Sequence record: PZ445407.1
Source of the DNA: a phage
DNA: 47,731 nt
Reading direction: 5' to 3' (one strand)
Shown: in pieces, positions 1 through 47,731 of the stretch
Layout of the letters: each line of letters starts with the position of its first letter
How positions within the stretch are numbered: the stretch's first letter is position 1
Translations under genes and position numbers: made by a program
The notes under the pieces: model-generated
Told to the model about the DNA's origin: nothing
Seen by the model: the letters and a program-made list of their open reading frames with translations, nothing else
The model's database searches: none

Positions 1-41
1 GCACGAATTGCCAAACACAAAAGCCACGGATGGCGTATAGT
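1..41 (+). promoter_or_regulatory. palindrome-type promoter (half-palindrome completed by window end) for 72..449
   Basis: gcacgaattgcca + 22 bp + TATAGT (36..41); near-identical to copy at 43335. Confidence 0.5.
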
Positions 42-71
42 CACTTCACACAAACGAGAGGAGTTAAACAA

Positions 72-449
72 ATGACAAACACTTCAAAGGCTGTATATAT
101 TGGGAACAATGATGACAAGTATTGTGGATTCACTCCGGGAAATGAATACGACGTTTGCGTTCTTGATGATGGATTTTTGGGGGTTTACGATGATGATGAT
201 ATTCACCGTTGCATTAAAAACGGAACGTTACACGAGTTCAAGCTCGATTGTGAGGATGGTCATTTTGTAACTGAGACTGAGTGCGAAGTCATGCCGCCTA
301 TCGACAATAAAAAGCCAGAGCTTAGATATTACATAAATGGTCATGAGGTTGACATGGTTGAGTTCGGAAATGTGCGCTATACTGTAGAGCAGCTTAATGA
401 GGATGGCGTAAAATGCGACACAATCAAGTTCGAAGTAAAATTCGAGTAA
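72..449 (+). CDS. hypothetical protein, moron-like; paralog of 12195..12569
   Basis: ATG at 72 in frame with ORF 30..449, RBS gagg upstream; preceded by palindrome promoter; C-terminus (KFEVKFE) matches 12195..12569 (DFEVSFE). Confidence 0.5.
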   Translation: MTNTSKAVYIGNNDDKYCGFTPGNEYDVCVLDDGFLGVYDDDDIHRCIKNGTLHEFKLDCEDGHFVTETECEVMPPIDNKKPELRYYINGHEVDMVEFGNVRYTVEQLNEDGVKCDTIKFEVKFE

Positions 450-470
450 CCACAAAAGCTGTGATAAACT

Positions 471-494
471 AGCCCCTGTTATGGGGCTTTTTAT
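471..494 (+). terminator. rho-independent terminator
   Basis: hairpin agcccc-tgttat-ggggct + T-run. Confidence 0.5.
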
Positions 495-505
495 TGGAGA
501 AAAAC

Positions 506-1768
506 ATGGTCAAGACAGACAGCTACGCCAATATCTTTCTCGGCGGCAGTGATGGTAGTGAGATTTACGGGAGTTTGCAGAATCAGGCGCCCACAATTCT
601 GGCCTCGCTTTATGCTGACAATGCTCTGGTGCGTCGAATTATCGACACAATACCGGAGACAGCATTAGCGGCAGGATTCCACATTGATGGTATTGATGAT
701 GAATCTGAATTCTGGTCTCACTGGGACGACCTGGAGCTAACAAAACACATCAATGAAGCCTGGTCATGGGCTAGATTGTTCGGTGGGTCTGCAATTGTTG
801 CTATCGTTAAGGACAATAGGGCGCTAACAAGTCCGGTCAGAGAAGGTGCCGAGCTTGAAACGGTTCGCGTTTACGACCGCACACAAGTAAAAGTACAAAC
901 CCGAGAGGAGAACCCACGCAACTCGCGCTTTGGTAAGCCGCTAACCTATCGCATCACAACAAACGAAAGCGATATGTTCTATGATGTGCATTACACCCGC
1001 ATTCACATCATTGACGGAGAGCGAGTCCCTAACGTAATGCGCCGTCAGAATGATGGATGGGGTAGAAGTGTTCTTTCTAGTGATATTCTTGACTCAATCA
1101 AGGATTACACGAACTGTGAACGACTTGCCACGCAATTACTGAAGCGTAAGCAGCAGGCGGTCTGGAAGGCGAAAGGGCTTGCTGAGTTGTGTGATGACAG
1201 CGAAGGATTTGGCGCGGCTCGATTACGACTTGCTCAGGTTGATAACAATAGTGGCGTGGGTCAGGCAATTGGCATTGACGCAGAATCTGAAGAGTACAGT
1301 GTTCTAAACTCTGATATCGGCGGGATTGATGCGTTTCTGGATAAGAAGTTTGACCGAATCGTTGCTCTGAGCGGCATTCATGAAATCATCCTGAAGAACA
1401 AGAACGTTGGCGGTGTATCTTCAAGCCAGAATACGGCGCTTGAGACATTCCACAAGCTGGTTGACCGCAAGCGTAATGCTGAGCTTCTGCCTATTCTTGA
1501 GTTCTTAATCCCGTTCATTGTTAATGTAGAAGAATGGTCAGTAGAGTTTAATCCTTTAGCGCAGGAGTCGAGCAAGGATAAAGCAGAGATTCTGGAGAAG
1601 AACGTAAACAGCATTGCGGCACTAATTGCAGCTGGCGCTATGGATACTAACGAGGCTCGTGATACACTACGAACTATCGCACCAGAGATTAAGATTGGTG
1701 ATGGAAATATCGAACCTGAAGAACCATCTAAGGAAGTAATCGCGACGACAGAGGAATCTAATGAATGA
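506..1768 (+). CDS. portal protein (putative)
   Basis: ~420 aa ORF immediately downstream of the terminase genes across the junction; ATG 506 preceded by ggag; position-based call. Confidence 0.55.
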   Translation: MVKTDSYANIFLGGSDGSEIYGSLQNQAPTILASLYADNALVRRIIDTIPETALAAGFHIDGIDDESEFWSHWDDLELTKHINEAWSWARLFGGSAIVAIVKDNRALTSPVREGAELETVRVYDRTQVKVQTREENPRNSRFGKPLTYRITTNESDMFYDVHYTRIHIIDGERVPNVMRRQNDGWGRSVLSSDILDSIKDYTNCERLATQLLKRKQQAVWKAKGLAELCDDSEGFGAARLRLAQVDNNSGVGQAIGIDAESEEYSVLNSDIGGIDAFLDKKFDRIVALSGIHEIILKNKNVGGVSSSQNTALETFHKLVDRKRNAELLPILEFLIPFIVNVEEWSVEFNPLAQESSKDKAEILEKNVNSIAALIAAGAMDTNEARDTLRTIAPEIKIGDGNIEPEEPSKEVIATTEESNE

Positions 1769-1801
1769 TGAATTTGATGGATTTTAGTGAGGAGAATTGG
1801 G

Positions 1802-2890
1802 ATGTATAAAGTCCGCTATGACAGCGCAAAGTTTAAGGCAACAATCGACGAGAATGGATTCTTAGTCGATACGCCTGTGGTAGCGCGCCTCGGCGTGCAA
1901 GTCTACTACATGGAGGATGGTCGCACGGTTCGAGAGTTTCGCCCAGCAGAGGAAGTTTTCAAGGATGAATCCCTCGCAAGCTACCAGGGTAAGCCAATGA
2001 CCCTGGATCACGTCTTCGTTAACTCTGAGAACGCTAAAGAGGTGGTAGTAGGTTCAGTTTCTGGCAAAGCTGAACCTCTTGGCAGTTCAGTGGTTGCGCC
2101 AATCGTTATTTACGACAACGCAGCCATTCAGGAAGCTATGGCAGGTAACGCCAAGGAGTTGTCAGTCGGATACTCTGCAATTCTTGACGAAACCCCAGGA
2201 TGGGGAGACCCTGCTACTGGCGAGTACATCCTTAAATCTGATGCTGATGAGAAATTCGATGCACCAGAAGGATGGCAGGAGTTCGACGCAATTCAGCGTG
2301 ACATTAAAGTGAACCATCTCGCAATGGTATATCGCGGTCGCGCAGGTATTGCCAAATTGAATATGGACGGTGAGCAGGAAAACCCGTATACTACTGACGT
2401 TGATATCAATAAAGAGGATAAACAGGAAATGATTAAGATTAAACTCGACGGCGCGCAGGAATTTGAGGTCGCACCGGAAGTCGCTTCTCACATCGAAGCG
2501 CTGAACGCAAAGGCTGATACCGCAATCGCAGAGCGCGACGCACTGAAAGCTAAAGTAGACGCAATGCCTGCCGAAATCGAGGCTGCCGTAGCTAAAGCTA
2601 AAGCAGACGCTGAAGCACTAGCTGCCCTGGTTGCTGTTGCCGCTGAAGCTGGTGTGAAAGCTGACGGTCTGGATGCTAAAGGCATTAAAGTTGCTTACGT
2701 TAAAGAAGTCTCCGGCCTTGATGTTGCTGAGAAATCCGACGCGTACATCGACGCAGCGTTCGACATTGCCAAAGATTCTGATAAAATGGCTGAAGTACGT
2801 AAAGCAACTAACGCTTCCAACAAATCTGACAGCGCCGATGAGCCTAAGAAATTAGACCCGCGTGCTCGTTTAGCTAAAATTAAGAAATAA
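1802..2890 (+). CDS. head morphogenesis / scaffold-like protein (putative)
   Basis: ATG 1802 after gaggag; Ala/Lys/Glu-rich C-terminal region typical of scaffold coiled coils; lies between portal and capsid. Confidence 0.4.
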   Translation: MYKVRYDSAKFKATIDENGFLVDTPVVARLGVQVYYMEDGRTVREFRPAEEVFKDESLASYQGKPMTLDHVFVNSENAKEVVVGSVSGKAEPLGSSVVAPIVIYDNAAIQEAMAGNAKELSVGYSAILDETPGWGDPATGEYILKSDADEKFDAPEGWQEFDAIQRDIKVNHLAMVYRGRAGIAKLNMDGEQENPYTTDVDINKEDKQEMIKIKLDGAQEFEVAPEVASHIEALNAKADTAIAERDALKAKVDAMPAEIEAAVAKAKADAEALAALVAVAAEAGVKADGLDAKGIKVAYVKEVSGLDVAEKSDAYIDAAFDIAKDSDKMAEVRKATNASNKSDSADEPKKLDPRARLAKIKK

Positions 2891-2902
2891 GGAGTTATAA
2901 AC

Positions 2903-3424
2903 ATGGCAATTCGTTCCGTAGCACTGGCTGGTATGGTTTCTGATACCTCTCTGTATAACATCGACGGCGCTTGCGTAGTTGGTGGTAGTGATGCAATTCC
3001 GGTTGGTACTGTTGTTGGAGTTACATCCGCTCAGCCTGTGGATGGTCACAAGGTTGTTGGCCTCCCTGCTGTGACTGGCACACCAGTTAAACCTTATGGT
3101 GTTGTTGTTAAATCTCATTACGAGACACCGGATGGCACCGCTCGCGTAAATGAAGCAGTTAACGTAATGACTCATGGTCGAATCTGGGTTCGAACCACTT
3201 TAGAAGCTGCGCCAGATTTTGGTAGTAAGGTTTTCGTAAACGCAAGTGGCGTTGTTGCTACCGAAGCAGCAGGCACTACTTGGGAGACTGGCTTTACATT
3301 TGCTGGCGGTTATGTGTCTGCCTATGCTGGCGGCGCCAACCCAATTCAGCAAGGAGAAAGCGTTGATGGTGCACTAGTTGAGGTTCAGCTTATTCAATCC
3401 GCAGACTCAACTGTTGCAGCTTAA
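2903..3424 (+). CDS. putative head structural / decoration protein
   Basis: RBS aaggag; Gly/Val/Thr-rich; followed by terminator hairpin. Confidence 0.35.
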   Translation: MAIRSVALAGMVSDTSLYNIDGACVVGGSDAIPVGTVVGVTSAQPVDGHKVVGLPAVTGTPVKPYGVVVKSHYETPDGTARVNEAVNVMTHGRIWVRTTLEAAPDFGSKVFVNASGVVATEAAGTTWETGFTFAGGYVSAYAGGANPIQQGESVDGALVEVQLIQSADSTVAA

Positions 3425-3430
3425 TTAGAT

Positions 3431-3450
3431 GGCCCTTCGGGGCCTTTTTT
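3431..3450 (+). terminator. rho-independent terminator
   Basis: ggccc-ttcg-gggcc + TTTTTT. Confidence 0.6.
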
Positions 3451-3466
3451 ACTATATGGGGATTTT

Positions 3467-3691
3467 ATGATAAAAATATTTTCTGGTGACTTCGAGTTCG
3501 CACATGAGGCTGATGCATTCCTTAATGATGCAATTTCCTCAGGATTCAAATATCTAGTCAGGTCGCTGAGCAAATCACCAATGATTCAGGCCTATAGTCG
3601 CAGCGATACAACTCCAGGAAAAGGGGTTATAAGAAAGGATGGAGTGAGAGTTTTGGGAGTGGCCCTATCTGACGACCCTAGATGTGGATAA
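3467..3691 (+). CDS. hypothetical protein
   Basis: ORF bracketed by terminators; same frame as the downstream ORF, separated by one TAA. Confidence 0.3.
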   Translation: MIKIFSGDFEFAHEADAFLNDAISSGFKYLVRSLSKSPMIQAYSRSDTTPGKGVIRKDGVRVLGVALSDDPRCG

Positions 3692-3787
3692 CTGGTTGAT
3701 GAATTTTCTGTTTTTAAGTCAGCGGAGTATGAGGAGTATACTCATGAGATTGATGGTGTATGGGTTAACTATATCCACAATGACTTC

Positions 3788-4009
3788 GTGAGTAAATTAA
3801 ATGATGGTTGGAGAACGGTTACAGACAGCGCATCCCCGCTAACCCACCACCCTCAGGTGTTGACGTGGTCATGGGAGTACAACTACTATTACACAAGATC
3901 ATCATCAACTTATGGTATTTGCTTTTTAGCTAGGTTTGCAAATCATGATTCAACTAAAAAATCTGGCTGGGCCTTAGTTAAGTACGAAGAGGTAGAAGCG
4001 CCACAGTAA
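3788..4009 (+). CDS. hypothetical protein (GTG start; frame open from 3692)
   Basis: ORF track; in frame with 3467..3691. Confidence 0.3.
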   Translation: MSKLNDGWRTVTDSASPLTHHPQVLTWSWEYNYYYTRSSSTYGICFLARFANHDSTKKSGWALVKYEEVEAPQ

Positions 4010-4015
4010 ATAAAG

Positions 4016-4033
4016 CCTCCTTCGGGAGGTTTT
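4016..4033 (+). terminator. rho-independent terminator
   Basis: cctcc-ttcg-ggagg + TTTT. Confidence 0.5.
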
Positions 4034-4043
4034 ACCGCCACCA

Positions 4044-4071
4044 TTGCGTGGGCTAAAAACTCGTGTATAAT
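4044..4071 (+). promoter_or_regulatory. sigma70-like promoter for major capsid gene (-35 TTGCGT, -10 TGTATAAT)
   Basis: Hexamers with 16-bp spacer and extended -10 TG. Confidence 0.45.
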
Positions 4072-4109
4072 GAACCCGTAGACACCTAACTGAAAAGGAA
4101 CAATAAAGA

Positions 4110-5054
4110 ATGGCCATTAAATTTGATGCAGAACAAGCAAAAATCACCGCCCACCTCGAGCAAATGGGCGTAGATAAAGCAGATGCCGCTGGTATCTGGA
4201 CCGTTAATCAGCTTACCGCTGCACTGAATCGTGCTTACGAGAAAGAGTATGCAGAGAACTCTGTCGTTAATATCTTCCCTGTAACAAATGAAATCCCTGG
4301 TCACGCGAAGTATTTCGAATATCCAGAATTCGACGGTGTTGGTATCGCTCAGATTATCGCTGATTACTCTGACGACCTGCCTCTGGTTGACGCTTTCATG
4401 ACTGAGAAGCAAGGTAAAGTATTCCGTTTCGGTAACGCATTCCTGATTTCTACTGATGAAATTAAAGCTGGCGCTGCAACTGGTCAGTCTCTGTCAACTC
4501 GCAAACAAGCGCTGGCATTCGAAGCGCACGACAACCTGTTGGACAAACTGGTTTGGTCTGGTTCCGCTCCGCACGGTATCGTAAGCGTATTCGATCAGCC
4601 GAACATCAACAACGTTGTTGCAACTCCAAACTGGAGCGTCCCGCAGAACGCAATTGATGACGTAACCGCGATGATTGATGCAGTTGAATCTTCAACTCAG
4701 GGCTTACATCATGTGACTGACATTCTGCTTCCAGCCTCTGCTCGCCGAGTAATGCAGCAACTGGTTCCGCAGACAAACCTGAGTTACGGCGAATTGTTCA
4801 CTCGTAACAACTCGGGCCTGACTATTCGCTTCTTGCAGTTCCTGGATAACTACGATGGAGCGGGTGGTAAAGCTGCTCTGGCGTTTGAAAAGAGTCCACT
4901 CAATATGTCTATCGAGATTCCAGAAGCTACTAACGTTCTTCCTGGTCAACCGAAAGATTTGCACTTTAAGTACCCTGTAACATCTAAAGCGACAGGTTTG
5001 ATTGTTTATCGCCCTCTGACGATGGCAGTAATCAAAGGCATTACCTTCGCGTAA
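4110..5054 (+). CDS. major capsid protein (putative)
   Basis: 314 aa ORF behind a strong sigma70-like promoter and followed by a strong terminator; position in head module. Confidence 0.6.
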   Translation: MAIKFDAEQAKITAHLEQMGVDKADAAGIWTVNQLTAALNRAYEKEYAENSVVNIFPVTNEIPGHAKYFEYPEFDGVGIAQIIADYSDDLPLVDAFMTEKQGKVFRFGNAFLISTDEIKAGAATGQSLSTRKQALAFEAHDNLLDKLVWSGSAPHGIVSVFDQPNINNVVATPNWSVPQNAIDDVTAMIDAVESSTQGLHHVTDILLPASARRVMQQLVPQTNLSYGELFTRNNSGLTIRFLQFLDNYDGAGGKAALAFEKSPLNMSIEIPEATNVLPGQPKDLHFKYPVTSKATGLIVYRPLTMAVIKGITFA

Positions 5055-5060
5055 TAAATC

Positions 5061-5082
5061 GCCCTCTTCGGAGGGCTTTTTT
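5061..5082 (+). terminator. rho-independent terminator after major capsid gene
   Basis: gccctc-ttcg-gagggc + TTTTTT. Confidence 0.65.
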
Positions 5083-5147
5083 ACGTCTGTACCAAATGGA
5101 ATTGTTGGGTTATAATCACTCAATCAGATAAACAAAGGAGAAAAAAA

Positions 5148-5393
5148 ATGATTCGCTTAGAACACACTGGCGCTTGCCTTATCGTCTACAAGGGTGAGAA
5201 ATATTTGCCTGGTGATACTTTCGAGGTTGATGCAATTTGCGACGGACTCAAGCGCCTAATCGCAGAGGGTAAGCTCACCATTGAGGGTGACGCTAAGGCA
5301 ACCAAGCAGATCGCGCAGGAAATTGTTAGCAAGAAGAAGCGCAAAGAACCGAAAACCATCTCCGAAGCTGAGACTGGTAACGAGTACAAATAA
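5148..5393 (+). CDS. hypothetical head-module protein
   Basis: ORF with RBS aaaggag; terminator downstream. Confidence 0.4.
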   Translation: MIRLEHTGACLIVYKGEKYLPGDTFEVDAICDGLKRLIAEGKLTIEGDAKATKQIAQEIVSKKKRKEPKTISEAETGNEYK

Positions 5394-5433
5394 CAAAAGG
5401 GCGCTTCGGCGTCCTTTATTGTATGGAGCTAAT

Positions 5434-5835
5434 ATGAATGATGCAATTTTGGCGTTTATGCGATCGCTTGTTCCTGCGCTTAAAGCGGTGGATGACGAAT
5501 CAATTAATGTATGGATCGATTTGGCACGTCTCTACGTATGTGAGAGCAAGTTTGGCAATGATGCTGATCGCGCTGTGGGCCTTTATGCCTTGCACCTGAT
5601 GCTTTCTGATGGCGCATTTAAGGGTGAGAATGAAGGCTTGGAAACATACAGTCGTAGAATGGCAAGTTATGCACTGAGCGGTGAGTTCTCTATCACTTAT
5701 GATAATCAATCAGCAATCCAGGGTGACTTATCATCTTCCTCATGGGGTCGTATGTACAAGGCACTTCTCCGCAAGAAAGGTGGTGGCTTTGGTTTGATTA
5801 CTTCCGCTCGTAGCGGTGGGTGCGGTTGCCGATGA
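5434..5835 (+). CDS. head-tail connector / adaptor (putative)
   Basis: ATG 5434 with ggag RBS; start of a chain of overlapping genes between capsid and major tail. Confidence 0.4.
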   Translation: MNDAILAFMRSLVPALKAVDDESINVWIDLARLYVCESKFGNDADRAVGLYALHLMLSDGAFKGENEGLETYSRRMASYALSGEFSITYDNQSAIQGDLSSSSWGRMYKALLRKKGGGFGLITSARSGGCGCR

Positions 5836-6203
5836 ACTACAACGAAATAGAATCAATCACTCGTGCTGGCATTAACTTCTTTAGTGATGCCAGCGGCGTT
5901 TATGAAATGAGTACGGGAGCTGGATATGTTGAAATCGTTAACGGCGTTGAGGTTGAGGTTCCTTCGCAAACATTTCAGCTAAAGGGCTTGGTGCGAGAAA
6001 TCAAGACGCGAGATATCGATGGCGAGTTTATCCAGTTTGGCGATAAGCGCGGAATCTTCACGGCCCAGGTGGAAATCAAGCAGGGTTATCAGATTAAGGT
6101 TGATGGTGAGACTTTTGTTGTTGTTGACCCGCGCCCTGTTAAACCAACTGGCACGGTTGTTGGCTACCGTCCAATTCTTCGTAGGGTGGCTACTTATGGC
6201 TAG
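5832..6203 (+). CDS. head-tail joining protein (putative)
   Basis: ATGA overlap with upstream gene. Confidence 0.4.
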   Translation: MNYNEIESITRAGINFFSDASGVYEMSTGAGYVEIVNGVEVEVPSQTFQLKGLVREIKTRDIDGEFIQFGDKRGIFTAQVEIKQGYQIKVDGETFVVVDPRPVKPTGTVVGYRPILRRVATYG

Positions 6204-6633
6204 GAATATTGGAAGCGTGGTTACGTTTGAAAAATCTATTGCTGACTGGATTGACAGAGCGGAGGATGGTTTTGGGATTGTGGTAGCCAATACGGTTATC
6301 AAGACAGCCAGCGCAATTGTTGACCTTTCTCCTGTCGACACTGGTAGGTTTAAGGCTAACTGGCAAATCACCGCAAACTCGCCAGCCCAGCAGTCACTAA
6401 ACGAGTACGACCAGACTGGCGGTCAGACAAAAACATACCTCGCCAGACAGGCGAGAGCGGTTGCCAACTCAAAAGCTACAAGTGTTATTTATATTACCAA
6501 CCGACTTGACTACGCGGCTGATCTTGAGTACGGCGCATCAAACCAGGCTCCATCCGGTGTTTTAGGTGTGGTGCAAGCAAGGTTGGGTAGGTATTTTCAA
6601 GAGGCAGTGGAGGAGGCGCGTCGTGCAATATGA
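6196..6633 (+). CDS. tail completion / neck protein (putative)
   Basis: ATG 6196 overlapping upstream stop; position in module. Confidence 0.4.
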   Translation: MARNIGSVVTFEKSIADWIDRAEDGFGIVVANTVIKTASAIVDLSPVDTGRFKANWQITANSPAQQSLNEYDQTGGQTKTYLARQARAVANSKATSVIYITNRLDYAADLEYGASNQAPSGVLGVVQARLGRYFQEAVEEARRAI

Positions 6634-7024
6634 ATTATCATTAGCAGCAAGGAAGTTCGTCAACGATTTGCTGGTAAGTGAATTTCCAGTCAGGTATCCA
6701 GTTGCTTGGGAGAATGCTGCATTTACCCCTCCTGCAGACGGATCAATCTGGCTTAAGTACGACTACACAGAGGCAGACACCGTAACCTATGGGCTTAGCC
6801 GAAAGTGCAAATACTACGTAGGCATGGTGCAGATTTCTGTTTTCTTCAGTCCTGGCACTGGAATTGATAAGCCGAGACAAATCGCTAATCAATTGGCAGA
6901 ATCTATCGTTGATGGTACAATACTTGACAGCGGGACCATTTATGAGTCTGGAGTTGTTAACCCGGTTATCAAATCCAAGTCTGGGTGGTTTATCCCGGTT
7001 CGTTTTTATGTTCGTCTAGACTAA
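6623..7024 (+). CDS. neck / tail terminator protein (putative), GTG start
   Basis: GTG 6623 preceded by aggagg; start codon uncertain. Confidence 0.35.
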   Translation: MQYELSLAARKFVNDLLVSEFPVRYPVAWENAAFTPPADGSIWLKYDYTEADTVTYGLSRKCKYYVGMVQISVFFSPGTGIDKPRQIANQLAESIVDGTILDSGTIYESGVVNPVIKSKSGWFIPVRFYVRLD

Positions 7025-7038
7025 CAAAAGGAAAATAC

Positions 7039-7695
7039 ATGGCCCATTTATCAAACGGCACCCAAGTCTTCGTAGAAGGCTCTCGTGGTGATGCTATTTC
7101 TGTCACTGCAATCTCTAACGCCTCCAGACCAGTTCTAACCGTTGACGATGCTTCTGGCGTTGTTGTTGGTGATTACCTGTTGTTTACAGCATCTGCTTCT
7201 ACACTACTTGCTGATAAGCAAGTTCGAGTTACCGCTGTAACTGGTAACTCAATCACTGTTGAAGGTATCGATACCTCTAACACCACAAAATTCCCAACTG
7301 GCTTAACTGGTGAGGTAGTTAAGATTCTTTCCTGGTTCGAAGTTCCGTGTGTTCAGGACGTATCCACTGACGGTGGAGAGCAGCAGTTTGTTAACTTCCA
7401 GTGCCTTTCTGATGATCGTGAACAGCAGATTCCGACCTATAAATCTGCCGTAACAAACACCTTTACCTTCGCTCATGAGTACACTAACCCGGTTTATCCG
7501 GTTCTGCGTGAATATGATGAGTCTGGTCAGGTTGTCGCGATTCGACTGTATGTTCCACGCGCCCAGGAAATGCGCTTGCAGTCCGGCACTATCGCTTTCA
7601 ACGACACCCCCACCATTGGTGTTAACGAAATCGAAACGGTATCCATCGCAGTATCCATTCGTGGTCGCTTGTCCTCTGTGGCAGCTGAAGTTTAA
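7039..7695 (+). CDS. major tail protein (putative)
   Basis: ATG 7039; ~218 aa; upstream of chaperones and tape measure; terminator follows. Confidence 0.5.
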   Translation: MAHLSNGTQVFVEGSRGDAISVTAISNASRPVLTVDDASGVVVGDYLLFTASASTLLADKQVRVTAVTGNSITVEGIDTSNTTKFPTGLTGEVVKILSWFEVPCVQDVSTDGGEQQFVNFQCLSDDREQQIPTYKSAVTNTFTFAHEYTNPVYPVLREYDESGQVVAIRLYVPRAQEMRLQSGTIAFNDTPTIGVNEIETVSIAVSIRGRLSSVAAEV

Positions 7696-7703
7696 AACAC
7701 AAA

Positions 7704-7723
7704 CCCTCTTCGGAGGGTTTTTT
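7704..7723 (+). terminator. rho-independent terminator after major tail gene
   Basis: ccctc-ttcg-gaggg + TTTTTT. Confidence 0.65.
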
Positions 7724-7729
7724 ATTGCA

Positions 7730-7772
7730 TAGCATTTTTTGATAAAGCATTAATTTAATCTTCCTGTATAGT
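7730..7772 (+). promoter_or_regulatory. palindrome-type promoter (TAGCA-N5-TGATA, 22-bp spacer, -10 TATAGT)
   Basis: Direct read; leader TACCTCATCGAAACGAAA. Confidence 0.55.
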
Positions 7773-7805
7773 TACCTCATCGAAACGAAATGAGAGATTA
7801 AAGAA

Positions 7806-8054
7806 ATGAATAACGTTAAAAACATCATCAAGCTCGCTGCGGTTCTGGTTGCTTTTTATGCAGTGATTCAGATTGTTAATCCAACCGGCGAGGCTGATGC
7901 AAATAGCAAGGCAAACAAATATGCCGTTGAATTTGCTAAAGCTGAGCGAGCATGTCAGTCGCTTGTAGGTGGTAAAGTTGACCAAATCATGAAATATGGC
8001 AAAGAGGTTTGCAAGGACTCAGCCGCTAAGATTGCAAAAGAAAACACTAAGTAA
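7806..8054 (+). CDS. small secreted or membrane protein, moron-like
   Basis: Own palindrome promoter; hydrophobic N-terminal segment (IIKLAAVLVAFYAVIQIV). Confidence 0.4.
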   Translation: MNNVKNIIKLAAVLVAFYAVIQIVNPTGEADANSKANKYAVEFAKAERACQSLVGGKVDQIMKYGKEVCKDSAAKIAKENTK

Positions 8055-8093
8055 TAGAATACATACTCACAAACAATAAGAGGATTAACTAAG

Positions 8094-8408
8094 ATGGCAA
8101 AGTTCAAACTTTCACTGGCGGCACTTCCTGACTTTAAGCTGCCTGTAAAATTCAAGCTAGCTAACGACCAGGATGTAGAGGTTATTTTTACAGTCAAGCA
8201 CAAGAAGACATCGGAACTTCAGGAGTTGCTACAGAAAGAAGACTTGAGTACCAAAGAATTGATTATGGCAATCGCCTCTGATTGGGATCTGGAAGAAGAA
8301 TTTAATGAAGAAAACGTCATCGAGTTTGCTGATTTATTCCCATCCTCCACAGTTGCGCTTACTACCGCTTATATGCAAGCGCTCGCTGGTCAACGAGTAA
8401 AAAACTAA
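8094..8408 (+). CDS. tail assembly chaperone (G-like)
   Basis: Directly upstream of tape measure; ends just after slippery heptamer A_AAA_AAC. Confidence 0.55.
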   Translation: MAKFKLSLAALPDFKLPVKFKLANDQDVEVIFTVKHKKTSELQELLQKEDLSTKELIMAIASDWDLEEEFNEENVIEFADLFPSSTVALTTAYMQALAGQRVKN

Positions 8409-8728
8409 AACGAGCGGTGTATCTCCAGTACCAGTCAGACCCAACCGATGCCGAGCTGGAAGCTATTGGGATGCGCCGCTCTGATTATGAAGATGAAGAG
8501 CCTGAGGTTTTACACTTCGACGACAACATGATGAAGGCGTGGGACATTTACTGTTCAATGGCCACGCAATGGAGGGTTGGAGCTAACGGAGCTACAGGGC
8601 TAGATTACAACGTGCTAAACTTCCTCTTTAGAGTGTATAATGTCTCAGAAGAAGAATTGGTGCTCAGCGATTTACGCATCCTTGAAGCTAAGGCTCTTGA
8701 GATGATGGATAACCTGAGAAAAAAATAA
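8094..8728 (+). CDS. tail assembly chaperone GT-like fusion via -1 frameshift (predicted)
   Basis: ORF 8417..8728 is in the -1 frame relative to 8094..8408 and begins right at the slippery site. Confidence 0.4.
8399..8405 (+). other. -1 programmed frameshift slippery heptamer AAAAAAC
   Basis: X_XXY_YYZ heptamer in frame with the G-like ORF, 1 codon before its stop. Confidence 0.45.
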
Positions 8729-8747
8729 CCCGCTTCGGCGGGTTTTC
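8729..8747 (+). terminator. rho-independent terminator / attenuator before tape measure
   Basis: cccgc-ttcg-gcggg + TTTTC. Confidence 0.5.
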
Positions 8748-8763
8748 TATTATGGAGGCTTAG

Positions 8764-11739
8764 ATGGCAACAAATGAATTAGCCGGAATCACACTAGCCG
8801 TAGATGTCTCGCAAGTGGACAGGGGCACTCAATCCCTGCAAAAGTTCAGACAGGCTAACCAACAAGCGGCCTCTGGGATTAGTGAGTTCGTTGATGCCGA
8901 GAAGGTTGCAAGAATCCAGGCGAGAGACACCGCTAGATCGCTAGCGGAACAGCAAGCGTCACTAGCTAAGTTGCAAACAGCGATTGATCCAACAGCTGCA
9001 AAGTTCCGAAAACTTCAGGAAGCTGCCGCCGCTTTGGACAAGGCTTTCGCCGCTGGAGTGGTTCCTGATGAGGAGTTTTTCCGCTTAGGCGAGGCACTTG
9101 AAACGCAGAATGCAAAGCTCGCTCGCTCTCGCGCAGCTCTCACTGAAGAGGGTAGGGCAGCGGCTCAAGCAGCAAAGGAGAAAGCGAAAGCACAGGCGGC
9201 GGCGGATAGATTTATTGCATCACTTGAACGCCAGGCTCAGGCTGCAACATTGACGCGCGAGGAGTATTTAAAGTTACAGGCAGCACAGCTTGGCGTTAGT
9301 TCTCAGGCCGCGCCTATTATTGACAGAATCGCCGAAGCTTCAGAGAGGGCTAATGTTCAATTAGCGAACCAAAGCAAGGCCTTTCAGAAGTCAGGGCTAA
9401 GCGCCGGTCAATACAAGAATGCCATTAGCCAGTTGCCAGCACAGATTACAGATATTGGAACATCACTTGCTGGCGGCATTCCGATTTGGCTTATTGCAAT
9501 TCAACAGGGTGGGCAGATCAAGGATGCATTTGGCGGTATTGGTAACACCTTTAGGTTTGCCCTTGCTGCGCTAAATCCTTTTAATGTTGCCGTTGGTGTT
9601 CTTGGTGGTGCCCTTGTAGCTCTCGGTGTTGGTGCGGCTCAGGCTGAAAGTGAATTTAGAGCATTAAACTCTGCGATTGCATTCTCAAACAACTCGACAA
9701 TTACGTCAATCTCGCAAGTTAGGCAGTTAGTTAGCTCTGTTTCTGATGCCACTGGCGCCACCAGGGGCCTTGTGACTAGCATCGCAACAAGCCTTATTGA
9801 GCAAGGAAACCTTACGCTAACGCAGATTGATAAGATTACTAAATCAACCGCGAGATGGGCGCAGTTGACAGGTAGGGATGCGAAGGAGATTGCTGGTTAC
9901 TATAACCAGATTGCAAGCGACCCAATCCAGGGTTTAGTTGATTTGGATAAGCGATTTAACTTCCTCACGCAGGGGCAGTTGACGACAATCGAGAACCTGA
10001 GAAAGACAAGGGGAGAAGTTGAGGCTGTTACCGCTGCTATTGATATTTTCAGTAAGTCGCAGGAAGCCAACCTTAACGACATTGCAGCACAGTTAACTCC
10101 GCTTGAGTTAGCCTGGAATGATTTCAAAAAGTACATCTCTGATATCTGGGATGCAATTAGCCGTAGAACGGTTGGGGCGCTAAACCTGTTTGTTGACGTA
10201 ATAGCTGGAACCATTGAGCAAATTAGGGTCTTCATTAACCAGGGCGATGTGCTGATTGGTGAATTCGTAATTAGTGCAACGCAGGCATTGCAGAACATTC
10301 CTGGTCTTGATGGTGTTGGTGATGATGTTATCAAGAGTCAGCAGAAGATTATCGATGCCGCTAAGAAGCAAAACCTTGAGCTAGAAAAGTCTATCAGGGA
10401 GCGAGATGCCAGAATAAGAGAAGGGGAGCTTGGTTACGTTACTCGCAGAGAAAATCAGAACACCAATGAGCAATCAGGTACTGATGAGGAATTTGCAAAA
10501 AGGAAGAAGGCACTTCAGGATGAGCTTGACGCGATCAAGAAAAACAGGAAAGAAGAAAATGGTAGGGTTAAAGAGCAAAGAGACCTAACAATAGGTTATG
10601 AATCTGGCGTTCTGGCGCTTCAGGCTCAGCTAAAAGTTCTTCAGGAAAACAGGGATATCGGCGCAGTAATAAGTAACGAGCGCAAGCAGTACCTTCAGGA
10701 AGAGGCTAAATTCAGGATTCTTGAGCAGAGACAACTTGATGGCTCAATAACCAAAGAGCAGGCAAGGCTTCTCATTGAAAAGGATAAGGTTCTTGAATTG
10801 GCAAGGCAGAAGGCTGAGCTAGGTGATCAGATTGTTTTGCAGGAGCGAGCCAATAAGTTAGCTGAAGATAACAGGAAGAAGATTCTTCAGATTAACAATG
10901 AAGCAAACAACATTGATTTAGGCGCTGCATTGTCATCTCGCGAGCAGCAAAGACTTAAAGAGATTCAGGCTCTTGAGTCCAATCAGGTTAACGCTGGTGG
11001 TTCTCTTGAAGACGTAGATTTTCAGCAACTCCTCGAAGCAAGACGTAATTTTTATGCTCAGGAAGATGCGCTACGTGAAAACTGGCTTGCTGGCGTGAAT
11101 CAATCCTTTGCTGACTGGGCTGAGAGCGCTACAGATGCCTTCTCAATTGCTGGAAGTTTAACCACCACCGTATTTGAGGGTATTACCGACCAGATTACCA
11201 ACCTGGTAACAACTGGTGAGACTAACTTCAGGGAATTTACCGTTAGCATTCTTAAGCAGATTGCTAAGATTGCAACCCAGCTTCTTATTGTCAAGGCTAT
11301 TGAGTCCAGCTTAAGTAGCTTCGGTGGTACTGGTGGCGCTATTGGTTCAATTGCTTCTGGTTTAGGGTTCGCTAGCGGCGGCTACACTGGAGATGGTGGA
11401 AAATATCAGCCAGCAGGCACGGTTCATCGTGGAGAGTTTGTATTCACAAAAGAAGCGACAAGCCGAATTGGTGTTAAGAACCTTTATGCATTAATGAAAG
11501 GTTACGCAAACGGTGGTATTGTTGGTGGTACTTCTGGTTATGCTGGTGGCGGATTGGTTTCTGGTGGCCCTAATGTTGATGTTAGCGGTATAACTGTTAA
11601 CGTGAACTCGGGGGTAGGTAGCGACCCAGAGCAAGCTAAGGCATTGCAAAGTGGCGTCAAGGCAATCGTAGCGGAAGAGATTGCTCAGTCCTTCCAGCAG
11701 GGTGGGCGAGCTTATCAGTACCTTCGTGGATTCAACTAA
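8764..11739 (+). CDS. tape measure protein
   Basis: 991 aa, long coiled-coil-rich middle, Gly-rich C-terminus, preceded by chaperone pair. Confidence 0.8.
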   Translation: MATNELAGITLAVDVSQVDRGTQSLQKFRQANQQAASGISEFVDAEKVARIQARDTARSLAEQQASLAKLQTAIDPTAAKFRKLQEAAAALDKAFAAGVVPDEEFFRLGEALETQNAKLARSRAALTEEGRAAAQAAKEKAKAQAAADRFIASLERQAQAATLTREEYLKLQAAQLGVSSQAAPIIDRIAEASERANVQLANQSKAFQKSGLSAGQYKNAISQLPAQITDIGTSLAGGIPIWLIAIQQGGQIKDAFGGIGNTFRFALAALNPFNVAVGVLGGALVALGVGAAQAESEFRALNSAIAFSNNSTITSISQVRQLVSSVSDATGATRGLVTSIATSLIEQGNLTLTQIDKITKSTARWAQLTGRDAKEIAGYYNQIASDPIQGLVDLDKRFNFLTQGQLTTIENLRKTRGEVEAVTAAIDIFSKSQEANLNDIAAQLTPLELAWNDFKKYISDIWDAISRRTVGALNLFVDVIAGTIEQIRVFINQGDVLIGEFVISATQALQNIPGLDGVGDDVIKSQQKIIDAAKKQNLELEKSIRERDARIREGELGYVTRRENQNTNEQSGTDEEFAKRKKALQDELDAIKKNRKEENGRVKEQRDLTIGYESGVLALQAQLKVLQENRDIGAVISNERKQYLQEEAKFRILEQRQLDGSITKEQARLLIEKDKVLELARQKAELGDQIVLQERANKLAEDNRKKILQINNEANNIDLGAALSSREQQRLKEIQALESNQVNAGGSLEDVDFQQLLEARRNFYAQEDALRENWLAGVNQSFADWAESATDAFSIAGSLTTTVFEGITDQITNLVTTGETNFREFTVSILKQIAKIATQLLIVKAIESSLSSFGGTGGAIGSIASGLGFASGGYTGDGGKYQPAGTVHRGEFVFTKEATSRIGVKNLYALMKGYANGGIVGGTSGYAGGGLVSGGPNVDVSGITVNVNSGVGSDPEQAKALQSGVKAIVAEEIAQSFQQGGRAYQYLRGFN

Positions 11740-11769
11740 TTAATGGGGCTTCGGCCCCTAAGGATTTTT

Positions 11770-12120
11770 ATGGCAATTGATACATTTACCTGGTGTACTC
11801 AGATTCAAGGTGGCTCAGCCTCCTTTAGTAACACGAATAACGTTCGCATAGTTAGCTTTGGCAATGGTTATGAACAGCGTGGGACTGGCGGCTACCGAAG
11901 CAACAAGCGAAGTTACCAGATGACCTACACTAACAAGGACTGGCGTAATGTGATGGATTTCTGTTTCAACCACATCATCACTCCATTCTTCTGGACTACG
12001 CCGCAAGGTGATACGTCAATGTTTGTGATCCAGCAGGATAGCATTAGCGTTACACCACTCAGTAATGAAGTTCAGACTGTAAGCATGCAATTCGTGGAAG
12101 TCTTTAGCTCAATGCGTTAA
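11770..12120 (+). CDS. minor tail protein (lambda M-like, putative)
   Basis: ATG 11770; ~116 aa immediately after tape measure. Confidence 0.5.
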   Translation: MAIDTFTWCTQIQGGSASFSNTNNVRIVSFGNGYEQRGTGGYRSNKRSYQMTYTNKDWRNVMDFCFNHIITPFFWTTPQGDTSMFVIQQDSISVTPLSNEVQTVSMQFVEVFSSMR

Positions 12121-12121
12121 A

Positions 12122-12164
12122 TAGCACTTTTTGCTAAACAGTATTGACATGGATGTCGTATATT
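12122..12164 (+). promoter_or_regulatory. palindrome-type promoter (TAGCA-N5-TGCTA, 22 bp, TATATT)
   Basis: Direct read. Confidence 0.55.
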
Positions 12165-12194
12165 TAATTCAACAAAACGAGAGGAGGATATGAT

Positions 12195-12569
12195 ATGAAG
12201 GCTATTTTTAAAGGATCTGCTGGTAGTGAATTCCTGGTTAAGCGCAACTTTACAGTTGGCAAGGAGTATGATCTGGAAGATGCCAAATTCGGTTTTTACA
12301 TAACTCAGGATAATCAAGGCAAAAGCTTGATTTTTCAGAATGGAGTTGATTACACATTTGATTTAGTTGTTGCTGATAGCTTTATCAAGAGCACTGTATG
12401 CGAAGATTCAGGCAATGAGGTGGTAAAGCGCAATGAGAACAAGATGGTCTACCGAATGAATGGTGTAGATGTGACTTGTGACTACTTTAGCGAAAAGCTG
12501 TTAGAGGTTGAGTTACTTAAAGCTAAAGGCGTTTCGGTATTTATCGACTTCGAAGTTAGTTTTGAATAG
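12195..12569 (+). CDS. hypothetical protein, moron-like; paralog of 72..449
   Basis: Own palindrome promoter and terminator, inserted within tail module. Confidence 0.5.
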   Translation: MKAIFKGSAGSEFLVKRNFTVGKEYDLEDAKFGFYITQDNQGKSLIFQNGVDYTFDLVVADSFIKSTVCEDSGNEVVKRNENKMVYRMNGVDVTCDYFSEKLLEVELLKAKGVSVFIDFEVSFE

Positions 12570-12588
12570 TTAAGGATGATGTTAAACT

Positions 12589-12617
12589 AGGTCAATCGAG
12601 AGATTGGCCTTTTTTTA
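12589..12617 (+). terminator. rho-independent terminator after moron 12195..12569
   Basis: ggtcaatc-gaga-gattggcc + TTTTTTT. Confidence 0.55.
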
Positions 12618-12629
12618 TTGGAGAAAATC

Positions 12630-13385
12630 ATGTTAAGTCCAAAGTTTGAAAATCAGTTGCAAAGCCTTTTCCCTGGCGAGATTGTAACTCTAATCCAGGT
12701 TGACGGCACGTCCTTCGGAAGTCTCGTTTACAATTTCCACAATGAGAACATTTCATACACACCTGAAGAAATCATGCTAGCCCAAATGAATGGTGAGCCA
12801 CTACCAGAGAAAACCATCACCTTTCGTGGTGAAGAGTACGGCCCAAGACCTTTTGGAATCTCGGGCATAAATATGACCTCTGACGGCAAGGCAAACAAGG
12901 TTACGCTAACAGTATCAAACGTAGACCAGCGCATTAGCGCATTGATTCGCACATACAACGGACTTGTTAAAGCTAAGGTTACCATCTGGATTACTACGCG
13001 AGATAACATCAATGAAGACGGAAGCATTGCTGATGGGGATTATCGCAGATTCGTTTACTTCATTGAGCGACCAAAGCAGGTTGACTACAAGACGGCATCA
13101 TTTGAGCTAAGCAGCCCGATGGATATGGATGGTATTTACATTCCTGCTCGACTTGTTCAGTCTGTTTGCTATTTCGCCTCTAGGGGTTGGTATCGTAGCG
13201 GTAATGGTTGCGCTTATGCTGGAAACAGATACTTCAACAAGGATGACGAGCCAGTATCAGACCCTTCATTAGACTTCTGCGCAGGAACTGTTAACAGTTG
13301 CAAGCTTAGATTTGGTGAGAATAATCAGTTAGATTTCGGCGGTTGCGCTGCAGCAAGCCTTCAGGCTAAAGCTAATCAATCATAG
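12630..13385 (+). CDS. minor tail protein (lambda L-like, putative)
   Basis: Cys-cluster near C-terminus (CYF..GNGCAYAG..CAGTVNSC..GGC); RBS context identical to portal (ttattggagaaaa). Confidence 0.55.
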   Translation: MLSPKFENQLQSLFPGEIVTLIQVDGTSFGSLVYNFHNENISYTPEEIMLAQMNGEPLPEKTITFRGEEYGPRPFGISGINMTSDGKANKVTLTVSNVDQRISALIRTYNGLVKAKVTIWITTRDNINEDGSIADGDYRRFVYFIERPKQVDYKTASFELSSPMDMDGIYIPARLVQSVCYFASRGWYRSGNGCAYAGNRYFNKDDEPVSDPSLDFCAGTVNSCKLRFGENNQLDFGGCAAASLQAKANQS

Positions 13386-13430
13386 CACTTTTTGTTAAGA
13401 GGATGGTCCAGACTTGGGCTATCCTATAAT
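13383..13430 (+). promoter_or_regulatory. palindrome-type promoter variant (TAGCA-N5-TGTTA, 27-bp spacer, TATAAT) for HNH gene
   Basis: Direct read; spacer longer than family norm. Confidence 0.4.
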
Positions 13431-13452
13431 CTCTTATATTGGTGGTTAAAAT

Positions 13453-13935
13453 ATGAATTGGAATGATTACTTTAGATATGAAAGCGGCAACCTATACTGG
13501 TTGACAAAGAGAAAGGGAGTTAGAGCAAGTGGACTTGCCGGCTATTCAAGGAAGGACGGTTATGTTCAGGTTAGAGTTTCAGGAAAAGCCTTCCTTGCGC
13601 ACAGAATTATATGGGAAATGCATAATGGATTGATACCAGAAGGCATGGAGATAGATCACATAAACCACAACCCAGGAGACAATTCAATCGAAAATCTTAG
13701 GGTCGTCACATGCAAAGACAATCAAATGAATAGACCAATCAGGCTGTTGAGTAAAAGCGGCTTTAACGGTGTCACTTGGCACAAAAAATCAAAAAAATGG
13801 CAGGCAACGGCAAGAGTTAATGGAAAAACAAGATACTTCGGTCTGTTTGATGATCCAATCGATGCCTCAAAGGCAATGCGTTCATTTTTTATGGAAAATA
13901 ATTTCCATCCAAATCATGGGGAAAAACGATGTTAA
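13453..13935 (+). CDS. HNH homing endonuclease
   Basis: H-N-H motif region (GMEIDHINHNPGDNSIENLRVVTCKDNQ); free-standing with own promoter inside tail module. Confidence 0.7.
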   Translation: MNWNDYFRYESGNLYWLTKRKGVRASGLAGYSRKDGYVQVRVSGKAFLAHRIIWEMHNGLIPEGMEIDHINHNPGDNSIENLRVVTCKDNQMNRPIRLLSKSGFNGVTWHKKSKKWQATARVNGKTRYFGLFDDPIDASKAMRSFFMENNFHPNHGEKRC

Positions 13936-14687
13936 CACCAAAAGTTAAACTAGAAATCTTCCAGCACGCAAAGGAAGTTTACCCGCACGAATGCTGTGGG
14001 GTTGTCACACAGAAGGGTCGAGCCCAGAAATATCACAGAATCACCAATGCCAGCAAAGACCCTGAAAATGAGTTTATCCTTGATTCAAATGAGTATGCAG
14101 ATGTTCTCTTTGAGTTAGCTCACAATGAATCTATTGTTTATGTAGTTCACTCTCACACTGGTGACGGTGCCACAACAAGACCCAGTCCTGCGGATATCTG
14201 TAGCTGTAATGAATGCGAGATTCCTTACGTTATTGTAAGCATTCCTGAGGGAGACATGCGGATTCTTGAGCCATCAAAAATGCCACTGATTGGTCGGCCG
14301 TGGGGTTTGGGTAGCTTTGATTGCTGGGAGTTGGTTATGGCATTTCACAAGAAATACGGCGTCAAACTGAATGACTATCGCGTTAATTACCCGTGGTGGG
14401 AGAAGAAGTACGGAGAAAATATCTATGATGACAACTGGATTAAGGAAGGTTTTGATCTGGTAAAAACTTCGGATATTCCTGTTGGCTCAATGATTATGAT
14501 GCAGGTGCAAAGCGAGGTTACAAACCACGCCGGAATCTACATTGGCAATAACAGGTTCATCCACCATCTCTATGGTAAAATGAGCTCTGTTGATATCTAC
14601 TCCGATTACTGGCGAGAGCGCACCGTGAGAATCGTTCGTCACAAGGATTTACCAGAGGATGTAATTTATGACCCAGAAACTGATTGA
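13929..14687 (+). CDS. tail assembly protein (lambda K-like, peptidase-like)
   Basis: Conserved Cys/His residues (HECCGV, HSH); position between L-like and I-like genes. Confidence 0.55.
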   Translation: MLTPKVKLEIFQHAKEVYPHECCGVVTQKGRAQKYHRITNASKDPENEFILDSNEYADVLFELAHNESIVYVVHSHTGDGATTRPSPADICSCNECEIPYVIVSIPEGDMRILEPSKMPLIGRPWGLGSFDCWELVMAFHKKYGVKLNDYRVNYPWWEKKYGENIYDDNWIKEGFDLVKTSDIPVGSMIMMQVQSEVTNHAGIYIGNNRFIHHLYGKMSSVDIYSDYWRERTVRIVRHKDLPEDVIYDPETD

Positions 14688-15240
14688 TATTAAGTTAGGC
14701 CTGTCTCTAGGCCGTAAGTTTGGCAAGATTCACCAAATGGCGGTGAGTAGCGTGCCAGAGGCTATGCGAGCGCTTTGTTCTCAGATTCCAGCATTCAAAG
14801 AATTTATGAACAGTCATGTTGGTCAAAATACTAGATATGCAATTTTCGTTGATGGCAAAAATGTGAATGAACATAGAATTTCTGATTTCAGTGCCGTTCA
14901 GGAGATACGCATCTTACCAATACCTCAAGGTCGAAAGTCTGGCGGTTTGTTTCAGACAATACTAGGCGCCGCGCTTATCACGGTTGGCATCTTCACTGGC
15001 CAGATTTATCTTGTCGGTGCTGGTGTATCTTTGGCTGCTGGTGGTATTGCGCAATTACTTTCACCACAGGCAACTGGTTTGAAGACCCAGGACAACCAAA
15101 CAAGCAACCGCGCATCATACGCATTTGGCTCTGCTGTTAACACGGTAGCTGCTGGTTATCCGGTTTGCTTACCTTATGGATATCGAACGGTTGGCGGATC
15201 CGTGTTTAGTGCCGGATCGTATAGTGAAGACATTGCTTAA
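14668..15240 (+). CDS. tail assembly protein (lambda I-like, putative)
   Basis: Overlaps K-like gene, precedes J-like gene; hydrophobic C-terminal segment. Confidence 0.5.
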   Translation: MTQKLIDIKLGLSLGRKFGKIHQMAVSSVPEAMRALCSQIPAFKEFMNSHVGQNTRYAIFVDGKNVNEHRISDFSAVQEIRILPIPQGRKSGGLFQTILGAALITVGIFTGQIYLVGAGVSLAAGGIAQLLSPQATGLKTQDNQTSNRASYAFGSAVNTVAAGYPVCLPYGYRTVGGSVFSAGSYSEDIA

Positions 15241-15248
15241 ATACCATA

Positions 15249-15270
15249 CCCGCCTAGTGCGGGTTTTTTA
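15249..15270 (+). terminator. rho-independent terminator
   Basis: cccgc-ctagt-gcggg + TTTTTT. Confidence 0.55.
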
Positions 15271-15320
15271 TTTAGTGTAGAATGGCGCAAATGATCAAAA
15301 CAAACATGAGGCTTTGTGAT

Positions 15321-18300
15321 ATGGCTGAAGAGATTAAGATTTATGGTGCTAAAGGCGGTAGCCAGAAGCAACACCAACCAGTGGAGCAGGAAGATAACCT
15401 TATTTCACTTAACAAGGTTAAGGTGTTACTTGCGGTTGCTGACGGAGAGGTGGACCCTAACTTCTCATTGAAGGATTTATACCTTGCTGACGTTCCGGTA
15501 CAAAACCAGAATGGCACATACAACTATGAAGGAGTTCGAGCCGAGTTTAGGGCTGGTACGCAGTATCAGGATTACATCGCTGGGCTTGATGGTGCAAACT
15601 CGGAGATTCAGGCTTCAAGGGAAATCACAAACGATACCCCGTACATCATTGCGGTTAACAATACTCAGCTATCAGCAATTCGAGTTAAACTCTTTTGGCC
15701 CAGACTAGTTAAGCAAGAAAGTAACGGAGACCTTGTTGGAACTACTTGCGAGTACGCAATTGACCTGTCTGTTAATGGTGGCGCTTACCAGGAATACACT
15801 CGGGGAGTTGCTAACGGCAAGACAACTACAGGTTACGATCGCAGCATTCGTGTAAACCTTCCTGCTGAATTTGATAGCGCACTGGTTCGCATCCGCAAGA
15901 TTACAGCGGACTCAACGAGTAGCACACTGGTAAACGGAATGCAAATTACAACCTATCAGGAAGTAATCGACGCTAAATTTCGCTACCCTCTTACGGCTCT
16001 GGTTTATGTTGAGTTTGGTTCTGACCTTTTTCCTAACGGGATCCCGACAATCTCAATCAAGAAGCGCTGGAAGCTAATTCAGGTTCCGACAAACTACAAC
16101 CCAGAGACCAGGACTTACAGCGGCACATGGAATGGCCTGTTCAAAATGGCATGGTCAAACAACCCAGCCTGGGTTCTTTATGATCTAGTGACAAATCGCC
16201 GCTATGGCCTTGACCAGCGAGAGTTGGGTGTAGAGATTGATAAGTGGGGGCTGTATGAAGCGGCGCAATTCTGTGACCAGATGGTTCCAGATGGCAAGGG
16301 TGGCTTAGAGCCGAGATACCTTTGCGATATGGTTGTTCAAAACAAGGTTGAGGCATACACACTAATTCGTGATATCTGTTCAATCTTCCGTGGACTAACT
16401 TTCTATGATGGCGAAAAGATTGGCATCGTTGTTGATAAGCCTCGCAATCCATCATACATCTTCACGAATGATAACGTTGTAAACGGATTATTCAGCCGCA
16501 CATTTGCCAGCGATAAGAGTCTTTACACTACCGCGAACGTACAGTTTGACGATGTGGAGAACAACTATCAGCAAGATGTTGAGCCGGTATTTGAACTGGA
16601 AGCAACTCGCCGATTCGGGTTTAATCCAGTCGATCTTACGGCAATCGGATGTACTCGCAGAAGTGAAGCAAACAGACGCGGCAGGTGGCTCCTGAAAACA
16701 AACCTGAGAAGCGAAACTATCAGCTTCACTACCGGATTGGAAGGCATGATTCCGATGATTGGTGAGGTTATCGCGGTCAACGATGCAGCATGGTCGAGCA
16801 ACTATCAGTTAAACCTTTCCGGTCGTATTGAATCAGTGCAGGGATTGCAGGTTTTTACACCGTTTAAAGTTGACGCGGCGCCGGGTGACAGAATTCTTCT
16901 GAACAAGCCAGACGGGAGCCCGGAGGCGAGAACTATTGCAAGCGTTTCGGAAGATGGTAGGACGATTAACCTGAACACGGCGTTCAGCTTTGTAGCTCAA
17001 CCTGATACTGTGTTCGCAATCGATAAGGACAATCTGGCGCTTCAGCAGTATGTTGTGACCGGGATTCAAAAAGCAGATTCTGACGGTTCGGATTCATTCC
17101 AGTACACAATTACCGCTGTAGAGTATGACCCAAACAAGTACGACGAGATTGATTATGGCGTAAACATTGTTGACCGCCCAACTTCAATTGTAGAGCCTGA
17201 CAGATTGTCGCCACCTGAGAATTTAACAGTATCAAGCTACAGCAAGATTGTTCAGGGCTTATCAGTTGAGACGATGGTGATTGGCTGGGACAAGGCGCCA
17301 TACGCTAAAACCTACAATGTTCAGTGGAGGAAAGAAAATGGCAACTGGATTAACGTACCAAGAACAGCTAGCACAGAGGTTGATATCGAAGGTATTTACG
17401 CAGGAATCTATGACGTTAGGGTTCGAAGCGTATCAGATACTGAAAACGTGTCTGCCTGGTCTGACATTGTAACGGTATCGCTAACTGGCAAGATTGGTCG
17501 CCCGTCGGCACCTACAGTTATCACGGCATCAACTGATGAAGTGTTTGGCATCCGTGTTAAGTGGGGATTCCCTGAGGGCTCTGGTGACACTGCTTACACT
17601 GAACTTCAGCAGGTTCCTGATAATGGTGATGGTACTTATAATCCTGATAATGCAAGTTTACTTACGTTACTTCCGTATCCGGCCTATGAATACTGGCACA
17701 CGCCAATTCAGCCTGGCAAGGTTATCTGGTATCGCGCAAGATTGATTGACAGAATCGGGAACACCTCTGATTGGTCTGATTTCGCGAGAGGCATGAGTAC
17801 TGATGATGCCAACATAATCAACGATTACATCAAGGTTGATATTGAGGGTTCGGAAGGATTCAAATATCTCGAGCAGAATGCGATTCAAAAGAACCAGGAT
17901 GTTCAGAACCAAGCCGAGGCAATTATCGAGAACGCATTGGCAAACGATACTGATGTTCGCCGCATGACAAAGGAGAATGGCGCCAGAAAGGCTGAGTTTG
18001 TTCAAGCAGTGAATCTCATAGCTGATGAAACTCAGGCGCGTGTAGAGGCTCTTACGCAGCTTAAGTCACAGATTGATGACGAGATTGTTGGTCAGATTAC
18101 AATGATTGAAACGGCGCTGGCTACAGAGACTGAAGCTAGAGCAACGGCTGACACTCAGCTATCAGCAAGGATTGGTGATAACGAGGCCGCTCTAAACCAG
18201 AAGCTGGACGCATTCTCTAACGCAACATCAACCGGTGTGCAGTACGGAATTAGTCTTGGCCTGAAATACAATGGACAGACTTATTCATCCGGTATGAGCA

Positions 18301-18677
18301 TGGAGCTTGTTGGAACTGGTGATAATGTTCGCAGTCAATTCATTTTTGACGCAAACAGATTCGCAATCAGTAACGGCATTGGTTCTGGTTCCGGTCAGTG
18401 GCAACTCCCCTTCGTTGTCGAGAACGGAAACGTAATCATCCAGAGCGCGGTAATCGGCGATGGCTCAATCAGTAACGCGAAGATTGGAAACTTTATTCAG
18501 TCCAATAACTATGTAGCTAACACTACTGGATGGAGACTTGATAAAGGCGGCACATTCGAGAATAACGGGTTCACACCTGGTGAAGGTAGAATGAAGCAGA
18601 CTAACCAGACAATTTCGGTTGCTGATGCTAACGGAAGGCTTCGTGTTCAGATTGGTCGTTTAACTGGAGTGTACTAA
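15321..18677 (+). CDS. tail tip / central fiber protein (lambda J-like host-specificity protein)
   Basis: ~1119 aa; N-terminus resembles J-type (YGAKGGSQKQ, FRAGTQ); ATG 15321 after gagg. Confidence 0.75.
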   Translation: MAEEIKIYGAKGGSQKQHQPVEQEDNLISLNKVKVLLAVADGEVDPNFSLKDLYLADVPVQNQNGTYNYEGVRAEFRAGTQYQDYIAGLDGANSEIQASREITNDTPYIIAVNNTQLSAIRVKLFWPRLVKQESNGDLVGTTCEYAIDLSVNGGAYQEYTRGVANGKTTTGYDRSIRVNLPAEFDSALVRIRKITADSTSSTLVNGMQITTYQEVIDAKFRYPLTALVYVEFGSDLFPNGIPTISIKKRWKLIQVPTNYNPETRTYSGTWNGLFKMAWSNNPAWVLYDLVTNRRYGLDQRELGVEIDKWGLYEAAQFCDQMVPDGKGGLEPRYLCDMVVQNKVEAYTLIRDICSIFRGLTFYDGEKIGIVVDKPRNPSYIFTNDNVVNGLFSRTFASDKSLYTTANVQFDDVENNYQQDVEPVFELEATRRFGFNPVDLTAIGCTRRSEANRRGRWLLKTNLRSETISFTTGLEGMIPMIGEVIAVNDAAWSSNYQLNLSGRIESVQGLQVFTPFKVDAAPGDRILLNKPDGSPEARTIASVSEDGRTINLNTAFSFVAQPDTVFAIDKDNLALQQYVVTGIQKADSDGSDSFQYTITAVEYDPNKYDEIDYGVNIVDRPTSIVEPDRLSPPENLTVSSYSKIVQGLSVETMVIGWDKAPYAKTYNVQWRKENGNWINVPRTASTEVDIEGIYAGIYDVRVRSVSDTENVSAWSDIVTVSLTGKIGRPSAPTVITASTDEVFGIRVKWGFPEGSGDTAYTELQQVPDNGDGTYNPDNASLLTLLPYPAYEYWHTPIQPGKVIWYRARLIDRIGNTSDWSDFARGMSTDDANIINDYIKVDIEGSEGFKYLEQNAIQKNQDVQNQAEAIIENALANDTDVRRMTKENGARKAEFVQAVNLIADETQARVEALTQLKSQIDDEIVGQITMIETALATETEARATADTQLSARIGDNEAALNQKLDAFSNATSTGVQYGISLGLKYNGQTYSSGMSMELVGTGDNVRSQFIFDANRFAISNGIGSGSGQWQLPFVVENGNVIIQSAVIGDGSISNAKIGNFIQSNNYVANTTGWRLDKGGTFENNGFTPGEGRMKQTNQTISVADANGRLRVQIGRLTGVY

Positions 18678-18724
18678 GTGATAGAATTGGCAAATGGATT
18701 TGCCTCTTTCAATTGGAGATAATT

Positions 18725-19033
18725 ATGGCTGAGTATGGAATTGCAACATATGATGCAAATGGTAATTACAATAACTATGGGATTAAGCCAGTGACGGTTG
18801 TTGGTGTTGTTAAACTCAATGAGGGTCAAACGTCCGGATCTTATACTTACAGCATCCCTTCTGGATACAAAGTTGGTTACTTTATAACCCTTGATTCCGC
18901 AAACACGCCAAACAATGGCAGGAACATAAGTGCGTCCGGCAACTCAATAACAATAACACCAAGCAATTCAACAGGACCAAACTACTACGCGGCAAGCGAG
19001 TGTGAAATGGTCGTTTATTTGGAGAAAGCATAA
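18725..19033 (+). CDS. hypothetical tail-associated protein
   Basis: ATG 18725 after ggag; N-terminus (MAEYGIATYDANGN) parallels the next gene. Confidence 0.4.
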   Translation: MAEYGIATYDANGNYNNYGIKPVTVVGVVKLNEGQTSGSYTYSIPSGYKVGYFITLDSANTPNNGRNISASGNSITITPSNSTGPNYYAASECEMVVYLEKA

Positions 19034-19704
19034 TGGCAGATTACGGAGCTATAATTGATGTGAATGGAAACCCATTTATCACACCTGCATCAACTCCATT
19101 TTGTCTATATGGAAAATATACCTACCAATCATCTGGCAACAGTGCTGCTCACAGCGTTACTCAATACATACCGATTGATTCAAGCTATCCGGTTTGCGCA
19201 TTCTTGAAAACCAGCAATACTGAGCAAGGTACGGCGGTGATAGCATATGCAATACGTAGCGGCGCGAATGCTGGAACTCTGTACGTGAATGGAACGAACT
19301 ATTCAGGCCAATCATTCACTCTAACCGTTTATGTTTTCGCTATATTCCCGCAAACCCTTCCGGCTTGGGGTATGGCGATATGGGATGCTAACGGGAAATT
19401 GGTTCTTACGAACGAAAGCAGGGTTCTTAGCGACCTGGAGACAGTACCAGGCTCAGGTTACACACTTGATTATACATATAATGGTAGTTACGCCGTTTCC
19501 CCGAGGGCGCTTGGTGCGGTTAACGTTTATCAGGTGCAGAACGGACAGCAGATTATAAGGAGCGCAACGGCTGGTGTTTCTTGCAGATTTGATGGTTCAC
19601 GAACAAGAATAAATGCGGTCCCTCTTATTAATGGAAGCGCCGCGAGTGGGGGTACTTCAAACGGTGGGCTTGTAACGGCGATCAATACAGCGGCATACGA
19701 TTAA
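19033..19704 (+). CDS. hypothetical tail-associated protein
   Basis: N-terminus MADYGAIIDVNGN similar to upstream gene; terminator follows. Confidence 0.4.
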   Translation: MADYGAIIDVNGNPFITPASTPFCLYGKYTYQSSGNSAAHSVTQYIPIDSSYPVCAFLKTSNTEQGTAVIAYAIRSGANAGTLYVNGTNYSGQSFTLTVYVFAIFPQTLPAWGMAIWDANGKLVLTNESRVLSDLETVPGSGYTLDYTYNGSYAVSPRALGAVNVYQVQNGQQIIRSATAGVSCRFDGSRTRINAVPLINGSAASGGTSNGGLVTAINTAAYD

Positions 19705-19727
19705 GCCCCTTTCGGGGCTTTTCTTTT
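19704..19727. terminator. bidirectional terminator between convergent genes
   Basis: agcccc-tttc-ggggct with T-run; same hairpin as 22964. Confidence 0.55.
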
Positions 19728-19947
19728 ACATTGAGCAATCGTGAGACTTAAAGTTATTCTCTGATACGTAGTGGAACGAGAATGGGTATCCAGCACGCAA
19801 TATCATCTCCTCACCGCGCATCTGAGAGCCAAAAACATAAACCGAGTACTCTGCTCCACCTGATTCATAAATCGCAGTACATGTGCGCTCTGGCATCGTA
19901 GAGCAACCACTCAGGAGTAATGCCGCAATAGTAATGATCTTCTTCAT
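19726..19947 (-). CDS. outer-membrane lipoprotein, Cor-like superinfection-exclusion candidate
   Basis: Signal peptide with lipobox LLSGC; small size; minus-strand island after tail genes. Confidence 0.5.
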   Translation of the reverse strand: MKKIITIAALLLSGCSTMPERTCTAIYESGGAEYSVYVFGSQMRGEEMILRAGYPFSFHYVSENNFKSHDCSM

Positions 19948-19957
19948 ATTTCTCACC

Positions 19958-20062
19958 TTAGAAACCGTTAAAATTAGAAGCCAGCATCAGAACCCAAACC
20001 AAGAAACCAGTTACAGCAGTGCCGGCGACCAGGGAGATTGAGTTGTTGATTAAGTTAGTCAT
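19958..20062 (-). CDS. small hydrophobic peptide (34 aa, MTNLINNSISLVAGTAVTGFLVWVLMLASNFNGF)
   Basis: Hand-translated; RBS gagggg; sits between palindrome promoter and Cor-like gene. Confidence 0.3.
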   Translation of the reverse strand: MTNLINNSISLVAGTAVTGFLVWVLMLASNFNGF

Positions 20063-20101
20063 TTTGTACCCCTCATTAAGTTGTTTCGTTTCGATGGAGT
20101 A

Positions 20102-20144
20102 ATAGTATCGCATCCTTGCGAGCAGTGTTTAGCAATTCGTGCTA
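20102..20144 (-). promoter_or_regulatory. palindrome-type promoter on minus strand for small peptide and Cor-like operon
   Basis: Reverse complement reads TAGCA cgaat TGCTA + 22 bp + TACTAT + leader TACTCCATCGAAACGAAAC. Confidence 0.5.
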
Positions 20145-20200
20145 TTGCATACACGTAACCGTTGTAACTCGATGTATACAATCTCATCCGCGAAAAATGA

Positions 20201-20300
20201 TATACGCCCTGTTACGCCAATTTACGCATTAGTTACATTAAAATATCTATATATATCAACCTTTTACTCTTATTATTATTATTATATATATTACTGTGTA
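20201..20300. repeat. iteron/AT-rich repeat element copy A (TTACGC-like repeats, ATATCTATATATATCAACCTTTTA core, (TTA)5 microsatellite)
   Basis: ~80-85% identical by eye to copy B; in divergent intergenic region. Confidence 0.6.
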
Positions 20301-20526
20301 TATCATGTAACTACTTCTATAGAGCGTTCCGGTTATAATTTTAATATCATGTGGATTTATACAGTATTGCGCGGTAGCTATAACAATGCACCATCAGCGA
20401 TAAACGGTATACACGATATACACACTAGTTACATTGAGCTATAGCTGGGCTGAGGTGCTAAAAGCCGTAACCAATGGCAATGCCTACACGCAATTACAAA
20501 GATTCACGCGTAAGTTTGAATCAACG

Positions 20527-20570
20527 ATTGGCAAAACCAATTGGACTGGCTACGGTGCCGAATATATAGT
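20527..20570 (+). promoter_or_regulatory. promoter with variant palindrome ATTGG-N5-CCAAT, 23 bp, -10 TATAGT
   Basis: Same geometry and leader as family but different half-site. Confidence 0.4.
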
Positions 20571-20607
20571 TAAATCATCGAAAGCAATCAACCAGAGAGA
20601 TACAGAA

Positions 20608-20802
20608 ATGACCTACTACATTATCAAAGAGAAAAACAACGCACTTTTCGGCGATTGCTATTTTGGTGGCCCTGCTGGATACACCACAAATAAGAGCGAA
20701 GCTGACCGATTCGAGACCAAAGAAGAAGCCCGAGATGTGCTGACCGGGTACTTCACTGAAGAAGATTTGAAGTCTGTTAAAGTGGTTAAGATCAAGGGGT
20801 GA
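20608..20802 (+). CDS. hypothetical protein (64 aa; track ORF 20434..20802 probably over-extended)
   Basis: ATG 20608 sits behind a promoter/leader of the conserved type located inside the track ORF. Confidence 0.35.
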   Translation: MTYYIIKEKNNALFGDCYFGGPAGYTTNKSEADRFETKEEARDVLTGYFTEEDLKSVKVVKIKG

Positions 20803-20805
20803 GTT

Positions 20806-21771
20806 ATGAGCTTTAAGGTTTTTACGCGAGAGGAGCTAAGTAACGAGGCCTATCACGCTGAGACTGAACACATCTCCGGTAGCTCGCTTGTTGAGATTAT
20901 CCAGGGCTCACCAGCTAAGTGGAAGTTCAAGCAACGAAATAATGATAGCAAGGCGCTTAAGTTTGGAACCTTAAGCCACACTATGATTTTGGAACAAGAT
21001 GTATTCGATAAAGAATACCTTCGCGCAACAGACCTTGATGCAATCGAGGGATTAATTACAAGCCAGGCTGGATTGTCGGCAGCGCTTAAAAAAGTTGGTG
21101 TAGCTGGAGCGTCTGGGAAAGGATATGTCGAACTCATAGAGATGATGTATCGATCTGGTGAGGATTGGCCTGTTAAGTGGCTAATTGAGCAGCAGGAGAG
21201 CGCACAGGCGCTTGTGGAGGGTAAGGAGCTTGTTAGCGCAGCGGACTACGATAAAGTTATGGCAATGCGTGAAGTTCTTTGCAATATTCCTGCTTACGAT
21301 AAGATTGTTAACAGTGAAACGGCGCAGAAAGAGTTATCAATATTTGGTGAGATTCTCGGGGTTGGCGTGAAGATTCGAATTGACCATGTTGACGTTGTTG
21401 ATGGCGTAGTTCGCATCACAGATTACAAAACGACAGCAGACGCAAGCCCTGAAGGATTTGGTAAGTCGGCATTCTCACACGGATACCTTGCAAAAATGAC
21501 CCTTCAGAGAGATCTGTTTGTGAAGGCGTTTAACGAGAAGCGCAAGGTTGTCGTGGGATTGCTAGCGCAGGAGAAGGTAGAGCCATATCTCCCAATGCTT
21601 TACACCTTAACGGATGAGCAACTTCGAATCGGCCGCTTGCAGTACCTTGAGGCGCTAGCCACTTATAAGAAGTGCAAGGAGCTTGATATTTGGCCTGGCT
21701 ACTCGAATGGCATTACAGAGCAAGAGCTATTGGTTCCTGAGTGGGCTCTAAAACAATACAAAGAAATCTAA
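20806..21771 (+). CDS. PD-(D/E)XK 5'-3' exonuclease (YqaJ/RecE-like recombination exonuclease)
   Basis: D...D/E...K arrangement (IDHVD..ITDYKT); adjacent to Erf-like gene. Confidence 0.6.
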   Translation: MSFKVFTREELSNEAYHAETEHISGSSLVEIIQGSPAKWKFKQRNNDSKALKFGTLSHTMILEQDVFDKEYLRATDLDAIEGLITSQAGLSAALKKVGVAGASGKGYVELIEMMYRSGEDWPVKWLIEQQESAQALVEGKELVSAADYDKVMAMREVLCNIPAYDKIVNSETAQKELSIFGEILGVGVKIRIDHVDVVDGVVRITDYKTTADASPEGFGKSAFSHGYLAKMTLQRDLFVKAFNEKRKVVVGLLAQEKVEPYLPMLYTLTDEQLRIGRLQYLEALATYKKCKELDIWPGYSNGITEQELLVPEWALKQYKEI

Positions 21772-21772
21772 A

Positions 21773-21815
21773 CAGCACAAATTGCTAAAGACAAAATTAA
21801 AAGGTGGGGTATGAT
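21773..21815 (+). promoter_or_regulatory. palindrome-type promoter (CAGCA-N5-TGCTA, 22 bp, TATGAT) for erf
   Basis: Direct read; leader TACCCCATCAAAAACGAACGAGG. Confidence 0.5.
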
Positions 21816-21844
21816 TACCCCATCAAAAACGAACGAGGTTAAAG

Positions 21845-22495
21845 ATGCAAATTTCAGAATCATGCAAGTCAATTCTAAACGCACTGCACACTGCTAAATC
21901 GCTATTTGCGAAGGCTGAAAAGTCTAAGCAGAACTCGCACCTAAAAAACAAGTACGCAACCCTTGAAGACGTACTAGCGGCTGTTGAGCCTGGTTTAGAT
22001 GAGTGCGGTCTTGTTATGTTCCAGAGCGTTCTTGATGATGAGCAAACGAATCGCATGAAGGTTGAGACAAAGCTGTTCCATGCTGAGTCAGGGGAGTGGG
22101 TTAGCTTCTTAATGATAGTCCCAATTAGCAAGAATGATGCTCAGGGTTATGGCTCCGCATTAACATACGCTCGACGTTACGGAATCACAGCGGCATTGGG
22201 ACTTAGTCAAGCAGATGATGATGGCAATCTCGCAGCGAAAGGTGTTAAGGATTTCAAACGGGAACTTGAGAAGTGCAACACATTAGATGAGCTTCGTAAT
22301 GTCTGGAAGGATGCCAAGCAGTCACTTGACGCGGCAGGATGGAAGGTCTTTGAGCCTCATATTATTGAGCGCAAGGCAGAGATTGAAGCAAATGCAGCAA
22401 CTGGCTTCAATCCAGCAACACCAAAGAAAGTTGCAGAAAAAAGTAGTATTGATGAAAAGCCTGAAGCAGAATCACAACAAATCGACACATTCTAA
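21845..22495 (+). CDS. erf: Erf-family single-strand annealing protein
   Basis: Motif GSALTYARRYGI characteristic of ERF family; next to exonuclease. Confidence 0.6.
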   Translation: MQISESCKSILNALHTAKSLFAKAEKSKQNSHLKNKYATLEDVLAAVEPGLDECGLVMFQSVLDDEQTNRMKVETKLFHAESGEWVSFLMIVPISKNDAQGYGSALTYARRYGITAALGLSQADDDGNLAAKGVKDFKRELEKCNTLDELRNVWKDAKQSLDAAGWKVFEPHIIERKAEIEANAATGFNPATPKKVAEKSSIDEKPEAESQQIDTF

Positions 22496-22537
22496 ATTTA
22501 ACGGGGCTGCGGCCCCAACAAGCAGAGAGATAAAAAC

Positions 22538-22957
22538 ATGCACGTAATTACTGGTCAGATTCGCCGCGCTCCATTCACCAAAGAAGGACAGAACGCCAAT
22601 GGTAGCTGGAAAATGTTTGCGGTTGATTTGAGTGAGCGATACAAGGATAAGGATGGTAATAATCATTACACCAACTATCGCGCAGTTTTCTTCGCTAAAG
22701 AGTCAATGTTAGATTGGTATAATGAAGCATTTCAAGAGGGTAAAATTGTTAGCGTTAGCGCTGAAAGCCTGGCTGTTGATGTTCGGGATAAAGATGGCAA
22801 GACTTACGTAACGGTCAATATGAACAACCCTAGACTTGAGTTTAGCCAACGTGGTGATTCAGCACCACAACAGAAGGCGCAAAAGCAACCACAGCAACAG
22901 CAGAATCAACAGCAACCGCAACAGCAACAACAGTTTAATGAAGACATTCCATTCTAA
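22538..22957 (+). CDS. SSB-like single-stranded DNA-binding protein (putative)
   Basis: Gln/Pro-rich linker and C-terminal DIPF tip like bacterial SSB acidic tails. Confidence 0.45.
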   Translation: MHVITGQIRRAPFTKEGQNANGSWKMFAVDLSERYKDKDGNNHYTNYRAVFFAKESMLDWYNEAFQEGKIVSVSAESLAVDVRDKDGKTYVTVNMNNPRLEFSQRGDSAPQQKAQKQPQQQQNQQQPQQQQQFNEDIPF

Positions 22958-22963
22958 ATATAA

Positions 22964-22990
22964 AGCCCCTTTCGGGGCTTTTTTTATTTT
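22964..22990. terminator. bidirectional terminator between SSB-like gene and convergent tail fiber
   Basis: agcccc-tttc-ggggct + TTTTTTT. Confidence 0.6.
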
Positions 22991-25098
22991 GCAATCCAGG
23001 TGCCTGGCGTTCCTGATGATGTGCAAATCCACTTTTCAATAAATGATGTTCCGCTTGGGTTTATGTTGTAAACAATATCACCAGCAACCCAGGTTAATGT
23101 TGTCGGAGCCGCTCCACCATAAGCTGTCGCCCTTGATTTGTTGTCAGTTCTGGTTAAAGATCCAAGTATGCTTGGGTTTGTTGCTGTATCGAATCTATTT
23201 CCATAGAAAGTTAAATATGGAAGCCCATCACCATACATCCTAACTGATGTGTCCGTAGTATTGGCTGATTCATTTCCAATTATAACCATACCTTGTGAAT
23301 TCCATGTTATATTTCTATAAAAACCATCAAAATAACAATTAATTATTGAGTTTTTTGATGTGTTTGCATCTATAGCAACATCCGTAGTTGATTCCCCTCC
23401 ATGAGTGAATCTACAGCCTTTGTATCTTACATTTACACCTCCAAAACCAACTTTTGAACACTCAGCTACAATGTCTGATATCTCAACTCCACCACCTCCA
23501 GAGAAAGAGAAAAGCTGCCCAACATTTGTCGCAGATGAAGAGCTAAATGAGCAGTTGGTCGCGTTATAAAAAGAAACGCATGGAGTTGCGAGCCTATTTC
23601 CAATCTGCTTAAGAACAAAGTTAGAGCAAACTATGTTAGACCCCTGTATTGAAACCATTGCGCTATTGGGTTGCGAGTTCCTGTAAATTGATGTGTTTGA
23701 TAAGTTAATGCTATTTAATCCACCCTCCTCGTTGTAAACATAAACGTCTATTTTTTGGTTGTTTGAAGACTGAACTCCAGATATCAATATTGATGATGAA
23801 CTGGATACATCATCATTCTGCGAGTAAACCCTTAATCCATACTCTGTATTGTTGTTTGTCGTGACATTGGAAACAATTGACCCAACACATCGCCACAACA
23901 AAATACCCCTACCAAGATTGTTAGCTGGAGCAACACCAGTGTTACCATTGTAGTTAAACTTTCCTGATAGTATTGAGTTATTGAAACCATCACGATCTTG
24001 AATTCCGCAAACTAGATTATTAAAAGACCTTGCTTTATCAATGATCATGTTGCGACATGATACCATCCTTAATCCATCTTGTGATCCCTTAGTTATGATG
24101 CAACCATCAACAAGTCCATACTCGCAGTTTTCCAATAGAATCATGTGTCCGTTGCCTGACGTGTTATCAAGACCTGTCCCAACAAATCTACCTCCAATTA
24201 TAGAGAAGTTGTTTGCGTAGCTAGCTCTCCATGCCGCAGTAACCAATTCACTTGTTAGCTGAATAGTTGAAGTGCCAAGCACTATATAATGCCCTGATCT
24301 GATCGTAACCTGCTTGCTTTGAATGTAGGTTCCAGCCGGAAAATAAACATTTAGAGAGGAGTTAAGCGCTGAGATAATGGCGTCAGAATCATCAGTAACA
24401 CCATCACCCTTTGCGCCAAAGTCCTTAACACTAACGAATCCCCTTGATGATATTTCACCCTTTGAGTAAACATCAAGGTTCTGCCTTGCTAGTGGCTTGT
24501 CTGTTAAGTCTGAGAGCGCCAAATCTTTTCTTAGTAGGTTCTGCGTGTCAAGTGACGCCGCATAATCTGCCGCCTCCTGCGCTGAAGTTGCTGCCGCGTC
24601 TTTGGCTGATAGTGCGCTGGTTGCACTTGCTGCCGCTGCATTCTTATCGGTGGTCACTTGGGCGGCATCATTTGCAACCTGTGCCCCAATAGAAACAACA
24701 TCACCATGCTGCGCGTCTACCTGAGCTACCTTTGATTCAAAATCCGCAGAGTCAAAGTTATTGAAAGCATCAACAGCATCTGCAATCTCAGTTTCACGTG
24801 ACTGATAGTAACGCAATGTTTCGGCAACATCCTGAGCTAAACCCTGAACGGTAATCCCATCATGAGCAAGGATCGCGTAACCAGTCCCAGCAGGAACAGT
24901 TTCAGAATTAGGATTATAAACATTAATCTGCGTATCGCTGATAATTTCTGAGATGGTGTAAATTTGTACTGGTTCAGTTTTAAATACAATTGTGGCGCCT
25001 GCCCTGATAAGAGTAAGAGGCGCCTTCCATGTCGTTCCTACGCCAGTCACCTCGCCATTTTCTACTAGTGACGCTGTTCCTAAGTCATAAATTGCCAT
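22984..25098 (-). CDS. tail fiber / tailspike with pectate-lyase-like beta-helix domain
   Basis: Motif VKDFGAKGDGVTDDSDAI followed by Asn/Ser/Gly-rich beta-helix-like repeats; Ala-rich coiled-coil N-terminal part. Confidence 0.65.
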   Translation of the reverse strand: MAIYDLGTASLVENGEVTGVGTTWKAPLTLIRAGATIVFKTEPVQIYTISEIISDTQINVYNPNSETVPAGTGYAILAHDGITVQGLAQDVAETLRYYQSRETEIADAVDAFNNFDSADFESKVAQVDAQHGDVVSIGAQVANDAAQVTTDKNAAAASATSALSAKDAAATSAQEAADYAASLDTQNLLRKDLALSDLTDKPLARQNLDVYSKGEISSRGFVSVKDFGAKGDGVTDDSDAIISALNSSLNVYFPAGTYIQSKQVTIRSGHYIVLGTSTIQLTSELVTAAWRASYANNFSIIGGRFVGTGLDNTSGNGHMILLENCEYGLVDGCIITKGSQDGLRMVSCRNMIIDKARSFNNLVCGIQDRDGFNNSILSGKFNYNGNTGVAPANNLGRGILLWRCVGSIVSNVTTNNNTEYGLRVYSQNDDVSSSSSILISGVQSSNNQKIDVYVYNEEGGLNSINLSNTSIYRNSQPNSAMVSIQGSNIVCSNFVLKQIGNRLATPCVSFYNATNCSFSSSSATNVGQLFSFSGGGGVEISDIVAECSKVGFGGVNVRYKGCRFTHGGESTTDVAIDANTSKNSIINCYFDGFYRNITWNSQGMVIIGNESANTTDTSVRMYGDGLPYLTFYGNRFDTATNPSILGSLTRTDNKSRATAYGGAAPTTLTWVAGDIVYNINPSGTSFIEKWICTSSGTPGTWIAK

Positions 25099-25120
25099 TG
25101 TAAAGTCTCCATTTGTAAAA

Positions 25121-25135
25121 TAGCACAGATTGCTA
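25121..25135 (-). promoter_or_regulatory. palindrome TAGCA cagat TGCTA only ~22 nt upstream of tail fiber start codon (operator-like position)
   Basis: Perfect palindrome but no room for the usual spacer, -10 and leader. Confidence 0.4.
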
Positions 25136-25162
25136 AGTTGGATTGTAGCAGCTTTCAGACAT

Positions 25163-25185
25163 AAAAAAACCTCCCGTGGGAGGTT
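25163..25185 (-). terminator. minus-strand terminator between primase and tail fiber
   Basis: hairpin cctccc-gtg-ggagg with A-run on plus strand. Confidence 0.5.
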
Positions 25186-26107
25186 AGTCTAATAACTCGC
25201 TTGCTTTGTATATTCGCTTTCTTATGCCTGACTTGAAAAAATTATCATCATTTGGTAATACCACATCAAGATTGCGATCGTCAGCAACAGCAAGTAATTC
25301 AAAATTATGGCGAGTACAAGCGATGCGTAACTTGTGGTTTCTAAGCGCGTAAGCAACCATTTCCATATTATAACTGGAGTGACAAACAAGTACGCAGCGG
25401 TTGCCAGTACCAAGATGAACGTGAACACCATCAATCCAATTGTCGACAAGATAAGCGTACTCATCATCTTTAAGAGAGCCAATAACAGCAACTGACTGGC
25501 GAGTGTAATCTTTTGCAGCATAACTAACATCTCCCTCTTCATTGATAAACATTACATTGCACATTTCCTCTGATATACCGTCACTATAAGCCATAAAGCA
25601 CGGTATTGCGTGTATTAGTTCGCCTGATTTTGCTCTACCAACATCAAATCCAAACTCGCTATAGATTCCCTCGTATGTACTGAGTGGGGTTGATTCTACT
25701 CTTTTGGTCCTTCCCATTATCTCCAGGCATCTTTCGTGGTCAATCTGAGCGCCCATCTTGTATGGTGATGTTCTTGATGCTTGCTTGTTTGCTTTGTTAA
25801 CCACCTCGACGGGGATTAGGTTTAACCACTCACCTAGAGCATCGATACATTCGCTGAACGACTCCCCTCGCAGTTTCTGGACCCAAAGAATTCCATCACC
25901 TGAGCCGCATTGGTTGCAAATAATACCACCATCACCAGGCTCGCTAACTTTGTCGGTCCATCTTGCGCGATCGTTTCCGCCGCAATAAATGCATGGTTGA
26001 TGCTTCTTGGTCTGGAAGAACTTTGGGTCAGCGCCGCAGATATTAATAAGTGCCTTATCCCACAGGCCGCGCATTCTTGGTAGAACCTCTTTCTTATCGT
26101 AGTGCAT
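25184..26107 (-). CDS. DNA primase (zinc-binding, putative)
   Basis: N-terminal Cys4 cluster (CIYCGG...CNQCG); replication region. Confidence 0.55.
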   Translation of the reverse strand: MHYDKKEVLPRMRGLWDKALINICGADPKFFQTKKHQPCIYCGGNDRARWTDKVSEPGDGGIICNQCGSGDGILWVQKLRGESFSECIDALGEWLNLIPVEVVNKANKQASRTSPYKMGAQIDHERCLEIMGRTKRVESTPLSTYEGIYSEFGFDVGRAKSGELIHAIPCFMAYSDGISEEMCNVMFINEEGDVSYAAKDYTRQSVAVIGSLKDDEYAYLVDNWIDGVHVHLGTGNRCVLVCHSSYNMEMVAYALRNHKLRIACTRHNFELLAVADDRNLDVVLPNDDNFFKSGIRKRIYKASELLD

Positions 26108-26190
26108 ATCAATCTATCTCTTAACAAATAAAAAAAGGATGTACCGATTATGGCACATCCCATTACTTACTCTTTAACTTTTCGTGCTAC

Positions 26191-26379
26191 TTAAATTACA
26201 AAGTGATGAGTCATTCTTAGAGACAAAAAAGACTCAAGATACCCCTCAATTACTTCCTTTTTACCAGTTTTTTTGTTGTAGGCGTATGGAATTCCTCTGC
26301 TGTTATCAACTTTACCAACAAATTTGTCGCCATCAACGTTAAAGATTGCTACGAATTTACATTTAGGGAATTTGTTCAT
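26191..26379 (-). CDS. hypothetical protein
   Basis: ORF track; in minus operon. Confidence 0.3.
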   Translation of the reverse strand: MNKFPKCKFVAIFNVDGDKFVGKVDNSRGIPYAYNKKTGKKEVIEGYLESFLSLRMTHHFVI

Positions 26380-26428
26380 TTTGTATATCCTTGTTTAGTT
26401 TATCTGCTTTCGATGTGTTAACTATACC

Positions 26429-26914
26429 TCATCCATGAGATATGTCTTTAGCTTTTCGTGCTGCTTCGTTAGCAGCCTTAATTTTACGCCATGATCGACA
26501 TTCTGGTTTGGTTGCTAACTCGGATTCAGTAACCACACGCAGCATGTGACGCTTTTTGCAACGCAGCGTAAGAGGCTTTCCATTGCCGTCGAATTGCAGA
26601 TCTGGTCGGCAGAATGTAGCGCGAAAACCTTCTCCGGTTCGTTTGTAGTAGTTGTGAGATAGCTGAGCGCCACGTGCAGAGATCATGCCACGCTTAAACC
26701 ACTCTTCTACAGCCTGCGGCGTCACCTTTAACTGCTTTGCGATATTCGCCTTTGTGCCGAAGAAATCAAGGAGCATCTCAAGCCGCGCGCGTAGCCCAGC
26801 CCTTACCTCATCTTTCAAAACGTAGTAACCTGAAGGTCGTTTCCGCTGCTTTTTATCTTCAGTGCGGATGGTTCCGTTATTGCCGTTAGTGGTTCGCTTA
26901 TCAACTGCATTCAT
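26429..26914 (-). CDS. putative HTH DNA-binding regulator
   Basis: Segment IAKQLKVTPQAVEEWFKRGMIS resembles a helix-turn-helix; highly basic protein; divergent from helicase promoter. Confidence 0.45.
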   Translation of the reverse strand: MNAVDKRTTNGNNGTIRTEDKKQRKRPSGYYVLKDEVRAGLRARLEMLLDFFGTKANIAKQLKVTPQAVEEWFKRGMISARGAQLSHNYYKRTGEGFRATFCRPDLQFDGNGKPLTLRCKKRHMLRVVTESELATKPECRSWRKIKAANEAARKAKDISHG

Positions 26915-26926
26915 TTTATTACCTCA

Positions 26927-26968
26927 ATAGCATTTTTTGTTAAAAGTCATTCTGATTTGATGGTAGTA
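26927..26968 (+). promoter_or_regulatory. palindrome-type promoter for helicase (TAGCA-N5-TGTTA, ~21 bp, TAGTAT)
   Basis: Direct read; palindrome lies 13 bp from start codon of divergent HTH gene. Confidence 0.45.
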
Positions 26969-26971
26969 TTG

Positions 26972-27001
26972 TACTCAATTAAACGCTACAAGACAATTTT
27001 T
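26972..27001 (-). promoter_or_regulatory. sigma70-like promoter on minus strand (-35 TTGTCT, 17 bp, -10 TACAAT) for HTH/primase/tail fiber operon
   Basis: Read from reverse complement of divergent intergenic region; coordinates approximate. Confidence 0.35.
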
Positions 27002-27015
27002 ATAGGAATTTAGAT

Positions 27016-29010
27016 ATGTTGCCTATCGAGAAGCTGGTTGCCAACTTTGATAAAGAGAGAATTAAACAGATTCAGAAAGATTACCAGTTTGGCGAGATAA
27101 CACCTTACGAGTTCCAGTGCGTTACATTTGATGCAATTGGGAAAGCCATTGGCAAGTATGAGGCTCCATTTATCGCAGACCTTTCCGTGTCTGCGGGCAA
27201 GACAATAATTCTGGCTATGATTGGTAAGCGCATGGAGCAATTGGGGTTGCCTTATATGGTGCTCTCTCGCCAGTCAGAGATAATCAGCCAGAACTCAGAA
27301 GAGCTTCGCAACTTCGGCATCCGTAACAGCGTCTATTGCGCTGGTCTTAACGTTAAATCAGTTTACTACCCAACCATAGTTGCTAGTGAGGGTACGGCAG
27401 CCAACGGCTTGTTTAAGGGGCTTGGTGATTATGTTCCGGCAGTTATCGCTATCGATGAATGCCACATGGTCGATCACATGGATATCGTGGAAGCTGAAGA
27501 GAACGAAGAAACATTTGAGCAAATGAGCACAAAGAAAGGTGAGATGGTATTCAAGGATGGCGTTAACACTGGTTTGATTGGTACAGGTCGCGCACAATAC
27601 ACGCTAATAATTACCGAAATGAAACGTCGTTGCCGTGAGAAATACGGGCGGGAGCTTCGCATCTTTGGCCTTACTGGCAGCCCATATCGTAACAACGATC
27701 ATATCGTCGTTAGTAATCCAAACATCCGTGGTTTCTGGCGCAAGACGGTAATACAAGTACCAACCAATTACCTTGTTGATTTGGGGTTCGTTGTGCCAAC
27801 TGTTTACGGTGAGGTTGGCGATTTGGGTTACGATCTTAGTGAGTTTGCGCCAGATGGAAGTGACGGAATTAAGGATTTTAGCAAAAAAGAAATGGATGCG
27901 ATGGAGGAGAAAATCCACCAAAACCAATCAATGACTCAAAAGATTATGCAATTTGCCGCAAAGTTCATGGAGACTCGCAACGCAGCGCTTGTGACATGCT
28001 CTGGTAAGCGTCACTGTGAAGAAGCGGCAGCGGCGCTTCCTGAGGGTGTGACCTGGGCTATAGTAACCGACTCTACAGGTGAGAAAAAGCGCCGTGAGAT
28101 TCTGGCTGACGCTTCAGAAGGTAAGTATAAGTTCATCTTTCAGATTGGTTGCCTCACAACCGGAGTGAACGTCCCACCGTGGGATACATCAATCATTCTG
28201 CGCAAGGTTGGTAGCATCACGTTACTTATTCAGCTTTTGGGTCGAGGCATGCGAATTCTTAAGAAGAAGCATAAAGAAATGGGCATGGTTAAGGACGACC
28301 ACGTGGTTCTAGACTTCGCTGGAACACTTGACGACATGGCAGAGTTGTACTTTGACCCAATCATAGAGGAGGTGCAGGACCAGAAGTTTAAATCATCACG
28401 CAAGGGAAACGATGAGCCGAGGGTTTGCCCGGCCTGCAGCTATGAGAACTCACCATTCGCTCGTCGATGCAATAACGTAATTGACGGGAGGCGTTGTGAA
28501 CATTTTTTTAAATTTCGCTTATGTGAAGATATAGAGGACCACCAGACAAAAGTTACTGTTAAGAAAGGTTGTGGTGAGAAGAATGATATTGCCGCTAAAA
28601 ACTGCCGCTGCTGCGGAGAAATGCTTATTGACCCTAACGCAAAGTTGTCTGGAAAGATGTATCGAAAAGGTGACTGGTTGAGAGTTTACGGATTCAGTAT
28701 TGGGTTAACTAAAAACCAAGCCGGAATCGTTGCTCGCTATGAAATAATGGCTCACAGCGGGGATAGGTTTGTTGCTTACGAAACTTTCTTCCCAGAGAGT
28801 GACCATCGCGTTTGTTCCGTTAAGTGGAAGGCATTTTGCCAGGCGCACATCCAGAACAAAACAGAAGCATTTCGCATCGGAAGACTTCGAAACGCCAAAA
28901 TGATTATGACTAACGCAATTCAATTTCGTGAGCCAATGCGAGTGACTCATAGAAAGAACCAGAAGGGGCAGGACATTATTGCAAACAAATCTTTTACTAT
29001 GGATGATTGA
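27016..29010 (+). CDS. DExH-box helicase
   Basis: Motif II DECH (AIDECHMVDH), motif VI-like QLLGRGMR, C-terminal Cys clusters. Confidence 0.75.
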   Translation: MLPIEKLVANFDKERIKQIQKDYQFGEITPYEFQCVTFDAIGKAIGKYEAPFIADLSVSAGKTIILAMIGKRMEQLGLPYMVLSRQSEIISQNSEELRNFGIRNSVYCAGLNVKSVYYPTIVASEGTAANGLFKGLGDYVPAVIAIDECHMVDHMDIVEAEENEETFEQMSTKKGEMVFKDGVNTGLIGTGRAQYTLIITEMKRRCREKYGRELRIFGLTGSPYRNNDHIVVSNPNIRGFWRKTVIQVPTNYLVDLGFVVPTVYGEVGDLGYDLSEFAPDGSDGIKDFSKKEMDAMEEKIHQNQSMTQKIMQFAAKFMETRNAALVTCSGKRHCEEAAAALPEGVTWAIVTDSTGEKKRREILADASEGKYKFIFQIGCLTTGVNVPPWDTSIILRKVGSITLLIQLLGRGMRILKKKHKEMGMVKDDHVVLDFAGTLDDMAELYFDPIIEEVQDQKFKSSRKGNDEPRVCPACSYENSPFARRCNNVIDGRRCEHFFKFRLCEDIEDHQTKVTVKKGCGEKNDIAAKNCRCCGEMLIDPNAKLSGKMYRKGDWLRVYGFSIGLTKNQAGIVARYEIMAHSGDRFVAYETFFPESDHRVCSVKWKAFCQAHIQNKTEAFRIGRLRNAKMIMTNAIQFREPMRVTHRKNQKGQDIIANKSFTMDD

Positions 29011-29011
29011 T

Positions 29012-29431
29012 ATGAATATTACAGACAAAGTTGATTACATTGAGTTTTACCCGGGCCCGGTTAAGTCATGCCCCAAAGAGGACGACGAACAGATCTTTTG
29101 CTCTGATTGGGTTAAGTACCATTATCCTCAGATTATCTATTGGCATACCGTTAATGAGGGGAAGAAATCAATGTGCGCAGCCAGAAAGGATGCAGCAAAA
29201 GGCCTCCTTAAAGGCGTATCAGACTGCCTATTTCTAATACCTGAACCATTGCGAGGAAGGTATCCATTTGGCGCAATAGAGCTAAAGAGGGCAGGGAAAA
29301 CGCAGGCTAGTCCAGTCAGCGAAGATCAGAAGGCATTCCTGAAGAGCGTAAGAGAATCAGGCGGCTTCTCGGCTGTGGCCTACGGTCGTGAAGGTTTTCT
29401 TGCGGCGTTCAGAGAAATGATTTCAAAATAG
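29012..29431 (+). CDS. VRR-NUC-like nuclease (putative)
   Basis: D/E/K residues in DCLFLIPEP...GAIELK arrangement; start choice 29003 or 29012. Confidence 0.45.
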   Translation: MNITDKVDYIEFYPGPVKSCPKEDDEQIFCSDWVKYHYPQIIYWHTVNEGKKSMCAARKDAAKGLLKGVSDCLFLIPEPLRGRYPFGAIELKRAGKTQASPVSEDQKAFLKSVRESGGFSAVAYGREGFLAAFREMISK

Positions 29432-29471
29432 CACTAATTGCTAAAGAGATTTCGCAGGGATGCGATATAGT
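29429..29471 (+). promoter_or_regulatory. palindrome-type promoter (TAGCA-N5-TGCTA, 22 bp, TATAGT)
   Basis: Direct read; palindrome includes stop codon of upstream gene. Confidence 0.55.
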
Positions 29472-29507
29472 TACTCCATCGAAACGAAACACAGAGAGAG
29501 AAACAAA

Positions 29508-29702
29508 ATGGCTACTATCTTTACTGGTAAAATCTACGAATCACGCAAGACTGGTTATGAATATGAATTAGTAATCACCGCTGAGGGTTATGTTCTTGAC
29601 GATGGTGAGGGTTATGCTTTCGAAGTAAGCCCAACTTACAAGGATGATTTGGAGACTGTTAAAAACGCATTTGGCGAAAAATTTGATGAGGTATCAGAAT
29701 GA
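29508..29702 (+). CDS. hypothetical early protein
   Basis: ATG 29508 behind conserved promoter and leader. Confidence 0.4.
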   Translation: MATIFTGKIYESRKTGYEYELVITAEGYVLDDGEGYAFEVSPTYKDDLETVKNAFGEKFDEVSE

Positions 29703-29856
29703 GAGAGGCAATCGTAAACTGGAAAAACGGAGAAGATTCAAAGTTCTTCTTCAATACACTCTCACAATACATTGATAAGATTGTTTTCGTAATTGATGGC
29801 GGGTGTGAGGTTATTGTGCCTATAAAGCTAATAGATGGATTGGGAGTATCTGAATA
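29698..29856 (+). CDS. hypothetical small protein (52 aa)
   Basis: Hand-translated; ATGA overlap with upstream gene. Confidence 0.3.
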
Positions 29857-30075
29857 ATGAAATTAACATTTGATAAGCAATGGGAACTCTTTCAGGCAAT
29901 GGTGGCTCAGGAGTTGAGCAAAGCTGGATATAAACATGATGTTTGGGATTTGGCTTGGTGTCTTGATTATAGTTTCGAGGAAGACTACCTGAACACCGAT
30001 ATCGAAACATGGCGCGACCGTATGGTTTCTGATATCCAAGAAATGAAAAAAGATTGCCCTGAGGATTTCTTATGA
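29857..30075 (+). CDS. hypothetical protein
   Basis: ORF track; TAATG overlap. Confidence 0.4.
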   Translation: MKLTFDKQWELFQAMVAQELSKAGYKHDVWDLAWCLDYSFEEDYLNTDIETWRDRMVSDIQEMKKDCPEDFL

Positions 30076-30272
30076 TTGGCATCTGCGTAAAAACAAATGG
30101 AAGTTTTACTTTATTCGATGAGTACGAGATTAATTTTGGCGATGATTTTTATTCAGACAAGATTGTAGTAATGAGCGATGATGGATGGAATTACATTATT
30201 GATTATCAAGGTGATGGCTACTACGGGTGCGTAGACGCGAAAGGAAAAGAAGTTAGTTTCTTGGTTGAATAG
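30072..30272 (+). CDS. hypothetical protein
   Basis: ORF track; stop TAG forms next promoter palindrome. Confidence 0.4.
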   Translation: MIGICVKTNGSFTLFDEYEINFGDDFYSDKIVVMSDDGWNYIIDYQGDGYYGCVDAKGKEVSFLVE

Positions 30273-30312
30273 CATTTTTTGTTAAAACTAAAATCCAGGG
30301 ATGGATTATATT
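30270..30312 (+). promoter_or_regulatory. palindrome-type promoter (TAGCA-N5-TGTTA, 22 bp, TATATT)
   Basis: Direct read. Confidence 0.55.
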
Positions 30313-30342
30313 AAACACATCAACAACGGAGAGGATTAAGAG

Positions 30343-30468
30343 ATGAAAATTGTAGACAAAGAGATGCTTGACCTTGCTCAAATTTACTCAAAGGCAGCAG
30401 TAAATCAGGGTTGTGACTACCTCTGGATGTGTGCTAAAGAATACCTGAAAATGGCATACGGATTATGA
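30343..30468 (+). CDS. hypothetical small protein (41 aa)
   Basis: Hand-translated; behind conserved promoter; ATGA overlap with next gene. Confidence 0.3.
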   Translation: MKIVDKEMLDLAQIYSKAAVNQGCDYLWMCAKEYLKMAYGL

Positions 30469-30713
30469 TAGTTGAAACCGGACGCGCCGCAGTATGGTCG
30501 CATTGTGGAGAGGCTGGACTTCAAGATGATATTAAGCAGATATCCCGCTTCTTTGATATAAAAGATATCAGCGTTGTCTTTAATGGTAAATTATCTTACA
30601 TGGATGAGCGACCAAGAAAATACGTAAGAGTTAAGCCGGGCGTCAGGATTGATGTTAACGAGTTCCTCAAGGCTGAGGGATACAAGTTTAAGATAACGAA
30701 GCCTAAGGATTAA
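30465..30713 (+). CDS. hypothetical protein
   Basis: ORF track. Confidence 0.4.
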   Translation: MIVETGRAAVWSHCGEAGLQDDIKQISRFFDIKDISVVFNGKLSYMDERPRKYVRVKPGVRIDVNEFLKAEGYKFKITKPKD

Positions 30714-30715
30714 GT

Positions 30716-30967
30716 ATGTTGGGTTTAGATTTTCAGCCAGAGCATTACGATTTGGTTCATGGGCAAAGCGGTGCGAAGTTTAGGGCGATACCTATTGCTG
30801 ACTGGTTCCCTCCTGACTATGTGGATGTGAACGCAAAAACTAAAGACGGAAAGTGGGTGCAGATTTACTACTCTCCAGCGTGCGGAAACCTTTGCATGAC
30901 CGACCTTGAGCGAAAGTTAGCAATTAGTGCGGAAGTGATAGGCTACTGGTTGAAAGAGGTTGAATGA
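30716..30967 (+). CDS. hypothetical protein
   Basis: ORF track. Confidence 0.4.
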   Translation: MLGLDFQPEHYDLVHGQSGAKFRAIPIADWFPPDYVDVNAKTKDGKWVQIYYSPACGNLCMTDLERKLAISAEVIGYWLKEVE

Positions 30968-31038
30968 CGAGCCTAATACTAGTAGCATCGTTACCACTGT
31001 TTAGCTTTACTATCTTATACTTTATCGCAATGAATTAA
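30964..31038 (+). CDS. hydrophobic micro-ORF (24 aa, MTSLILVASLPLFSFTILYFIAMN)
   Basis: Hand-translated; ATGA overlap with upstream stop. Confidence 0.2.
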   Translation: MTSLILVASLPLFSFTILYFIAMN

Positions 31039-31050
31039 GGAACTTATATA

Positions 31051-32181
31051 ATGGCAACTGCAAAAATTACCAACGAAGAACTGCGCGAAGAACTGGCTAA
31101 TGGCATGACCAACAAAGCTATCGCAGAGAAGTACGGAATGAATATTCGCAATGTCGAATTGCGTCGTAGTAAATTAGCTAAGAGTGGAGAGTTGCACGGA
31201 AACCCAGGTATCAAGAAGTTAGTTCCTGACGGTTATTTGGTCAAAGGTACGTCAACCATGATTGATGCGGATGGCAACGAGAAGATTCGCTGGGTTAAGA
31301 CCTCAATTGATAATGAGCGACTTGAGGTTTTAATGGAGCAAGCTCGAGAAGCATTCTGCTCTGATTTGCCAAAAGCAGATGCGGTAATCCACTCAGGTAA
31401 TGAGGTCAACTCTGAGTTAATGACTCTTTACCCTATTTTCGATATCCATATTGGCATGATGGCGCATCGCCATGAGTCCGGCGAAAATTATGACACGAAC
31501 ACCGCTGAGAAATTAATGGGATCATATTTTGACCATGCAATTTCCGTATCACCAGCCTCAGAGAAAGCCGTGATTTTAGTTGGTGGTGATTTCCTTCACT
31601 CCGATGGGTTGGAATCGGTAACTCCAGCAAGCGGACACTGCCTTGATCAAGATAGTCGATATGCCAAGTTAGTTTATGTTGCTATTCGCTCGATTCGTTG
31701 CGCCGTAGAGAAGATGCTTAAGAAGCATAAGAATGTCGAGATTCAGATTATAGAGGGCAATCACGACCAGAGTGGTATGATTTGGCTCCGTGCGGCAATG
31801 GCTGCATTTTATGAAAACGAGAATCGCGTGTTTGTTGATACCAGTCCGGCAATCATGCACAAGACGCGATTTGGCTCAACATTACTTGGTTACACTCACG
31901 GTCACACCATGAAGAAAGCCGAGGGTAGACTTGCAGCAATGGCTACCGACTACCGCAAAGACTTTGGTGAATGTGAGTTTGTTTACTGCCACTCCGGCCA
32001 TTTCCATCACGCAACTGTTACAGAGTGCACTCTTGGGATTGACGAGGTTCACCCAGCGCTGGCTAGTAAGGATGCGTATGCAGCTCGAGGAGGGTGGCGC
32101 TCATATCGCCAAGCTGCCGCAATCATCTATCACAAGGAGTTCGGTGAGGTTGGTAGGCATATTTATCGCCCAGGCATGTAA
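31051..32181 (+). CDS. calcineurin-like metallophosphoesterase with N-terminal HTH-like domain
   Basis: Motifs DIHIG..H, GGDFLH, GNHD, GHxH; N-terminal TNKAIAEKYGMNIRNVELRRSKL. Confidence 0.55.
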   Translation: MATAKITNEELREELANGMTNKAIAEKYGMNIRNVELRRSKLAKSGELHGNPGIKKLVPDGYLVKGTSTMIDADGNEKIRWVKTSIDNERLEVLMEQAREAFCSDLPKADAVIHSGNEVNSELMTLYPIFDIHIGMMAHRHESGENYDTNTAEKLMGSYFDHAISVSPASEKAVILVGGDFLHSDGLESVTPASGHCLDQDSRYAKLVYVAIRSIRCAVEKMLKKHKNVEIQIIEGNHDQSGMIWLRAAMAAFYENENRVFVDTSPAIMHKTRFGSTLLGYTHGHTMKKAEGRLAAMATDYRKDFGECEFVYCHSGHFHHATVTECTLGIDEVHPALASKDAYAARGGWRSYRQAAAIIYHKEFGEVGRHIYRPGM

Positions 32182-32182
32182 G

Positions 32183-32225
32183 TAGCACTTTTTGCCTAAA
32201 GGATGCCGTAGAAATACGGCATAAT
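32183..32225 (+). promoter_or_regulatory. palindrome-type promoter variant (TAGCA-N5-TGCCTA)
   Basis: Direct read; one-base insertion in right half-site. Confidence 0.4.
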
Positions 32226-32266
32226 CACCAAATCGAAACGAGATGAACTAAACCAGGAAACACAAA

Positions 32267-32461
32267 ATGACTAAGATGATTTATTGCACCAAGAACAACT
32301 CCAAGACTCTGCCGTTTACTGTCAACCAGCCGTACAATGCGGAGTACCAGGGTGATGGATATTTCAAGATTTACGGCGATGACATGACGTGGATTTTAGC
32401 GCCGATTGATGGTTCGCTGGTTGAATTTATTATCGCTGACTAGCGCAGCAAAAACATAGCG
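32267..32461 (+). CDS. hypothetical small protein (64 aa)
   Basis: Hand-translated behind conserved promoter/leader; not in supplied ORF track, so coordinates need checking. Confidence 0.25.
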
Positions 32462-32472
32462 TTAAACACGGG

Positions 32473-32500
32473 GGGGCTTTTGGCTCCCTTTTTTTATGCT
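32473..32500 (+). terminator. rho-independent terminator before lysis cassette
   Basis: G-rich hairpin + TTTTTTT. Confidence 0.4.
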
Positions 32501-32573
32501 TCTTTTCCGAGCAGGTCTAATGTATCATTCTTTTACTAACTTAAGCATTGACAAATAAATAAAGGTGGATCAC

Positions 32574-32789
32574 ATGAGGGAAGTCATTAACGCCGCTACA
32601 GCATCAACTGGCGGCGCTGCTTTTACTGGTGCGGCAACTGGTCAAATGACTATAGCAATAATCAGCCTTATCGCTCTGATTATTTTTGGTGCCTGGGGAG
32701 CGTACTGGAAGTTCAAGGATAGCCAGGCTATTCGCCGAGCGCTTGAATCAGGGGATCTAAAAACAGCACTAAAGATAAGGAGCAAGTAA
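32574..32789 (+). CDS. holin (pinholin-like, two TMDs)
   Basis: Gly/Ala-rich TMD1 plus hydrophobic TMD2, charged C-terminus; immediately upstream of SAR endolysin. Confidence 0.55.
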   Translation: MREVINAATASTGGAAFTGAATGQMTIAIISLIALIIFGAWGAYWKFKDSQAIRRALESGDLKTALKIRSK

Positions 32790-33275
32790 ATGAAGCAGAA
32801 GATAGCCATTACCGCGGCTACGGCTGCGGCTATATACATCGCGGCGCCGCTTATTGAACTTGTGGAGGGTGTAGAGAATAAGCCATACATGGACATTGCC
32901 GGAATTCCTACGGTCTGCGCAGGTATCACTGGGCCTGACGTGACATGGGGTAAAACTTACAGTAACAGAGAGTGTCGCAACCTTCTTGAGAAGCACATCC
33001 AGATTCATGGAAAGCATGTTCAGAATGCCGTTACCTATCCAATCGCACCTCAGACAAGGGCGGCTTTAATCAGCTTCAGTTATAATGTTGGTGGCTCAGC
33101 AATGAGGAATTCTACCGCTGTGAGACTAATTAACCAGGGTAAGATTGAGCAGGGTTGTAAGGCTCTCGGGATGTGGAATAAAGCTACCGTTAATGGCAGG
33201 AAGGTTGTGGTTAAGGGATTGGTAAACCGCCGGAATCAGGAGATTAAATTATGTTTAAGTGGATTGCAGCGTTAG
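32790..33275 (+). CDS. SAR endolysin (T4-lysozyme-type)
   Basis: N-terminal Ala/Gly-rich signal-anchor-release segment followed by E...D...T catalytic spacing (ELVEGVENKPYMDIAGIPTVCAGIT). Confidence 0.7.
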   Translation: MKQKIAITAATAAAIYIAAPLIELVEGVENKPYMDIAGIPTVCAGITGPDVTWGKTYSNRECRNLLEKHIQIHGKHVQNAVTYPIAPQTRAALISFSYNVGGSAMRNSTAVRLINQGKIEQGCKALGMWNKATVNGRKVVVKGLVNRRNQEIKLCLSGLQR

Positions 33276-33640
33276 TAATGTGCGTAGCTTTGTCTGGATG
33301 TTCAGCAACTGATGCACTGACCGGATTGATTGGCAGCAAGCCGGAGGTTACAGCTCAGGCCGGGGCAGAGAATAACAAGGTTGGAGTTGGGTTAACGAAT
33401 AAGGTCGACTCTAGTAACTCCAGTGATGCCACTGTTAAGGATTCCAGCGTAGGCTCTCTGGATAGCTCGAGTGGGAAAAAGACTGCTGACAATTCGATTA
33501 AGGCCTCAACAATTACCGCCGAAAAGATTGAAATTACCAATAACGAATCATCCGCGCTTCCGTGGGTTGGAACAGGAGCAATGGGTTTGTTGGTTTTAAT
33601 TCTCATGGCATTAATCTTAAGACGTAAAAAAGCCTCCTAA
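33251..33640 (+). CDS. unimolecular spanin (u-spanin-like)
   Basis: N-terminal lipobox LSGC plus C-terminal TMD followed by RRKK; overlaps endolysin 3' end. Confidence 0.6.
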   Translation: MFKWIAALVMCVALSGCSATDALTGLIGSKPEVTAQAGAENNKVGVGLTNKVDSSNSSDATVKDSSVGSLDSSSGKKTADNSIKASTITAEKIEITNNESSALPWVGTGAMGLLVLILMALILRRKKAS

Positions 33641-33662
33641 TGGAGGCTATATTTTTATCCAA
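33641..33662. terminator. bidirectional terminator after spanin
   Basis: agcctcc-taat-ggaggct flanked by A-run and T-run. Confidence 0.55.
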
Positions 33663-33990
33663 ATAACTCGTCGTCCGTCATTGTTCCTATATTCATCATC
33701 TCTTTTATGTACTTGCTTTGATACCCGTTAAGCGCCTCGAAGTTAAACTCAAATGGTCTTTTCAAGCTACCCTTGCTAACAAACTCACCACACTTACCAT
33801 CAATGTATCCAGCAGTTAGCATTTTTGCACAAAATTCCTTTGATGCGGCACTGCAAAACTCTCTGTGCGACAAACCAGCCGCTTTGCTGAATCTCTCAGA
33901 GTCCTTGTGTTTGTAGATGAATCGCGCCAAATGCTGGCGCGTAAAGTAGGAATAAGATTCACAGAATCGGTACACGTCAAGGATGAACAT
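33655..33990 (-). CDS. hypothetical protein
   Basis: Last gene of minus-strand operon. Confidence 0.4.
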   Translation of the reverse strand: MFILDVYRFCESYSYFTRQHLARFIYKHKDSERFSKAAGLSHREFCSAASKEFCAKMLTAGYIDGKCGEFVSKGSLKRPFEFNFEALNGYQSKYIKEMMNIGTMTDDELFG

Positions 33991-33992
33991 AA

Positions 33993-34079
33993 TTAACTCC
34001 TGAGTACTGCCAAAACAAATAGAAGCATCGAAATTGTTACAACAACACCAAGTATTATCAATAGTATCGATTCAATCAT
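33993..34079 (-). CDS. hydrophobic micro-ORF (28 aa, MIESILLIILGVVVTISMLLFVLAVLRS)
   Basis: Hand-translated; RBS gggtga; tightly packed between two minus-strand genes. Confidence 0.25.
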   Translation of the reverse strand: MIESILLIILGVVVTISMLLFVLAVLRS

Positions 34080-34082
34080 AAG

Positions 34083-35666
34083 TCACCCCAGCAATCGTGG
34101 ATTAATGTAAACTTTATCACCAATCAGGCACGTGTAGTTTTTCTCATCAAGCATTGGCAGCAGGTGATCTTTAATCTTAGTCATCACTCCAGCCTGAGCT
34201 TCGAATGGTTTGACCTTACGAGCAGCTTCATATAGAGAACGAACGCCTACTACGCCTTTCCCGTTCCTGCCTTGTTTAATCAGAATATCAATCAGCTTAT
34301 TCATCTCGGCATTGTCTCCAGCGTGACCAGCGGCGTTGGCAGATGACAGATAAGTCTTGCTAAGTTCCTGGAACATAATTACAGCCTCCTGCATTGTGTC
34401 CAACTCAATCTCCCTGGACTTCTGTGGACTCCCGCCGTTAGGGTTGAACCAGTTGCGAATAGTGTGAAGAACCGCAGCGATTCTGATAGCCTGCTTATCG
34501 AACTTGCCTAACGCACCGCGCAACATTGTGTGTGAATACTTCCCGCCGTCCGCGAGGTGAGGCTCCATTTCCTGACGCGCTCGGTTGAGATATTTCATTG
34601 CTGAGTTGCTCACTGTCAACTTAACATCTTGCTCATTCATGATTTCGTGAACCAGTCGGAAGTAATCAGCCTTTAGTCCACCATCAATTGGCTCGTATGT
34701 TGATTCACCATTTTCATCAACGAATACACGCTCGCCCAGGAATGACTTTTCACGTACAAGCAGGAAACGTTCCGACACACCAATACCACGCGCACCAGCA
34801 TTCATGATCGCGTTTATTGTTTCATCCTGCGCAATTACTGAGATGCAACCCATAGCAAAGAAACTCATGTTGTTCTCTGCATTCGCGCGAGCGATAGATA
34901 CGTGCCCACCATCCCATGCTTTAAGAACAAGTTCGCTGTTCGTTTTCTTAGAGCCATCACCATAGGTCATGCCAAGCAGTGAGTTAACACTCGTTGCCTC
35001 ATCCGAGATAACCGCGAAGTTACCCTGGCGGTTGTTTATTCGTGCCAGGCCTTCAGGTGTGGTGTCTGATACCGGGAATACGATATCGCACAACTTCTCC
35101 AGTTTTTCCTCTAGCTCCTCCTTTTCCTCAAATAGGGAGGCCATCTCTGAAGGAGATTTTTCCTGCTTCATCTCTTTGGATAATGCGGATAGTTTTGCCA
35201 TAATCTTTTTGCGCTCACGCTTGCGAACTTCATTCAGTCGCTCGGTCTCAGCAATCATTGGAGCAATCGAAAGTGAGTTGATGGCTGATTTACCAGTTGA
35301 TGGCGGCTGACTGGTCACGACGTAAAGCGAAGTCGGTTGCTGAGTTCCATGATACTCGACAGTAAAGCGGCCCAGCATCGCAGCAGAAATACACCCCAGG
35401 AAGTGCATATAGGCTGAAGACTCTGGGAACTGAACGGAGCGGGCAATGTTGGCAGAAAGTTTACCAACAACATCAATATCATTACCGAGTGAGATTACGG
35501 GGTACTTGTCATTAGCGGAATCAATCTCTACGGGCGCCTTCCAGAACGATTGAGACTGTCGATAGCCATTGGCATTAATAGCGACTCGCAGGGGTGGGAG
35601 GTTGTCTGCGGCAGCAATTGCCATAACCTGTTCAACAGATAGCTTATCTTCGTTGAAATCAAACAT
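34083..35666 (-). CDS. P-loop NTPase (putative replication-associated ATPase)
   Basis: Walker A-like QPPSTGKS and Walker B-like AVISDEAT; N- and C-terminal regions shared with 38508..39047. Confidence 0.55.
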   Translation of the reverse strand: MFDFNEDKLSVEQVMAIAAADNLPPLRVAINANGYRQSQSFWKAPVEIDSANDKYPVISLGNDIDVVGKLSANIARSVQFPESSAYMHFLGCISAAMLGRFTVEYHGTQQPTSLYVVTSQPPSTGKSAINSLSIAPMIAETERLNEVRKRERKKIMAKLSALSKEMKQEKSPSEMASLFEEKEELEEKLEKLCDIVFPVSDTTPEGLARINNRQGNFAVISDEATSVNSLLGMTYGDGSKKTNSELVLKAWDGGHVSIARANAENNMSFFAMGCISVIAQDETINAIMNAGARGIGVSERFLLVREKSFLGERVFVDENGESTYEPIDGGLKADYFRLVHEIMNEQDVKLTVSNSAMKYLNRARQEMEPHLADGGKYSHTMLRGALGKFDKQAIRIAAVLHTIRNWFNPNGGSPQKSREIELDTMQEAVIMFQELSKTYLSSANAAGHAGDNAEMNKLIDILIKQGRNGKGVVGVRSLYEAARKVKPFEAQAGVMTKIKDHLLPMLDEKNYTCLIGDKVYINPRLLG

Positions 35667-35740
35667 TACTTCTCTCCGTGTTGTTTCTGAGCGGCCATTA
35701 TATCAACGGCCGCCTATAATTCATTATCAATTTGTGCTAT

Positions 35741-36094
35741 TTACAGGTATTGCGCTTCAAATCTGTAGTCACCGCACACTGTAACAAAGCCAACCTCTTC
35801 GTCACGGTATAGCTGCCAGGCATTGCCTTCTCTATCGTAAACGTATCCAGCAAACTGCCCAAGACCTGCATGAATGGCAACTTGATACCTCTTCCCTTCG
35901 GTAAAGTACTTGCGAATAGATGAGCGATGGTTAACCTTTGTGCAGTAAATAGTTTTGGTCTTGATATACTTACCGCGCCCTTCAATGTTAATCCATTTGC
36001 CATCTTTCTTGATTTGCTCTACACCATCTTTAACGCGAGCTTTGTATAATACGTTTTCGTTGCTAATCCAGTTCTTTGTCAGTGTAGTAGTCAT
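35741..36094 (-). CDS. hypothetical protein
   Basis: ATG 36094 overlaps stop of upstream small ORF. Confidence 0.4.
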   Translation of the reverse strand: MTTTLTKNWISNENVLYKARVKDGVEQIKKDGKWINIEGRGKYIKTKTIYCTKVNHRSSIRKYFTEGKRYQVAIHAGLGQFAGYVYDREGNAWQLYRDEEVGFVTVCGDYRFEAQYL

Positions 36095-36255
36095 TTTGTT
36101 ACTCTCTTCGTTGTCCACATGAATTTGTTAGGTACTGATTTGCGCACGATTCGCACAGCAATCTTGTCAAACTTCTGAACTAAACCGTAAATCTTCCCAT
36201 CAAGTGAGGAGCGGTAAACAGCCTCTTCCATTGCGTCGTAAAAGTTGTCGAACAT
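36091..36255 (-). CDS. hypothetical small protein (~54 aa)
   Basis: Hand-translated; coupled to neighbours. Confidence 0.25.
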   Translation of the reverse strand: MFDNFYDAMEEAVYRSSLDGKIYGLVQKFDKIAVRIVRKSVPNKFMWTTKRVTK

Positions 36256-36258
36256 TTT

Positions 36259-36450
36259 CTATCTCTTTGTTGCGTAAGTAATATTGCCCGCTGGAGTTGA
36301 GCATGTGATATCAAGTGGTTTGCTGTTGTGCTTAATTGTCTTGCTCTGCTCTCTAGCTGTCAAAACTGAATCAATAATCCTTTGGATGATAACCTTATCT
36401 CGTTTGCTTGACAGCTTCCATCGTTTCGTTAAAGTTTTTATGTCTTGCAT
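36259..36450 (-). CDS. hypothetical protein
   Basis: ORF track; behind minus-strand palindrome promoter. Confidence 0.35.
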   Translation of the reverse strand: MQDIKTLTKRWKLSSKRDKVIIQRIIDSVLTAREQSKTIKHNSKPLDITCSTPAGNITYATKR

Positions 36451-36476
36451 TTCACATCTCCCGTTTCAATGAGATG

Positions 36477-36519
36477 AATATACATGAAAAGCCCCGAAGG
36501 GATTTAGCGATTCGTGCTA
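36477..36519 (-). promoter_or_regulatory. palindrome-type promoter on minus strand with terminator-like hairpin in spacer
   Basis: Reverse complement: TAGCA cgaat CGCTA + 22 bp (contains cccttcgggg hairpin) + TATATT. Confidence 0.45.
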
Positions 36520-36665
36520 TTGCGTGCTTTTTCTATCGCCCTTAGCATAATCTCATGACTATCAAGCAAGTCTTCTCGGAACCAATCCCCGCATGGCCAG
36601 CCCTTTCCGCTGTAGGCGCTGATGACCTCCAGATCGAAATAATTTATCTCAGATGGTAATAGCAT
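36504..36665 (-). CDS. hypothetical small protein (~53 aa)
   Basis: Hand-translated; stop embedded in promoter palindrome. Confidence 0.25.
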   Translation of the reverse strand: MLLPSEINYFDLEVISAYSGKGWPCGDWFREDLLDSHEIMLRAIEKARNSTNR

Positions 36666-36668
36666 TAC

Positions 36669-36860
36669 TCAGGCCTCCATAATGTATTCAAACTCTGATG
36701 TAAACAGTGGAAGCTCCCTTCCGGAAGGAGTCTTGATACTAACCCCGCCGGACTCATACTGTCGCATAACCTCGTAAGAACCTCCAATCTCAACTCCGTA
36801 GAATTCTCTCTCGTATTTGCCGTGTTTCGTTTGAAAGCTGATTAATTTAATTTTCATCAT
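36669..36860 (-). CDS. hypothetical protein
   Basis: ORF track. Confidence 0.35.
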   Translation of the reverse strand: MMKIKLISFQTKHGKYEREFYGVEIGGSYEVMRQYESGGVSIKTPSGRELPLFTSEFEYIMEA

Positions 36861-37096
36861 TTCACCTCATTAAAGGTTGCAATACCAGGGATAAACATTC
36901 CAACCTTCCAGCCCGCAATGGCAATCCATCCAGAGTCGTGCTTGTGCGGTCGCTCAGCGCCATTAATCACCCACTCGTTCGGGATTGTCTTGCCGTTAAT
37001 GATTAGCGGCTCAGCGTCGTATGCAGAGCCTTTGACGAATGGTGTTAATACCTTCTTGTCTGTACTTGTAATAACGTTAGTGCAGCGAATTTTCAT
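36857..37096 (-). CDS. hypothetical protein (start MKIRCTNV)
   Basis: RBS gagga before ATG 37096. Confidence 0.35.
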   Translation of the reverse strand: MKIRCTNVITSTDKKVLTPFVKGSAYDAEPLIINGKTIPNEWVINGAERPHKHDSGWIAIAGWKVGMFIPGIATFNEVK

Positions 37097-37106
37097 ATCC
37101 AAATCC

Positions 37107-37286
37107 TCAAATAAATGGTAGGCATTCGTCACAGCCAAGTCCATCACAGCACAGGAATTCATCTTCTGACTGGAATTGCTTAGCCAAATCTATATCCAAC
37201 TTTCCTCGCACCACAAGTTCCGTGTAATCCTCGTTAAGCCCAATCAGTGCGCATTCTTGGCGTAACTCATCTTTATCAATCTTCAT
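37107..37286 (-). CDS. hypothetical protein (60 aa; Cys-rich C-terminus CCDGLGCDEC)
   Basis: ATG 37286 behind minus-strand promoter/leader of the conserved type. Confidence 0.35.
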   Translation of the reverse strand: MKIDKDELRQECALIGLNEDYTELVVRGKLDIDLAKQFQSEDEFLCCDGLGCDECLPFI

Positions 37287-37313
37287 ATCCACCCCCTCGT
37301 TGTTGATGAGTTG

Positions 37314-37357
37314 ACTATACCCTCGCCAGACCATAACGTCATTAACAAAAAGTGCTA
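37314..37357 (-). promoter_or_regulatory. palindrome-type promoter on minus strand for the 33655..37286 accessory operon
   Basis: Reverse complement: TAGCA ctttt TGTTA + ~22 bp + TATAGT + leader ...CATCAACAACGAGGGGG. Confidence 0.5.
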
Positions 37358-37373
37358 TTCGTCAGATTTATGG

Positions 37374-37458
37374 ATTGTTGCAGATATTGCAATGATTCAC
37401 ATGATTATTGCACATATAGCAATATTGCTTCAGATGCAATGATGTTTTTGATTGTTGC
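37374..37458. promoter_or_regulatory. cluster of ATTGCA/TGCAAT repeats flanked by direct repeat GATTGTTGC (operator-like)
   Basis: At least six TTGC(A) units within 85 bp of a non-coding region. Confidence 0.3.
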
Positions 37459-37602
37459 GAAAAGTGAAATGAAGGGGTGAGTGAGCGAATGATAGATGGA
37501 TGGACTACCATACAAGTTGATTTTGATTCTTCTTGAGCAACTTTGCGCATACGCGTTATAAAGGTTATGCCATGTAGATGAAATCTCACTCCGCAGGAAT
37601 CG

Positions 37603-37700
37603 TGTACGCCTATCACGCAGGATTACGCAATGGTTACGTAATAATATCTATATATATCAACCTTTTAGTGTTATTATTATTATTATTATTATATACGTGT
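37603..37700. repeat. iteron/AT-rich repeat element copy B (same core, (TTA)7)
   Basis: Direct repeat of copy A; second short conserved block TTACATTGAGCTATA at 37848..37869 vs 20429..20449. Confidence 0.6.
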
Positions 37701-37753
37701 ATATAGTGTAGATAGTGGATATTGGATATTGCGATAGTTTTCTATGATTTTTT

Positions 37754-37786
37754 CCTACACTTGTAGGAATGTGACTACACTGTAGG
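37754..37786. promoter_or_regulatory. two tandem palindromic sites CCTACA-(N1-2)-TGTAGG-AAT (operator-like)
   Basis: cctacacttgtaggaat and ctacactgtaggaat read directly. Confidence 0.35.
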
Positions 37787-37917
37787 AATAAATAGGCATA
37801 TATGGGCCACCCCTCCATAAAAACTTATCTACAATCTGTACACGGCTTTACATTGAGCTATATCTGGGGTTGGTAGCTGAAAAGCGTAAATAAATTGAAT
37901 TCAACCACAAATAACGC

Positions 37918-37946
37918 TTGATAACATGTAACCTCGATGATATTAT
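37918..37946 (+). promoter_or_regulatory. sigma70-like promoter (-35 TTGATA, 17 bp, -10 TATTAT) for 37987..38508
   Basis: Hexamers read directly. Confidence 0.45.
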
Positions 37947-37986
37947 GCACCCATATTAACGAAGGCAACAATCAGGAGTAATATCT

Positions 37987-38508
37987 ATGTCGAATCGAAT
38001 TCAGCCAGTAAGCCTTGGTGATGTTATCCGCTACATGGCCAAGCAGGCACTTAAGACTGACAACCGAACTTTTCATGTCCCAATCCATCTTATAGCTCGC
38101 CAGGTGTACGGACTAACGTCTGATGATATGGGCCGAATCAGCACTGAAGATCTCGAGACTGGTGGCAAATACAGCTTGGCAAAGTTGAAAGCGTCATATG
38201 TCTCTAACACAGTTGCAAGGATGCCGGAGATTCAGGAGGCGAACGTTCGGGCCAAGCTATCAATCAAGGACGGAGACTTCGGGGATGATGTTGATGTTCG
38301 ATGCGCATACATCACCTTGGTAGATGGGGCAATTCAGAAAGGAAAGAGAGTGAAGGCCAACAACCAGGTTGCAGAGAAGGCGGTGAACGACTTTAAGGAT
38401 AGAATCCTCAAGCTAATGCCATCCGTGACTGAGTTTGAAGGAGGCGAGATCACTGGAGCCATTAAGGCAATTAAGATGTACCAGGAAATGATTAAGGAGA
38501 CAAAATAA
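37987..38508 (+). CDS. hypothetical protein
   Basis: Behind canonical sigma70-like promoter. Confidence 0.45.
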   Translation: MSNRIQPVSLGDVIRYMAKQALKTDNRTFHVPIHLIARQVYGLTSDDMGRISTEDLETGGKYSLAKLKASYVSNTVARMPEIQEANVRAKLSIKDGDFGDDVDVRCAYITLVDGAIQKGKRVKANNQVAEKAVNDFKDRILKLMPSVTEFEGGEITGAIKAIKMYQEMIKETK

Positions 38509-39047
38509 TGGGGATGTTTGATTTTACCGAAGAGAAGCTGACAGATGAGCAGATTATGCAGATTGCTGCGCGGGATGGACTTCCTCCGCTACGAGTTGCA
38601 ATCAATGCCAATGGATATCGCCAGTCTCAATCATTCTGGTGTAGTGTTGAGGAGTTGCTCTGCGCAAAGCTCGACAGCAAGTCGGGCGTAGTTGTGCTAA
38701 AAATTCACGACCAGAGCAGGAACGGTAAAGGGGTTGTAGGAATTAGATCAACATATGAAGCGCTGAGAAAGGTCAAGCCATTTGCCGGACTCAACGGAGT
38801 CATGCATGACCTGAAAAATAACATCCTGCCATCGCTACAGGACGTAGGAATCATCTGCCTCATTGGAGATAAAATTTACGTGCATCCATACATCATTGGC
38901 ATGCATGCGATAGAAGTTGAAGAGTGGTGCGACCCATGTCCTGCTGTTGAGCAAGATACTAGACTACCATACCACTTGCGTTATAGTGAGGAAGAGGTGG
39001 AGATGGCGATGGACTTGTATCGTAGATGGAATGCTGTTGGGAAATGA
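38508..39047 (+). CDS. internally deleted paralog of the 34083..35666 ATPase (N- and C-terminal modules only)
   Basis: Shares LPPLRVAINANGYRQSQSFW and C-terminal RNGKGVVG.R..YEA.RKVKPF...CLIGDK.Y with the 527-aa protein; lacks the P-loop core. Confidence 0.5.
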   Translation: MGMFDFTEEKLTDEQIMQIAARDGLPPLRVAINANGYRQSQSFWCSVEELLCAKLDSKSGVVVLKIHDQSRNGKGVVGIRSTYEALRKVKPFAGLNGVMHDLKNNILPSLQDVGIICLIGDKIYVHPYIIGMHAIEVEEWCDPCPAVEQDTRLPYHLRYSEEEVEMAMDLYRRWNAVGK

Positions 39048-39067
39048 AGCCAATCCTGAACGGTGAA

Positions 39068-39110
39068 TAGCAATAATTGCTAAACAATTGATCGGGTAGT
39101 CAGCTATGAT
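39068..39110 (+). promoter_or_regulatory. palindrome-type promoter (TAGCA-N5-TGCTA, 22 bp, TATGAT)
   Basis: Direct read; leader TACCCCATCTACAACAAAGAGG. Confidence 0.55.
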
Positions 39111-39134
39111 TACCCCATCTACAACAAAGAGGAA

Positions 39135-39344
39135 ATGAAGATGGAAAATATTCGTATTGAAGATGTTTACGTTGACCAGGCTGAGGTCAGCATCACAAAA
39201 AGAGATCGTGGTGCCGTTGTATCTCTGGATTTCGACCCTGATGAATACGGAGATTGTCAGACGCTGATGCAATACAGTCCAGACCAGGCGCGCAAGCTGG
39301 CGGCGGCATTAATTCTGGCGGCTGATGAGGCAGAGAAGCAATGA
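39135..39344 (+). CDS. small acidic protein (paralog family with 39456 and 42469)
   Basis: Shared C-terminal helix (ARKLAAALILAADEA). Confidence 0.4.
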   Translation: MKMENIRIEDVYVDQAEVSITKRDRGAVVSLDFDPDEYGDCQTLMQYSPDQARKLAAALILAADEAEKQ

Positions 39345-39455
39345 GTAGTCATCACAATGAGCACGTAATGCAGCTCTACCGACATAATCTCAAGTCACTT
39401 GGTCGGTTGGGTAGGTAAAATAACGGGCCTTTACAGGCCCATTTAGAGGTGTTAT

Positions 39456-39641
39456 ATGAGCAACGGAATCATTATAAAATCTGGCGACAGGATTCTTATT
39501 GAGGCGCGCAGAAATGTCGTTGAACTTGAAACAGAAAATGACTATGCGTTCATGACTCCAGAGCAGGCGCTTGAACTTGCAGCCGCCCTTGTATCTGCGG
39601 CGAATGAAGCCAACAACCAGCTCGGGAGCGCCCAGGCATGA
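39456..39641 (+). CDS. small acidic protein (paralog family)
   Basis: C-terminal ALELAAALVSAANEA. Confidence 0.4.
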   Translation: MSNGIIIKSGDRILIEARRNVVELETENDYAFMTPEQALELAAALVSAANEANNQLGSAQA

Positions 39642-39862
39642 AGAAGCATCGCATTGTGATGATCAGGACTGAGACGGCGTTCGGCGATCCGTGTCACAGT
39701 ACTGTCGATGCGTTCGTGAGTGAGCTTGCGGCTGGTCCAGGGAAAACCGTCCAAGATGACAAATACGGCGTCGCAGATGAATTGACGAAGAAAAGCAAAT
39801 TCACTTTCGGTAGCAATTTCGGTGAAGGCAAAGCGCTTACCATGTCAACTGCGAAAATGTAG
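39638..39862 (+). CDS. hypothetical protein
   Basis: ATGA overlap with upstream stop. Confidence 0.3.
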   Translation: MKKHRIVMIRTETAFGDPCHSTVDAFVSELAAGPGKTVQDDKYGVADELTKKSKFTFGSNFGEGKALTMSTAKM

Positions 39863-39901
39863 CCACGAATCGGCGGTTACGGATATGTCAATCGTCACAT
39901 A

Positions 39902-40201
39902 TTGGCGGTTAGCGAATGCGAATCGGCACGCGATCGCAAGGTGGCTGTTTGCTATTGCGTTGGTGGCAATGAGTTCATCAATGGTTGCGAATGCGAGTAT
40001 GAAGTTGATGAGCGCGAGGCGGGGTGTGAGCCGCGCATTATTCATATCGTACAAGATGCATTCGTCTCTGACTTAAAAGGTGATCACCGCTGGGAATCTG
40101 TTAAGTTTGGAAAGCTTAACATTGATGGAAAAGATCTTGGCGATGCATACGCAATCATAAATCCTGATGGCGGCGTAGTGGCTCAGTTCTACATCAAATA
40201 G
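39902..40201 (+). CDS. hypothetical Cys-rich protein (non-ATG start, boundary uncertain)
   Basis: No in-frame ATG; stop TAG embedded in promoter palindrome. Confidence 0.25.
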   Translation: MAVSECESARDRKVAVCYCVGGNEFINGCECEYEVDEREAGCEPRIIHIVQDAFVSDLKGDHRWESVKFGKLNIDGKDLGDAYAIINPDGGVVAQFYIK

Positions 40202-40241
40202 CACGATTTGTTAAAAGGGGATTCATCCTGACTGGTATAAT
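40199..40241 (+). promoter_or_regulatory. palindrome-type promoter (TAGCA-N5-TGTTA, 22 bp, TATAAT)
   Basis: Direct read. Confidence 0.55.
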
Positions 40242-40274
40242 CCCCACATCAACCACACGAATGGAAGTTAACAA

Positions 40275-40814
40275 ATGAATCAGATGTACACCATGATTAA
40301 GCAACACCTGAACACCGAGGCAATCAACAAGCCAGTCTACGTGTTTGACTACGACGGCACGCTGTCGGACGGATCGCATCGCTTGCATAAGTTGCCGACA
40401 AAGGATTTACACCTCACTGAGTCATGGTCTGAATTCAATCGACTGTCAGAATATGATGAACCTATCGAATCAACCATTCAGGTGATGAATAGCCTGTACG
40501 ACTCTGGCGCATACATCATCATCCTAACCGGGCGGTCAGACGAGGTGTGTGAAATTTCGACTCAGTGGCTTCATGATGCTAAAGCAAAATATAACGTAAT
40601 GGTCATGCGCCAGGCTGATGACAACAGAAAGGATACAATCATCAAAGAGGAGTTCTTGCGCTACATTGGCTTGCATCGAATTACGGCAGCATTCGATGAT
40701 AGCCCTAACGTGGTTGCGCACTTCCGAAGCCTGGGCATCACTACCTATCAGGTTTGCGACTATGGCGATAAGCTACACGCTGGAGTCGGATCGCATGGCG
40801 TTCATCATAAGTGA
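40275..40814 (+). CDS. HAD-superfamily phosphatase / nucleotidase (putative)
   Basis: HAD motif I VFDYDGTL and later D-rich motifs. Confidence 0.5.
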   Translation: MNQMYTMIKQHLNTEAINKPVYVFDYDGTLSDGSHRLHKLPTKDLHLTESWSEFNRLSEYDEPIESTIQVMNSLYDSGAYIIILTGRSDEVCEISTQWLHDAKAKYNVMVMRQADDNRKDTIIKEEFLRYIGLHRITAAFDDSPNVVAHFRSLGITTYQVCDYGDKLHAGVGSHGVHHK

Positions 40815-40934
40815 CGATATACGAACATAAATTCAGTAGCAGGGGTATTGATATGCTCCTGCACTATGTAGACGAAAAATACGCAAATCTCATGCTTAAG
40901 ACGCATGGTGGCACAATAACGAGGATTAACATCA

Positions 40935-41567
40935 ATGGCTAAAATAATCATTCTTAATGGACCGGCAGGTATTGGAAAGGACACTATCGGAAACGCGCTT
41001 GCAGCAGATTACAATTGCAACCTGGTAAGTTTCAAGCGTCCTATGTTTGATATCGCATCCTCAATACTAGGCGCTTTAGCCTTCAGCAAATTCATCACCG
41101 CTTATAATGACCGAGATCAGAAAGAGCGTCCTCAGGAATTTCTTGGTGGAAAGACATGCCGTGAGTTCATGATCTGGATTAGCGAATCAGTAGTTAAGCC
41201 GCTTTTAGGCGATAGGCAGTTCGGTAAGTTGATGAGCGAACATATCCAGATGCGTGACGAAGGCTTTACGTTTGTTTGCACTGATGGCGGTTTCCCTGAT
41301 GAGGTTATTCAGCTAGTGGAAGATGGACACGATGTTACCCTTGTACGCTTATTTATGGATGGTAAGACATTCGCTGGCGATAGTCGTGATTACATCCGAA
41401 TCAAGGAATCGCACTTCCCTGATTACCATGCCTACCAGGAGCATGATGTTCATCTAGTCAATGGTGATATTTATGGCGGTGTTCTGTCGGTAGCTGATGC
41501 TTGCGGTATTGGCTCACCAGTTCCAGAGGTTGATGTTTACGAGTGGGAAGATGGATTACCCTGGTAA
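40935..41567 (+). CDS. P-loop nucleotide/nucleoside kinase (dNMP-kinase-like, putative)
   Basis: Walker A GPAGIGKDT at N-terminus. Confidence 0.5.
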   Translation: MAKIIILNGPAGIGKDTIGNALAADYNCNLVSFKRPMFDIASSILGALAFSKFITAYNDRDQKERPQEFLGGKTCREFMIWISESVVKPLLGDRQFGKLMSEHIQMRDEGFTFVCTDGGFPDEVIQLVEDGHDVTLVRLFMDGKTFAGDSRDYIRIKESHFPDYHAYQEHDVHLVNGDIYGGVLSVADACGIGSPVPEVDVYEWEDGLPW

Positions 41568-41568
41568 A

Positions 41569-41610
41569 TAGCACGAATCGCCAAAGCCGCTCCGGCGGGT
41601 TTTGTTATAG
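41569..41610 (+). promoter_or_regulatory. palindrome-type promoter variant with terminator hairpin in spacer (TAGCA-N5-CGCCA, TATAGT)
   Basis: Direct read; hairpin ccgc tccg gcgg + T-run inside spacer. Confidence 0.4.
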
Positions 41611-41643
41611 TTAGTTCACACCAAACGAGAGGAAGTAGAAGAA

Positions 41644-41835
41644 ATGATTACAATTAACCTGTCAGAAGAAATGGCTGCTGACCTTATTGATTCACTAAGC
41701 CTGGTTAAAATTCGATACGGGACTTACAACAGAAGCGAATCAATAAAGGAAGTGGTAAAGCAAGTTAAACAGCAGGTCGAAGCGGCCAAAATCGAATTGC
41801 AGAACACCCCATACGATTTTAATAAAGGTGAGTAA
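41644..41835 (+). CDS. hypothetical protein (MITINLS paralog 1)
   Basis: N-terminus MITINLSEE. Confidence 0.4.
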   Translation: MITINLSEEMAADLIDSLSLVKIRYGTYNRSESIKEVVKQVKQQVEAAKIELQNTPYDFNKGE

Positions 41836-41836
41836 G

Positions 41837-42055
41837 ATGATTACAATTAACCTGTCAGACAAGCAAGCAGCAGAACTTAAATCCATGTTATCAATCTTTG
41901 AGAAGCCAAATGACCGAGCAATTGCAAAAGAGGTTATCTCTCAGATCAACAACCAGCAATTCGACGTCAGTGACTTCGAGTCATCACGTCAATATGAAGC
42001 GATGAGTGTCAACGCTGCATACCTGGTTAACTGGGATAAGGCGACTAAGCAATGA
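41837..42055 (+). CDS. hypothetical protein (MITINLS paralog 2)
   Basis: N-terminus MITINLSDK; tandem duplicate. Confidence 0.4.
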   Translation: MITINLSDKQAAELKSMLSIFEKPNDRAIAKEVISQINNQQFDVSDFESSRQYEAMSVNAAYLVNWDKATKQ

Positions 42056-42189
42056 TTTACGTTCACACTTACTACACTGCAAAGTTTAATAGCGTGAAGA
42101 ATGTTAGTGTTCACGAAAGCTACGAGAGCGCAAAAGCTCAATGGTTGGTTCTCGGCGGTGATATTAATTCATATAGAGTCGATGAATAG
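42052..42189 (+). CDS. hypothetical small protein (45 aa)
   Basis: Hand-translated; ATGA overlap. Confidence 0.25.
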   Translation: MIYVHTYYTAKFNSVKNVSVHESYESAKAQWLVLGGDINSYRVDE

Positions 42190-42228
42190 CAAGAATTGCT
42201 AAAACAGCATTGGGGTAATTTGTTATAG
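42186..42228 (+). promoter_or_regulatory. palindrome-type promoter (TAGCA-N5-TGCTA, 22 bp, TATAGT)
   Basis: Direct read; leader TACCCCATAGAAACGAATGAGG. Confidence 0.55.
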
Positions 42229-42259
42229 TTACCCCATAGAAACGAATGAGGAAGAAGAG

Positions 42260-42472
42260 ATGAAAATTGAAATTATCGACGTGGATTACCAGGTGGACCA
42301 GGAAATTCCTACTCTGCGCGACTGTGGTTTCCGGGTTGGAGATATAGTAGAGGTGATTGGTTACTACGATGATGGCGACATTTCAATCCCTGCAATCCGT
42401 GAGACTGAGTTCGCCAATATCGGAGATGAAATCAGTATTTGCGAGCATGAATACAGGGGGGTAGAGAAATGA
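42260..42472 (+). CDS. hypothetical protein
   Basis: Behind conserved promoter/leader. Confidence 0.4.
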   Translation: MKIEIIDVDYQVDQEIPTLRDCGFRVGDIVEVIGYYDDGDISIPAIRETEFANIGDEISICEHEYRGVEK

Positions 42473-42651
42473 TTAAGTTCGAGCAAAGCGAACCTAAGCT
42501 ACAGGCTAACCACTTCGATGGCTACTCAACATTCATCATTGCCCAGGCGTACGGAATGCGTGAAGACCCACAGGTCCACACAATCCACTTAACCGAAGAG
42601 CAGGCTAGAGAGTTGGCTTACGAAATTCTAGAGCAATTGAATAAGATTTAA
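42469..42651 (+). CDS. small acidic protein (paralog family with 39135 and 39456)
   Basis: C-terminal EQARELAYEILEQL. Confidence 0.4.
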   Translation: MIKFEQSEPKLQANHFDGYSTFIIAQAYGMREDPQVHTIHLTEEQARELAYEILEQLNKI

Positions 42652-42700
42652 CGCGCCTAAAACGCACTATGACGAAAGATAATTTAAGTAAGGTGATTCT

Positions 42701-42871
42701 ATGATTAAAGCTGTTTTTGTTGCTGAGGATGACGATTATCTAGGCCTAAAGACACATGACGTGATCTATGTTGAACCATTAAAAAATGGTGATGGCTATA
42801 TCTACACTGATAAATTTGGCGTGCGTCTTTTTATTGAGCGATGGGAAATTGAGGAGATTAGTGGTGAGTAA
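42701..42871 (+). CDS. hypothetical small protein (56 aa)
   Basis: Hand-translated; RBS aaggtg. Confidence 0.3.
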   Translation: MIKAVFVAEDDDYLGLKTHDVIYVEPLKNGDGYIYTDKFGVRLFIERWEIEEISGE

Positions 42872-42986
42872 CGAAAGCCCCGTAGAGTGGTGCAAGAGAA
42901 TGCAGGACGAGGCCAAGACGAGCGAAGAGGCAATGGCTTACTACGAGCTTGCGAAAATGTGGATGGAGCGGGAGAAGAAGGAATGA
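42864..42986 (+). CDS. hypothetical small protein (GTG start)
   Basis: RBS gaggag; overlaps neighbours. Confidence 0.2.
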   Translation: MSNESPVEWCKRMQDEAKTSEEAMAYYELAKMWMEREKKE

Positions 42987-43126
42987 GCTTCACTGAATAT
43001 GTTATCGCATGTGAGAGAATTGTGTTTGACATGAAAACCTTTCACTGGTTCATCATTAAGGATTTAATCAAGCCTTATAAGCAAGGCGTTACGCCAGAAC
43101 AGTTTGTTAAGTCATTCTATAAATAA
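42983..43126 (+). CDS. hypothetical small protein (47 aa)
   Basis: ATGA overlap. Confidence 0.25.
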   Translation: MSFTEYVIACERIVFDMKTFHWFIIKDLIKPYKQGVTPEQFVKSFYK

Positions 43127-43152
43127 TCTTATCAGAAAGAGAGAGAAACAAA

Positions 43153-43350
43153 ATGTGGATCAACATTAAAGAAGAGATGCCTGGCAGCGAGGATGTTTTG
43201 GTTTATTGCTCAGACACAAGAGAGCAGATGGTTGGGTTCCACAAGGGGAGAGGTCTTTTTCAGTTCTTTTTCATGAATGGGGTGGAGGGAGTTTGCAAAC
43301 CAACGCATTGGATGCCGCTACCAGAAGGTCCAGATAGCACGAATTGCTAA
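43153..43350 (+). CDS. hypothetical protein
   Basis: ORF track, RBS agagagag. Confidence 0.4.
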   Translation: MWINIKEEMPGSEDVLVYCSDTREQMVGFHKGRGLFQFFFMNGVEGVCKPTHWMPLPEGPDSTNC

Positions 43351-43377
43351 ACACGCTCGCCACGGATGGCATATAAT
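43335..43377 (+). promoter_or_regulatory. palindrome-type promoter (TAGCA-N5-TGCTA, 22 bp, TATAAT)
   Basis: Direct read; near-duplicate of junction copy. Confidence 0.55.
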
Positions 43378-43407
43378 TACCCCATCAACACAACGAGAGA
43401 TTGAGAG

Positions 43408-43647
43408 ATGTTTGGATTAAATGAAGCGATGTTTAATGCTGTAAAGCGCCAGGCTAAAAAGCTCAACGATAAGTATGAGACACTAAGCAAACTGGACCGC
43501 AAGAATGACAAGCTAGTTGCTGGAGTTATAACTGAGATTTGGCAGCCCGTTTCTACGGTAATCAGCAGAGATCGCTTTGTGTGGGTAGCTGGTTACTTGC
43601 GAGGCCGGGTTGGTCACGACGAGAATGGGAATAGCCTTTATGAGTAA
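43408..43647 (+). CDS. hypothetical protein
   Basis: Behind conserved promoter/leader. Confidence 0.4.
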   Translation: MFGLNEAMFNAVKRQAKKLNDKYETLSKLDRKNDKLVAGVITEIWQPVSTVISRDRFVWVAGYLRGRVGHDENGNSLYE

Positions 43648-43747
43648 GTTTATTGATTGTGTTATTTACGCGTGGTGCTTGGCGCTGGCTTCAGCCTCGG
43701 TTATGTTAATAATTGCTGCGATTATGATGATGGGTGGGTATGTATGA
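43640..43747 (+). CDS. hydrophobic micro-ORF (35 aa, MSKFIDCVIYAWCLALASASVMLIIAAIMMMGGYV)
   Basis: Hand-translated; overlaps both neighbours. Confidence 0.3.
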   Translation: MSKFIDCVIYAWCLALASASVMLIIAAIMMMGGYV

Positions 43748-43932
43748 GTAATTGCAACAAGCACCACTATTACTACGCATACGAGTCGAAATTGGAGAAG
43801 TCTGACATTGATGGGATTAGATATGGATGGGCTGACGCAACGGCGCCATGCATCTTCGTAGGAATGAAAATGGCATTCTACGTTTGCAGTAAGTGCCACA
43901 ACATACTTATCACCGAGAGGCTGAGTAAATGA
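43744..43932 (+). CDS. zinc-ribbon-like protein (paralog 1; C.KHHYYY...C.KCH)
   Basis: Cys/His spacing shared with 43994..44230. Confidence 0.4.
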   Translation: MSNCNKHHYYYAYESKLEKSDIDGIRYGWADATAPCIFVGMKMAFYVCSKCHNILITERLSK

Positions 43933-43997
43933 GTGAACTAACAATCTGGTTTATCGCAGGGCTGGTTACTTGGGCTTACTTTATGGAGGCAGCATGA
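43929..43997 (+). CDS. hydrophobic micro-ORF (22 aa, MSELTIWFIAGLVTWAYFMEAA)
   Basis: Hand-translated; ATGA overlaps at both ends. Confidence 0.3.
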   Translation: MSELTIWFIAGLVTWAYFMEAA

Positions 43998-44230
43998 GAA
44001 CATTGAGGCAGATTTTAAACGGATGCAAGAAGCATCATTACACTTACTTTCGTGACATTAAATGGTTCGAGGATGCTAATCGTTTAGATGGCTACAAGAC
44101 AAAGTTAATATGCAAGAAGTGCCACCATGTTGAGAACAGTAAGGTAGATATGATGATTTGCCGTAGCACACTCGACGAAGTTCATTATGCAAAGGCCAGA
44201 AGGCTCAAAAAACTAGTTGCCAGACCGTAA
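43994..44230 (+). CDS. zinc-ribbon-like protein (paralog 2)
   Basis: CKKHHYTY...CKKCH pattern; RBS ggagg. Confidence 0.4.
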   Translation: MRTLRQILNGCKKHHYTYFRDIKWFEDANRLDGYKTKLICKKCHHVENSKVDMMICRSTLDEVHYAKARRLKKLVARP

Positions 44231-44244
44231 TTGTTAAAAAGAAC

Positions 44245-44273
44245 TTGCACCACTGACCGGAATTATATAATAT
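44245..44273 (+). promoter_or_regulatory. sigma70-like promoter (-35 TTGCAC, 17-bp spacer, -10 TAATAT) driving non-coding region and tRNA
   Basis: Hexamers read directly from sequence. Confidence 0.4.
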
Positions 44274-44279
44274 TAACCA

Positions 44280-44640
44280 CGTAGACAAACGAGGCCACTA
44301 AGTGGCAACGGCGCACGGAGCGCACTACGCGGTAAGTCCGCTGCTCATTAAGTAGCGTATGCGGCGCATCTGGTCCATGAGGATAAGGCGTAAACCTCAA
44401 CCAACTTCCCAGTATGGGCTTTATTCCCTTAGGGACTTGAAGACCTAGCGCAAATAGGCCGACATGGTCCAAGTCGAAAAAACTGACCAGACCTGAGCAC
44501 GTCATTAAAAGAGCTTTCTGTTAATCGGTCGTTTCAGGCGACCCCGGAGCCGTAACCGGGATTTATATGGGTGGCATTTATGTCATCTTGTAAATTGGTC
44601 GTAAAGGCGACCCCGGAATCATAACCGGGACTCATTCAAA
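44280..44640 (+). ncRNA. candidate structured non-coding RNA / tRNA precursor leader with duplicated double-hairpin unit
   Basis: No convincing ORF; GC-rich; two ~34-nt direct repeats (44527..44562 and 44596..44630) each forming two 5-bp hairpins. Confidence 0.3.
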
Positions 44641-44718
44641 GCTCTGCTAGCTCAATTGGATAGCAGCAACGACCTTCTAAGTCGTAGGTTACTGGTTCGA
44701 ATCCAGTGCGGAGCGCCA
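44641..44718 (+). tRNA. tRNA-Arg (anticodon UCU), CCA encoded
   Basis: Acceptor stem GCTCTGC/GCGGAGC, anticodon stem ACGAC/GTCGT with loop CTTCTAA, canonical T-arm GGTTCGAATCC, 3' GCCA. Confidence 0.8.
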
Positions 44719-44745
44719 AATTAAACCAATAATCCTGGGGGATTT

Positions 44746-44928
44746 ATGAAAACTGTAACATTCATCGTAAAAGATTCAGGGACGGGAACCGTTCAGAAGT
44801 TTAACGCGAAATTAACCTACAACAAAGGTGGAAGTAAAGAAGTTAGAGGCTCACTGGGCGGCGTGATGGTTGAGGCTCGACTCCCGATTATCTACCCTGA
44901 TGACGAGCGCCGCAATGTGGGACGTTAA
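44746..44928 (+). CDS. hypothetical protein
   Basis: ORF track; RBS gggg. Confidence 0.35.
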   Translation: MKTVTFIVKDSGTGTVQKFNAKLTYNKGGSKEVRGSLGGVMVEARLPIIYPDDERRNVGR

Positions 44929-45097
44929 ACTTTCAATCAGACTAATGGGCCGAAGTTGCAAGAATTGCACTCAAGATTATATCGCGTCAGTTGCCGCAAT
45001 CAGCGCTGAGGATGCGGTAGCGAAAGTAAAAGAGTTGTCAGGCGCTGATCCAGACACTCACAAATTCCTGGTAGCTTACGTTCGTGAGCGAAAGTAA
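44915..45097 (+). CDS. hypothetical protein
   Basis: ATG 44915 in frame of track ORF 44870..45097. Confidence 0.35.
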   Translation: MWDVKLSIRLMGRSCKNCTQDYIASVAAISAEDAVAKVKELSGADPDTHKFLVAYVRERK

Positions 45098-45141
45098 AAA
45101 GTGTTATACCCTCGTTAAGTTCCGTTTCTCTCGTTGTTTTT

Positions 45142-45165
45142 AGCCCTCGCTTGAGGGCTTTTTTT
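45142..45165 (+). terminator. rho-independent terminator
   Basis: agccctc-gctt-gagggct + TTTTTTT. Confidence 0.6.
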
Positions 45166-45175
45166 CGCCCGCATG

Positions 45176-45204
45176 TTGACAACAATATATAGGTGCATTA
45201 GTAT
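45176..45204 (+). promoter_or_regulatory. sigma70-like promoter (-35 TTGACA, 17 bp, -10 TAGTAT)
   Basis: Hexamers read directly. Confidence 0.45.
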
Positions 45205-45245
45205 TAACTCATCGGGGCGACCCACTAACCAGAAGGAGATTCAAA

Positions 45246-45482
45246 ATGATTACATTAAAAGCAATTCACAAAGACGGTAGCGAGCAGGTTTTTGAAGTTA
45301 AGAATTTTGGCTACAGAGCTACGCAGAACCGTATTGATGCTGTTGATTGCGATTGCCAACCTTTCAGTATTTACCTTAATGATGACTCAGTTGCTATTGT
45401 GTACGCAATGAACTCAAGAGGGGCAACTATTGGTAAATACTCTCTTATTGAGTCGGTAGGACTACGAGATTACATATCTTAA
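45246..45482 (+). CDS. hypothetical protein
   Basis: Behind canonical promoter, RBS aaggag; terminator follows. Confidence 0.45.
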   Translation: MITLKAIHKDGSEQVFEVKNFGYRATQNRIDAVDCDCQPFSIYLNDDSVAIVYAMNSRGATIGKYSLIESVGLRDYIS

Positions 45483-45486
45483 ATTA

Positions 45487-45510
45487 GAGCCCCTTAATTG
45501 GGGCTTTTTT
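45487..45510 (+). terminator. rho-independent terminator before terminase genes
   Basis: agcccc-ttaatt-ggggct + TTTTTT. Confidence 0.55.
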
Positions 45511-45555
45511 ACGCCTGTAACATGGTATAATATAACATCAACAAAGGAGGATTAA

Positions 45556-46062
45556 ATGAGCAAAGCAGCATTAAAGATGGGTGAGGGAAATTTCAAGGCG
45601 CTTTACAACAAGAAGTATGGCGATATTGCGATGGTGGCTATTAACCGCAAGTACACGCCTGAGGAAGTTTTCGATTTCGCTGTTCGATACTTCTCCTGGG
45701 CTGAGACTGAGGCAATCAAAGCAATTGAGACGGCGGCATTCCAGGGTGTGGTTAGTGAGAGCCTTGTGCACAAGCCTCGAGTATTCACATTAACCGGGCT
45801 GGCGCTCTTTATGGGTGTTAATATCAATAGATTCGCACGCTGGCGTACTGAGGCTGGTTACTCTGATGTGATGGAATTCATTGATAACGTAATCTACGAG
45901 CAGAAATACCAGCTTGGCGTTGCTGGTATCATCAACTCCACCATCGTGGGGAAAGAATTGGGAATTGATAAGCCGCAGGAGATTACCATCAGCAACAACT
46001 CCACAGCCAACGACGTTGATAGCATGAAGGAAGCGCTGGAATCTGTTATTAGTAAGCTGTGA
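45556..46062 (+). CDS. terminase small subunit (putative)
   Basis: ~168 aa gene directly upstream of large terminase; RBS aaggagg. Confidence 0.55.
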   Translation: MSKAALKMGEGNFKALYNKKYGDIAMVAINRKYTPEEVFDFAVRYFSWAETEAIKAIETAAFQGVVSESLVHKPRVFTLTGLALFMGVNINRFARWRTEAGYSDVMEFIDNVIYEQKYQLGVAGIINSTIVGKELGIDKPQEITISNNSTANDVDSMKEALESVISKL

Positions 46063-46080
46063 TAAAACGAGGGTATAACA

Positions 46081-46176
46081 ATGAAAGGCTTGATTAAACT
46101 ATTCATGATGTATTATCTATTAACTAGCGTATCTCTTTGTGTCTTTATGTTGGTGGTTAAATTATGGCTAATTTAG
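46081..46176 (+). CDS. hydrophobic micro-ORF (31 aa) overlapping terminase large start
   Basis: Hand-translated; RBS gaggg. Confidence 0.2.
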   Translation: MKGLIKLFMMYYLLTSVSLCVFMLVVKLWLI

Positions 46177-47731
46177 TATGGGAAGAAATGACCATTCAGG
46201 AAAAGATGGCCGTCAAGGCGATATCAGAACACAGCTTCGAGGGCTTTCTTCGTTGCTGGTTCCAAATCACACAGGGCGAGCGATACATCCCTAACTGGCA
46301 TCACAAATATCTATGCAGAATCATTGACGAGATTATTGCAGGTGAGCGCAAGGACACCATCATCAACATAGCGCCGGGCAGCGGAAAGACAGAAATAGCT
46401 TCAATTCACTTTCCTGCCTACTCTATGGTTAAGCTGAAGAAGGTGCGGAACCTTAATATCTCCTTTGCCGACTCATTGGTTAAGCGTAACTCCAAGCGCG
46501 TACGTGACCTTATCAAATCTCAAGAATTTCAATCACTCTGGCCATGCAAGTTTGGTACGTGCAAAGACGATGAGCTTCAGGTTCTTGACGAGAGTGGCAA
46601 GGTTAGATTTGAGTCAATATCAAAGGCGGCTGGAGGTCAGATTACAGGCGCTCGAGGTGGCTATATAACAGAAACATACAGCGGGGCAGTTCTATTAGAT
46701 GATTTCGACAAGCCGGCCGACATGCTATCTCAGGTCTACCGAACTAACAATCACGTAATGCTTAAGAACACGATTCGCTCACGTCGAGCTAGTTCTGTAA
46801 AAGGCAAGGCGACACCAATCATTTCGATACAGCAGCGATTGCACGTCAATGACTCAACCTGGTTCATGATGGAAGGAGGGATGGGTATTGATTTCGATCT
46901 GATTAAGATACCAGCATTAGTTACTGAGGATTACATCGATTCACTTCCTGACTGGATTAAAGAGCAGTTTGCGGAAGACGTTTTGAGTGGTGAGTACATT
47001 GAGCGAGATGGGGTAAAGTACTATAGCTACTTCCCTAAAAAGGAATCCGTGCACGACCTAGTTGCGATGTGGGATAGTGACCCGTACACTTTCCTTAGCC
47101 AGTATCAACAGGAACCTGTAGCTCTCGGCGGCAATCTGATTAACGTGGATTGGTTCCAGCGCCTTAGTGACACATTCAGACCTCCAGCTAAGTATGATTA
47201 TCGATTCATCACGGCTGATACGGCGATGACAACTAAAAGCTATAGTGACTTCTCTGTGTTGCAACTTTGGGGCTATAAGGATGCCAGGATTTACCTTCTT
47301 GACCAACGCAGAGGCAAATGGGAGGCACCAGAGTTACAGGCTGAATTGCTTGAGTTTGAGAAGTCCGCAAGGGCCACCAGTCAGCAAAATGGAATTCTTC
47401 GAAAGATTATCGTCGAGAAGAAAGCATCTGGTATCGGTCTTATTCAATCAGCAAGTCGAGTTATGCGAACGCCAGTCGAGCCATACGTTCCGGATAACGA
47501 CAAGCTGACCAGGGTAATGAGTGCGCTACCGCAGATTAAGGCCGGTAACGTCGTTCTTCCAGGGTCAGCGACATGGCTAAATGGTTTGCTTACGGAGATT
47601 GCATCTTTCACAGCAGACGACTCACACAAGCATGACGACCAAATTGACTGCCTAACAATGGCAATCAACCTGGTACTTAACATTGCAGATGACCCTAAAT
47701 CGCGGATGTTACGCCTTGCAGGAATTAAATA
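46164..47731 (+). CDS. terminase large subunit; CDS wraps the window junction (stop TAG = 47730, 47731 and base 1)
   Basis: Walker A-like NIAPGSGKTE, Asp-rich nuclease-type C-terminal region; open to window end. Confidence 0.8.
   Translation, partial: MANLVWEEMTIQEKMAVKAISEHSFEGFLRCWFQITQGERYIPNWHHKYLCRIIDEIIAGERKDTIINIAPGSGKTEIASIHFPAYSMVKLKKVRNLNISFADSLVKRNSKRVRDLIKSQEFQSLWPCKFGTCKDDELQVLDESGKVRFESISKAAGGQITGARGGYITETYSGAVLLDDFDKPADMLSQVYRTNNHVMLKNTIRSRRASSVKGKATPIISIQQRLHVNDSTWFMMEGGMGIDFDLIKIPALVTEDYIDSLPDWIKEQFAEDVLSGEYIERDGVKYYSYFPKKESVHDLVAMWDSDPYTFLSQYQQEPVALGGNLINVDWFQRLSDTFRPPAKYDYRFITADTAMTTKSYSDFSVLQLWGYKDARIYLLDQRRGKWEAPELQAELLEFEKSARATSQQNGILRKIIVEKKASGIGLIQSASRVMRTPVEPYVPDNDKLTRVMSALPQIKAGNVVLPGSATWLNGLLTEIASFTADDSHKHDDQIDCLTMAINLVLNIADDPKSRMLRLAGIK

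Follow-up and report, generated by a model that had tools for sequence, protein, structure and literature searches.

The gene-free gap of ~700 bp at 37287-37986 in Escherichia phage JulesPiccard (BASEL Bas03), a T1-like member of the Drexlerviridae, would serve, at a probability that we put at roughly one half, as the main cis-acting DNA hub, holding a leftward promoter, a packaging (pac) site, an origin-like module, and a sigma70 promoter (Table 1). Positions refer to the window, i.e., the whole 47.7-kb stretch of DNA that was analyzed. The initial annotation had described 37335-37986 as a non-coding control region; the non-coding status holds, and each of the elements listed was found where it had been placed or within a few bases of it, but the extent required correction because the start codon of the left-hand gene is ATG 37286, preceded by the ribosome-binding site GAGGGGG, and does not lie at 37334. 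Poor conservation had been named as the outcome that would speak against a functional region; the opposite was found, and the region is strongly conserved. Short motifs taken alone are only modestly above chance, and the significance of the region comes from conservation across relatives and not from such motifs alone. A metagenome pattern scan contributed just 6 further loci, and two of the pattern hits (L032 and L038) are chance matches.

Table 1. Features of the gap, of the paralogous module (copy A), and of the genes for candidate reader proteins; positions are those of the window.
Feature	Position	Strand	Remarks
Copy A of origin-like module	20148..20470	+	88-100% identity in 9 relatives
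Copy A inverted boxes	20153, 20172
Copy A phased boxes, TACGC x3 plus TTACAT	20203-20238		starts 20203, 20213, 20223, 20234
Copy A IHF core	20254-20266
Copy A (TTA)5	20270-20285
Copy A inverted GTGTA-type pair	20296, 20305		same pair as array 2
Copy A boxes TACAC, TACAC, TTACAT	20410, 20419, 20430		span 20410-20434
Copy A block 2	20429-20470
DUF3987 (SF6, MCM-like) replicative helicase, C-terminal winged helix	34083..35666	-	candidate origin-recognizing helicase
Leftward promoter, T1/TLS 21-nt direct-repeat (ATAGCAC) type	37314..37358	-	box, -10-like element, leader, ribosome-binding site
-10-like TATAGT of leftward promoter	37319-37314	-
Promoter box ATAGCACTTTTTGTTAATGA	37358-37339	-	TLS consensus match
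Candidate pac cluster (TTGCA/TGCAAT/GATTGTTGC)	37359..37500	+	conservation, single location, genome ends of homologues
AGATTTAT	37364-37371	+	candidate pac sub-element
GATTGTTGC direct repeats	37373-37381, 37450-37458	+	cluster sub-element
Palindrome ATTGCAAT	37386-37393		candidate pac sub-element
40-bp dyad ATTATTGCA-N5-AGCAATATTGCT-N5-TGCAATGAT	37404-37443		candidate pac sub-element
GGTGAGTGAG..GAATGA	37477-37492	+	candidate pac sub-element
Box array 1	37545..37640	+	TACGCG (37550) followed by a phased set of four boxes
A/T-rich tract, candidate DNA-unwinding element	37641..37695	+	nearly pure A/T: IHF core, (TTA)7, TATATA
IHF-consensus core TATCAACCTTTTA	37655-37667	+	perfect core match
(TTA)7.3 microsatellite	37671-37692	+
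Box array 2	37694..37736	+	inverted GTGTA at 37697 and 37706, 9 bp apart, then 7-nt GATATTG repeats (Tandem Repeats Finder)
TGTAGGAAT units	37752..37789		37752 (inverted), 37762, 37781
Box array 3 plus block 2	37826..37889	+	TATCTACAATCTGTACACG; TACAC 37839; TTACATTGAGCTATATCTGGGG...CGTAA 37847-37889
Predicted early sigma70 promoter TTGATA-17-(TG)TATTAT	37918..37946	+	10/12 consensus positions plus TG
DUF7174 gene start	ATG 37987	+	ribosome-binding site AGGAG 37974-37978
Truncated helicase paralogue	38508..39047	+	may bind the boxes or act as a regulator
Small terminase subunit, P22 gp3-like	45556..46062	+	PF16677 GP3_package E 5e-13; phrog_606

Comparison among relatives identifies the TTGCA/TGCAAT cluster as most likely the pac site. 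The stretch 37346-37460 is 93-96% identical across Braunvirinae, Rogunavirinae, and Nouzillyvirus, as against 53-79% in the flanks, and the adjacent DUF7174 protein is merely 32-92% identical in these same relatives. The cluster occupies one genomic location per genome record, and GATTGTTGC and the dyad are confined to this region within the window. The ATTGCA/TGCAAT units and the bounding direct repeat GATTGTTGC pointed out earlier were recovered as four units within 37386-37440 and as copies starting at 37373 and 37450; an inverted GATTGTTGC copy at 37965 (GCAACAATC) was considered as a possible third boundary, but relatives do not conserve it. A dimeric regulator would also be compatible with the dyad symmetry of the cluster.

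The cluster corresponds to the published genome ends of homologues. In the T1 record the terminal repeat is annotated as repeat_region 1..2800; position 1 of this record falls inside the homologous cluster between GATT and GTTGCA, aligns to window position 37377, and lies 538 bp upstream of the first rightward T1 gene. Likewise, position 1 of the TLS record (AGATTT) is inside the homologous cluster, aligns to ~37364, and precedes gp01 by 588 bp; the TLS pac was mapped by restriction digests, and the exact start was picked within the mapped interval by its resemblance to the P22 pac sequence (PMC11447400). The SU57 record, the ends of which were set at an abrupt step in read frequency, terminates ~25 nt past the stretch matching 37338-37500 (PMC11447400; PMC7718038). 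These three independent ends are spread over ~160 bp, and it is via the homologues' records that the candidate pac was placed at a genome end here; the record starts of ESCO41, XT34, and OzMSK at this place may copy the T1 or Rtp convention and are not independent. A single-copy, conserved cluster that coincides with the T1, TLS, and SU57 ends points to the initiation of packaging over the control of transcription. In addition, the conserved AGATTTAT matches the P22 pac core, as quoted in PMC11447400, at 8 of 8 positions, and a cognate P22 gp3-like small terminase, the expected reader of the candidate site, is encoded in the window.

The pac regions of T1 and TLS occupy the same ~700-bp divergent gap, where the end precedes the first rightward gene by 540-590 bp; they share the motifs GATTGTTGC, TGCAAT/TGCAAC, AGATTT, and GTGAGTGAG, and are accompanied by a P22-gp3-like small terminase too; the cluster measures ~125 bp here versus ~55-90 bp in T1/TLS. 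For both phages the approximate end alone was reported, TLS being assigned just AGATTT, and the recognition sequence was never defined; we know of no definition of the T1 pac sequence. The specific architecture of dyad and direct repeats is newly put forward here as a candidate pac, beyond the T1/TLS reports. Among better known systems, the pac of SPP1 comprises pacL, pacC, and pacR, that of P1 consists of hexamer clusters on either side of the cut and includes an IHF site, and that of P22 is 22 bp long and lies inside gene 3. Repeated short boxes flanking a central segment, with an IHF-type site nearby, would be a point of likeness between the present region and the pac sites of SPP1, P1, and P22; unlike the P22 pac within gene 3, the candidate pac precedes the gene for the small terminase by ~8 kb.

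To the right of the cluster, the module at 37545-37890 is built like an iteron-type replication origin. The four phased boxes of array 1 (TACGC 37605, CACGC 37614, TACGC 37624, and TACGT 37635) are spaced by 9, 10, and 11 bp, and this phasing of 9-11 bp, expected of an iteron origin, is kept in 18/18 homologues examined. Boxes of opposite orientation flank the A/T tract, as anticipated for an unwinding element, and this layout recurs in copy A as well as in T1 and TLS. For the IHF consensus, 8 occurrences were counted in the window versus 3.2 expected, so a match alone is weak. The (TTA)7 run reported earlier is present and varies among relatives, as had been thought worth checking, from n = 4 to 7. 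In array 2, the TGTA-N5-TGTA pair is kept in every homologue, and the remainder of the unit is lineage-specific. The TATCTACAATCTGTACACG of array 3 is the inverted partner of 37696-37714; a covarying stem formed by 37696-37714 and 37826-37844 was considered, for which complementarity averaged 8.5 within phages versus 7.0 between phages, a suggestive difference that does not establish it. DnaA boxes were rejected, as the 8-of-9 matches ATATACACA and TTATCTACA are present but not conserved in copy B.

Between arrays 2 and 3, two tandem palindromes had been proposed. The underlying units are real: TGTAGGAA(T) at 37762 and 37781, together with the inverted copy at 37752, accounts for all but one of the 4 copies that the window contains, and the units at 37752 and 37762 form the palindrome CCTACAcuTGTAGG; the second palindrome is not conserved as such. 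The JeanPiccard lineage carries CTGACA/TGTCAG instead, amounting to two compensatory pairs, and the TGTAGGAAT units are absent from Rogunavirus, DTL, and IME542, making them clade-specific.

The designation of the region as "copy B" in the initial annotation was apt, given that a paralogous module (~20148-20470) lies 17.4 kb away and shares with it an exact 24-mer, ATATCTATATATATCAACCTTTTA, which contains the IHF core WATCAANNNNTTR and was seen in 0/100 shuffles. Box density per 300 nt reaches 14 in copy B and 12 in copy A, whereas the mean over the genome is 1.98 (sd 1.68) and the next-highest value is 7, the box counted being a 5-nt sequence first defined on copies A and B themselves; an unbiased k-mer screen yields the same box family. 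T1 and TLS share the two-copy layout, each with its own box sequence: all 6 genomic TGTAACA copies of T1 are located within its two equivalent gaps, and TGTTCAC/GGAACA boxes in opposite orientations flank the A/T tract in both gaps of TLS. The 2024 TLS paper reports that no origin-like repeats were detected in TLS and assigns no origin (PMC11447400).

Similar arrangements are known from iteron-type origins onto which an initiator helicase is loaded, namely P4 ori and crr with alpha and the SaPI ori with Rep: here, too, short boxes of either orientation, phased at 10-11 bp, stand beside an A/T-rich tract, and P4 carries its iterons in two clusters that lie apart (ori and crr), as the present phage does its boxes in copies A and B. 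The TLS box TGTTCAC is the core of the P4 type-1 repeat, and the box here (TACGC/TACAC) differs from that of P4. The proteins differ as well. Whereas P4 alpha combines primase, helicase, and origin-binding domain in a single protein, two distinct proteins serve as primase and helicase here, the former being a 307-aa protein homologous to the P4 alpha primase domain (E 8e-13) and the latter of the DUF3987 (SF6) rather than the D5 type, with no BLAST similarity to the helicase/origin-binding part of P4 alpha (D5_N/DUF5906/Pox_D5). The DUF3987 family comprises replicative helicases with a C-terminal wHTH domain (PMC4889955). The winged helix of this helicase and the truncated paralogue, which is encoded next to the gap and has kept 51 aa of the N-terminus and the winged-helix part of the C-terminus but not the ATPase core, are candidate binders of the boxes; sequence searches of both proteins against the PDB returned nothing significant.

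Divergent promoters of two types, as described at the outset, bound the gap. On the left, ATAGCACTTTTTGTTAA at 37358-37342 (-), which is invariant among 10 relatives, lies 72 nt upstream of ATG 37286. The element is identical to the 21-nt direct repeat for which the consensus aaATAGCACnnnTTGnTAAAA was published in TLS (Kropinski et al., 2024; PMC11447400), and the same holds for other intergenic boxes of the window, where ~18 ATAGCAC-type boxes, each oriented with its downstream gene, obey the same orientation rule. The TLS-type direct repeat covers merely the left 45 bp of the studied region. A sigma54 reading of the ATAGCAC box was dropped owing to its wrong spacing (AG-N8-GC versus GG-N10-GC). 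On the right, homologues carry a TTGAYN -35 and a -10 at the same position as the predicted sigma70 promoter, which would drive the DUF7174 gene and the truncated helicase paralogue. Both modules are situated upstream of promoters that have no ATAGCAC box, and a role in early-promoter control may be considered. Further promoters in block 1 or at the block 2 "TTTACA" were discarded, as no acceptable -10 was found by eye at 16-18 bp in either copy; a promoter scan returned weak minus-strand matches only, in the (TAA)n run, and the total of promoter-like sites was not above that of shuffled sequence. TACTGTGTATAT and TGTGAC..TGTAG were likewise considered as LexA and CRP sites, respectively, and dropped because the second half-sites mismatch.

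Taken as a packaging start, a twice-occurring origin-like module, and two outward-facing promoters, which is the most likely composition of the region, the gap may operate as follows. The P22-gp3-like small terminase would recognize the cluster and make the first cut in it or just to its right, within ~37360-37530, after which headful packaging would proceed rightwards through the early genes, the first of which would be served by the sigma70 promoter. For replication, we infer that the winged-helix C-terminus of the DUF3987 helicase binds the TACGC boxes on one helix face, possibly modulated by the truncated paralogue, that IHF bends the DNA and the (TTA)n/TATATA tract melts, and that the P4-alpha-like primase primes for elongation by host polymerase III; copy A could be a second origin or a cis partner, as crr is for ori in P4. 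A more far-reaching and tentative proposal, to which we give well under even odds, is that T1-like phages replicate from a distant pair of iteron origins (~20.25 and ~37.65 kb here) read by the DUF3987 winged helix, with the early truncated paralogue licensing or competing and one origin fused to pac. If true, the initiation of replication, early transcription, and the initiation of packaging would be coupled in one 700-bp hub. T1 is a classic Delbrück phage and a notorious laboratory contaminant, and for phages of its type base-resolution candidates are now available for pac (the ~125-bp dyad/direct-repeat cluster) and for the origin (the duplicated box/IHF/A-T module). Both candidates are conserved across several subfamilies, with lineage-specific box sequences; likely reader proteins can be named, and the candidates are directly testable in a publicly available BASEL phage.

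The multi-input switch suggested by the initial annotation rests on real features, namely dense binding-site-like repeats and diverging promoters, but as a conclusion it is supported only in part and does not agree well with the evidence. In its fullest form, the dyads, TACGC boxes, and TGTAGGAAT units would be operators for a Cro-like regulator (26429-26914) and host proteins such as IHF, timing the divergent early promoters at both gaps. That both modules sit in divergent promoter gaps, that the rightward promoters of both gaps lack the ATAGCAC box, and that the phage encodes an HTH regulator, a dimer of which the dyad of the TTGCA cluster would fit, all speak for such a switch. It is nevertheless unlikely, because the most conserved cluster is single-copy and placed at the T1, TLS, and SU57 record ends, which a switch leaves unexplained; because the iteron/AT/(TTA)n block has another copy in a second divergent gap and is organized like an origin; because the box arrays precede the promoters by 100-350 bp, atypically for operators, and flank the A/T tract rather than the -35/-10 elements; and because relatives do not keep the second palindrome as such and whole lineages lack the TGTAGGAAT units. 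Moreover, no such boxes occur in the divergent gap of the regulator itself (26915-27015), and T1 has one ATAGCA box on the other side of the cluster, such that the position of cluster relative to promoter is not fixed.

An improbable variant confines regulation to the cluster, which would act as activator site or operator of the leftward promoter, with the real pac to its right (~37500-37540) or elsewhere. The cluster does start directly upstream of the leftward ATAGCAC box, and the SU57 end is ~65 nt to its right; however, 37500-37545 is far less conserved (0.57-0.79) than the cluster (0.93-0.96), and the T1 and TLS ends fall within the cluster. As for the distance of the SU57 end, pac phages (P22, SPP1, and P1) normally cut tens of bp from the recognition site.

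We also consider it rather improbable that the duplicated module is an accessory packaging or recombination site (an IHF-bent terminase-loading site, a concatemer-resolving site, or a RecE/Erf hot spot) and not an origin. In favor of such a site, the pac cluster is the neighbor of copy B and the recombination genes are those of copy A, and IHF sites belong to lambda cosB and P1 pac. Against it, copy A lacks a TTGCA cluster and does not coincide with the end of any genome record, the convergence of phased boxes on an A/T tract is a hallmark of initiator-loaded origins, and the protein proposed to bind the boxes does so through a domain of a replicative helicase.

Lastly, the ORF at 37368-37616(-), already suspected of being non-coding, has a reading frame that is broken or frameshifted in Msk, IME542, p111, CJ19, and AHP24; its alignment has stops in all six frames and no codon-position bias, variable sites numbering 22/22/21 over the three positions. 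As frames are not conserved and Pfam and PHROG searches gave no match, this ORF and the plus-strand ORFs of the cluster were rejected as protein-coding. A structured RNA was dropped too, the sole match in Rfam 15 (ES003, 21 bits versus a gathering score of 37, E 0.12) being weak and below threshold. That the region encodes a small protein or structured RNA is thus scarcely credible, despite small ORFs called here in GenBank (RobRod40 CDS0063 and CDS0064, CJ19_063, and AHP24_65) and the ES003 match, as there is no conserved ORF, codon periodicity, or match in Pfam, PHROG, or Rfam at gathering score, and both flanking operons are directed away from the region. Several GenBank records thus probably carry spurious small ORFs within the cluster, and many genome records would be broken inside a functional element.

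The non-coding span that the initial annotation had placed at 37335-37986 separates two diverging gene sets and holds up as non-coding, except that the gap begins at 37287 because the left gene starts at ATG 37286, with a GAGGGGG ribosome-binding site in front. The nearest relatives of the 47,731-bp window, which represents Escherichia phage JulesPiccard (BASEL Bas03), are Msk, JeanPiccard, and RobRod40, together with many Rtp-like Drexlerviridae. All of the repeats previously listed were found in the window sequence, and while poor conservation had been named as evidence against the initial annotation, the reverse was found in relatives. The minus-strand ORF 37368-37616, already suspected of being non-coding, is not a gene: among nine relatives, five have a frameshift or an interruption in it, the best-conserved 138 bp shows no codon bias (22/22/21 variable sites by codon position) and has stops in all six frames, and a protein family search gave no match; an Rfam search of the region likewise returned no family at threshold. 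The proposed multi-input switch survives only in part; a composite hub consisting of a promoter, a putative pac site, an origin-like module, and a further promoter fits better.

Coordinates of features in the window and, where stated, in loci (L) of other phages
Feature	Coordinates	Remarks
Gap between diverging gene sets	37287-37986	Left: operon with DUF3987 helicase; right: long series of small early genes, up to terminase
DUF3987 helicase	34083-35666	
TTGCA/GATTGTTGC cluster	37359-37500	Candidate pac recognition region
Duplicated module, copy B	37545-37890	Origin-like
Duplicated module, copy A	20148-20470	Origin-like
Sigma70 promoter	37918-37946	
Copy A rightward promoter	20524-20575 (+)	
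ATAGCAC-N4-TTGCTAA boxes	12121, 13382, 29428, 43334 (+); 20145, 35740, 36520 (-)	Examples of ~18 intergenic sites
Further TTACATTGAGC copies	19726, 29035, 46994 (+)	
Truncated helicase paralogue	38508-39047 (+)	
Two adjacent small genes	41644-41686; 41837-41879	
tRNA gene	44641-44715 (+)	
Loci of the TLS box/P4 repeat comparison	L023 405-430; L045 1760-1790 and 1990-2015; L044 9310-9413	
ORFs annotated in pac cluster or block 2 of relatives	L001 4071-4495; L002 4301-4465; L022 1538-1657; L003 2036-2380	RobRod40 CDS0063, CDS0064; CJ19_063; AHP24_65; N-terminal extension of JeanPiccard bas02_0027

With a probability put at roughly two in three, pac recognition is the likeliest role of the TTGCA/GATTGTTGC cluster. 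Its elements are, in order, AGATTTAT, GATTGTTGC, palindromic ATTGCAAT, a dyad spanning 40 bp (ATTATTGCA-N5-AGCAATATTGCT-N5-TGCAATGAT), and a second GATTGTTGC, and each genome has the cluster at a single location. In an alignment of ten phages (Braunvirinae, Rogunavirinae, and Nouzillyvirus), identity over 37346-37460 is 93-96%, compared with only 32-92% for the protein encoded 500 bp from the cluster, and the picture is alike in 18 homologues. Three independent genome ends are spread over ~160 bp: in the T1 reference record, the first 2800 bp of which carry a terminal-repeat annotation, position 1 falls at GATT|GTTGCA within the homologous cluster, and the first rightward gene lies 538 bp downstream; the TLS record starts at AGATTT, 588 bp upstream of gp01, the pac site having been mapped by restriction digests and its final base picked by likeness to P22 pac (PMC11447400); and the SU57 record, with ends placed at a sharp step in read frequency, stops ~25 nt beyond the stretch matching window 37338-37500. 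For other records with a start in this region, the choice may simply copy T1 or Rtp practice. The expected reader of the cluster is the small terminase, which is homologous to P22 gp3. A dimeric regulator would fit the dyad symmetry as well.

The duplicated module is tentatively read as a replication origin, or as an origin together with its cis partner. Copies A and B have a 24-mer without mismatch and two conserved blocks in common, and both are conserved in relatives (88-100% identity for copy A). Leftmost stand four phased boxes (TACGC, nACGC, TACGC, and TTACR; spacing 9-11 bp), which are kept in 18 of 18 homologues, followed by an A/T run with a perfect IHF core, TATCAACCTTTTA, then by (TTA)n, TATATA, two inverted boxes 9 bp apart, and, ~100 bp further on, two to three direct boxes in an array ending in the TTACATTGAGC block (block 2). 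The variation in (TTA)n that the initial annotation had proposed to check amounts to n = 4 to 7 across 18 homologues. Box counts per 300 nt reach 14 in copy B and 12 in copy A, against a genome mean of 1.98 (sd 1.68) and 7 in the next-best window, and an unbiased k-mer screen finds the same family (for instance CGTGTA, with 6 of 19 genomic copies within 1.6% of the genome). The layout is family-wide and box sequence varies by lineage; all six genomic copies of TGTAACA in T1 lie in two equivalent gaps, and both TLS gaps carry TGTTCAC and GGAACA boxes in opposite orientations on either side of the A/T tract. The helicase would be loaded, via its winged helix, on boxes converging on the A/T tract, which IHF would bend and which would melt easily. 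In the main rival explanation, the boxes regulate the two gaps in which the rightward promoter has no ATAGCAC box; however, the boxes lie 100-350 bp away from those promoters and surround an A/T tract, and none occur in the promoter gap of the regulator itself. The origin reading would fill a stated gap, since the 2024 TLS paper found no origin-like repeats in TLS (PMC11447400).

Both tandem palindromes of the initial annotation (TGTAGGAAT units, which include a TACAC core, as in the boxes) are present. In the second, the palindromic symmetry is not conserved; in the first, one lineage shows compensatory changes at two pairs, and others have the palindrome broken. The units are confined to some clades, and Rogunavirus, DTL, and IME542 have neither palindrome. 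The three further copies of TTACATTGAGC, which starts block 2, lie just past the tail-operon terminator, just after the SF2 helicase stop codon, and near the terminase region, giving five copies in the window versus 1.2 expected. ORFs that GenBank records of relatives place within the pac cluster or over block 2 have no conserved frame and are probably over-calls. No GATC site occurs in gaps 20064-20607 and 37287-37986 (79 in the genome), which is not significant alone with ~1 expected per gap; oriC, unlike both gaps, exemplifies a GATC-rich origin.

Members of the DUF3987 family are described as replicative helicases of the MCM-like SF6 type that carry a winged helix at the C-terminus and usually have a primase partner (PMC4889955), and helicase activity has been demonstrated for one member (PMC11724360). 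The phage primase is homologous to the P4 alpha primase domain (E 8e-13). For replication, P4 relies on ori and crr, two separate clusters of a single 8-mer with boxes 10-11 bp apart, and the TLS boxes GTGAACA/TGTTCAC are the core of its type-1 ori/crr repeat, GGTGAACAG. By analogy, JulesPiccard may work like P4 ori/crr; it nevertheless falls outside that family, because BLAST detected no similarity between the DUF3987 helicase and the helicase and origin-binding part of P4 alpha. The TLS and P4 repeat cores are identical although the helicases of both phages are unrelated by BLAST. The truncated helicase paralogue lacks the ATPase core, and its product is bas03_0065 of JulesPiccard (100% identity by protein comparison); identity to the helicase is 71% for residues 3-53, which match its N-terminus, and 57% for residues 69-131, which match its C-terminal winged helix. 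Widespread among relatives (304 database matches), it could be a dominant-negative or origin-marking factor.

The leftward "palindrome family" promoter corresponds to aaATAGCACnnnTTGnTAAAA, a repeat of 21 nt that an earlier TLS paper described with no function assigned (PMC11447400). In ATAGCAC-N4-TTGCTAA boxes inspected by eye, a TATAAT-like -10 starts 20-22 nt beyond TTGCTA, too far for the latter to serve as a normal -35, which suggests a promoter class dependent on a phage factor; a conserved leader, TACCCCATC..AACGA..GAGG, lies downstream of the -10. The copy A rightward promoter keeps the -10 and leader of this class (TATAGTTA..CATCGAAAGCAA) and has another palindrome, GATTGGCAAAACCAATTGG, in place of the ATAGCAC box. 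The sigma70 promoter, conserved in position in relatives, is probably where immediate-early transcription of the genes immediately right of the putative pac site begins.

Both the ATAGCAC box and the location of pac are known already in outline; new, as unproven candidates, are the pac architecture, the duplicated box modules that differ by lineage, and their connection with the winged helix of the helicase, through which two old questions on T1-like phages become directly testable. Among the early genes, two adjacent small genes with identical first 23 nt, ATGATTACAATTAACCTGTCAGA, look like a local tandem duplication, and a tRNA gene that scores 57 bits against Rfam RF00005 has a JeanPiccard equivalent annotated as tRNA-Arg (AGA).

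Follow-up and report, generated by a model that had tools for sequence, protein, structure and literature searches.

Shuffled micro-protein and Cys/His protein genes in a probable accessory-gene hotspot of Escherichia phage JulesPiccard

Two genes for hydrophobic micro-proteins (A and B) alternate with two genes for Cys/His proteins (Z1 and Z2) in Escherichia phage JulesPiccard (Bas03; Drexlerviridae, Braunvirinae), whose whole genome of 47,731 nt is the window analyzed here. Such an arrangement raises the question of whether the array arose by duplication of a two-gene unit or was put together from separate modules. An earlier note on this DNA had read it as a tandem duplicated cassette of two units with identical architecture, each a peptide with a zinc-binding partner reminiscent of toxin/regulator pairs. 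The ORFs, the ATGA overlaps and the Cys/His motif on which that reading was built are all present, at the coordinates given below, and we evaluated the array by its junctions, its gene families and its composition among related phages.

Layout of the locus and its gene junctions

The run of five genes opens with a conserved core gene that serves as our anchor (43408..43647, + strand, 79 aa; PHROG 303, phrog_303, E 1.2e-25), which has tblastn matches in 827 phage records and whose homologue in phage Rtp, rtp15, is annotated in its record as similar to phage T1 gp59. About 30 nt 5' of this run, a consensus scan located a sigma-70-like promoter (43348..43377, + strand; TAAACA, 18 nt, TATAAT; 10/12 matches), and this promoter element, GCTAAAC...GGCATATAAT, also stands 5' of the anchor gene in AugustePiccard, IME253, JeanPiccard, ES, CY1 and UViG290, with a different gene abutting the anchor in its place in other relatives. 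The anchor stop overlaps the start of A by ATGAGTAA. There follow, all on the + strand, A (43640..43747, 35 aa, an ORF annotated in GenBank as bas03_0083), Z1 (43744..43932, 62 aa, bas03_0084), B (43929..43997, 22 aa, MSELTIWFIAGLVTWAYFMEAA, unannotated in JulesPiccard) and Z2 (43994..44230, 78 aa, bas03_0085). The right boundary of the variable array is a promoter-like element (44245..44273, + strand; TTGCAC, 17 nt, TAATAT) that is conserved in 12 aligned loci, after which come a conserved leader and, downstream of it, a tRNA-Arg (44641..44718).

Translational coupling through ATGA/TGATG stop-start overlaps is an established general mechanism in phage operons, and the locus resembles it in its four consecutive overlaps, the A-Z1, Z1-B and B-Z2 junctions all being of the ATGA type, and in the ribosome-binding motifs for B and Z2 that sit within the preceding ORFs. 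Set against coupling of this kind in general, however, nothing here is unusual. The + strand of the window holds 24 ATGA junctions between ATG-initiated ORFs of at least 20 aa, including those at 42052, 42469 and 42983 just upstream, and counting from annotated coordinates gave 12 adjacent CDS pairs with a 4-nt overlap in the close relative AugustePiccard. The ATGA overlap is the default junction in the small-gene clusters of JulesPiccard and is not specific to peptide/zinc pairs.

At the B-Z2 junction, a Shine-Dalgarno motif for Z2, GGAGG (43985..43989, + strand), can be read within the last codons of B, and co-translation by way of the stop/start overlaps is plausible. Relatives with Z2 have GGTGG or GGAGG at this site, and B has another tail, TTAATCG(T/C)TTAG, in relatives lacking Z2. 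Comparison with 14 relatives delimited a segment found only in Z2 carriers (43983..44229, + strand) that comprises Z2 together with a new 3' tail of B: sequence is common to the window and these relatives up to ...TGGGCTTACTTT and resumes at ATTGTTAAAAAGAGCTTGCA, with the segment running from B codon 18 to the conserved ATTGTTAAAAAG. As aligned, then, the Z2 segment gives B a new 3' tail that holds the Z2 ribosome-binding site. Evaluating this junction for a regulatory RNA revealed no covariation and a fold no more stable than that of shuffled sequence (z = +1.07). Ribosomes ending on each gene would re-initiate on the next, such that all four proteins would come from one mRNA.

The micro-proteins and the Cys/His proteins

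Micro-protein A is highly hydrophobic (GRAVY 1.73), and its residues 7-35 carry no charge and are long enough for a membrane span. Homologues were seen nowhere but in EC3a, PCEc3 and PsgS01F, and DTL and L035 carry a diverged version of 31 aa. The EC3a orthologue differs at 16 nucleotides, 10 of the 16 at third codon positions, which translates into 4 amino-acid changes in the A frame versus 11 and 14 in the other frames, and the third-position bias of substitutions against EC3a and PCEc3 favors the A frame. By this substitution pattern, A is protein-coding and under purifying selection.

Micro-protein B (GRAVY 1.12) has no basic residue, and its hydrophobic stretch (residues 4-22), also long enough for a membrane span, contains a single charged residue, E20, where relatives have V or I. 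Matches by tblastn in 106 phage records (Braunvirinae and Rogunavirinae, about 100 genomes), with synteny checked in 21 loci, make B, on this count, the module with the widest conservation in the array. Across 17 distinct sequences the B frame has a pN/pS of 0.24 versus 1.13 and 3.13 in the other two frames, and five residues never vary (E3, W7, G11, W15 and F18). In 21 of the 24 loci first examined, B has kept its start and is 18-22 aa long; it is interrupted by a nonsense codon in two relatives and missing from a few others. Judged by such frame-specific constraint, B too is protein-coding and under purifying selection, and the earlier claim that the micro-ORFs are real genes is borne out for both.

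Annotation has largely passed B by. It has no entry in the relatives' annotations examined except for a 44-aa N-extended call in EC3a, and in at least two relatives (EC3a, Opt-79) the gene call has either the wrong frame or too early a start. None of four exact B variants tested (21-22 aa) occurs in a 15-billion-protein collection. A degenerate DNA pattern for B, run against 185,579 bacterial and archaeal genomes, hit none of them, on which ground a host homologue or prophage origin of B was rejected, and in IMG/VR the pattern was found in only 6 contigs, several of which are phages already among the compared relatives.

Known small membrane proteins include KdpF, AcrZ, MgtS and CydX, and known type I toxin peptides include Ibs, ShoB, TisB and Hok. 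A (35 aa) and B (22 aa) resemble both groups in being nearly all one hydrophobic helix, satisfy by size and GRAVY the description of a type I toxin as a small hydrophobic peptide and, like most genes for small membrane proteins, were missed or only partly annotated. They differ in that neither has a sequence relationship to any of these examples, in the lack of any basic residue in B, and in being encoded by a lytic phage within a coupled operon. Relative to the type I toxins, a promoter consensus scan also gave no antisense RNA signature at A or B, with no minus-strand promoter-like site across 40500..45500, though a weak promoter could escape such a scan. For A and B, the Pfam and NCBIfam searches came back empty at E≤1 and PHROG gave nothing better than E 0.06, and Rfam matched only the tRNA. 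These searches thus gave no sign of a toxin/antitoxin pair, neither a family match for A or B nor an antisense promoter-like site. A and B would each insert into the host inner membrane as a single helix. PMC12648545 reviews the small membrane proteins of bacteria (up to 50 aa).

Both Cys/His proteins carry the motif C-x-K-H-H-Y-x-Y ... C-x-K-C-H, and four conserved Cys/His ligands in two knuckles are found in the families of both. The Z1 family, with the signature (C/H)x1-2H-x-Y-x-Y ... F-Y-x-C-x2-C, has H7, Y9, Y11, D21, F45 and C51 invariant and C48 nearly so across 21 aligned members, its first ligand being C or H. The Z2 family (27 members; C-x2-H ... C-x2-C) has K13, H14, C40 and C43 invariant and C11 nearly invariant, with an H-x-H arrangement instead in CY1, and Z2 itself is strongly basic (19 K+R versus 8 D+E). 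Searched as a single protein or as a family alignment, Z1 had no Pfam, PHROG, NCBIfam or PDB match, and Z2 had no Pfam, PHROG or NCBIfam family and no PDB sequence relative; among the 27 Z2-family members, no Pfam model scored above its gathering threshold, the best being Stc1 at 18 bits versus a cut-off of 24.8. An exhaustive HMM search of 1.84 billion proteins with the Z2 profile yielded only 12 representative clusters, all of short same-family proteins, and did not reach Z1. The label 'transcriptional repressor' that the CY1 and TR1-3 homologues bear in their records is without support, and we did not adopt it.

Small zinc-finger or zinc-ribbon proteins of phages include P2 Ogr and P4 Delta (PF04606) and the C4 fingers of DksA/TraR. 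Z1 and Z2 are similar to these in length (60-80 aa) and in the spacing of two metal-ligand knuckles 25-45 residues apart, and the very basic character of Z2 is common among proteins that bind nucleic acid or RNA polymerase. Z1 and Z2 depart from them in the first knuckle, which is C-x2-H, C-x-H or H-x-H rather than CxxC, and in that no Pfam model reaches threshold; their zinc-ribbon fold is putative. AlphaFold2 models were of low confidence for both proteins (Z2 from 22 sequences, mean pLDDT 54, three strands and a C-terminal helix; Z1 from only 3 sequences, mean pLDDT 57, all-helical), too uncertain to serve as a structural route to the zinc-ribbon fold; Foldseek of the low-confidence Z2 model against BFVD gave no match at E≤0.001. 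Z1 and Z2 would each bind one zinc ion via His plus Cys/His and CxxC, and the very basic Z2 would then bind nucleic acid or a host protein.

Duplication versus assortment of modules

Direct comparison of the two units revealed little that they have in common. A and B gave no BLASTP alignment at E≤100, pairwise MAFFT of the units as DNA gave no real alignment, and the longest stretch repeated directly in both, 15 nt, falls on the CxKCH codons. The alignment of Z1 with Z2 spans 54 residues, has 15 gap positions and reaches 28% identity, and the relatives of each in other phages (84% for Z1 with IME253; 85% for Z2 with AugustePiccard) are far closer than the two are to each other. With a Z2-family profile built without the window copy, Z1 ranks second of 779 six-frame genome segments (E 0.018), and hhalign with richer Z1 and Z2 profiles aligned 51 columns covering both Cys/His knuckles (probability 80.5%, E 1.3e-5); a first, shallow hhalign (6 versus 23 sequences) had covered only 11 columns and became informative after the Z1 family was enlarged. 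The Cys/His pattern that the earlier note saw in both proteins is therefore shared above chance, as rank and probability indicate, and Z1 and Z2 are probably distant homologues. On their signatures and searches, they make up an orphan, phage-only (C/H)x1-2H...CxxC family with two diverged branches. 'Tandem duplicated' and 'identical units' do not fit an array in which A and B are unrelated, no long DNA repeat exists and Z1 and Z2 are only distantly homologous.

Among about 27 related loci, nearly every combination of the four modules with at least two further module families can be found, and at least 15 different combinations lie between the anchor and the promoter/tRNA-Arg flank. The full order A-Z1-B-Z2 is that of the window, and a diverged A'-Z1-B-Z2 in phage contig L035 is the only other case. 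Elsewhere we found A-B-Z2 (PCEc3, DTL), A-B without a zinc protein (EC3a), B-Z2 (AugustePiccard, JeanPiccard, BEK1-1, T145P1), Z1-B (IME253, SU57), Z1-C-B (FP), C-B-Z2 with an in-frame stop in Z2 (phiA2-1), B alone (Rtp, UViG290 and the vv12210I group, the latter comprising 43 records in a host tally of the B tblastn matches), a Z2-like gene alone (CY1) or followed by B (Opt-79), another module followed by B (Rogue1, e4/1c), and an anchor with no B after it (T1, MezzoGao, PaulSarasin).

The earlier note had named zinc-protein genes persisting without their micro-ORFs as the observation that would speak against the pairs, and this is what the relatives hold for A and Z1: in IME253, SU57, FP and two metagenomic contigs, Z1 directly follows the anchor with no micro-ORF between them. 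The reading of A-Z1 as a cassette is contradicted by these comparative module data. For B and Z2 that observation is made in part: a Z2-like gene occurs without B in CY1 and beside a B with a nonsense codon in contig L036. Every Z2 in the position behind B has B, or what remains of it, ahead of it, so B and Z2 may be functionally linked. Because JulesPiccard carries A-Z1-B-Z2 from shuffled modules, its peptide/zinc alternation is, on these comparisons, a matter of mosaic assortment and not of duplication of a two-gene unit. The full array could be ancestral, with losses elsewhere, as its order recurs in L035, and this would still entail no cassette duplication.

Several other explanations can be weighed against these data. 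A tandem-duplicated two-gene cassette, each pair being a toxin/regulator or toxin/antitoxin-like unit, would account for the alternating architecture with its ATGA overlaps, the probable distant homology of Z1 and Z2, the recurrence of A'-Z1-B-Z2 in L035 and the B or B remnant ahead of any Z2 that follows B. We consider it very unlikely given that A is unrelated to B and no DNA repeat exceeds 15 nt, that at least five phages have Z1 but no A and four have A but no Z1, that Rtp, EC3a, UViG290 and the vv12210I group have B with no zinc protein at all, that a Z2-like gene stands without B (CY1) or 5' of it (Opt-79), and that no antisense promoter-like site or toxin family match was found. Purifying selection specific to the A and B frames, the intact B start and 18-22 aa length in 21 of 24 loci, start/stop overlaps preserved in every context, and the 14 amino-acid changes in the alternative long frame over A versus 4 in the A frame make it highly improbable that A and B arose as open frames by chance and that the genes here are Z1 and Z2 alone, even though A and B are very short, B is unannotated in relatives (bar the EC3a call) and B is broken in two relatives and absent from a few.

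Two further possibilities concern what B does. It may be mainly a leader or coupling ORF that delivers ribosomes to Z2, its peptide having no function, as the ATGA overlap, the Z2 ribosome-binding site within the B tail and the variation of the last 3-4 B codons with what lies downstream would allow; this is quite unlikely, since B is last in the operon with nothing to couple in Rtp, EC3a, IME253, SU57, FP and the vv12210I group, its amino-acid sequence, beyond its frame, is conserved across two subfamilies (pN/pS 0.24; five invariant residues) and no conserved RNA structure masks the Z2 start. Alternatively, B may be a hitherto overlooked, clade-wide membrane micro-protein of 21-22 aa acting on a host inner-membrane machine (e.g., to block superinfection or a membrane-associated defence), with the Z2 segment grafted onto its 3' end for fixed-ratio synthesis of a functional pair. 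This last proposal is unlikely, and if true, B and the basic zinc protein Z2 would represent a genuine membrane-peptide/zinc-protein functional pair.

A probable accessory-gene hotspot and its use

The reading we favor, at a probability of roughly 75%, is that these genes form the downstream end of a five-gene accessory operon with translational coupling, located in a recombination hotspot of the Braunvirinae and Rogunavirinae, whose modules have been independently shuffled. Its flanks are the core gene homologous to phage T1 gp59 on one side and the conserved promoter, leader and tRNA-Arg on the other, and between them otherwise collinear relatives have variable content. The repertoire includes single-pass hydrophobic micro-proteins of at least three unrelated families (A, B and C), the orphan Z1/Z2 Cys/His family and a 63-67-aa non-zinc module.

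Variable accessory-gene hotspots between phage core genes have been described by Silas et al. (bioRxiv 10.1101/2023.04.06.535777), and the locus is like those regions in its variable content between the gene resembling T1 gp59 and the promoter/tRNA-Arg flank and in its small, putatively dispensable modules that are swapped or lost among close relatives. It differs in that the text of that study makes no mention of T1-like phages, Drexlerviridae or zinc proteins, and the modules here have no known counter-defence or trigger phenotype. In the literature we came across no transcriptome, ribosome-profiling data or functional work on these genes or on this Drexlerviridae region. By analogy, we infer a host-takeover or counter-defence role for the modules, such that A, Z1, B and Z2 would be dispensable host-takeover, exclusion or counter-defence factors of the sort that hotspots like this one typically carry.

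The finding has no bearing on any long-standing open question. Its value lies mainly in annotation and as a resource, given that a 21-22-aa gene is kept in about 100 sequenced T1-like coliphages yet went unannotated in the relatives' annotations covered here. The hotspot 3' of the T1 gp59 homologue would be a compact, well-delimited source of candidate phage host-interaction factors, and since JulesPiccard belongs to the BASEL collection and infects E. coli K-12, its modules are directly testable by deletion and expression.

The coupled gene array and its micro-ORFs

The window (47,731 bp) represents the full genome of Escherichia phage JulesPiccard (Bas03 in the BASEL collection). In it, four small plus-strand genes lie in the order A-Z1-B-Z2, namely the hydrophobic micro-ORF A (43640..43747, product MSKFIDCVIYAWCLALASASVMLIIAAIMMMGGYV), the 62-aa Cys/His protein Z1 (43744..43932), the second micro-ORF B (43929..43997, product MSELTIWFIAGLVTWAYFMEAA) and the 78-aa Cys/His protein Z2 (43994..44230), with A, Z1 and Z2 exactly matching bas03_0083, bas03_0084 and bas03_0085, respectively. 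At the sequence level, these ORFs, their coordinates and the ATGA overlaps at all three internal junctions are as the earlier note described them. Because A also overlaps, via ATGAGTAA, the stop of the conserved 79-aa gene directly upstream (43408..43647, the "anchor gene"), the coupled run comprises five genes rather than four, and a plus-strand promoter-like site lies upstream of it (43348..43377). Just upstream of this promoter, 43153..43350 encodes a 65-aa DUF551 protein (PF04448, E 3e-13). Evaluating such junctions more broadly revealed 24 ATGA junctions on the window's plus strand (counting ATG-ORFs of 20 aa or more), several immediately upstream of the array, and 12 four-nucleotide overlaps (counted from coordinates) in the annotation of AugustePiccard, the nearest relative of JulesPiccard in the phage collection (Drexlerviridae, Braunvirinae), clustered among its small genes. 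We interpret the ATGA overlap as a generic junction, which supports co-translation and is no mark of special pairs.

Both micro-proteins are strongly hydrophobic (GRAVY 1.73 for A, 1.12 for B), and substitution patterns, together with the overlaps, support the earlier proposal that their ORFs are real, co-translated genes. For B, 17 distinct sequences gave pS 0.39 and pN 0.095 (ratio 0.24, versus 1.13 and 3.13 in the other two frames), with 11, 4 and 14 variable columns at codon positions 1, 2 and 3. Rogunavirinae B (MTELSIWFLAGMLTWIYF...) differs from the window's B at 15 of 54 nt across the first 18 codons and retains E3, W7, G11, W15, Y17 and F18. For A, third positions hold 10 of the 16 substitutions relative to EC3a/PCEc3, and amino-acid changes number 4 in A's frame versus 11 and 14 in the others, which counts against EC3a's longer alternative ORF. 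That ORF (Ec3a_13, 1678..1812 of locus L003), a 44-aa "putative membrane protein", covers B and crosses A in another frame, and OPT79_80 of Opt-79 (1218..1349 of locus L020) is a 43-aa ORF over B in a frame different from B's. These annotations likely carry a wrong start or frame; the substitutions point to the short reading frames of A and B.

Searching with B (tblastn) revealed matches in 106 phage records, the weak ones backed by synteny in the loci read. Four exact 21–22-aa B variants were absent from a 15-billion-protein collection, and a degenerate DNA pattern for B had no match among 185,579 bacterial and archaeal genomes. B is not indispensable, as its W15 codon is TGA in two relatives and the gene is missing from a few others. 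The two broken copies carry the same TGG to TGA change in relatives that otherwise differ, IME542 (L019, ~1819..1872) and a Logan contig from ERR4678691 (L036, ~1383..1448), and the Z2 variant downstream in L036 is intact. Given that few B codons are one step from a stop, the common stop could be coincidence; the codon could also be a leaky UGA read as Trp.

Two branches of Cys/His proteins

The earlier note read the array as a tandem duplicated cassette, which sequence comparison did not uphold: BLASTP yielded no alignment between A and B, the two units did not align at the DNA level, and their sole common stretch is 15 nt coding for C-x-K-C-H. Z1 and Z2 are 28% identical across 54 residues with 15 gap positions, and in an initial comparison of profiles the alignment was confined to the CxKHHYxY knuckle (11 residues). 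With enlarged families, hhalign aligned 51 columns covering both knuckles (probability 80.5%, E 1.3e-5), and a Z2 profile leaving out the window's copy ranked Z1 second among 779 six-frame genome segments (E 0.018); the reverse search did not recover Z2. Given this distant homology and the far closer kin in other phages (Z1 84% identical to IME253, Z2 85% to AugustePiccard), Z1 and Z2 probably represent two ancient branches of a single family and not duplicates that arose in the JulesPiccard genome.

Invariant positions are K13, H14, C40 and C43 in the Z2 family, with C11 nearly so (CY1 has an H-x-H arrangement instead), and H7, Y9, Y11, D21, F45 and C51 in the Z1 family, with C48 nearly so and C or H as first ligand. 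The resulting (C/H)x1-2H ... CxxC is the pattern that would be expected from a single zinc site. Z2 is very basic (19 K+R versus 8 D+E) and Z1 close to neutral, and an exhaustive Z2 profile search reached 12 representative clusters only. Neither protein matched curated families, PHROGs or solved structures, and their AlphaFold2 models were unreliable, so that zinc binding by Z1/Z2, membrane insertion of A/B and any role of the array in host takeover or counter-defence are predictions.

The Z2 segment and the downstream noncoding stretch

Relatives with and without Z2 have common sequence through B codon 18 (...TGGGCTTACTTT), resuming at ATTGTTAAAAAGAGCTTGCA, which is a promoter-like element and conserved. 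In relatives lacking Z2, the last residues of B are L-I-V or L-I-A; in those with Z2, they are M/L-V/E-A-A, and these tail codons contain GGTGG or GGAGG 4–5 nt ahead of Z2's ATG. The Z2 segment thus rewrites the B tail and supplies its own ribosome-binding site. A conserved RNA structure was sought at the B/Z2 junction and none was found; a functional partnership between B and Z2 is possible.

Between the array and tRNA-Arg(TCT) (44641..44718) lies a conserved, unannotated noncoding stretch (44244..44640) that opens with a promoter-like element, likewise conserved (TTGCAC, 17 nt, TAATAT; 44245..44273), and spans 397 nt in the window, owing to two insertions, versus 196 nt in most relatives. 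Its first hairpin (44293..44306) reads GCCAC-TAAG-GTGGC in the window and CCATC-CAAG-GATGG in IME253, SU57, DTL and vv12210I, so that three of five pairs are altered on both sides with pairing retained. A 3' module (GGTCGT..GGCGACCCCGGA..TAACCGGGA) occurs twice in the window (44527..44561, 44597..44630) and once in 11 aligned relatives. Rfam found the tRNA alone across the stretch and tRNA-Arg; the stretch resembles a small RNA or a structured leader of the tRNA.

Module assortment among relatives

The anchor gene matches PHROG 303 and occurs in 827 phage records; in Rtp, the homologue rtp15 carries an annotation of similarity to T1 gp59. Reading gene content downstream of it in about 27 loci revealed A-Z1-B-Z2 in JulesPiccard and, with all four copies diverged (A'-Z1-B-Z2), in Logan contig L035; A-B-Z2 in PCEc3 and DTL; A-B in EC3a; and B-Z2 in AugustePiccard, JeanPiccard, BEK1-1 and T145P1, with C, another hydrophobic micro-protein family, preceding B-Z2 in phiA2-1 (in-frame stop within Z2). 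Z1-B occurs in IME253 and SU57, Z1-C-B in FP, Z1-B(W15 stop)-Z2 variant in L036, C-B(W15 stop) in IME542, and B alone in Rtp, the vv12210I group and UViG290. B is missing from contig L037 (Z1, then a 63-aa non-zinc module) and from ES (C, another hydrophobic peptide, a Z1-like protein and a 65-aa module); CY1 has a Z2-like protein alone. Among Rogunavirinae, a Z2-like protein precedes B in Opt-79 and a 64-aa module does so in Rogue1 and e4/1c. T1, MezzoGao and PaulSarasin lack a hydrophobic micro-ORF after the anchor gene.

Thus each module is found without its supposed partner, which leaves the earlier toxin/regulator-like pairing unsupported. Judged from gene content, the region behaves as a hotspot stocked from a restricted set of modules (three families of hydrophobic micro-proteins unrelated to one another, one two-branched Cys/His family and one other small module), a behaviour that fits phage accessory regions as described previously (bioRxiv 10.1101/2023.04.06.535777).

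In some phages a recurrent 63–67-aa non-zinc module stands where zinc proteins do elsewhere (L030 1131..1334, T1 ST58; L007 1377..1574, ES; L037 1383..1574; L021 1014..1208, Rogue1), with a common core ...VEKV...IDYP... and N-termini such as MANLPKKGDQVRCV... (T1) and MSKVKKGDVIKCV... (L037). This E. coli Drexlerviridae region also occurs in Pseudomonas syringae-labelled PsgS01F (PP134917.1; hits H9/H43) and Campylobacter jejuni-labelled A110b (hits H28/H98). PsgS01F and Escherichia phage PCEc3 are both 44,679 bp with identical hit statistics; the two host labels could be mistaken, or there may have been contamination of the preparations.

As a phage feature the array is of an ordinary type, a hotspot for accessory genes that are tiny and coupled. 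Modestly new are the widely conserved, predicted 21–22-aa membrane micro-protein B, called at that length by none of the annotations examined, and the orphan family of small Cys/His proteins, Z1/Z2.

Follow-up and report, generated by a model that had tools for sequence, protein, structure and literature searches.

A promoter-proximal structured leader RNA of T1-like phages, with a tRNA-Arg gene behind it in Braunvirinae

The stretch of about 360 nt between a promoter and a tRNA-Arg gene in phage record PZ445407.1 belongs to a family of structured leader RNAs that T1-like phages carry close behind a promoter, and represents its Braunvirinae version. Comparison of the lineages shows, as far as sequence can tell, that the tRNA gene was inserted behind a leader that already existed. 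(The window, here and below, is the whole 47,731-nt stretch of DNA that was analysed.) An earlier note, made from the letters alone, had described a promoter-driven, non-coding, structured RNA on the plus strand, ending in a real tRNA-Arg(UCU). Every feature that it listed is present in the sequence where it was placed, and that description is supported by folding statistics, by the loss of reading frames among relatives, and by tRNA scans; its interpretation of the hairpins does not hold.

T1-like phages are among the commonest coliphages: they are notorious contaminants of laboratories and fermenters, and candidates for therapy. They time and control their gene expression with host polymerase alone. 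A 2024 re-annotation of phage TLS lists questions of T1-like expression timing and control as open (PMC11447400). A covarying RNA at one fixed site ahead of the packaging genes, in lineages that infect Escherichia and Klebsiella, provides a testable handle on this regulation. The leader is also an RNA family to add to Rfam, and it shows how a phage acquired a tRNA gene: the gene was inserted into a leader that was already there, untranslated and strongly transcribed. Finally, it corrects a misreading (tRNA relics, or an opal suppressor) that is tempting from inspection of the sequence alone.

Architecture of the leader and its transcription unit

The promoter that the earlier note had placed ahead of the GC-rich stretch is present (Table 1), with the same geometry in every relative; it is kept in an alignment of 15 Braunvirinae relatives. 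In other subfamilies the promoter reads TTGACN-17-TAGTAT/TAGCAT, at a constant distance from the conserved start of the RNA. A scan for strict consensus promoters did not call it, because its −35 element fits TTGACA at only 3 of 6 positions. A perfect TATAAT (44266-44271; spacing 15 nt) overlaps the −10 element, and an A-tract, TTAAAAAGAA, lies immediately 5′ of the promoter. Transcription probably starts at about 44279.

Table 1. Features of the leader and its transcription unit, by position in the window
Feature	Position	Strand	Remarks
Sigma-70-type promoter	44245-44273	+	−35 TTGCAC 44245-44250; 17-nt spacer with CTGACCGG; −10 TAATAT 44268-44273
Family-wide 5′ core	44278-44325	+	Tail, P2, AACG, P3; match of model R1
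Single-stranded tail	44278-44293	+	CACGUAGACAAACGAG; part of 5′ core
Hairpin P2	44294-44306	+	GCCAC-UAA-GUGGC; part of 5′ core
AACG	44307-44310	+	Between P2 and P3
Hairpin P3	44311-44323	+	GCGC-ACGGA-GCGC; part of 5′ core
Hairpin P4	44336-44365	+	Braunvirinae-specific; outer and inner stems around loop CAUUAAGU
Variable middle	44366-44523	+	Short hairpin modules; module-sized indels in alignments of 10 and 15 relatives
Hairpin GAGG-AUAAGGCGUAAA-CCUC	44379-44398	+	Variable-middle module
Hairpin CCC-AGUAU-GGG	44408-44418	+	Variable-middle module
Hairpin CCC-UUA-GGG	44426-44434	+	Variable-middle module
Hairpin CCUA-GCGCAAA-UAGG	44444-44458	+	Variable-middle module
Hairpin CGAC...GUCG	44460-44476	+	Variable-middle module
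Direct repeats	44527-44561; 44597-44630	+	GGTCGTTTCAGGCGACCCCGGAGCCGTAACCGGGA; GGTCGTAAAGGCGACCCCGGAATCATAACCGGGA; 31-nt pair, 84% identity (repeat search)
Double hairpin, copy 1	44527-44560	+	Canonical terminal module, H1 + H2
H1	44527-44543	+	GGUCG-UUUCAGG-CGACC; copy 1
H2	44543-44560	+	CCCGG-AGCCGUAA-CCGGG, loop xxCCGUAA; copy 1; same coordinates listed by terminator scan
AU/GU-rich 15-bp hairpin	44561-44595	+	In 69-nt inserted cassette
Double hairpin, copy 2	44597-44629	+	Degenerate, adjoins tRNA; H1′ GGUCG-UAAAGG-CGACC, H2′ CCCGG-AAUCAUAA-CCGGG
Single-stranded linker	44630-44640	+	ACUCAUUCAAA; ~11 nt before tRNA; post-H2 sequences compared in 13 lineages
tRNA-Arg, anticodon UCU	44641-44718	+	Encoded CCA; ARAGORN; Rfam RF00005, 57.4 bits vs gathering score 29
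Small ORF	44746-44928	+	phrog_16862; same transcription unit as leader
Small ORF	44915-45097	+	phrog_2919, like T1 gp56; same transcription unit as leader
Strong intrinsic terminator	45142-45168	+	Closes leader-tRNA-ORF unit

Family scans assigned no informative family to the small ORFs near the leader, some of which are Cys-rich. Beyond the terminator that closes the unit lie, in order, a promoter (45176-45204), an ORF, and a terminator (~45487-45510); the small terminase gene (45556) comes next, preceded by an extended −10 promoter. Both the leader unit and the late region are punctuated, on the coding strand, by strong intrinsic terminators. The conserved gene just 5′ of the leader promoter is of the phrog_303 type. 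Its predicted model is a confident three-helix bundle with no significant match among solved structures, and homology search returned close homologues only, none of them with names.

The roughly 360 nt between promoter and tRNA hold no conserved ORF. The antisense ORF at 44263-44505, already suspected of being spurious, is broken up or missing in relatives owing to indels the size of whole modules, and its 80-aa product is not conserved. Such indels also break or remove a small plus-strand ORF (44359-44448, 29 aa), likewise not conserved. Two further candidates for translation were rejected: a leader peptide that would begin with the ATG at 44377 and contain many AGG/AUA codons, for which relatives have AAG instead of the start codon; and an SD-like GAGG with GUG/AUG inside P2, which is not conserved.

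On the plus strand, the 366-nt stretch folds more stably than shuffled sequences (z = −3.64); the minus strand is not better than shuffles (z = −1.45). The leader helices contain 23 G·U cells vs 0 A·C cells in the alignments, and the plus strand is therefore the strand that folds, as RNA.

The 5′ core has a consensus of four subelements: an unpaired tail of about 15 nt (CGURRACAWAMGAG), which differs at several positions among subfamilies; the P2 hairpin; AACG; and the P3 hairpin, with a loop of the RCGGA or GCGAUA type (ACGGA in this phage; GCGGA or GCGAUA in other lineages). Within Braunvirinae, the 5′ domain is 97.9% paired, with 16 cells changed on both sides, a level that 0 of 500 shuffles reached; P2 has compensatory changes in 4 of its 5 pairs (the aligned sequences are related, so that independent compensatory events are fewer than such cell counts suggest). 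In an alignment that spans Tuna-, Tempe-, and TLS-type phages, 99.3% of the P2 and P3 cells are paired, with compensatory changes in 7 of 9 pairs; the P2-P3 covariation across subfamilies is 0.83 vs 0.26. The H1-H2 unit is 100% paired across relatives, 4 of 9 pairs having changed on both sides, and no shuffle scored as high. Slid-register controls collapse in all three covariation tests (5′ domain, H1-H2, and P2-P3). The structure of the leader, like its repeats, is beyond chance.

The part that lies between the 5′ core and H2 varies by the gain and loss of entire short hairpins. For the shorter leaders, RNAalifold draws a string of separate hairpins and predicts no long-range pairs. The segment 44459-44523 occurs only in the window, AugustePiccard, and Rtp among the relatives aligned. 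In P4, every cell of the outer stem is paired; one pair changes from GC to AU, and U-G, C-G, and U-A alternate at 66-86. P4 also contains UGCUCAUUAAGUA (44342-44354), which agrees at 10 of 13 positions with what we take to be the rrn boxA; this is a lead only (chance ~0.05), and the string is partly base-paired and confined to Braunvirinae.

The two repeats next to the tRNA had been proposed to form two hairpins each, and each unit, folded alone, does form two adjacent hairpins. When up to 3 mismatches are allowed, a 16-mer from the second hairpin has 4 matches in the window, against 0.04 expected there by chance; 2 of the 4 are inside the leader. H1 and H2 abut without a spacer. The H1 loop (3-9 nt) is not conserved; the H2 loop (8-10 nt) keeps CCGUAA constant while its stem reads CCCGG, GCUGG, GCCGG, CCCGC, GCCGC, or GCGGG according to lineage. 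Copy 1 is identical to the single copy of AugustePiccard. Judged by comparison with relatives, the repeated double hairpin is due to a 69-nt cassette that added an AU-rich hairpin and a degenerate H1-H2: an identical cassette is found in phage A110b, and none in AugustePiccard and the other relatives. The added hairpin (−10.7 kcal/mol; z = −4.66) is more stable than any of 200 shuffles; H2′ has lost the CCGUAA motif; and the cassette makes a weak terminator-like site by placing AUUUAUAU after the H2 of copy 1.

It had also been remarked that the first hairpin loop would read UCA, an opal anticodon. Among relatives, H1 loops are UUUCAGG, UAUCAGG, UAACAGG, UAGCAGG, GAAAC, and AUUGUGAAA. The loop varies freely, so the "UCA anticodon" is an accident of one sequence. 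The idea that H1 might pair with the anticodon stem of the tRNA was rejected as well, since H1 changes to GGCUG/CAGCC in relatives while the tRNA stem is unchanged. A kissing interaction between the loops of P3 (ACGGA) and H2 (CCGU) would, by eye, give 3-4 bp in some lineages; the two loops do not covary, however, and those of the GCGAUA type would not match. A search of the leader for an alternative (antiterminator) pairing gave none that was consistent, and a riboswitch-like alternative between P3 and the Tempevirinae terminator is available in one lineage only.

Distribution of the leader and insertion of the tRNA

Rfam 15 finds the tRNA alone in the window at the gathering threshold. Relaxed to E <= 10 over 44100-44800, the search adds one chance match on the opposite strand of the tRNA, and leaders of seven other lineages gave no leader match at E <= 1. 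The covariance-model scan suggested by the earlier note thus yielded no Rfam match beyond the tRNA; yet covarying structure is present. The lack of a match reflects a gap in Rfam, not missing structure. (Indeed, the family is absent from Rfam, and the leader is not described in the literature found.)

A covariance model of the 5′ core, R1, was built from tRNA-less lineages only, with no Braunvirinae or Rogunavirinae sequence. It has a single real match in the window, at 44278-44325, full-length and scoring 23.7 bits (E = 1.2e-5). Neither model nor pattern searches of the window found a second copy of the leader, of the kind represented by putL/putR and nutL/nutR. R1 matches 60 of 94 Drexlerviridae loci, and every match lies 5′ of the small terminase gene, on the terminase strand; the diverse leaders came from a terminase-anchored search. 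Blastn with the promoter plus ~90 nt from the start of the RNA matches 88 phage records, all but two of them named Escherichia or Veterinaerplatzvirus phages. Exact-pattern scans of IMG/VR gave known isolates and chance matches only.

In the main Drexlerviridae lineages, the leader comes first in a short transcription unit that lies 0.5-1.2 kb ahead of the gene for the small terminase. The order of elements is the same in JMPW2 (Tunavirus), Sweeny (Webervirus), tinuso (Warwickvirus), LL5/TLS (Tlsvirus), and damhaus (Hanrivervirus). T1-, TLS-, and Hanrivervirus-type phages without any tRNA carry both the 5′ core and the terminal hairpin; the leader is therefore both older than the tRNA and independent of it. 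The distance from H2 to the first downstream gene is about 10 nt. In Tunavirus and Tlsvirus, a small ORF has its ribosome-binding site right behind H2 and the linker. In Braunvirinae and Rogunavirinae, H2 and a like linker lead to the tRNA-Arg gene, and only then comes the first ORF; the counterpart of 44630-44640 in tRNA-less relatives is the linker ahead of the ribosome-binding site, likewise with AUUCA.

All 22 Braunvirinae and Rogunavirinae loci scanned have a tRNA-Arg (UCU or CCU) after the leader. Some relatives have further tRNAs at this site, among them L056/L198 with an extra tRNA-Trp between H2 and tRNA-Arg. RNase P cleavage makes all tRNA 5′ ends, and in the window a cut is expected after 44640. 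Given the place of tRNA-Arg, downstream of H2 and ahead of the first ORF, release of the leader by RNase P would be expected.

ARAGORN (tct) and the Rfam tRNA model confirm that the tRNA is well formed. The suggestion that it serves rare codons is plausible in the light of codon usage: in 28 large ORFs, AGA and AGG occur at 10.9 and 7.9 per 1000 codons (21% and 16% of Arg codons), and late genes stand above these values, at 13.5 and 9.8 per 1000. This is presumably about five times their use in E. coli. The phage's heavy use of AGA/AGG would account for the presence of a tRNA-Arg(UCU). A search for the host's tRNA-Arg, made to judge evasion of anticodon nuclease, led to an island-type tRNA-Arg/tRNA-Gly pair and not to argU.

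In Tempevirinae, the loop of the hairpin equivalent to H2 contains CCGUAAGAC, and a run of 4-8 U behind the hairpin ends the leader at about 115 nt; the ribosome-binding site of the next ORF comes 5-15 nt after the U tract. This leaves no room for another promoter, so that downstream expression must cross the leader terminator. H2 in Tunavirus, Tlsvirus, and Braunvirinae is without a U tract (the sole exception being the weak AUUUAUAU after copy 1 in the window), and these leaders therefore have no terminator.

Possible functions of the leader

The best explanation, a tentative one that falls just short of probable, is that of a T1-like leader, with a tRNA inserted behind it, that acts co-transcriptionally on its own unit through attenuation or antitermination. 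The leader would work while this unit is being transcribed. The unpaired conserved nucleotides of the 5′ core, together with the H2 loop, would be contacted by RNA polymerase or by some protein of the phage or host, and such contact would set the passage of polymerase through the terminator or terminators behind the leader. The dense hairpins may shield the long untranslated transcript from Rho and RNases; a leader safe from both is, we propose, one in which a tRNA gene could consequently settle. In Braunvirinae and Rogunavirinae, the leader would double as the 5′ external spacer of the tRNA, and RNase P would free a discrete RNA. A role that needs linkage to a ribosome-binding site is disfavoured, because the leader is conserved where excision of the tRNA severs the mRNA. 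In the window, the unit has a terminator and the terminase has its own promoters, so there is no obvious need for read-through of the leader in late expression.

A bolder proposal, possible but doubtful, is that the tail-P2-AACG-P3 core and the CCGUAA hairpin form a new class of transcription-modifying RNA of virulent T1-like phages. It might load onto RNA polymerase, either alone, like put RNA, or with a small phage protein, and take the enzyme past the many intrinsic terminators in the packaging and late region; or, once released by RNase P, it might be an abundant ~360-nt RNA that titrates a host factor.

Rather unlikely, in our estimate, is that the leader is itself the product, a stable non-coding RNA with a role in trans, whether it regulates a host or phage factor or binds it as a sponge or decoy. 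RNase P would then generate the 3′ end in tRNA lineages; in Tempevirinae the intrinsic terminator would do so, and in other lineages an RNase E-type cut within the AU-rich linker. The strong promoter, the seed-like unpaired 5′ tail, and the internal and terminal hairpins resemble those of a bacterial small RNA, and the Tempevirinae leader does end in a hairpin and U tract; loop motifs recur (CGUAA four times in the window leader, by reading), as in protein-titrating RNAs; and in Braunvirinae and Rogunavirinae, RNase P must separate the leader from the tRNA, the leader being conserved despite its severance from the mRNA. However, in Tunavirus and Tlsvirus nothing that could signal a 3′ end separates H2 from the ribosome-binding site, the leader keeps a fixed place as the first element of one operon, and the 5′ tail varies between subfamilies. 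Target sites for the tail in the phage have at best 3 mismatches, and the 6 found vs 2.95 expected are at the level of chance. Blastn against 5,426 E. coli genomes found no similarity to the leader, which speaks against host mimicry also. A CsrA sponge was rejected (7 GGA counted in the leader, about the chance expectation). Separately, an RfaH ops element was rejected (only 4 of 12 positions match). A passive spacer, unlikely in our judgement, would be a densely folded 5′ untranslated region that resists Rho and nucleases and presents tRNA and mRNA to RNase P or RNase E, with no specific partner. The mid-leader hairpins, independent and freely gained, lost, or duplicated, fit this, as does the absence of predicted long-range structure, and the single-stranded linker before the tRNA suits RNase P; but the unpaired tail, AACG, the P3 loop, and CCGUAA stay constant across subfamilies while stems change, and the fixed order of 5′ core and H2 would go unexplained.

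H2, with or without H1, might instead be a translational operator, or a 5′ stabiliser of the mRNA, bound by a phage protein for the sake of the first ORF. In tRNA-less lineages some 10 nt separate it from the Shine-Dalgarno sequence downstream, and it has a 5-bp stem and a conserved loop of 8-10 nt, a geometry like that of known phage operators. This reading is improbable: H2 and its loop are kept in Braunvirinae and Rogunavirinae, even though the excised tRNA parts H2 from the ORF; the first ORF differs among lineages (BLASTP of the window ORF with JMPW2 gp21 gave no match); and the 5′ core is left unexplained. Least probable by far, and largely refuted, is that the double hairpins or the whole region are decayed tRNA genes, as the earlier note had wondered, or inverted repeats that act as DNA (an operator, pac site, or origin). 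Two adjacent 5-bp hairpins do adjoin a tRNA gene, relatives do have extra tRNAs there, and the packaging genes are near. Against decay, ARAGORN and the Rfam tRNA model (E <= 10) find nothing tRNA-like in the hairpins, H1 and H2 abut without a variable region, their loops, of 6-10 nt, are unlike a T-loop or anticodon loop, the H1 loop is not conserved, and double-hairpin units occur in phages without any tRNA. Against a DNA role, the helices keep pairing rather than sequence, with the excess of G·U over A·C noted above, and the plus strand alone beats shuffles.

Comparison with known systems

The T4 tRNA cluster encodes small stable RNAs (species 1 and 2, rnaC/rnaD), and the E. coli 3′ETS-leuZ is a functional tRNA spacer. 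The function of T4 species 1 and 2 was, to our knowledge, long unknown. These RNAs are like the leader in being structured non-tRNA RNAs on a tRNA transcript, freed by tRNA processing. They have no sequence relation to it (Rfam), and the leader, unlike them, lies 5′ of the tRNA, predates it, and exists without it; the T4 RNAs lie within or 3′ of the tRNA cluster.

The T4 gene 43 operator has a 5-bp stem and an 8-nt loop; other phage operators include those of T4 gene 32 and the Mu Com site. H2 in tRNA-less lineages resembles the T4 gene 43 and Mu Com operators in its 5-bp stem and 8-10-nt loop. It differs from them in being conserved even when a tRNA intervenes, and in the presence of the 5′ core as well.

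The lambda late leader (PR′-6S RNA-tR′, with Q), the nut sites (with N), and the rrn leaders (boxB-boxA-boxC) resemble the T1-like leader, by eye, in a strong promoter and a short structured leader. They are also similar in a terminator before the genes, as in the Tempevirinae form, and a position ahead of late, packaging, or stable-RNA genes. In the leader promoter, the spacer motif CTGAnnGG, conserved across subfamilies, is at the place where lambda Q binds DNA, and the P3 pentaloop GCGGA fits, by eye, the GNRNA pattern of boxB loops. Unlike in lambda, family scans of the neighbouring genes recognised no Q-, N-, or Nun-like gene, and the initial transcribed region, examined for a sigma-70 pause element, has no −10-like element with the key T.

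Also similar in arrangement is the put RNA (putL/putR) of phage HK022, a two-stem-loop RNA that directly follows a sigma-70 promoter and has terminators in the same direction behind it. Put RNA renders RNA polymerase resistant to terminators: it binds the zinc-binding domain of the beta′ subunit and thereby suppresses pausing and termination. HK022 is lambdoid and the leader phage virulent, and for the leader antitermination is only a proposed activity. Put RNA is ~70 nt long, with two long stems and an RNA triplex (PMC9378689); the leader core differs in having two hairpins of 4-6 bp and a conserved unpaired tail, and model R1 has no match in the complete HK022 genome at E <= 10. Put RNA works without staying tethered to the transcript (PMC9378689), which would fit a leader that is cut off by tRNA processing.

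Leader RNA across the Drexlerviridae

The phage is an Rtp-like member of the Braunvirinae (Drexlerviridae) infecting Escherichia coli, and the window covers nearly all of its genome. An earlier note proposed a structured, promoter-driven RNA upstream of its tRNA-Arg(UCU) gene, and the feature is real: the promoter is conserved, the helices covary, and the + strand folds. The element is a member of a well-supported leader RNA family of T1-like phages, apparently undescribed, whose functional role is putative. Scanning with the Rfam covariance models found the expected tRNA and nothing in the leader itself; leaders from seven other lineages, like that of the window, have no Rfam match even when thresholds are relaxed. 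Published genome descriptions of these phages go no further than the tRNA, promoters, and terminators, and a description of the leader was not found in the literature.

Other subfamilies were sampled by using the small terminase protein as an anchor and fetching upstream DNA, which brought in phages without a tRNA. At the corresponding place, these phages have a sigma-70 promoter and then the same order of elements as the window: a tail (CGURRACAWAMGAG); hairpin P2; AACG (AAAG in TLS); and hairpin P3, with loops GCGAUA, GCGGA, GCGUUA, or CGAU. A variable stretch follows, and then a GC-rich hairpin with CCGUAA at the end of its loop. Downstream of this hairpin, an AUUCA-containing linker leads to a small ORF's ribosome-binding site in Tunavirus and Tlsvirus, and to the tRNA in Braunvirinae and Rogunavirinae. 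The most economical interpretation is that an existing 5' leader received tRNA genes by insertion. The double hairpins beside the tRNA are not tRNA remnants, one of the possibilities that the note raised; leader elements are also present in phages lacking the tRNA.

In 15 sequences from the tRNA-less lineages, P2 and P3 are 99.3% paired, with changes on both sides in seven of nine pairs; the covariation score is 0.83, versus 0.26 for shuffled sequences and at most 0.11 for slid registers. A covariance model of this 5' core (R1), built from those 15 sequences alone, matches the window once (23.7 bits, E = 1.2e-5). It also matches 60 of 94 Drexlerviridae loci, among them loci from Braunvirinae, Rogunavirinae, and Klebsiella Weberviruses; every hit is on the terminase strand and precedes the small terminase gene.

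Positions 44200-44760 are 94% identical to phage AugustePiccard (Bas01), and parts are matched in 77-88 further records, almost all Escherichia phages. Two host labels look doubtful. MG065688 (locus L274, 'Campylobacter phage A110b', marked UNVERIFIED) matches the window leader and has a Braunvirinae taxonomy line; PP134917 ('Pseudomonas phage PsgS01F') also matches, in a record of 44,679 bp, as for Escherichia phage PCEc3.

Folding and modular anatomy

Fifteen distinct Braunvirinae relatives align as modules. All share the promoter; a 5' domain (tail, P2, AACG, P3, and the subfamily-specific hairpin P4); a small hairpin, CCUA-GCGCAAA-UAGG; the double hairpin H1-H2; the single-stranded linker ACUCAUUCAAA; and the tRNA. 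The shortest leader is ~165 nt; that of the window reaches ~360 nt through optional hairpin modules. Hairpin-sized indels in relatives destroy both an 80-aa antisense ORF and a 29-aa sense ORF, and no ORF is conserved, which bears out the note's view of the stretch as non-coding and its antisense ORF as spurious.

Compared with shuffles, the 366-nt stretch folds with z = -3.64 on the + strand; the - strand (z = -1.45) is not better than shuffled. The 5' domain has 97.9% of its cells paired and five pairs changed on both sides (16 cells), a result reached by none of 500 shuffles and abolished by shifting the 3' partners by 1-3 columns. H1-H2 is paired in 100% of cells, with compensatory changes in four of nine pairs: the H1 stem swaps GGUCG/CGACC for GGCUG/CAGCC, and the H2 stem CCCGG/CCGGG for GCUGG/CCAGC. 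Rogunavirinae have the same layout with a tRNA-Arg of anticodon CCU, and their stems differ again (GAGG/CCUC, GGAGC/GCUC, CCCGC/GCGGG, GCCGG/CCGGC). Counted over all tested helices, G·U cells number 23 and A·C cells zero, so the + strand RNA is the folding strand.

The two direct repeats lie where the note placed them, each folding into two adjacent hairpins. They are separated by a 15-bp hairpin rich in AU and GU pairs (z = -4.66), which forms part of an inserted 69-nt cassette. Phage A110b has this cassette without a single base difference, although its copy 1 carries the other H1 variant and its leader lacks other modules. The cassette is therefore shared through recombination or descent and is not a duplication private to the window phage. 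The cassette places AUUUAUAU 3' of the first H2, where a terminator scan lists a weak terminator-like site.

Promoter, tRNA, and genome setting

Features of the leader region and related loci (window coordinates unless a relative is named)
Feature	Position	Strand	Remarks
Strong intrinsic terminators, window 1-20000	471, 3431, 5061, 7701, 8727, 12589, 15248, 19703	+	UUCG-type loops, between co-directional genes
phrog_303 gene	43408-43647		79 aa (MFGLNEA...GYLRGRVG)
Paralogous small ORFs	43744-43932; 43994-44230		CxxHH...CxxCH pattern
Leader promoter	44245-44250 (-35 TTGCAC); 44268-44273 (-10 TAATAT)	+	17-nt spacer; read from sequence
CTGAnnGG	44251-44260		promoter spacer
R1 match	44278-44325		
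UGCUCAUUAAGUA	44342-44354		in P4
H1-H2 copy 1	44527-44560		identical to AugustePiccard's single copy; CCGUAA loop kept
H1-H2 copy 2	44597-44629		adjoins tRNA; H1 loop shortened; H2 loop (AAUCAUAA) without CCGUAA motif
tRNA-Arg(tct)	44641-44718		ARAGORN; CCA end encoded
Strong terminator	45142-45168		closes the leader's transcription unit
Small terminase gene	45556-46062		
tRNA-Arg(tct), Rtp (L002, NC_007603)	3294-3370		ARAGORN; unannotated; one-base deletion in D arm, altered 5' acceptor sequence
tRNA-Arg(tct), FP (L008)	1059-1136		ARAGORN; unannotated; mismatch in acceptor stem
Annotated 'tRNA-Ile', PCEc3 (L009)	1095-1196		102 nt
tRNA-Val(aac), phiEB49 (L053)	1078-1154		
tRNA-Trp, one Rogunavirinae phage (L056)	5966-6039		upstream of tRNA-Arg, between H2 and tRNA-Arg
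tRNA, type not assigned, Opt-719 (L054)	1091-1183		93 nt

The leader promoter is kept in every relative compared, and a strict consensus scan misses it because its -35 agrees at TTG only. Other subfamilies have TTGACN-17-TAGTAT or TAGCAT at an unchanged distance from the conserved RNA start. The spacer motif CTGAnnGG is conserved in Braunvirinae, Tunavirinae, Tempevirinae, and Webervirus (loci L062-L066, L207-L270). Promoter spacers usually vary freely, so this motif may be a regulator's binding site. Outside this promoter's class is a 19-nt pattern, ATAGCACnnnTTGnTAAAA, with 19 window sites at ≤3 mismatches versus 2.15 expected, mostly + strand and intergenic (e.g., 40198-40216, 43334-43352, 12121-12139). 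It contains TTGnTA, a possible -35, and ATATAAT, -10-like, follows some copies.

The tRNA-Arg(UCU) gene is genuine (Rfam tRNA, 57.4 bits; threshold 29). Its proposed service to the rare AGA codon agrees with usage: AGA and AGG reach 10.9 and 7.9 per 1000 codons in 28 large ORFs (21% and 16% of Arg codons) and 13.5 and 9.8 in late genes, against ~2 and ~1 in E. coli. Codon supply is enough to account for the tRNA. The tRNAs of Rtp and FP, given their sequences, may be degenerating with the leader retained. Extra tRNA-like genes adjoin tRNA-Arg at four loci in relatives. A tRNA-Arg(TCT) 78% identical to that of the phage, with tRNA-Gly directly after it, is present in some E. coli genomes (L275, ST866 chromosome, 151-303); this looks like a tRNA pair of an island or prophage rather than core argU.

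The leader is flanked by a block of small + strand ORFs and by packaging genes. The phrog_303 protein is conserved in all Drexlerviridae lineages examined, and in most its gene's 3' end abuts the leader promoter. Its AlphaFold model is a confident three-helix bundle (pLDDT 94) with no match among solved structures (best E = 1.2). The two paralogous ORFs that in the window separate it from the leader promoter are probably zinc ribbons by their pattern (Pfam hits are sub-threshold only); a phage TR1 homologue is annotated 'transcriptional repressor'. The 400 nt from the unit terminator to the terminase gene (45142-45555) carry two further promoter-terminator pairs, in full promoter-ORF-terminator modules, along with a promoter of the extended -10 type (TGGTATAAT). 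Strong intrinsic terminators also mark the late region, where the coding strand has at least eight. The T1 late region is described as a series of promoter/terminator modules, and ATAGCACnnnTTGnTAAAA is a repeat reported for phage TLS, of unknown function there (PMC11447400).

Putative mode of action and known systems

The stems change, and the nucleotides that stay constant are those left unpaired: the tail, AACG, and the loops of P3 and H2. They point to a partner that recognizes the RNA, not simply to folding, and make a passive spacer less likely. In every lineage, the transcript begins with the 5' core. Tempevirinae have 4-8 U after the H2-equivalent hairpin, and the ribosome-binding site of the next ORF comes 5-15 nt further on; that ORF can therefore be expressed only if this terminator is passed. 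Moreover, the leader is conserved even where tRNA excision must sever it from the mRNA, so its role cannot depend on attachment to a ribosome-binding site. A co-transcriptional role is the best fit to these four constraints taken together. A putative factor, or the polymerase itself, would bind the nascent leader and thereby set terminator read-through; shielding of the untranslated transcript from Rho might be a secondary benefit.

The unit terminator, promoter-terminator pairs, and late terminators are compatible with such a role. Weak points of this reading are that the terminase gene is served by a promoter of its own and that the leader contains no terminator in several lineages. A trans-acting RNA, freed by RNase P or by a terminator, is a serious rival to this co-transcriptional role.

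The closest functional analogue is the HK022 put RNA, likewise promoter-proximal with two stem-loops, for which tethering to the transcript is not needed (PMC9378689). The leader helices, however, are short, and an R1 search of the HK022 genome found nothing; together these rule out membership in the put family. For the lambda nut and Q sites and the rrn leader, there are leads only: the P3 loop is GNRNA-like, the promoter spacer has the conserved CTGAnnGG motif, and UGCUCAUUAAGUA agrees with E. coli rrn boxA at 10 of 13 positions. This boxA-like string hardly varies among 16 Braunvirinae leaders, but part of it is base-paired and other subfamilies lack it. The T4 species 1 and 2 RNAs and E. 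coli tRNA-spacer RNAs, like the leader, share a transcript with tRNA; unlike them, the leader is older than its tRNA and also present without it.

Follow-up and report, generated by a model that had tools for sequence, protein, structure and literature searches.

The two ends of the phage DNA analyzed here (sequence record PZ445407.1, a stretch of 47,731 nt that we call the window) are contiguous. They join directly, with no base missing or duplicated. The window very probably holds the whole genome, without redundancy, of a virulent T1-like coliphage of the Braunvirinae, with headful packaging from a pac site, and its circular assembly would have been opened inside the stop codon of the large terminase gene (terL).

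Contiguity of the window ends

The window finishes with ...GCAGGAATTAAATA, the last bases being AAATA, and starts with GCACGAATTGCCAAACAC..., which opens with GCACGAATTGCCA. The gene at its 3' end is terL (46164..47731, + strand), with matches to Pfam Terminase_6C (E=3.9e-10) and PHROG 38 (E=2.9e-109). After a stop at 46158, its frame stays open up to the last base, 47731, and its ATG is found at 46164. Once base 1 is added, terL has 522 codons and its product (522 aa) has the C-terminus ...RMLRLAGIK, as the last two bases, TA, and base 1, a G, form the stop codon TAG. A previous sequence-only reading had described both the frame still open at the last base and the stop completed by base 1, and our analysis bears it out on both points. 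The column of the terL stop is identical in Rtp, IME253, EC3a, and T145P1, as seen in a multiple alignment. Taken by itself, the stop codon is weak evidence of contiguity, since an A or a G after TA creates a stop in about 50% of cases by chance.

The join also restores a 15 nt motif. Positions 47730-47731 followed by 1-13 read TAGCACGAATTGCCA, then come a 22 nt spacer (14..35) and TATAGT (36-41, + strand), a -10-like hexamer which lies 22 nt past the 15-mer and corresponds to GCCACGGATGGCGTATA(G/T)T in relatives. The same reading had reported here a TAGCA-N5-TGCCA palindrome, the 22 nt spacer, and TATAGT at 36..41. All of them are present, with one correction: The TGCCA arm has a mismatch, the perfect palindrome being TAGCA-N5-TGCTA. 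Relatives carry TGCTA at the site of the joint, while the junction copy has TGCCA. The TA at 47730-47731 begins both the palindrome and the terL stop codon. A second case of this overlap is the ORF 28979..29431, whose TAG supplies the first three nucleotides of the motif copy at 29429. Stop codons lying within the motif are therefore nothing unusual in this genome.

The other copies of the motif provide an internal test of the joint. The 15-mer family (TAGCA-N5-TGCCA, TGCTA, and similar sequences) has 18 occurrences, compared with 3.7 expected, and none of 100 shuffled sequences reaches 18. In a strand-specific scan of the circularised sequence, a TAnnnT hexamer is found exactly at +22 after the 15-mer in 16 oriented copies, while any other offset has at most one occurrence. 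We have prepared a weight matrix from 15 of the copies, leaving the junction copy out of the training. The matrix spans 69 nt: 4 nt upstream, the 15-mer, the spacer, the hexamer, and the leader. With 66.3 bits, the junction copy ranks 4th among 95,462 positions on both strands, and it outscores every leave-one-out score of the 15 training copies. When 1–3 nt are removed at either end, or 1–2 nt are inserted at the joint, the best score is at most 53 bits. The exact join is thus better than all the 1–3 nt indel variants tested, which argues that no base is missing or duplicated.

Related phages lead to the same result. The region of the terminase genes (terS and terL) has 82–87% nucleotide identity to Rtp-like coliphages, Msk included. 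We have constructed an artificial junction with the last 1,200 nt and the first 1,200 nt of the window (2,400 nt). It gives one unbroken alignment to four Veterinaerplatzvirus T145P1 records, with about 84% identity, and 70 records cover at least 80% of it. The alignment is split in two for some relatives because the small ORF that follows the joint is variable. A multiple alignment of the 300 nt that surround the joint, made with T145P1, EC3a, Rtp, and IME253, has no gaps at the joint, and the stop codon, the 15-mer (TAGCACnAATTGCTA in the relatives), and GCCACGGATGGCGTATA(G/T)T are matched column by column. Whole-genome BLAST shows the complete window as a single cyclic rotation of the T145P1, A110b, and Rtp maps. 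Position 47731|1 corresponds to 8427|8428 in Rtp and to 2118|2119 in T145P1, adjacent coordinates in both, and comparison with these three genomes shows a complete gene order all round the circle. The contiguity between end and start, which had been proposed from the letters of the window, is therefore confirmed by records of relatives that were opened elsewhere, by the gap-free alignment, and by the adjacent coordinates.

No terminal direct repeat was found in the window. The exact junction gave no match either as a 40-mer in viral contigs or as a 30-mer in metagenome and genome contigs, and an exact-sequence protein look-up of the small ORF, terS, and portal products found no record. Two lines of evidence therefore carry the case for contiguity: relatives with about 85% identity and the internal test with the motif.

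The genes around the joint are those of a packaging region. The small terminase gene terS (45556..46062, + strand) belongs to the P22 gp3 family (Pfam GP3_package, E=5.1e-13; PHROG 606, E=6.8e-57), and a tRNA-Arg gene with anticodon TCT (44641-44718) lies upstream, as in EC3a and OzMSK. The first gene 3' of the joint is a small ORF of 125 aa (72..449, + strand), a homologue of rtp22 and Ec3a_18 with a match to PHROG 14592, virion structural protein (E=1.2e-34). The annotation of the relatives also places it between terL and the portal gene. It is followed by a hairpin with a T-run that resembles an intrinsic terminator (471..488, + strand), and a terminator is annotated at the equivalent site in vB_EcoS_CEB_EC3a. 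The portal protein gene comes next (506..1768, + strand; Pfam Phage_portal_3, E=4e-69), and in relatives the portal also follows terL and the small ORF. A sequence search with TerL against solved structures gave no match at E<=1, so this protein could not be set beside a structurally characterised headful terminase.

The 21 nt repeat and the promoter-like module

The 15 nt palindrome is the core of a 21 nt repeat already published for the Drexlerviridae. It was described in phage TLS as a direct repeat with consensus aaATAGCACnnnTTGnTAAAA, and was also noted in T1, Rtp, and Rogue1 (PMC11447400). TLS has 21 of these sites, which follow the direction of transcription and precede start codons by about 76 nt. 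Their function was left open, a stoperator, an enhancer-binding site, and an UP-like element having been suggested (PMC11447400). In our case, the first 5 nt of the repeat (AAATA, 47727..47731, + strand) are found at one end of the window and the last 16 nt (GCACGAATTGCCAAAC, 1..16, + strand) at the other. This second part is kept in relatives as TAGCAC(A/T/G)AATTGCTA. The complete junction copy, AAATAGCACGAATTGCCAAAC, matches 16 of the 18 specified positions of the consensus (PMC11447400), is oriented with transcription, and belongs to the 'GAA' subgroup. It starts exactly 76 nt before the ATG at 72. Its two deviations from the TLS consensus aaATAGCACnnnTTGnTAAAA are TGCCA for TGCTA and the final C. 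The TLS paper only gives the distance to start codons, to which we can add a fixed distance of 22 nt to a -10-like hexamer.

The joint thus lies within a promoter-like module, and the small ORF is the first gene after it. Between the hexamer and the ATG at 72 there is a conserved leader, CACTTCACACAAACGAGAGGAG... (42..71, + strand), with a Shine-Dalgarno sequence, and its pattern is common to other modules. The sequence ...CATCnAAACGAnnGAGG... is conserved in the leader after the modules, including the one at the junction. As a whole, the module is about 70 nt long and is formed by aaaTAGCACnnnTTGCTAaa, exactly 22 nt, TATAnT, the conserved leader tacCCCATCnAAACGAnnGAGG, and an ATG. Copies are found at 7730, 12122, 20144(-), 21773, 29429, 30270, 35739(-), 36519(-), 39068, 40199, 41569, 42187, 43335, and 47730. 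Further copies are located at 13383, 32183, 26463(-), and 37357(-).

These modules have no canonical -35 sequence, and a standard sigma-70 scan does not call the junction promoter because no -35 is found at 16–18 nt. If transcription starts about 7 nt past the hexamer, the centre of the palindrome would be near -42. Such a position, without a -35, is the geometry expected of a dimeric activator working with the host RNA polymerase. The fixed spacing to the -10-like hexamer suggests an activator-dependent promoter class. A more specific proposal would be a phage-specific promoter class of the Drexlerviridae, in which a dimeric DNA-binding protein of the phage acts as a class II activator of the host sigma-70 RNA polymerase. 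We consider it a tentative idea, rather doubtful at present.

Two other kinds of promoter were considered and rejected. The motif resembles the sigma-54 sequence TGGCAC-N5-TTGC, but on inspection the GG/GC spacing deviates by 2 nt, with AG in the place of GG. TTGCTA or TTGCCA might be taken as a -35 hexamer, but the 22 nt spacer is outside the 16–18 nt range and the standard scan makes no call.

A candidate for the dimeric activator proposed above, and for a protein binding the TAGCA-N5-TGCTA palindrome, is a helix-turn-helix regulator of 161 aa (26429-26914, - strand), which matches PHROG 2856, transcriptional regulator, and is a homologue of Rtp52 and T1 gp23. Rtp52 is annotated as a putative regulator. 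The module copy at 26463(-) is found inside this regulator gene itself.

One copy of the palindrome has perfect arms, TAGCACAGATTGCTA at 25121-25135, in an atypical context. It adjoins a terminator-like hairpin, and just 22 nt separate it from the downstream ATG of a gene coding for 704 aa (22984-25098, - strand). No -10-like hexamer is found at +22 of this copy on either strand, so it may serve as an operator rather than as part of a promoter.

Related phages and the opening point of the record

By sequence, the window is a complete genome of a T1-like coliphage of the Drexlerviridae (Braunvirinae), about 85–87% identical to known members. Its alignments to T145P1, A110b, and Rtp cover 34–35 kb of the 47.7 kb, at about 74–91% identity and in a single cyclic order. 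The collinear relatives (Escherichia phage Rtp, Rtpvirus, Veterinaerplatzvirus T145P1, Guelphvirus EC3a, Msk/OzMSK, and IME253) show about 80–90% identity over some 72–74% of the window all round the circle. The order terS, terL, small ORF, and portal, the tRNA-Arg gene upstream, and a size of 47,731 nt, within a range of about 44–50 kb, agree with this placement. Rtp-type relatives share this gene order, the sequence formed by the terL stop, the repeat, and the -10 hexamer, and a tRNA-Arg(tct) upstream of terS. In the phage collection, every record stays below 95% identity over the genome, which makes this phage a distinct member at the species or genus level.

Some differences are also found. 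The window has 47.7 kb while the relatives have 44–46 kb, and its early-gene and tail-fibre regions carry mosaic insertions. Rtp has an HNH endonuclease gene between terS and terL (Rtp 6388-6864), whereas the window has a gap of 101 nt (46063-46163). An ORF of 160 aa (13453-13935) is found at the place of the second HNH gene of Rtp (rtp40), and AugustePiccard and JeanPiccard have homing endonucleases near terL and portal. The content of mobile endonucleases clearly differs among relatives. We should also note that two close relatives are labelled 'Campylobacter phage A110b' (UNVERIFIED) and 'Pseudomonas phage PsgS01F'. They are probably coliphage contaminants or have mislabelled hosts.

The window was opened after terL, while the records of the relatives begin at terS or at the Rtp origin. 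If the opening were random, the chance of hitting the terL stop codon would be about 3/47,731 (about 6e-5), which suggests a rotation guided by the annotation. Probably, this rotation was made relative to terL, with an error of one or two positions. As a speculation, the assembly might have been rotated at the low coordinate of a terL on the minus strand, with a mixture of 0- and 1-based indexing, and then reverse-complemented. This route would give exactly an end in '...TA' and a start in 'G...'. A group of 43 relatives from one study and one host (E. coli DSM 12242; MK907226-MK907273), all with a length of 44,219 nt among the matches listed, were deposited in varied rotations and on both strands, so opening points are arbitrary in this family. 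The ends of the window are a matter of bookkeeping, and they are uninformative about physical termini.

Packaging

P22 is the paradigm of headful packaging from a pac site, and its family of small terminases includes the TerS of the window. In the literature on this family of phages, terminal redundancy and circular permutation are attributed to T1-like genomes (PMC4070988). The virion DNA of TLS and T1 yields a submolar pac fragment, with 3–4 processive headfuls and a shift of about 1 kb in each. This restriction evidence corresponds to pac headful packaging with about 1 kb of redundancy per step and partial permutation (PMC11447400). In Msk, which is closely related to the window, PhageTerm finds a forward-strand peak at 36,862, which its authors read as pac headful packaging, with the output class 'type unknown' (PMC8421802). 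No fixed termini were found in KanT1 and OzMSK: The record of KanT1 was oriented by convention, and the assembly of OzMSK was closed into a circle. The PhageTerm results are therefore inconsistent in the family, a peak with 'type unknown' in Msk and no terminus call in OzMSK or KanT1.

The window agrees with this picture. It closes into a circle without a fixed end sequence, as expected for pac headful packaging, and its terminase, with a TerS of the P22 gp3 type, is related to those of phages for which headful packaging has been found experimentally. A fixed end should appear as a terminus-specific, non-contiguous boundary or as an end repeat. What we find is a boundary which is internal and contiguous in relatives and which splits a stop codon. 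A TerS of the gp3 family beside TerL, a circular map, and no evident fixed ends are shared with T1, TLS, and P22. The circular or terminally redundant, headful-packaged genome suggested by the sequence-only reading is supported, and it agrees with the published packaging of T1, TLS, and Msk (PMC11447400, PMC8421802, PMC4070988, PMC13164509). The sequence gives only a circular map, and terminal redundancy and permutation of the virion DNA are inferred from the relatives.

A possible location for the pac site can be suggested. The largest non-coding region of the window (37163..37986, 825 nt, with no strand assigned) separates divergent gene blocks. Both the Rtp and the OzMSK record begin at the equivalent of position 37418, and the PhageTerm peak of Msk maps to about 37508; both sites fall inside this region. 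By this homology, it is a candidate for the pac site and the first packaging cut, which would lie about 10 kb away from the window boundary. In more general terms, we regard it as a candidate pac, origin, or early-control region. In contrast to T1 and TLS, the pac position is transferred here by homology from the PhageTerm peak of Msk and from record conventions. Some features of this region are repeated TTGCA/ATTGC boxes (37368-37472), a (TTA)7 microsatellite (37671-37692), short tandem repeats of TATATAGTG and GATATTG, and inverted and direct repeats of TGTAGGAAT.

The contiguity, the identity of the genes, and the synteny with relatives are results from the window itself, while the relatives and the literature suggest headful packaging, terminally redundant DNA, and a pac region at about 37.4–37.5 kb. 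According to this proposal, the TerS/TerL terminase would cut the virion DNA from concatemers. Packaging would begin at the pac site and run in headfuls slightly longer than one genome. The resulting molecules would be terminally redundant and partly circularly permuted, and for this reason shotgun reads would assemble as a circle. Joining the window ends restores the TAG stop, the 21 nt repeat, and the 22 nt spacing, and these three make up the promoter-like module of the small structural gene.

Circular closure alone does not discriminate between this proposal and a genome with fixed physical ends, either cos or short exact direct terminal repeats, which the assembler had merged into a circle that was later rotated, with no headful packaging involved. 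Such genomes also assemble as circles, and the absence of a PhageTerm terminus type for OzMSK would fit them. Nevertheless, TerS belongs to the pac family of P22 gp3, both close relatives and type phages of the family have experimental or read-based evidence of pac headful packaging, and no terminal direct repeat is left in the window, all of which makes fixed ends very unlikely. Still less probable is a join produced as an artefact of assembly or data handling, one that hides missing or duplicated bases in a genome which would be incomplete or chimeric at this point. In its favour, the collections searched contain no independent copy of the exact junction, but the alignment to four relatives has no gaps and their coordinates are adjacent across the joint. 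Besides, TerL ends at the usual C-terminus of the family, the exact join gives the highest module score among the 1–3 nt indels tested, and the gene order is complete round the circle.

The boundary, at a conserved palindrome and at the end of a gene, is not in a random place, which could lead one to take the window ends as true virion termini, with a terminase cut inside the TAGCA palindrome at the end of terL and a contiguity due to coincidence. We give this explanation hardly any credit, the least of all those considered. The boundary sequence is internal and uninterrupted in records of relatives opened elsewhere. With more than 15 copies and an association with promoters, the palindrome cannot serve as a unique signal for packaging. 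The Msk peak and the origins of Rtp and OzMSK are about 10 kb away, near 37.4–37.5 kb. Finally, a cut in the stop codon of an essential gene could only be tolerated with terminal redundancy, which leads again to a circular map.

In summary, pac headful packaging of a circularly mapping genome is the reading we prefer, and the window should be annotated as circular. A linear annotation shows terL as truncated, overlooks one promoter-like module, and leaves the first gene without its upstream region. Circular closure is ordinary and expected, it is already known for the Drexlerviridae, and the junction itself holds no novelty. The knowledge of packaging is unchanged: In this family, ends are set by pac-initiated headful packaging, as already documented.
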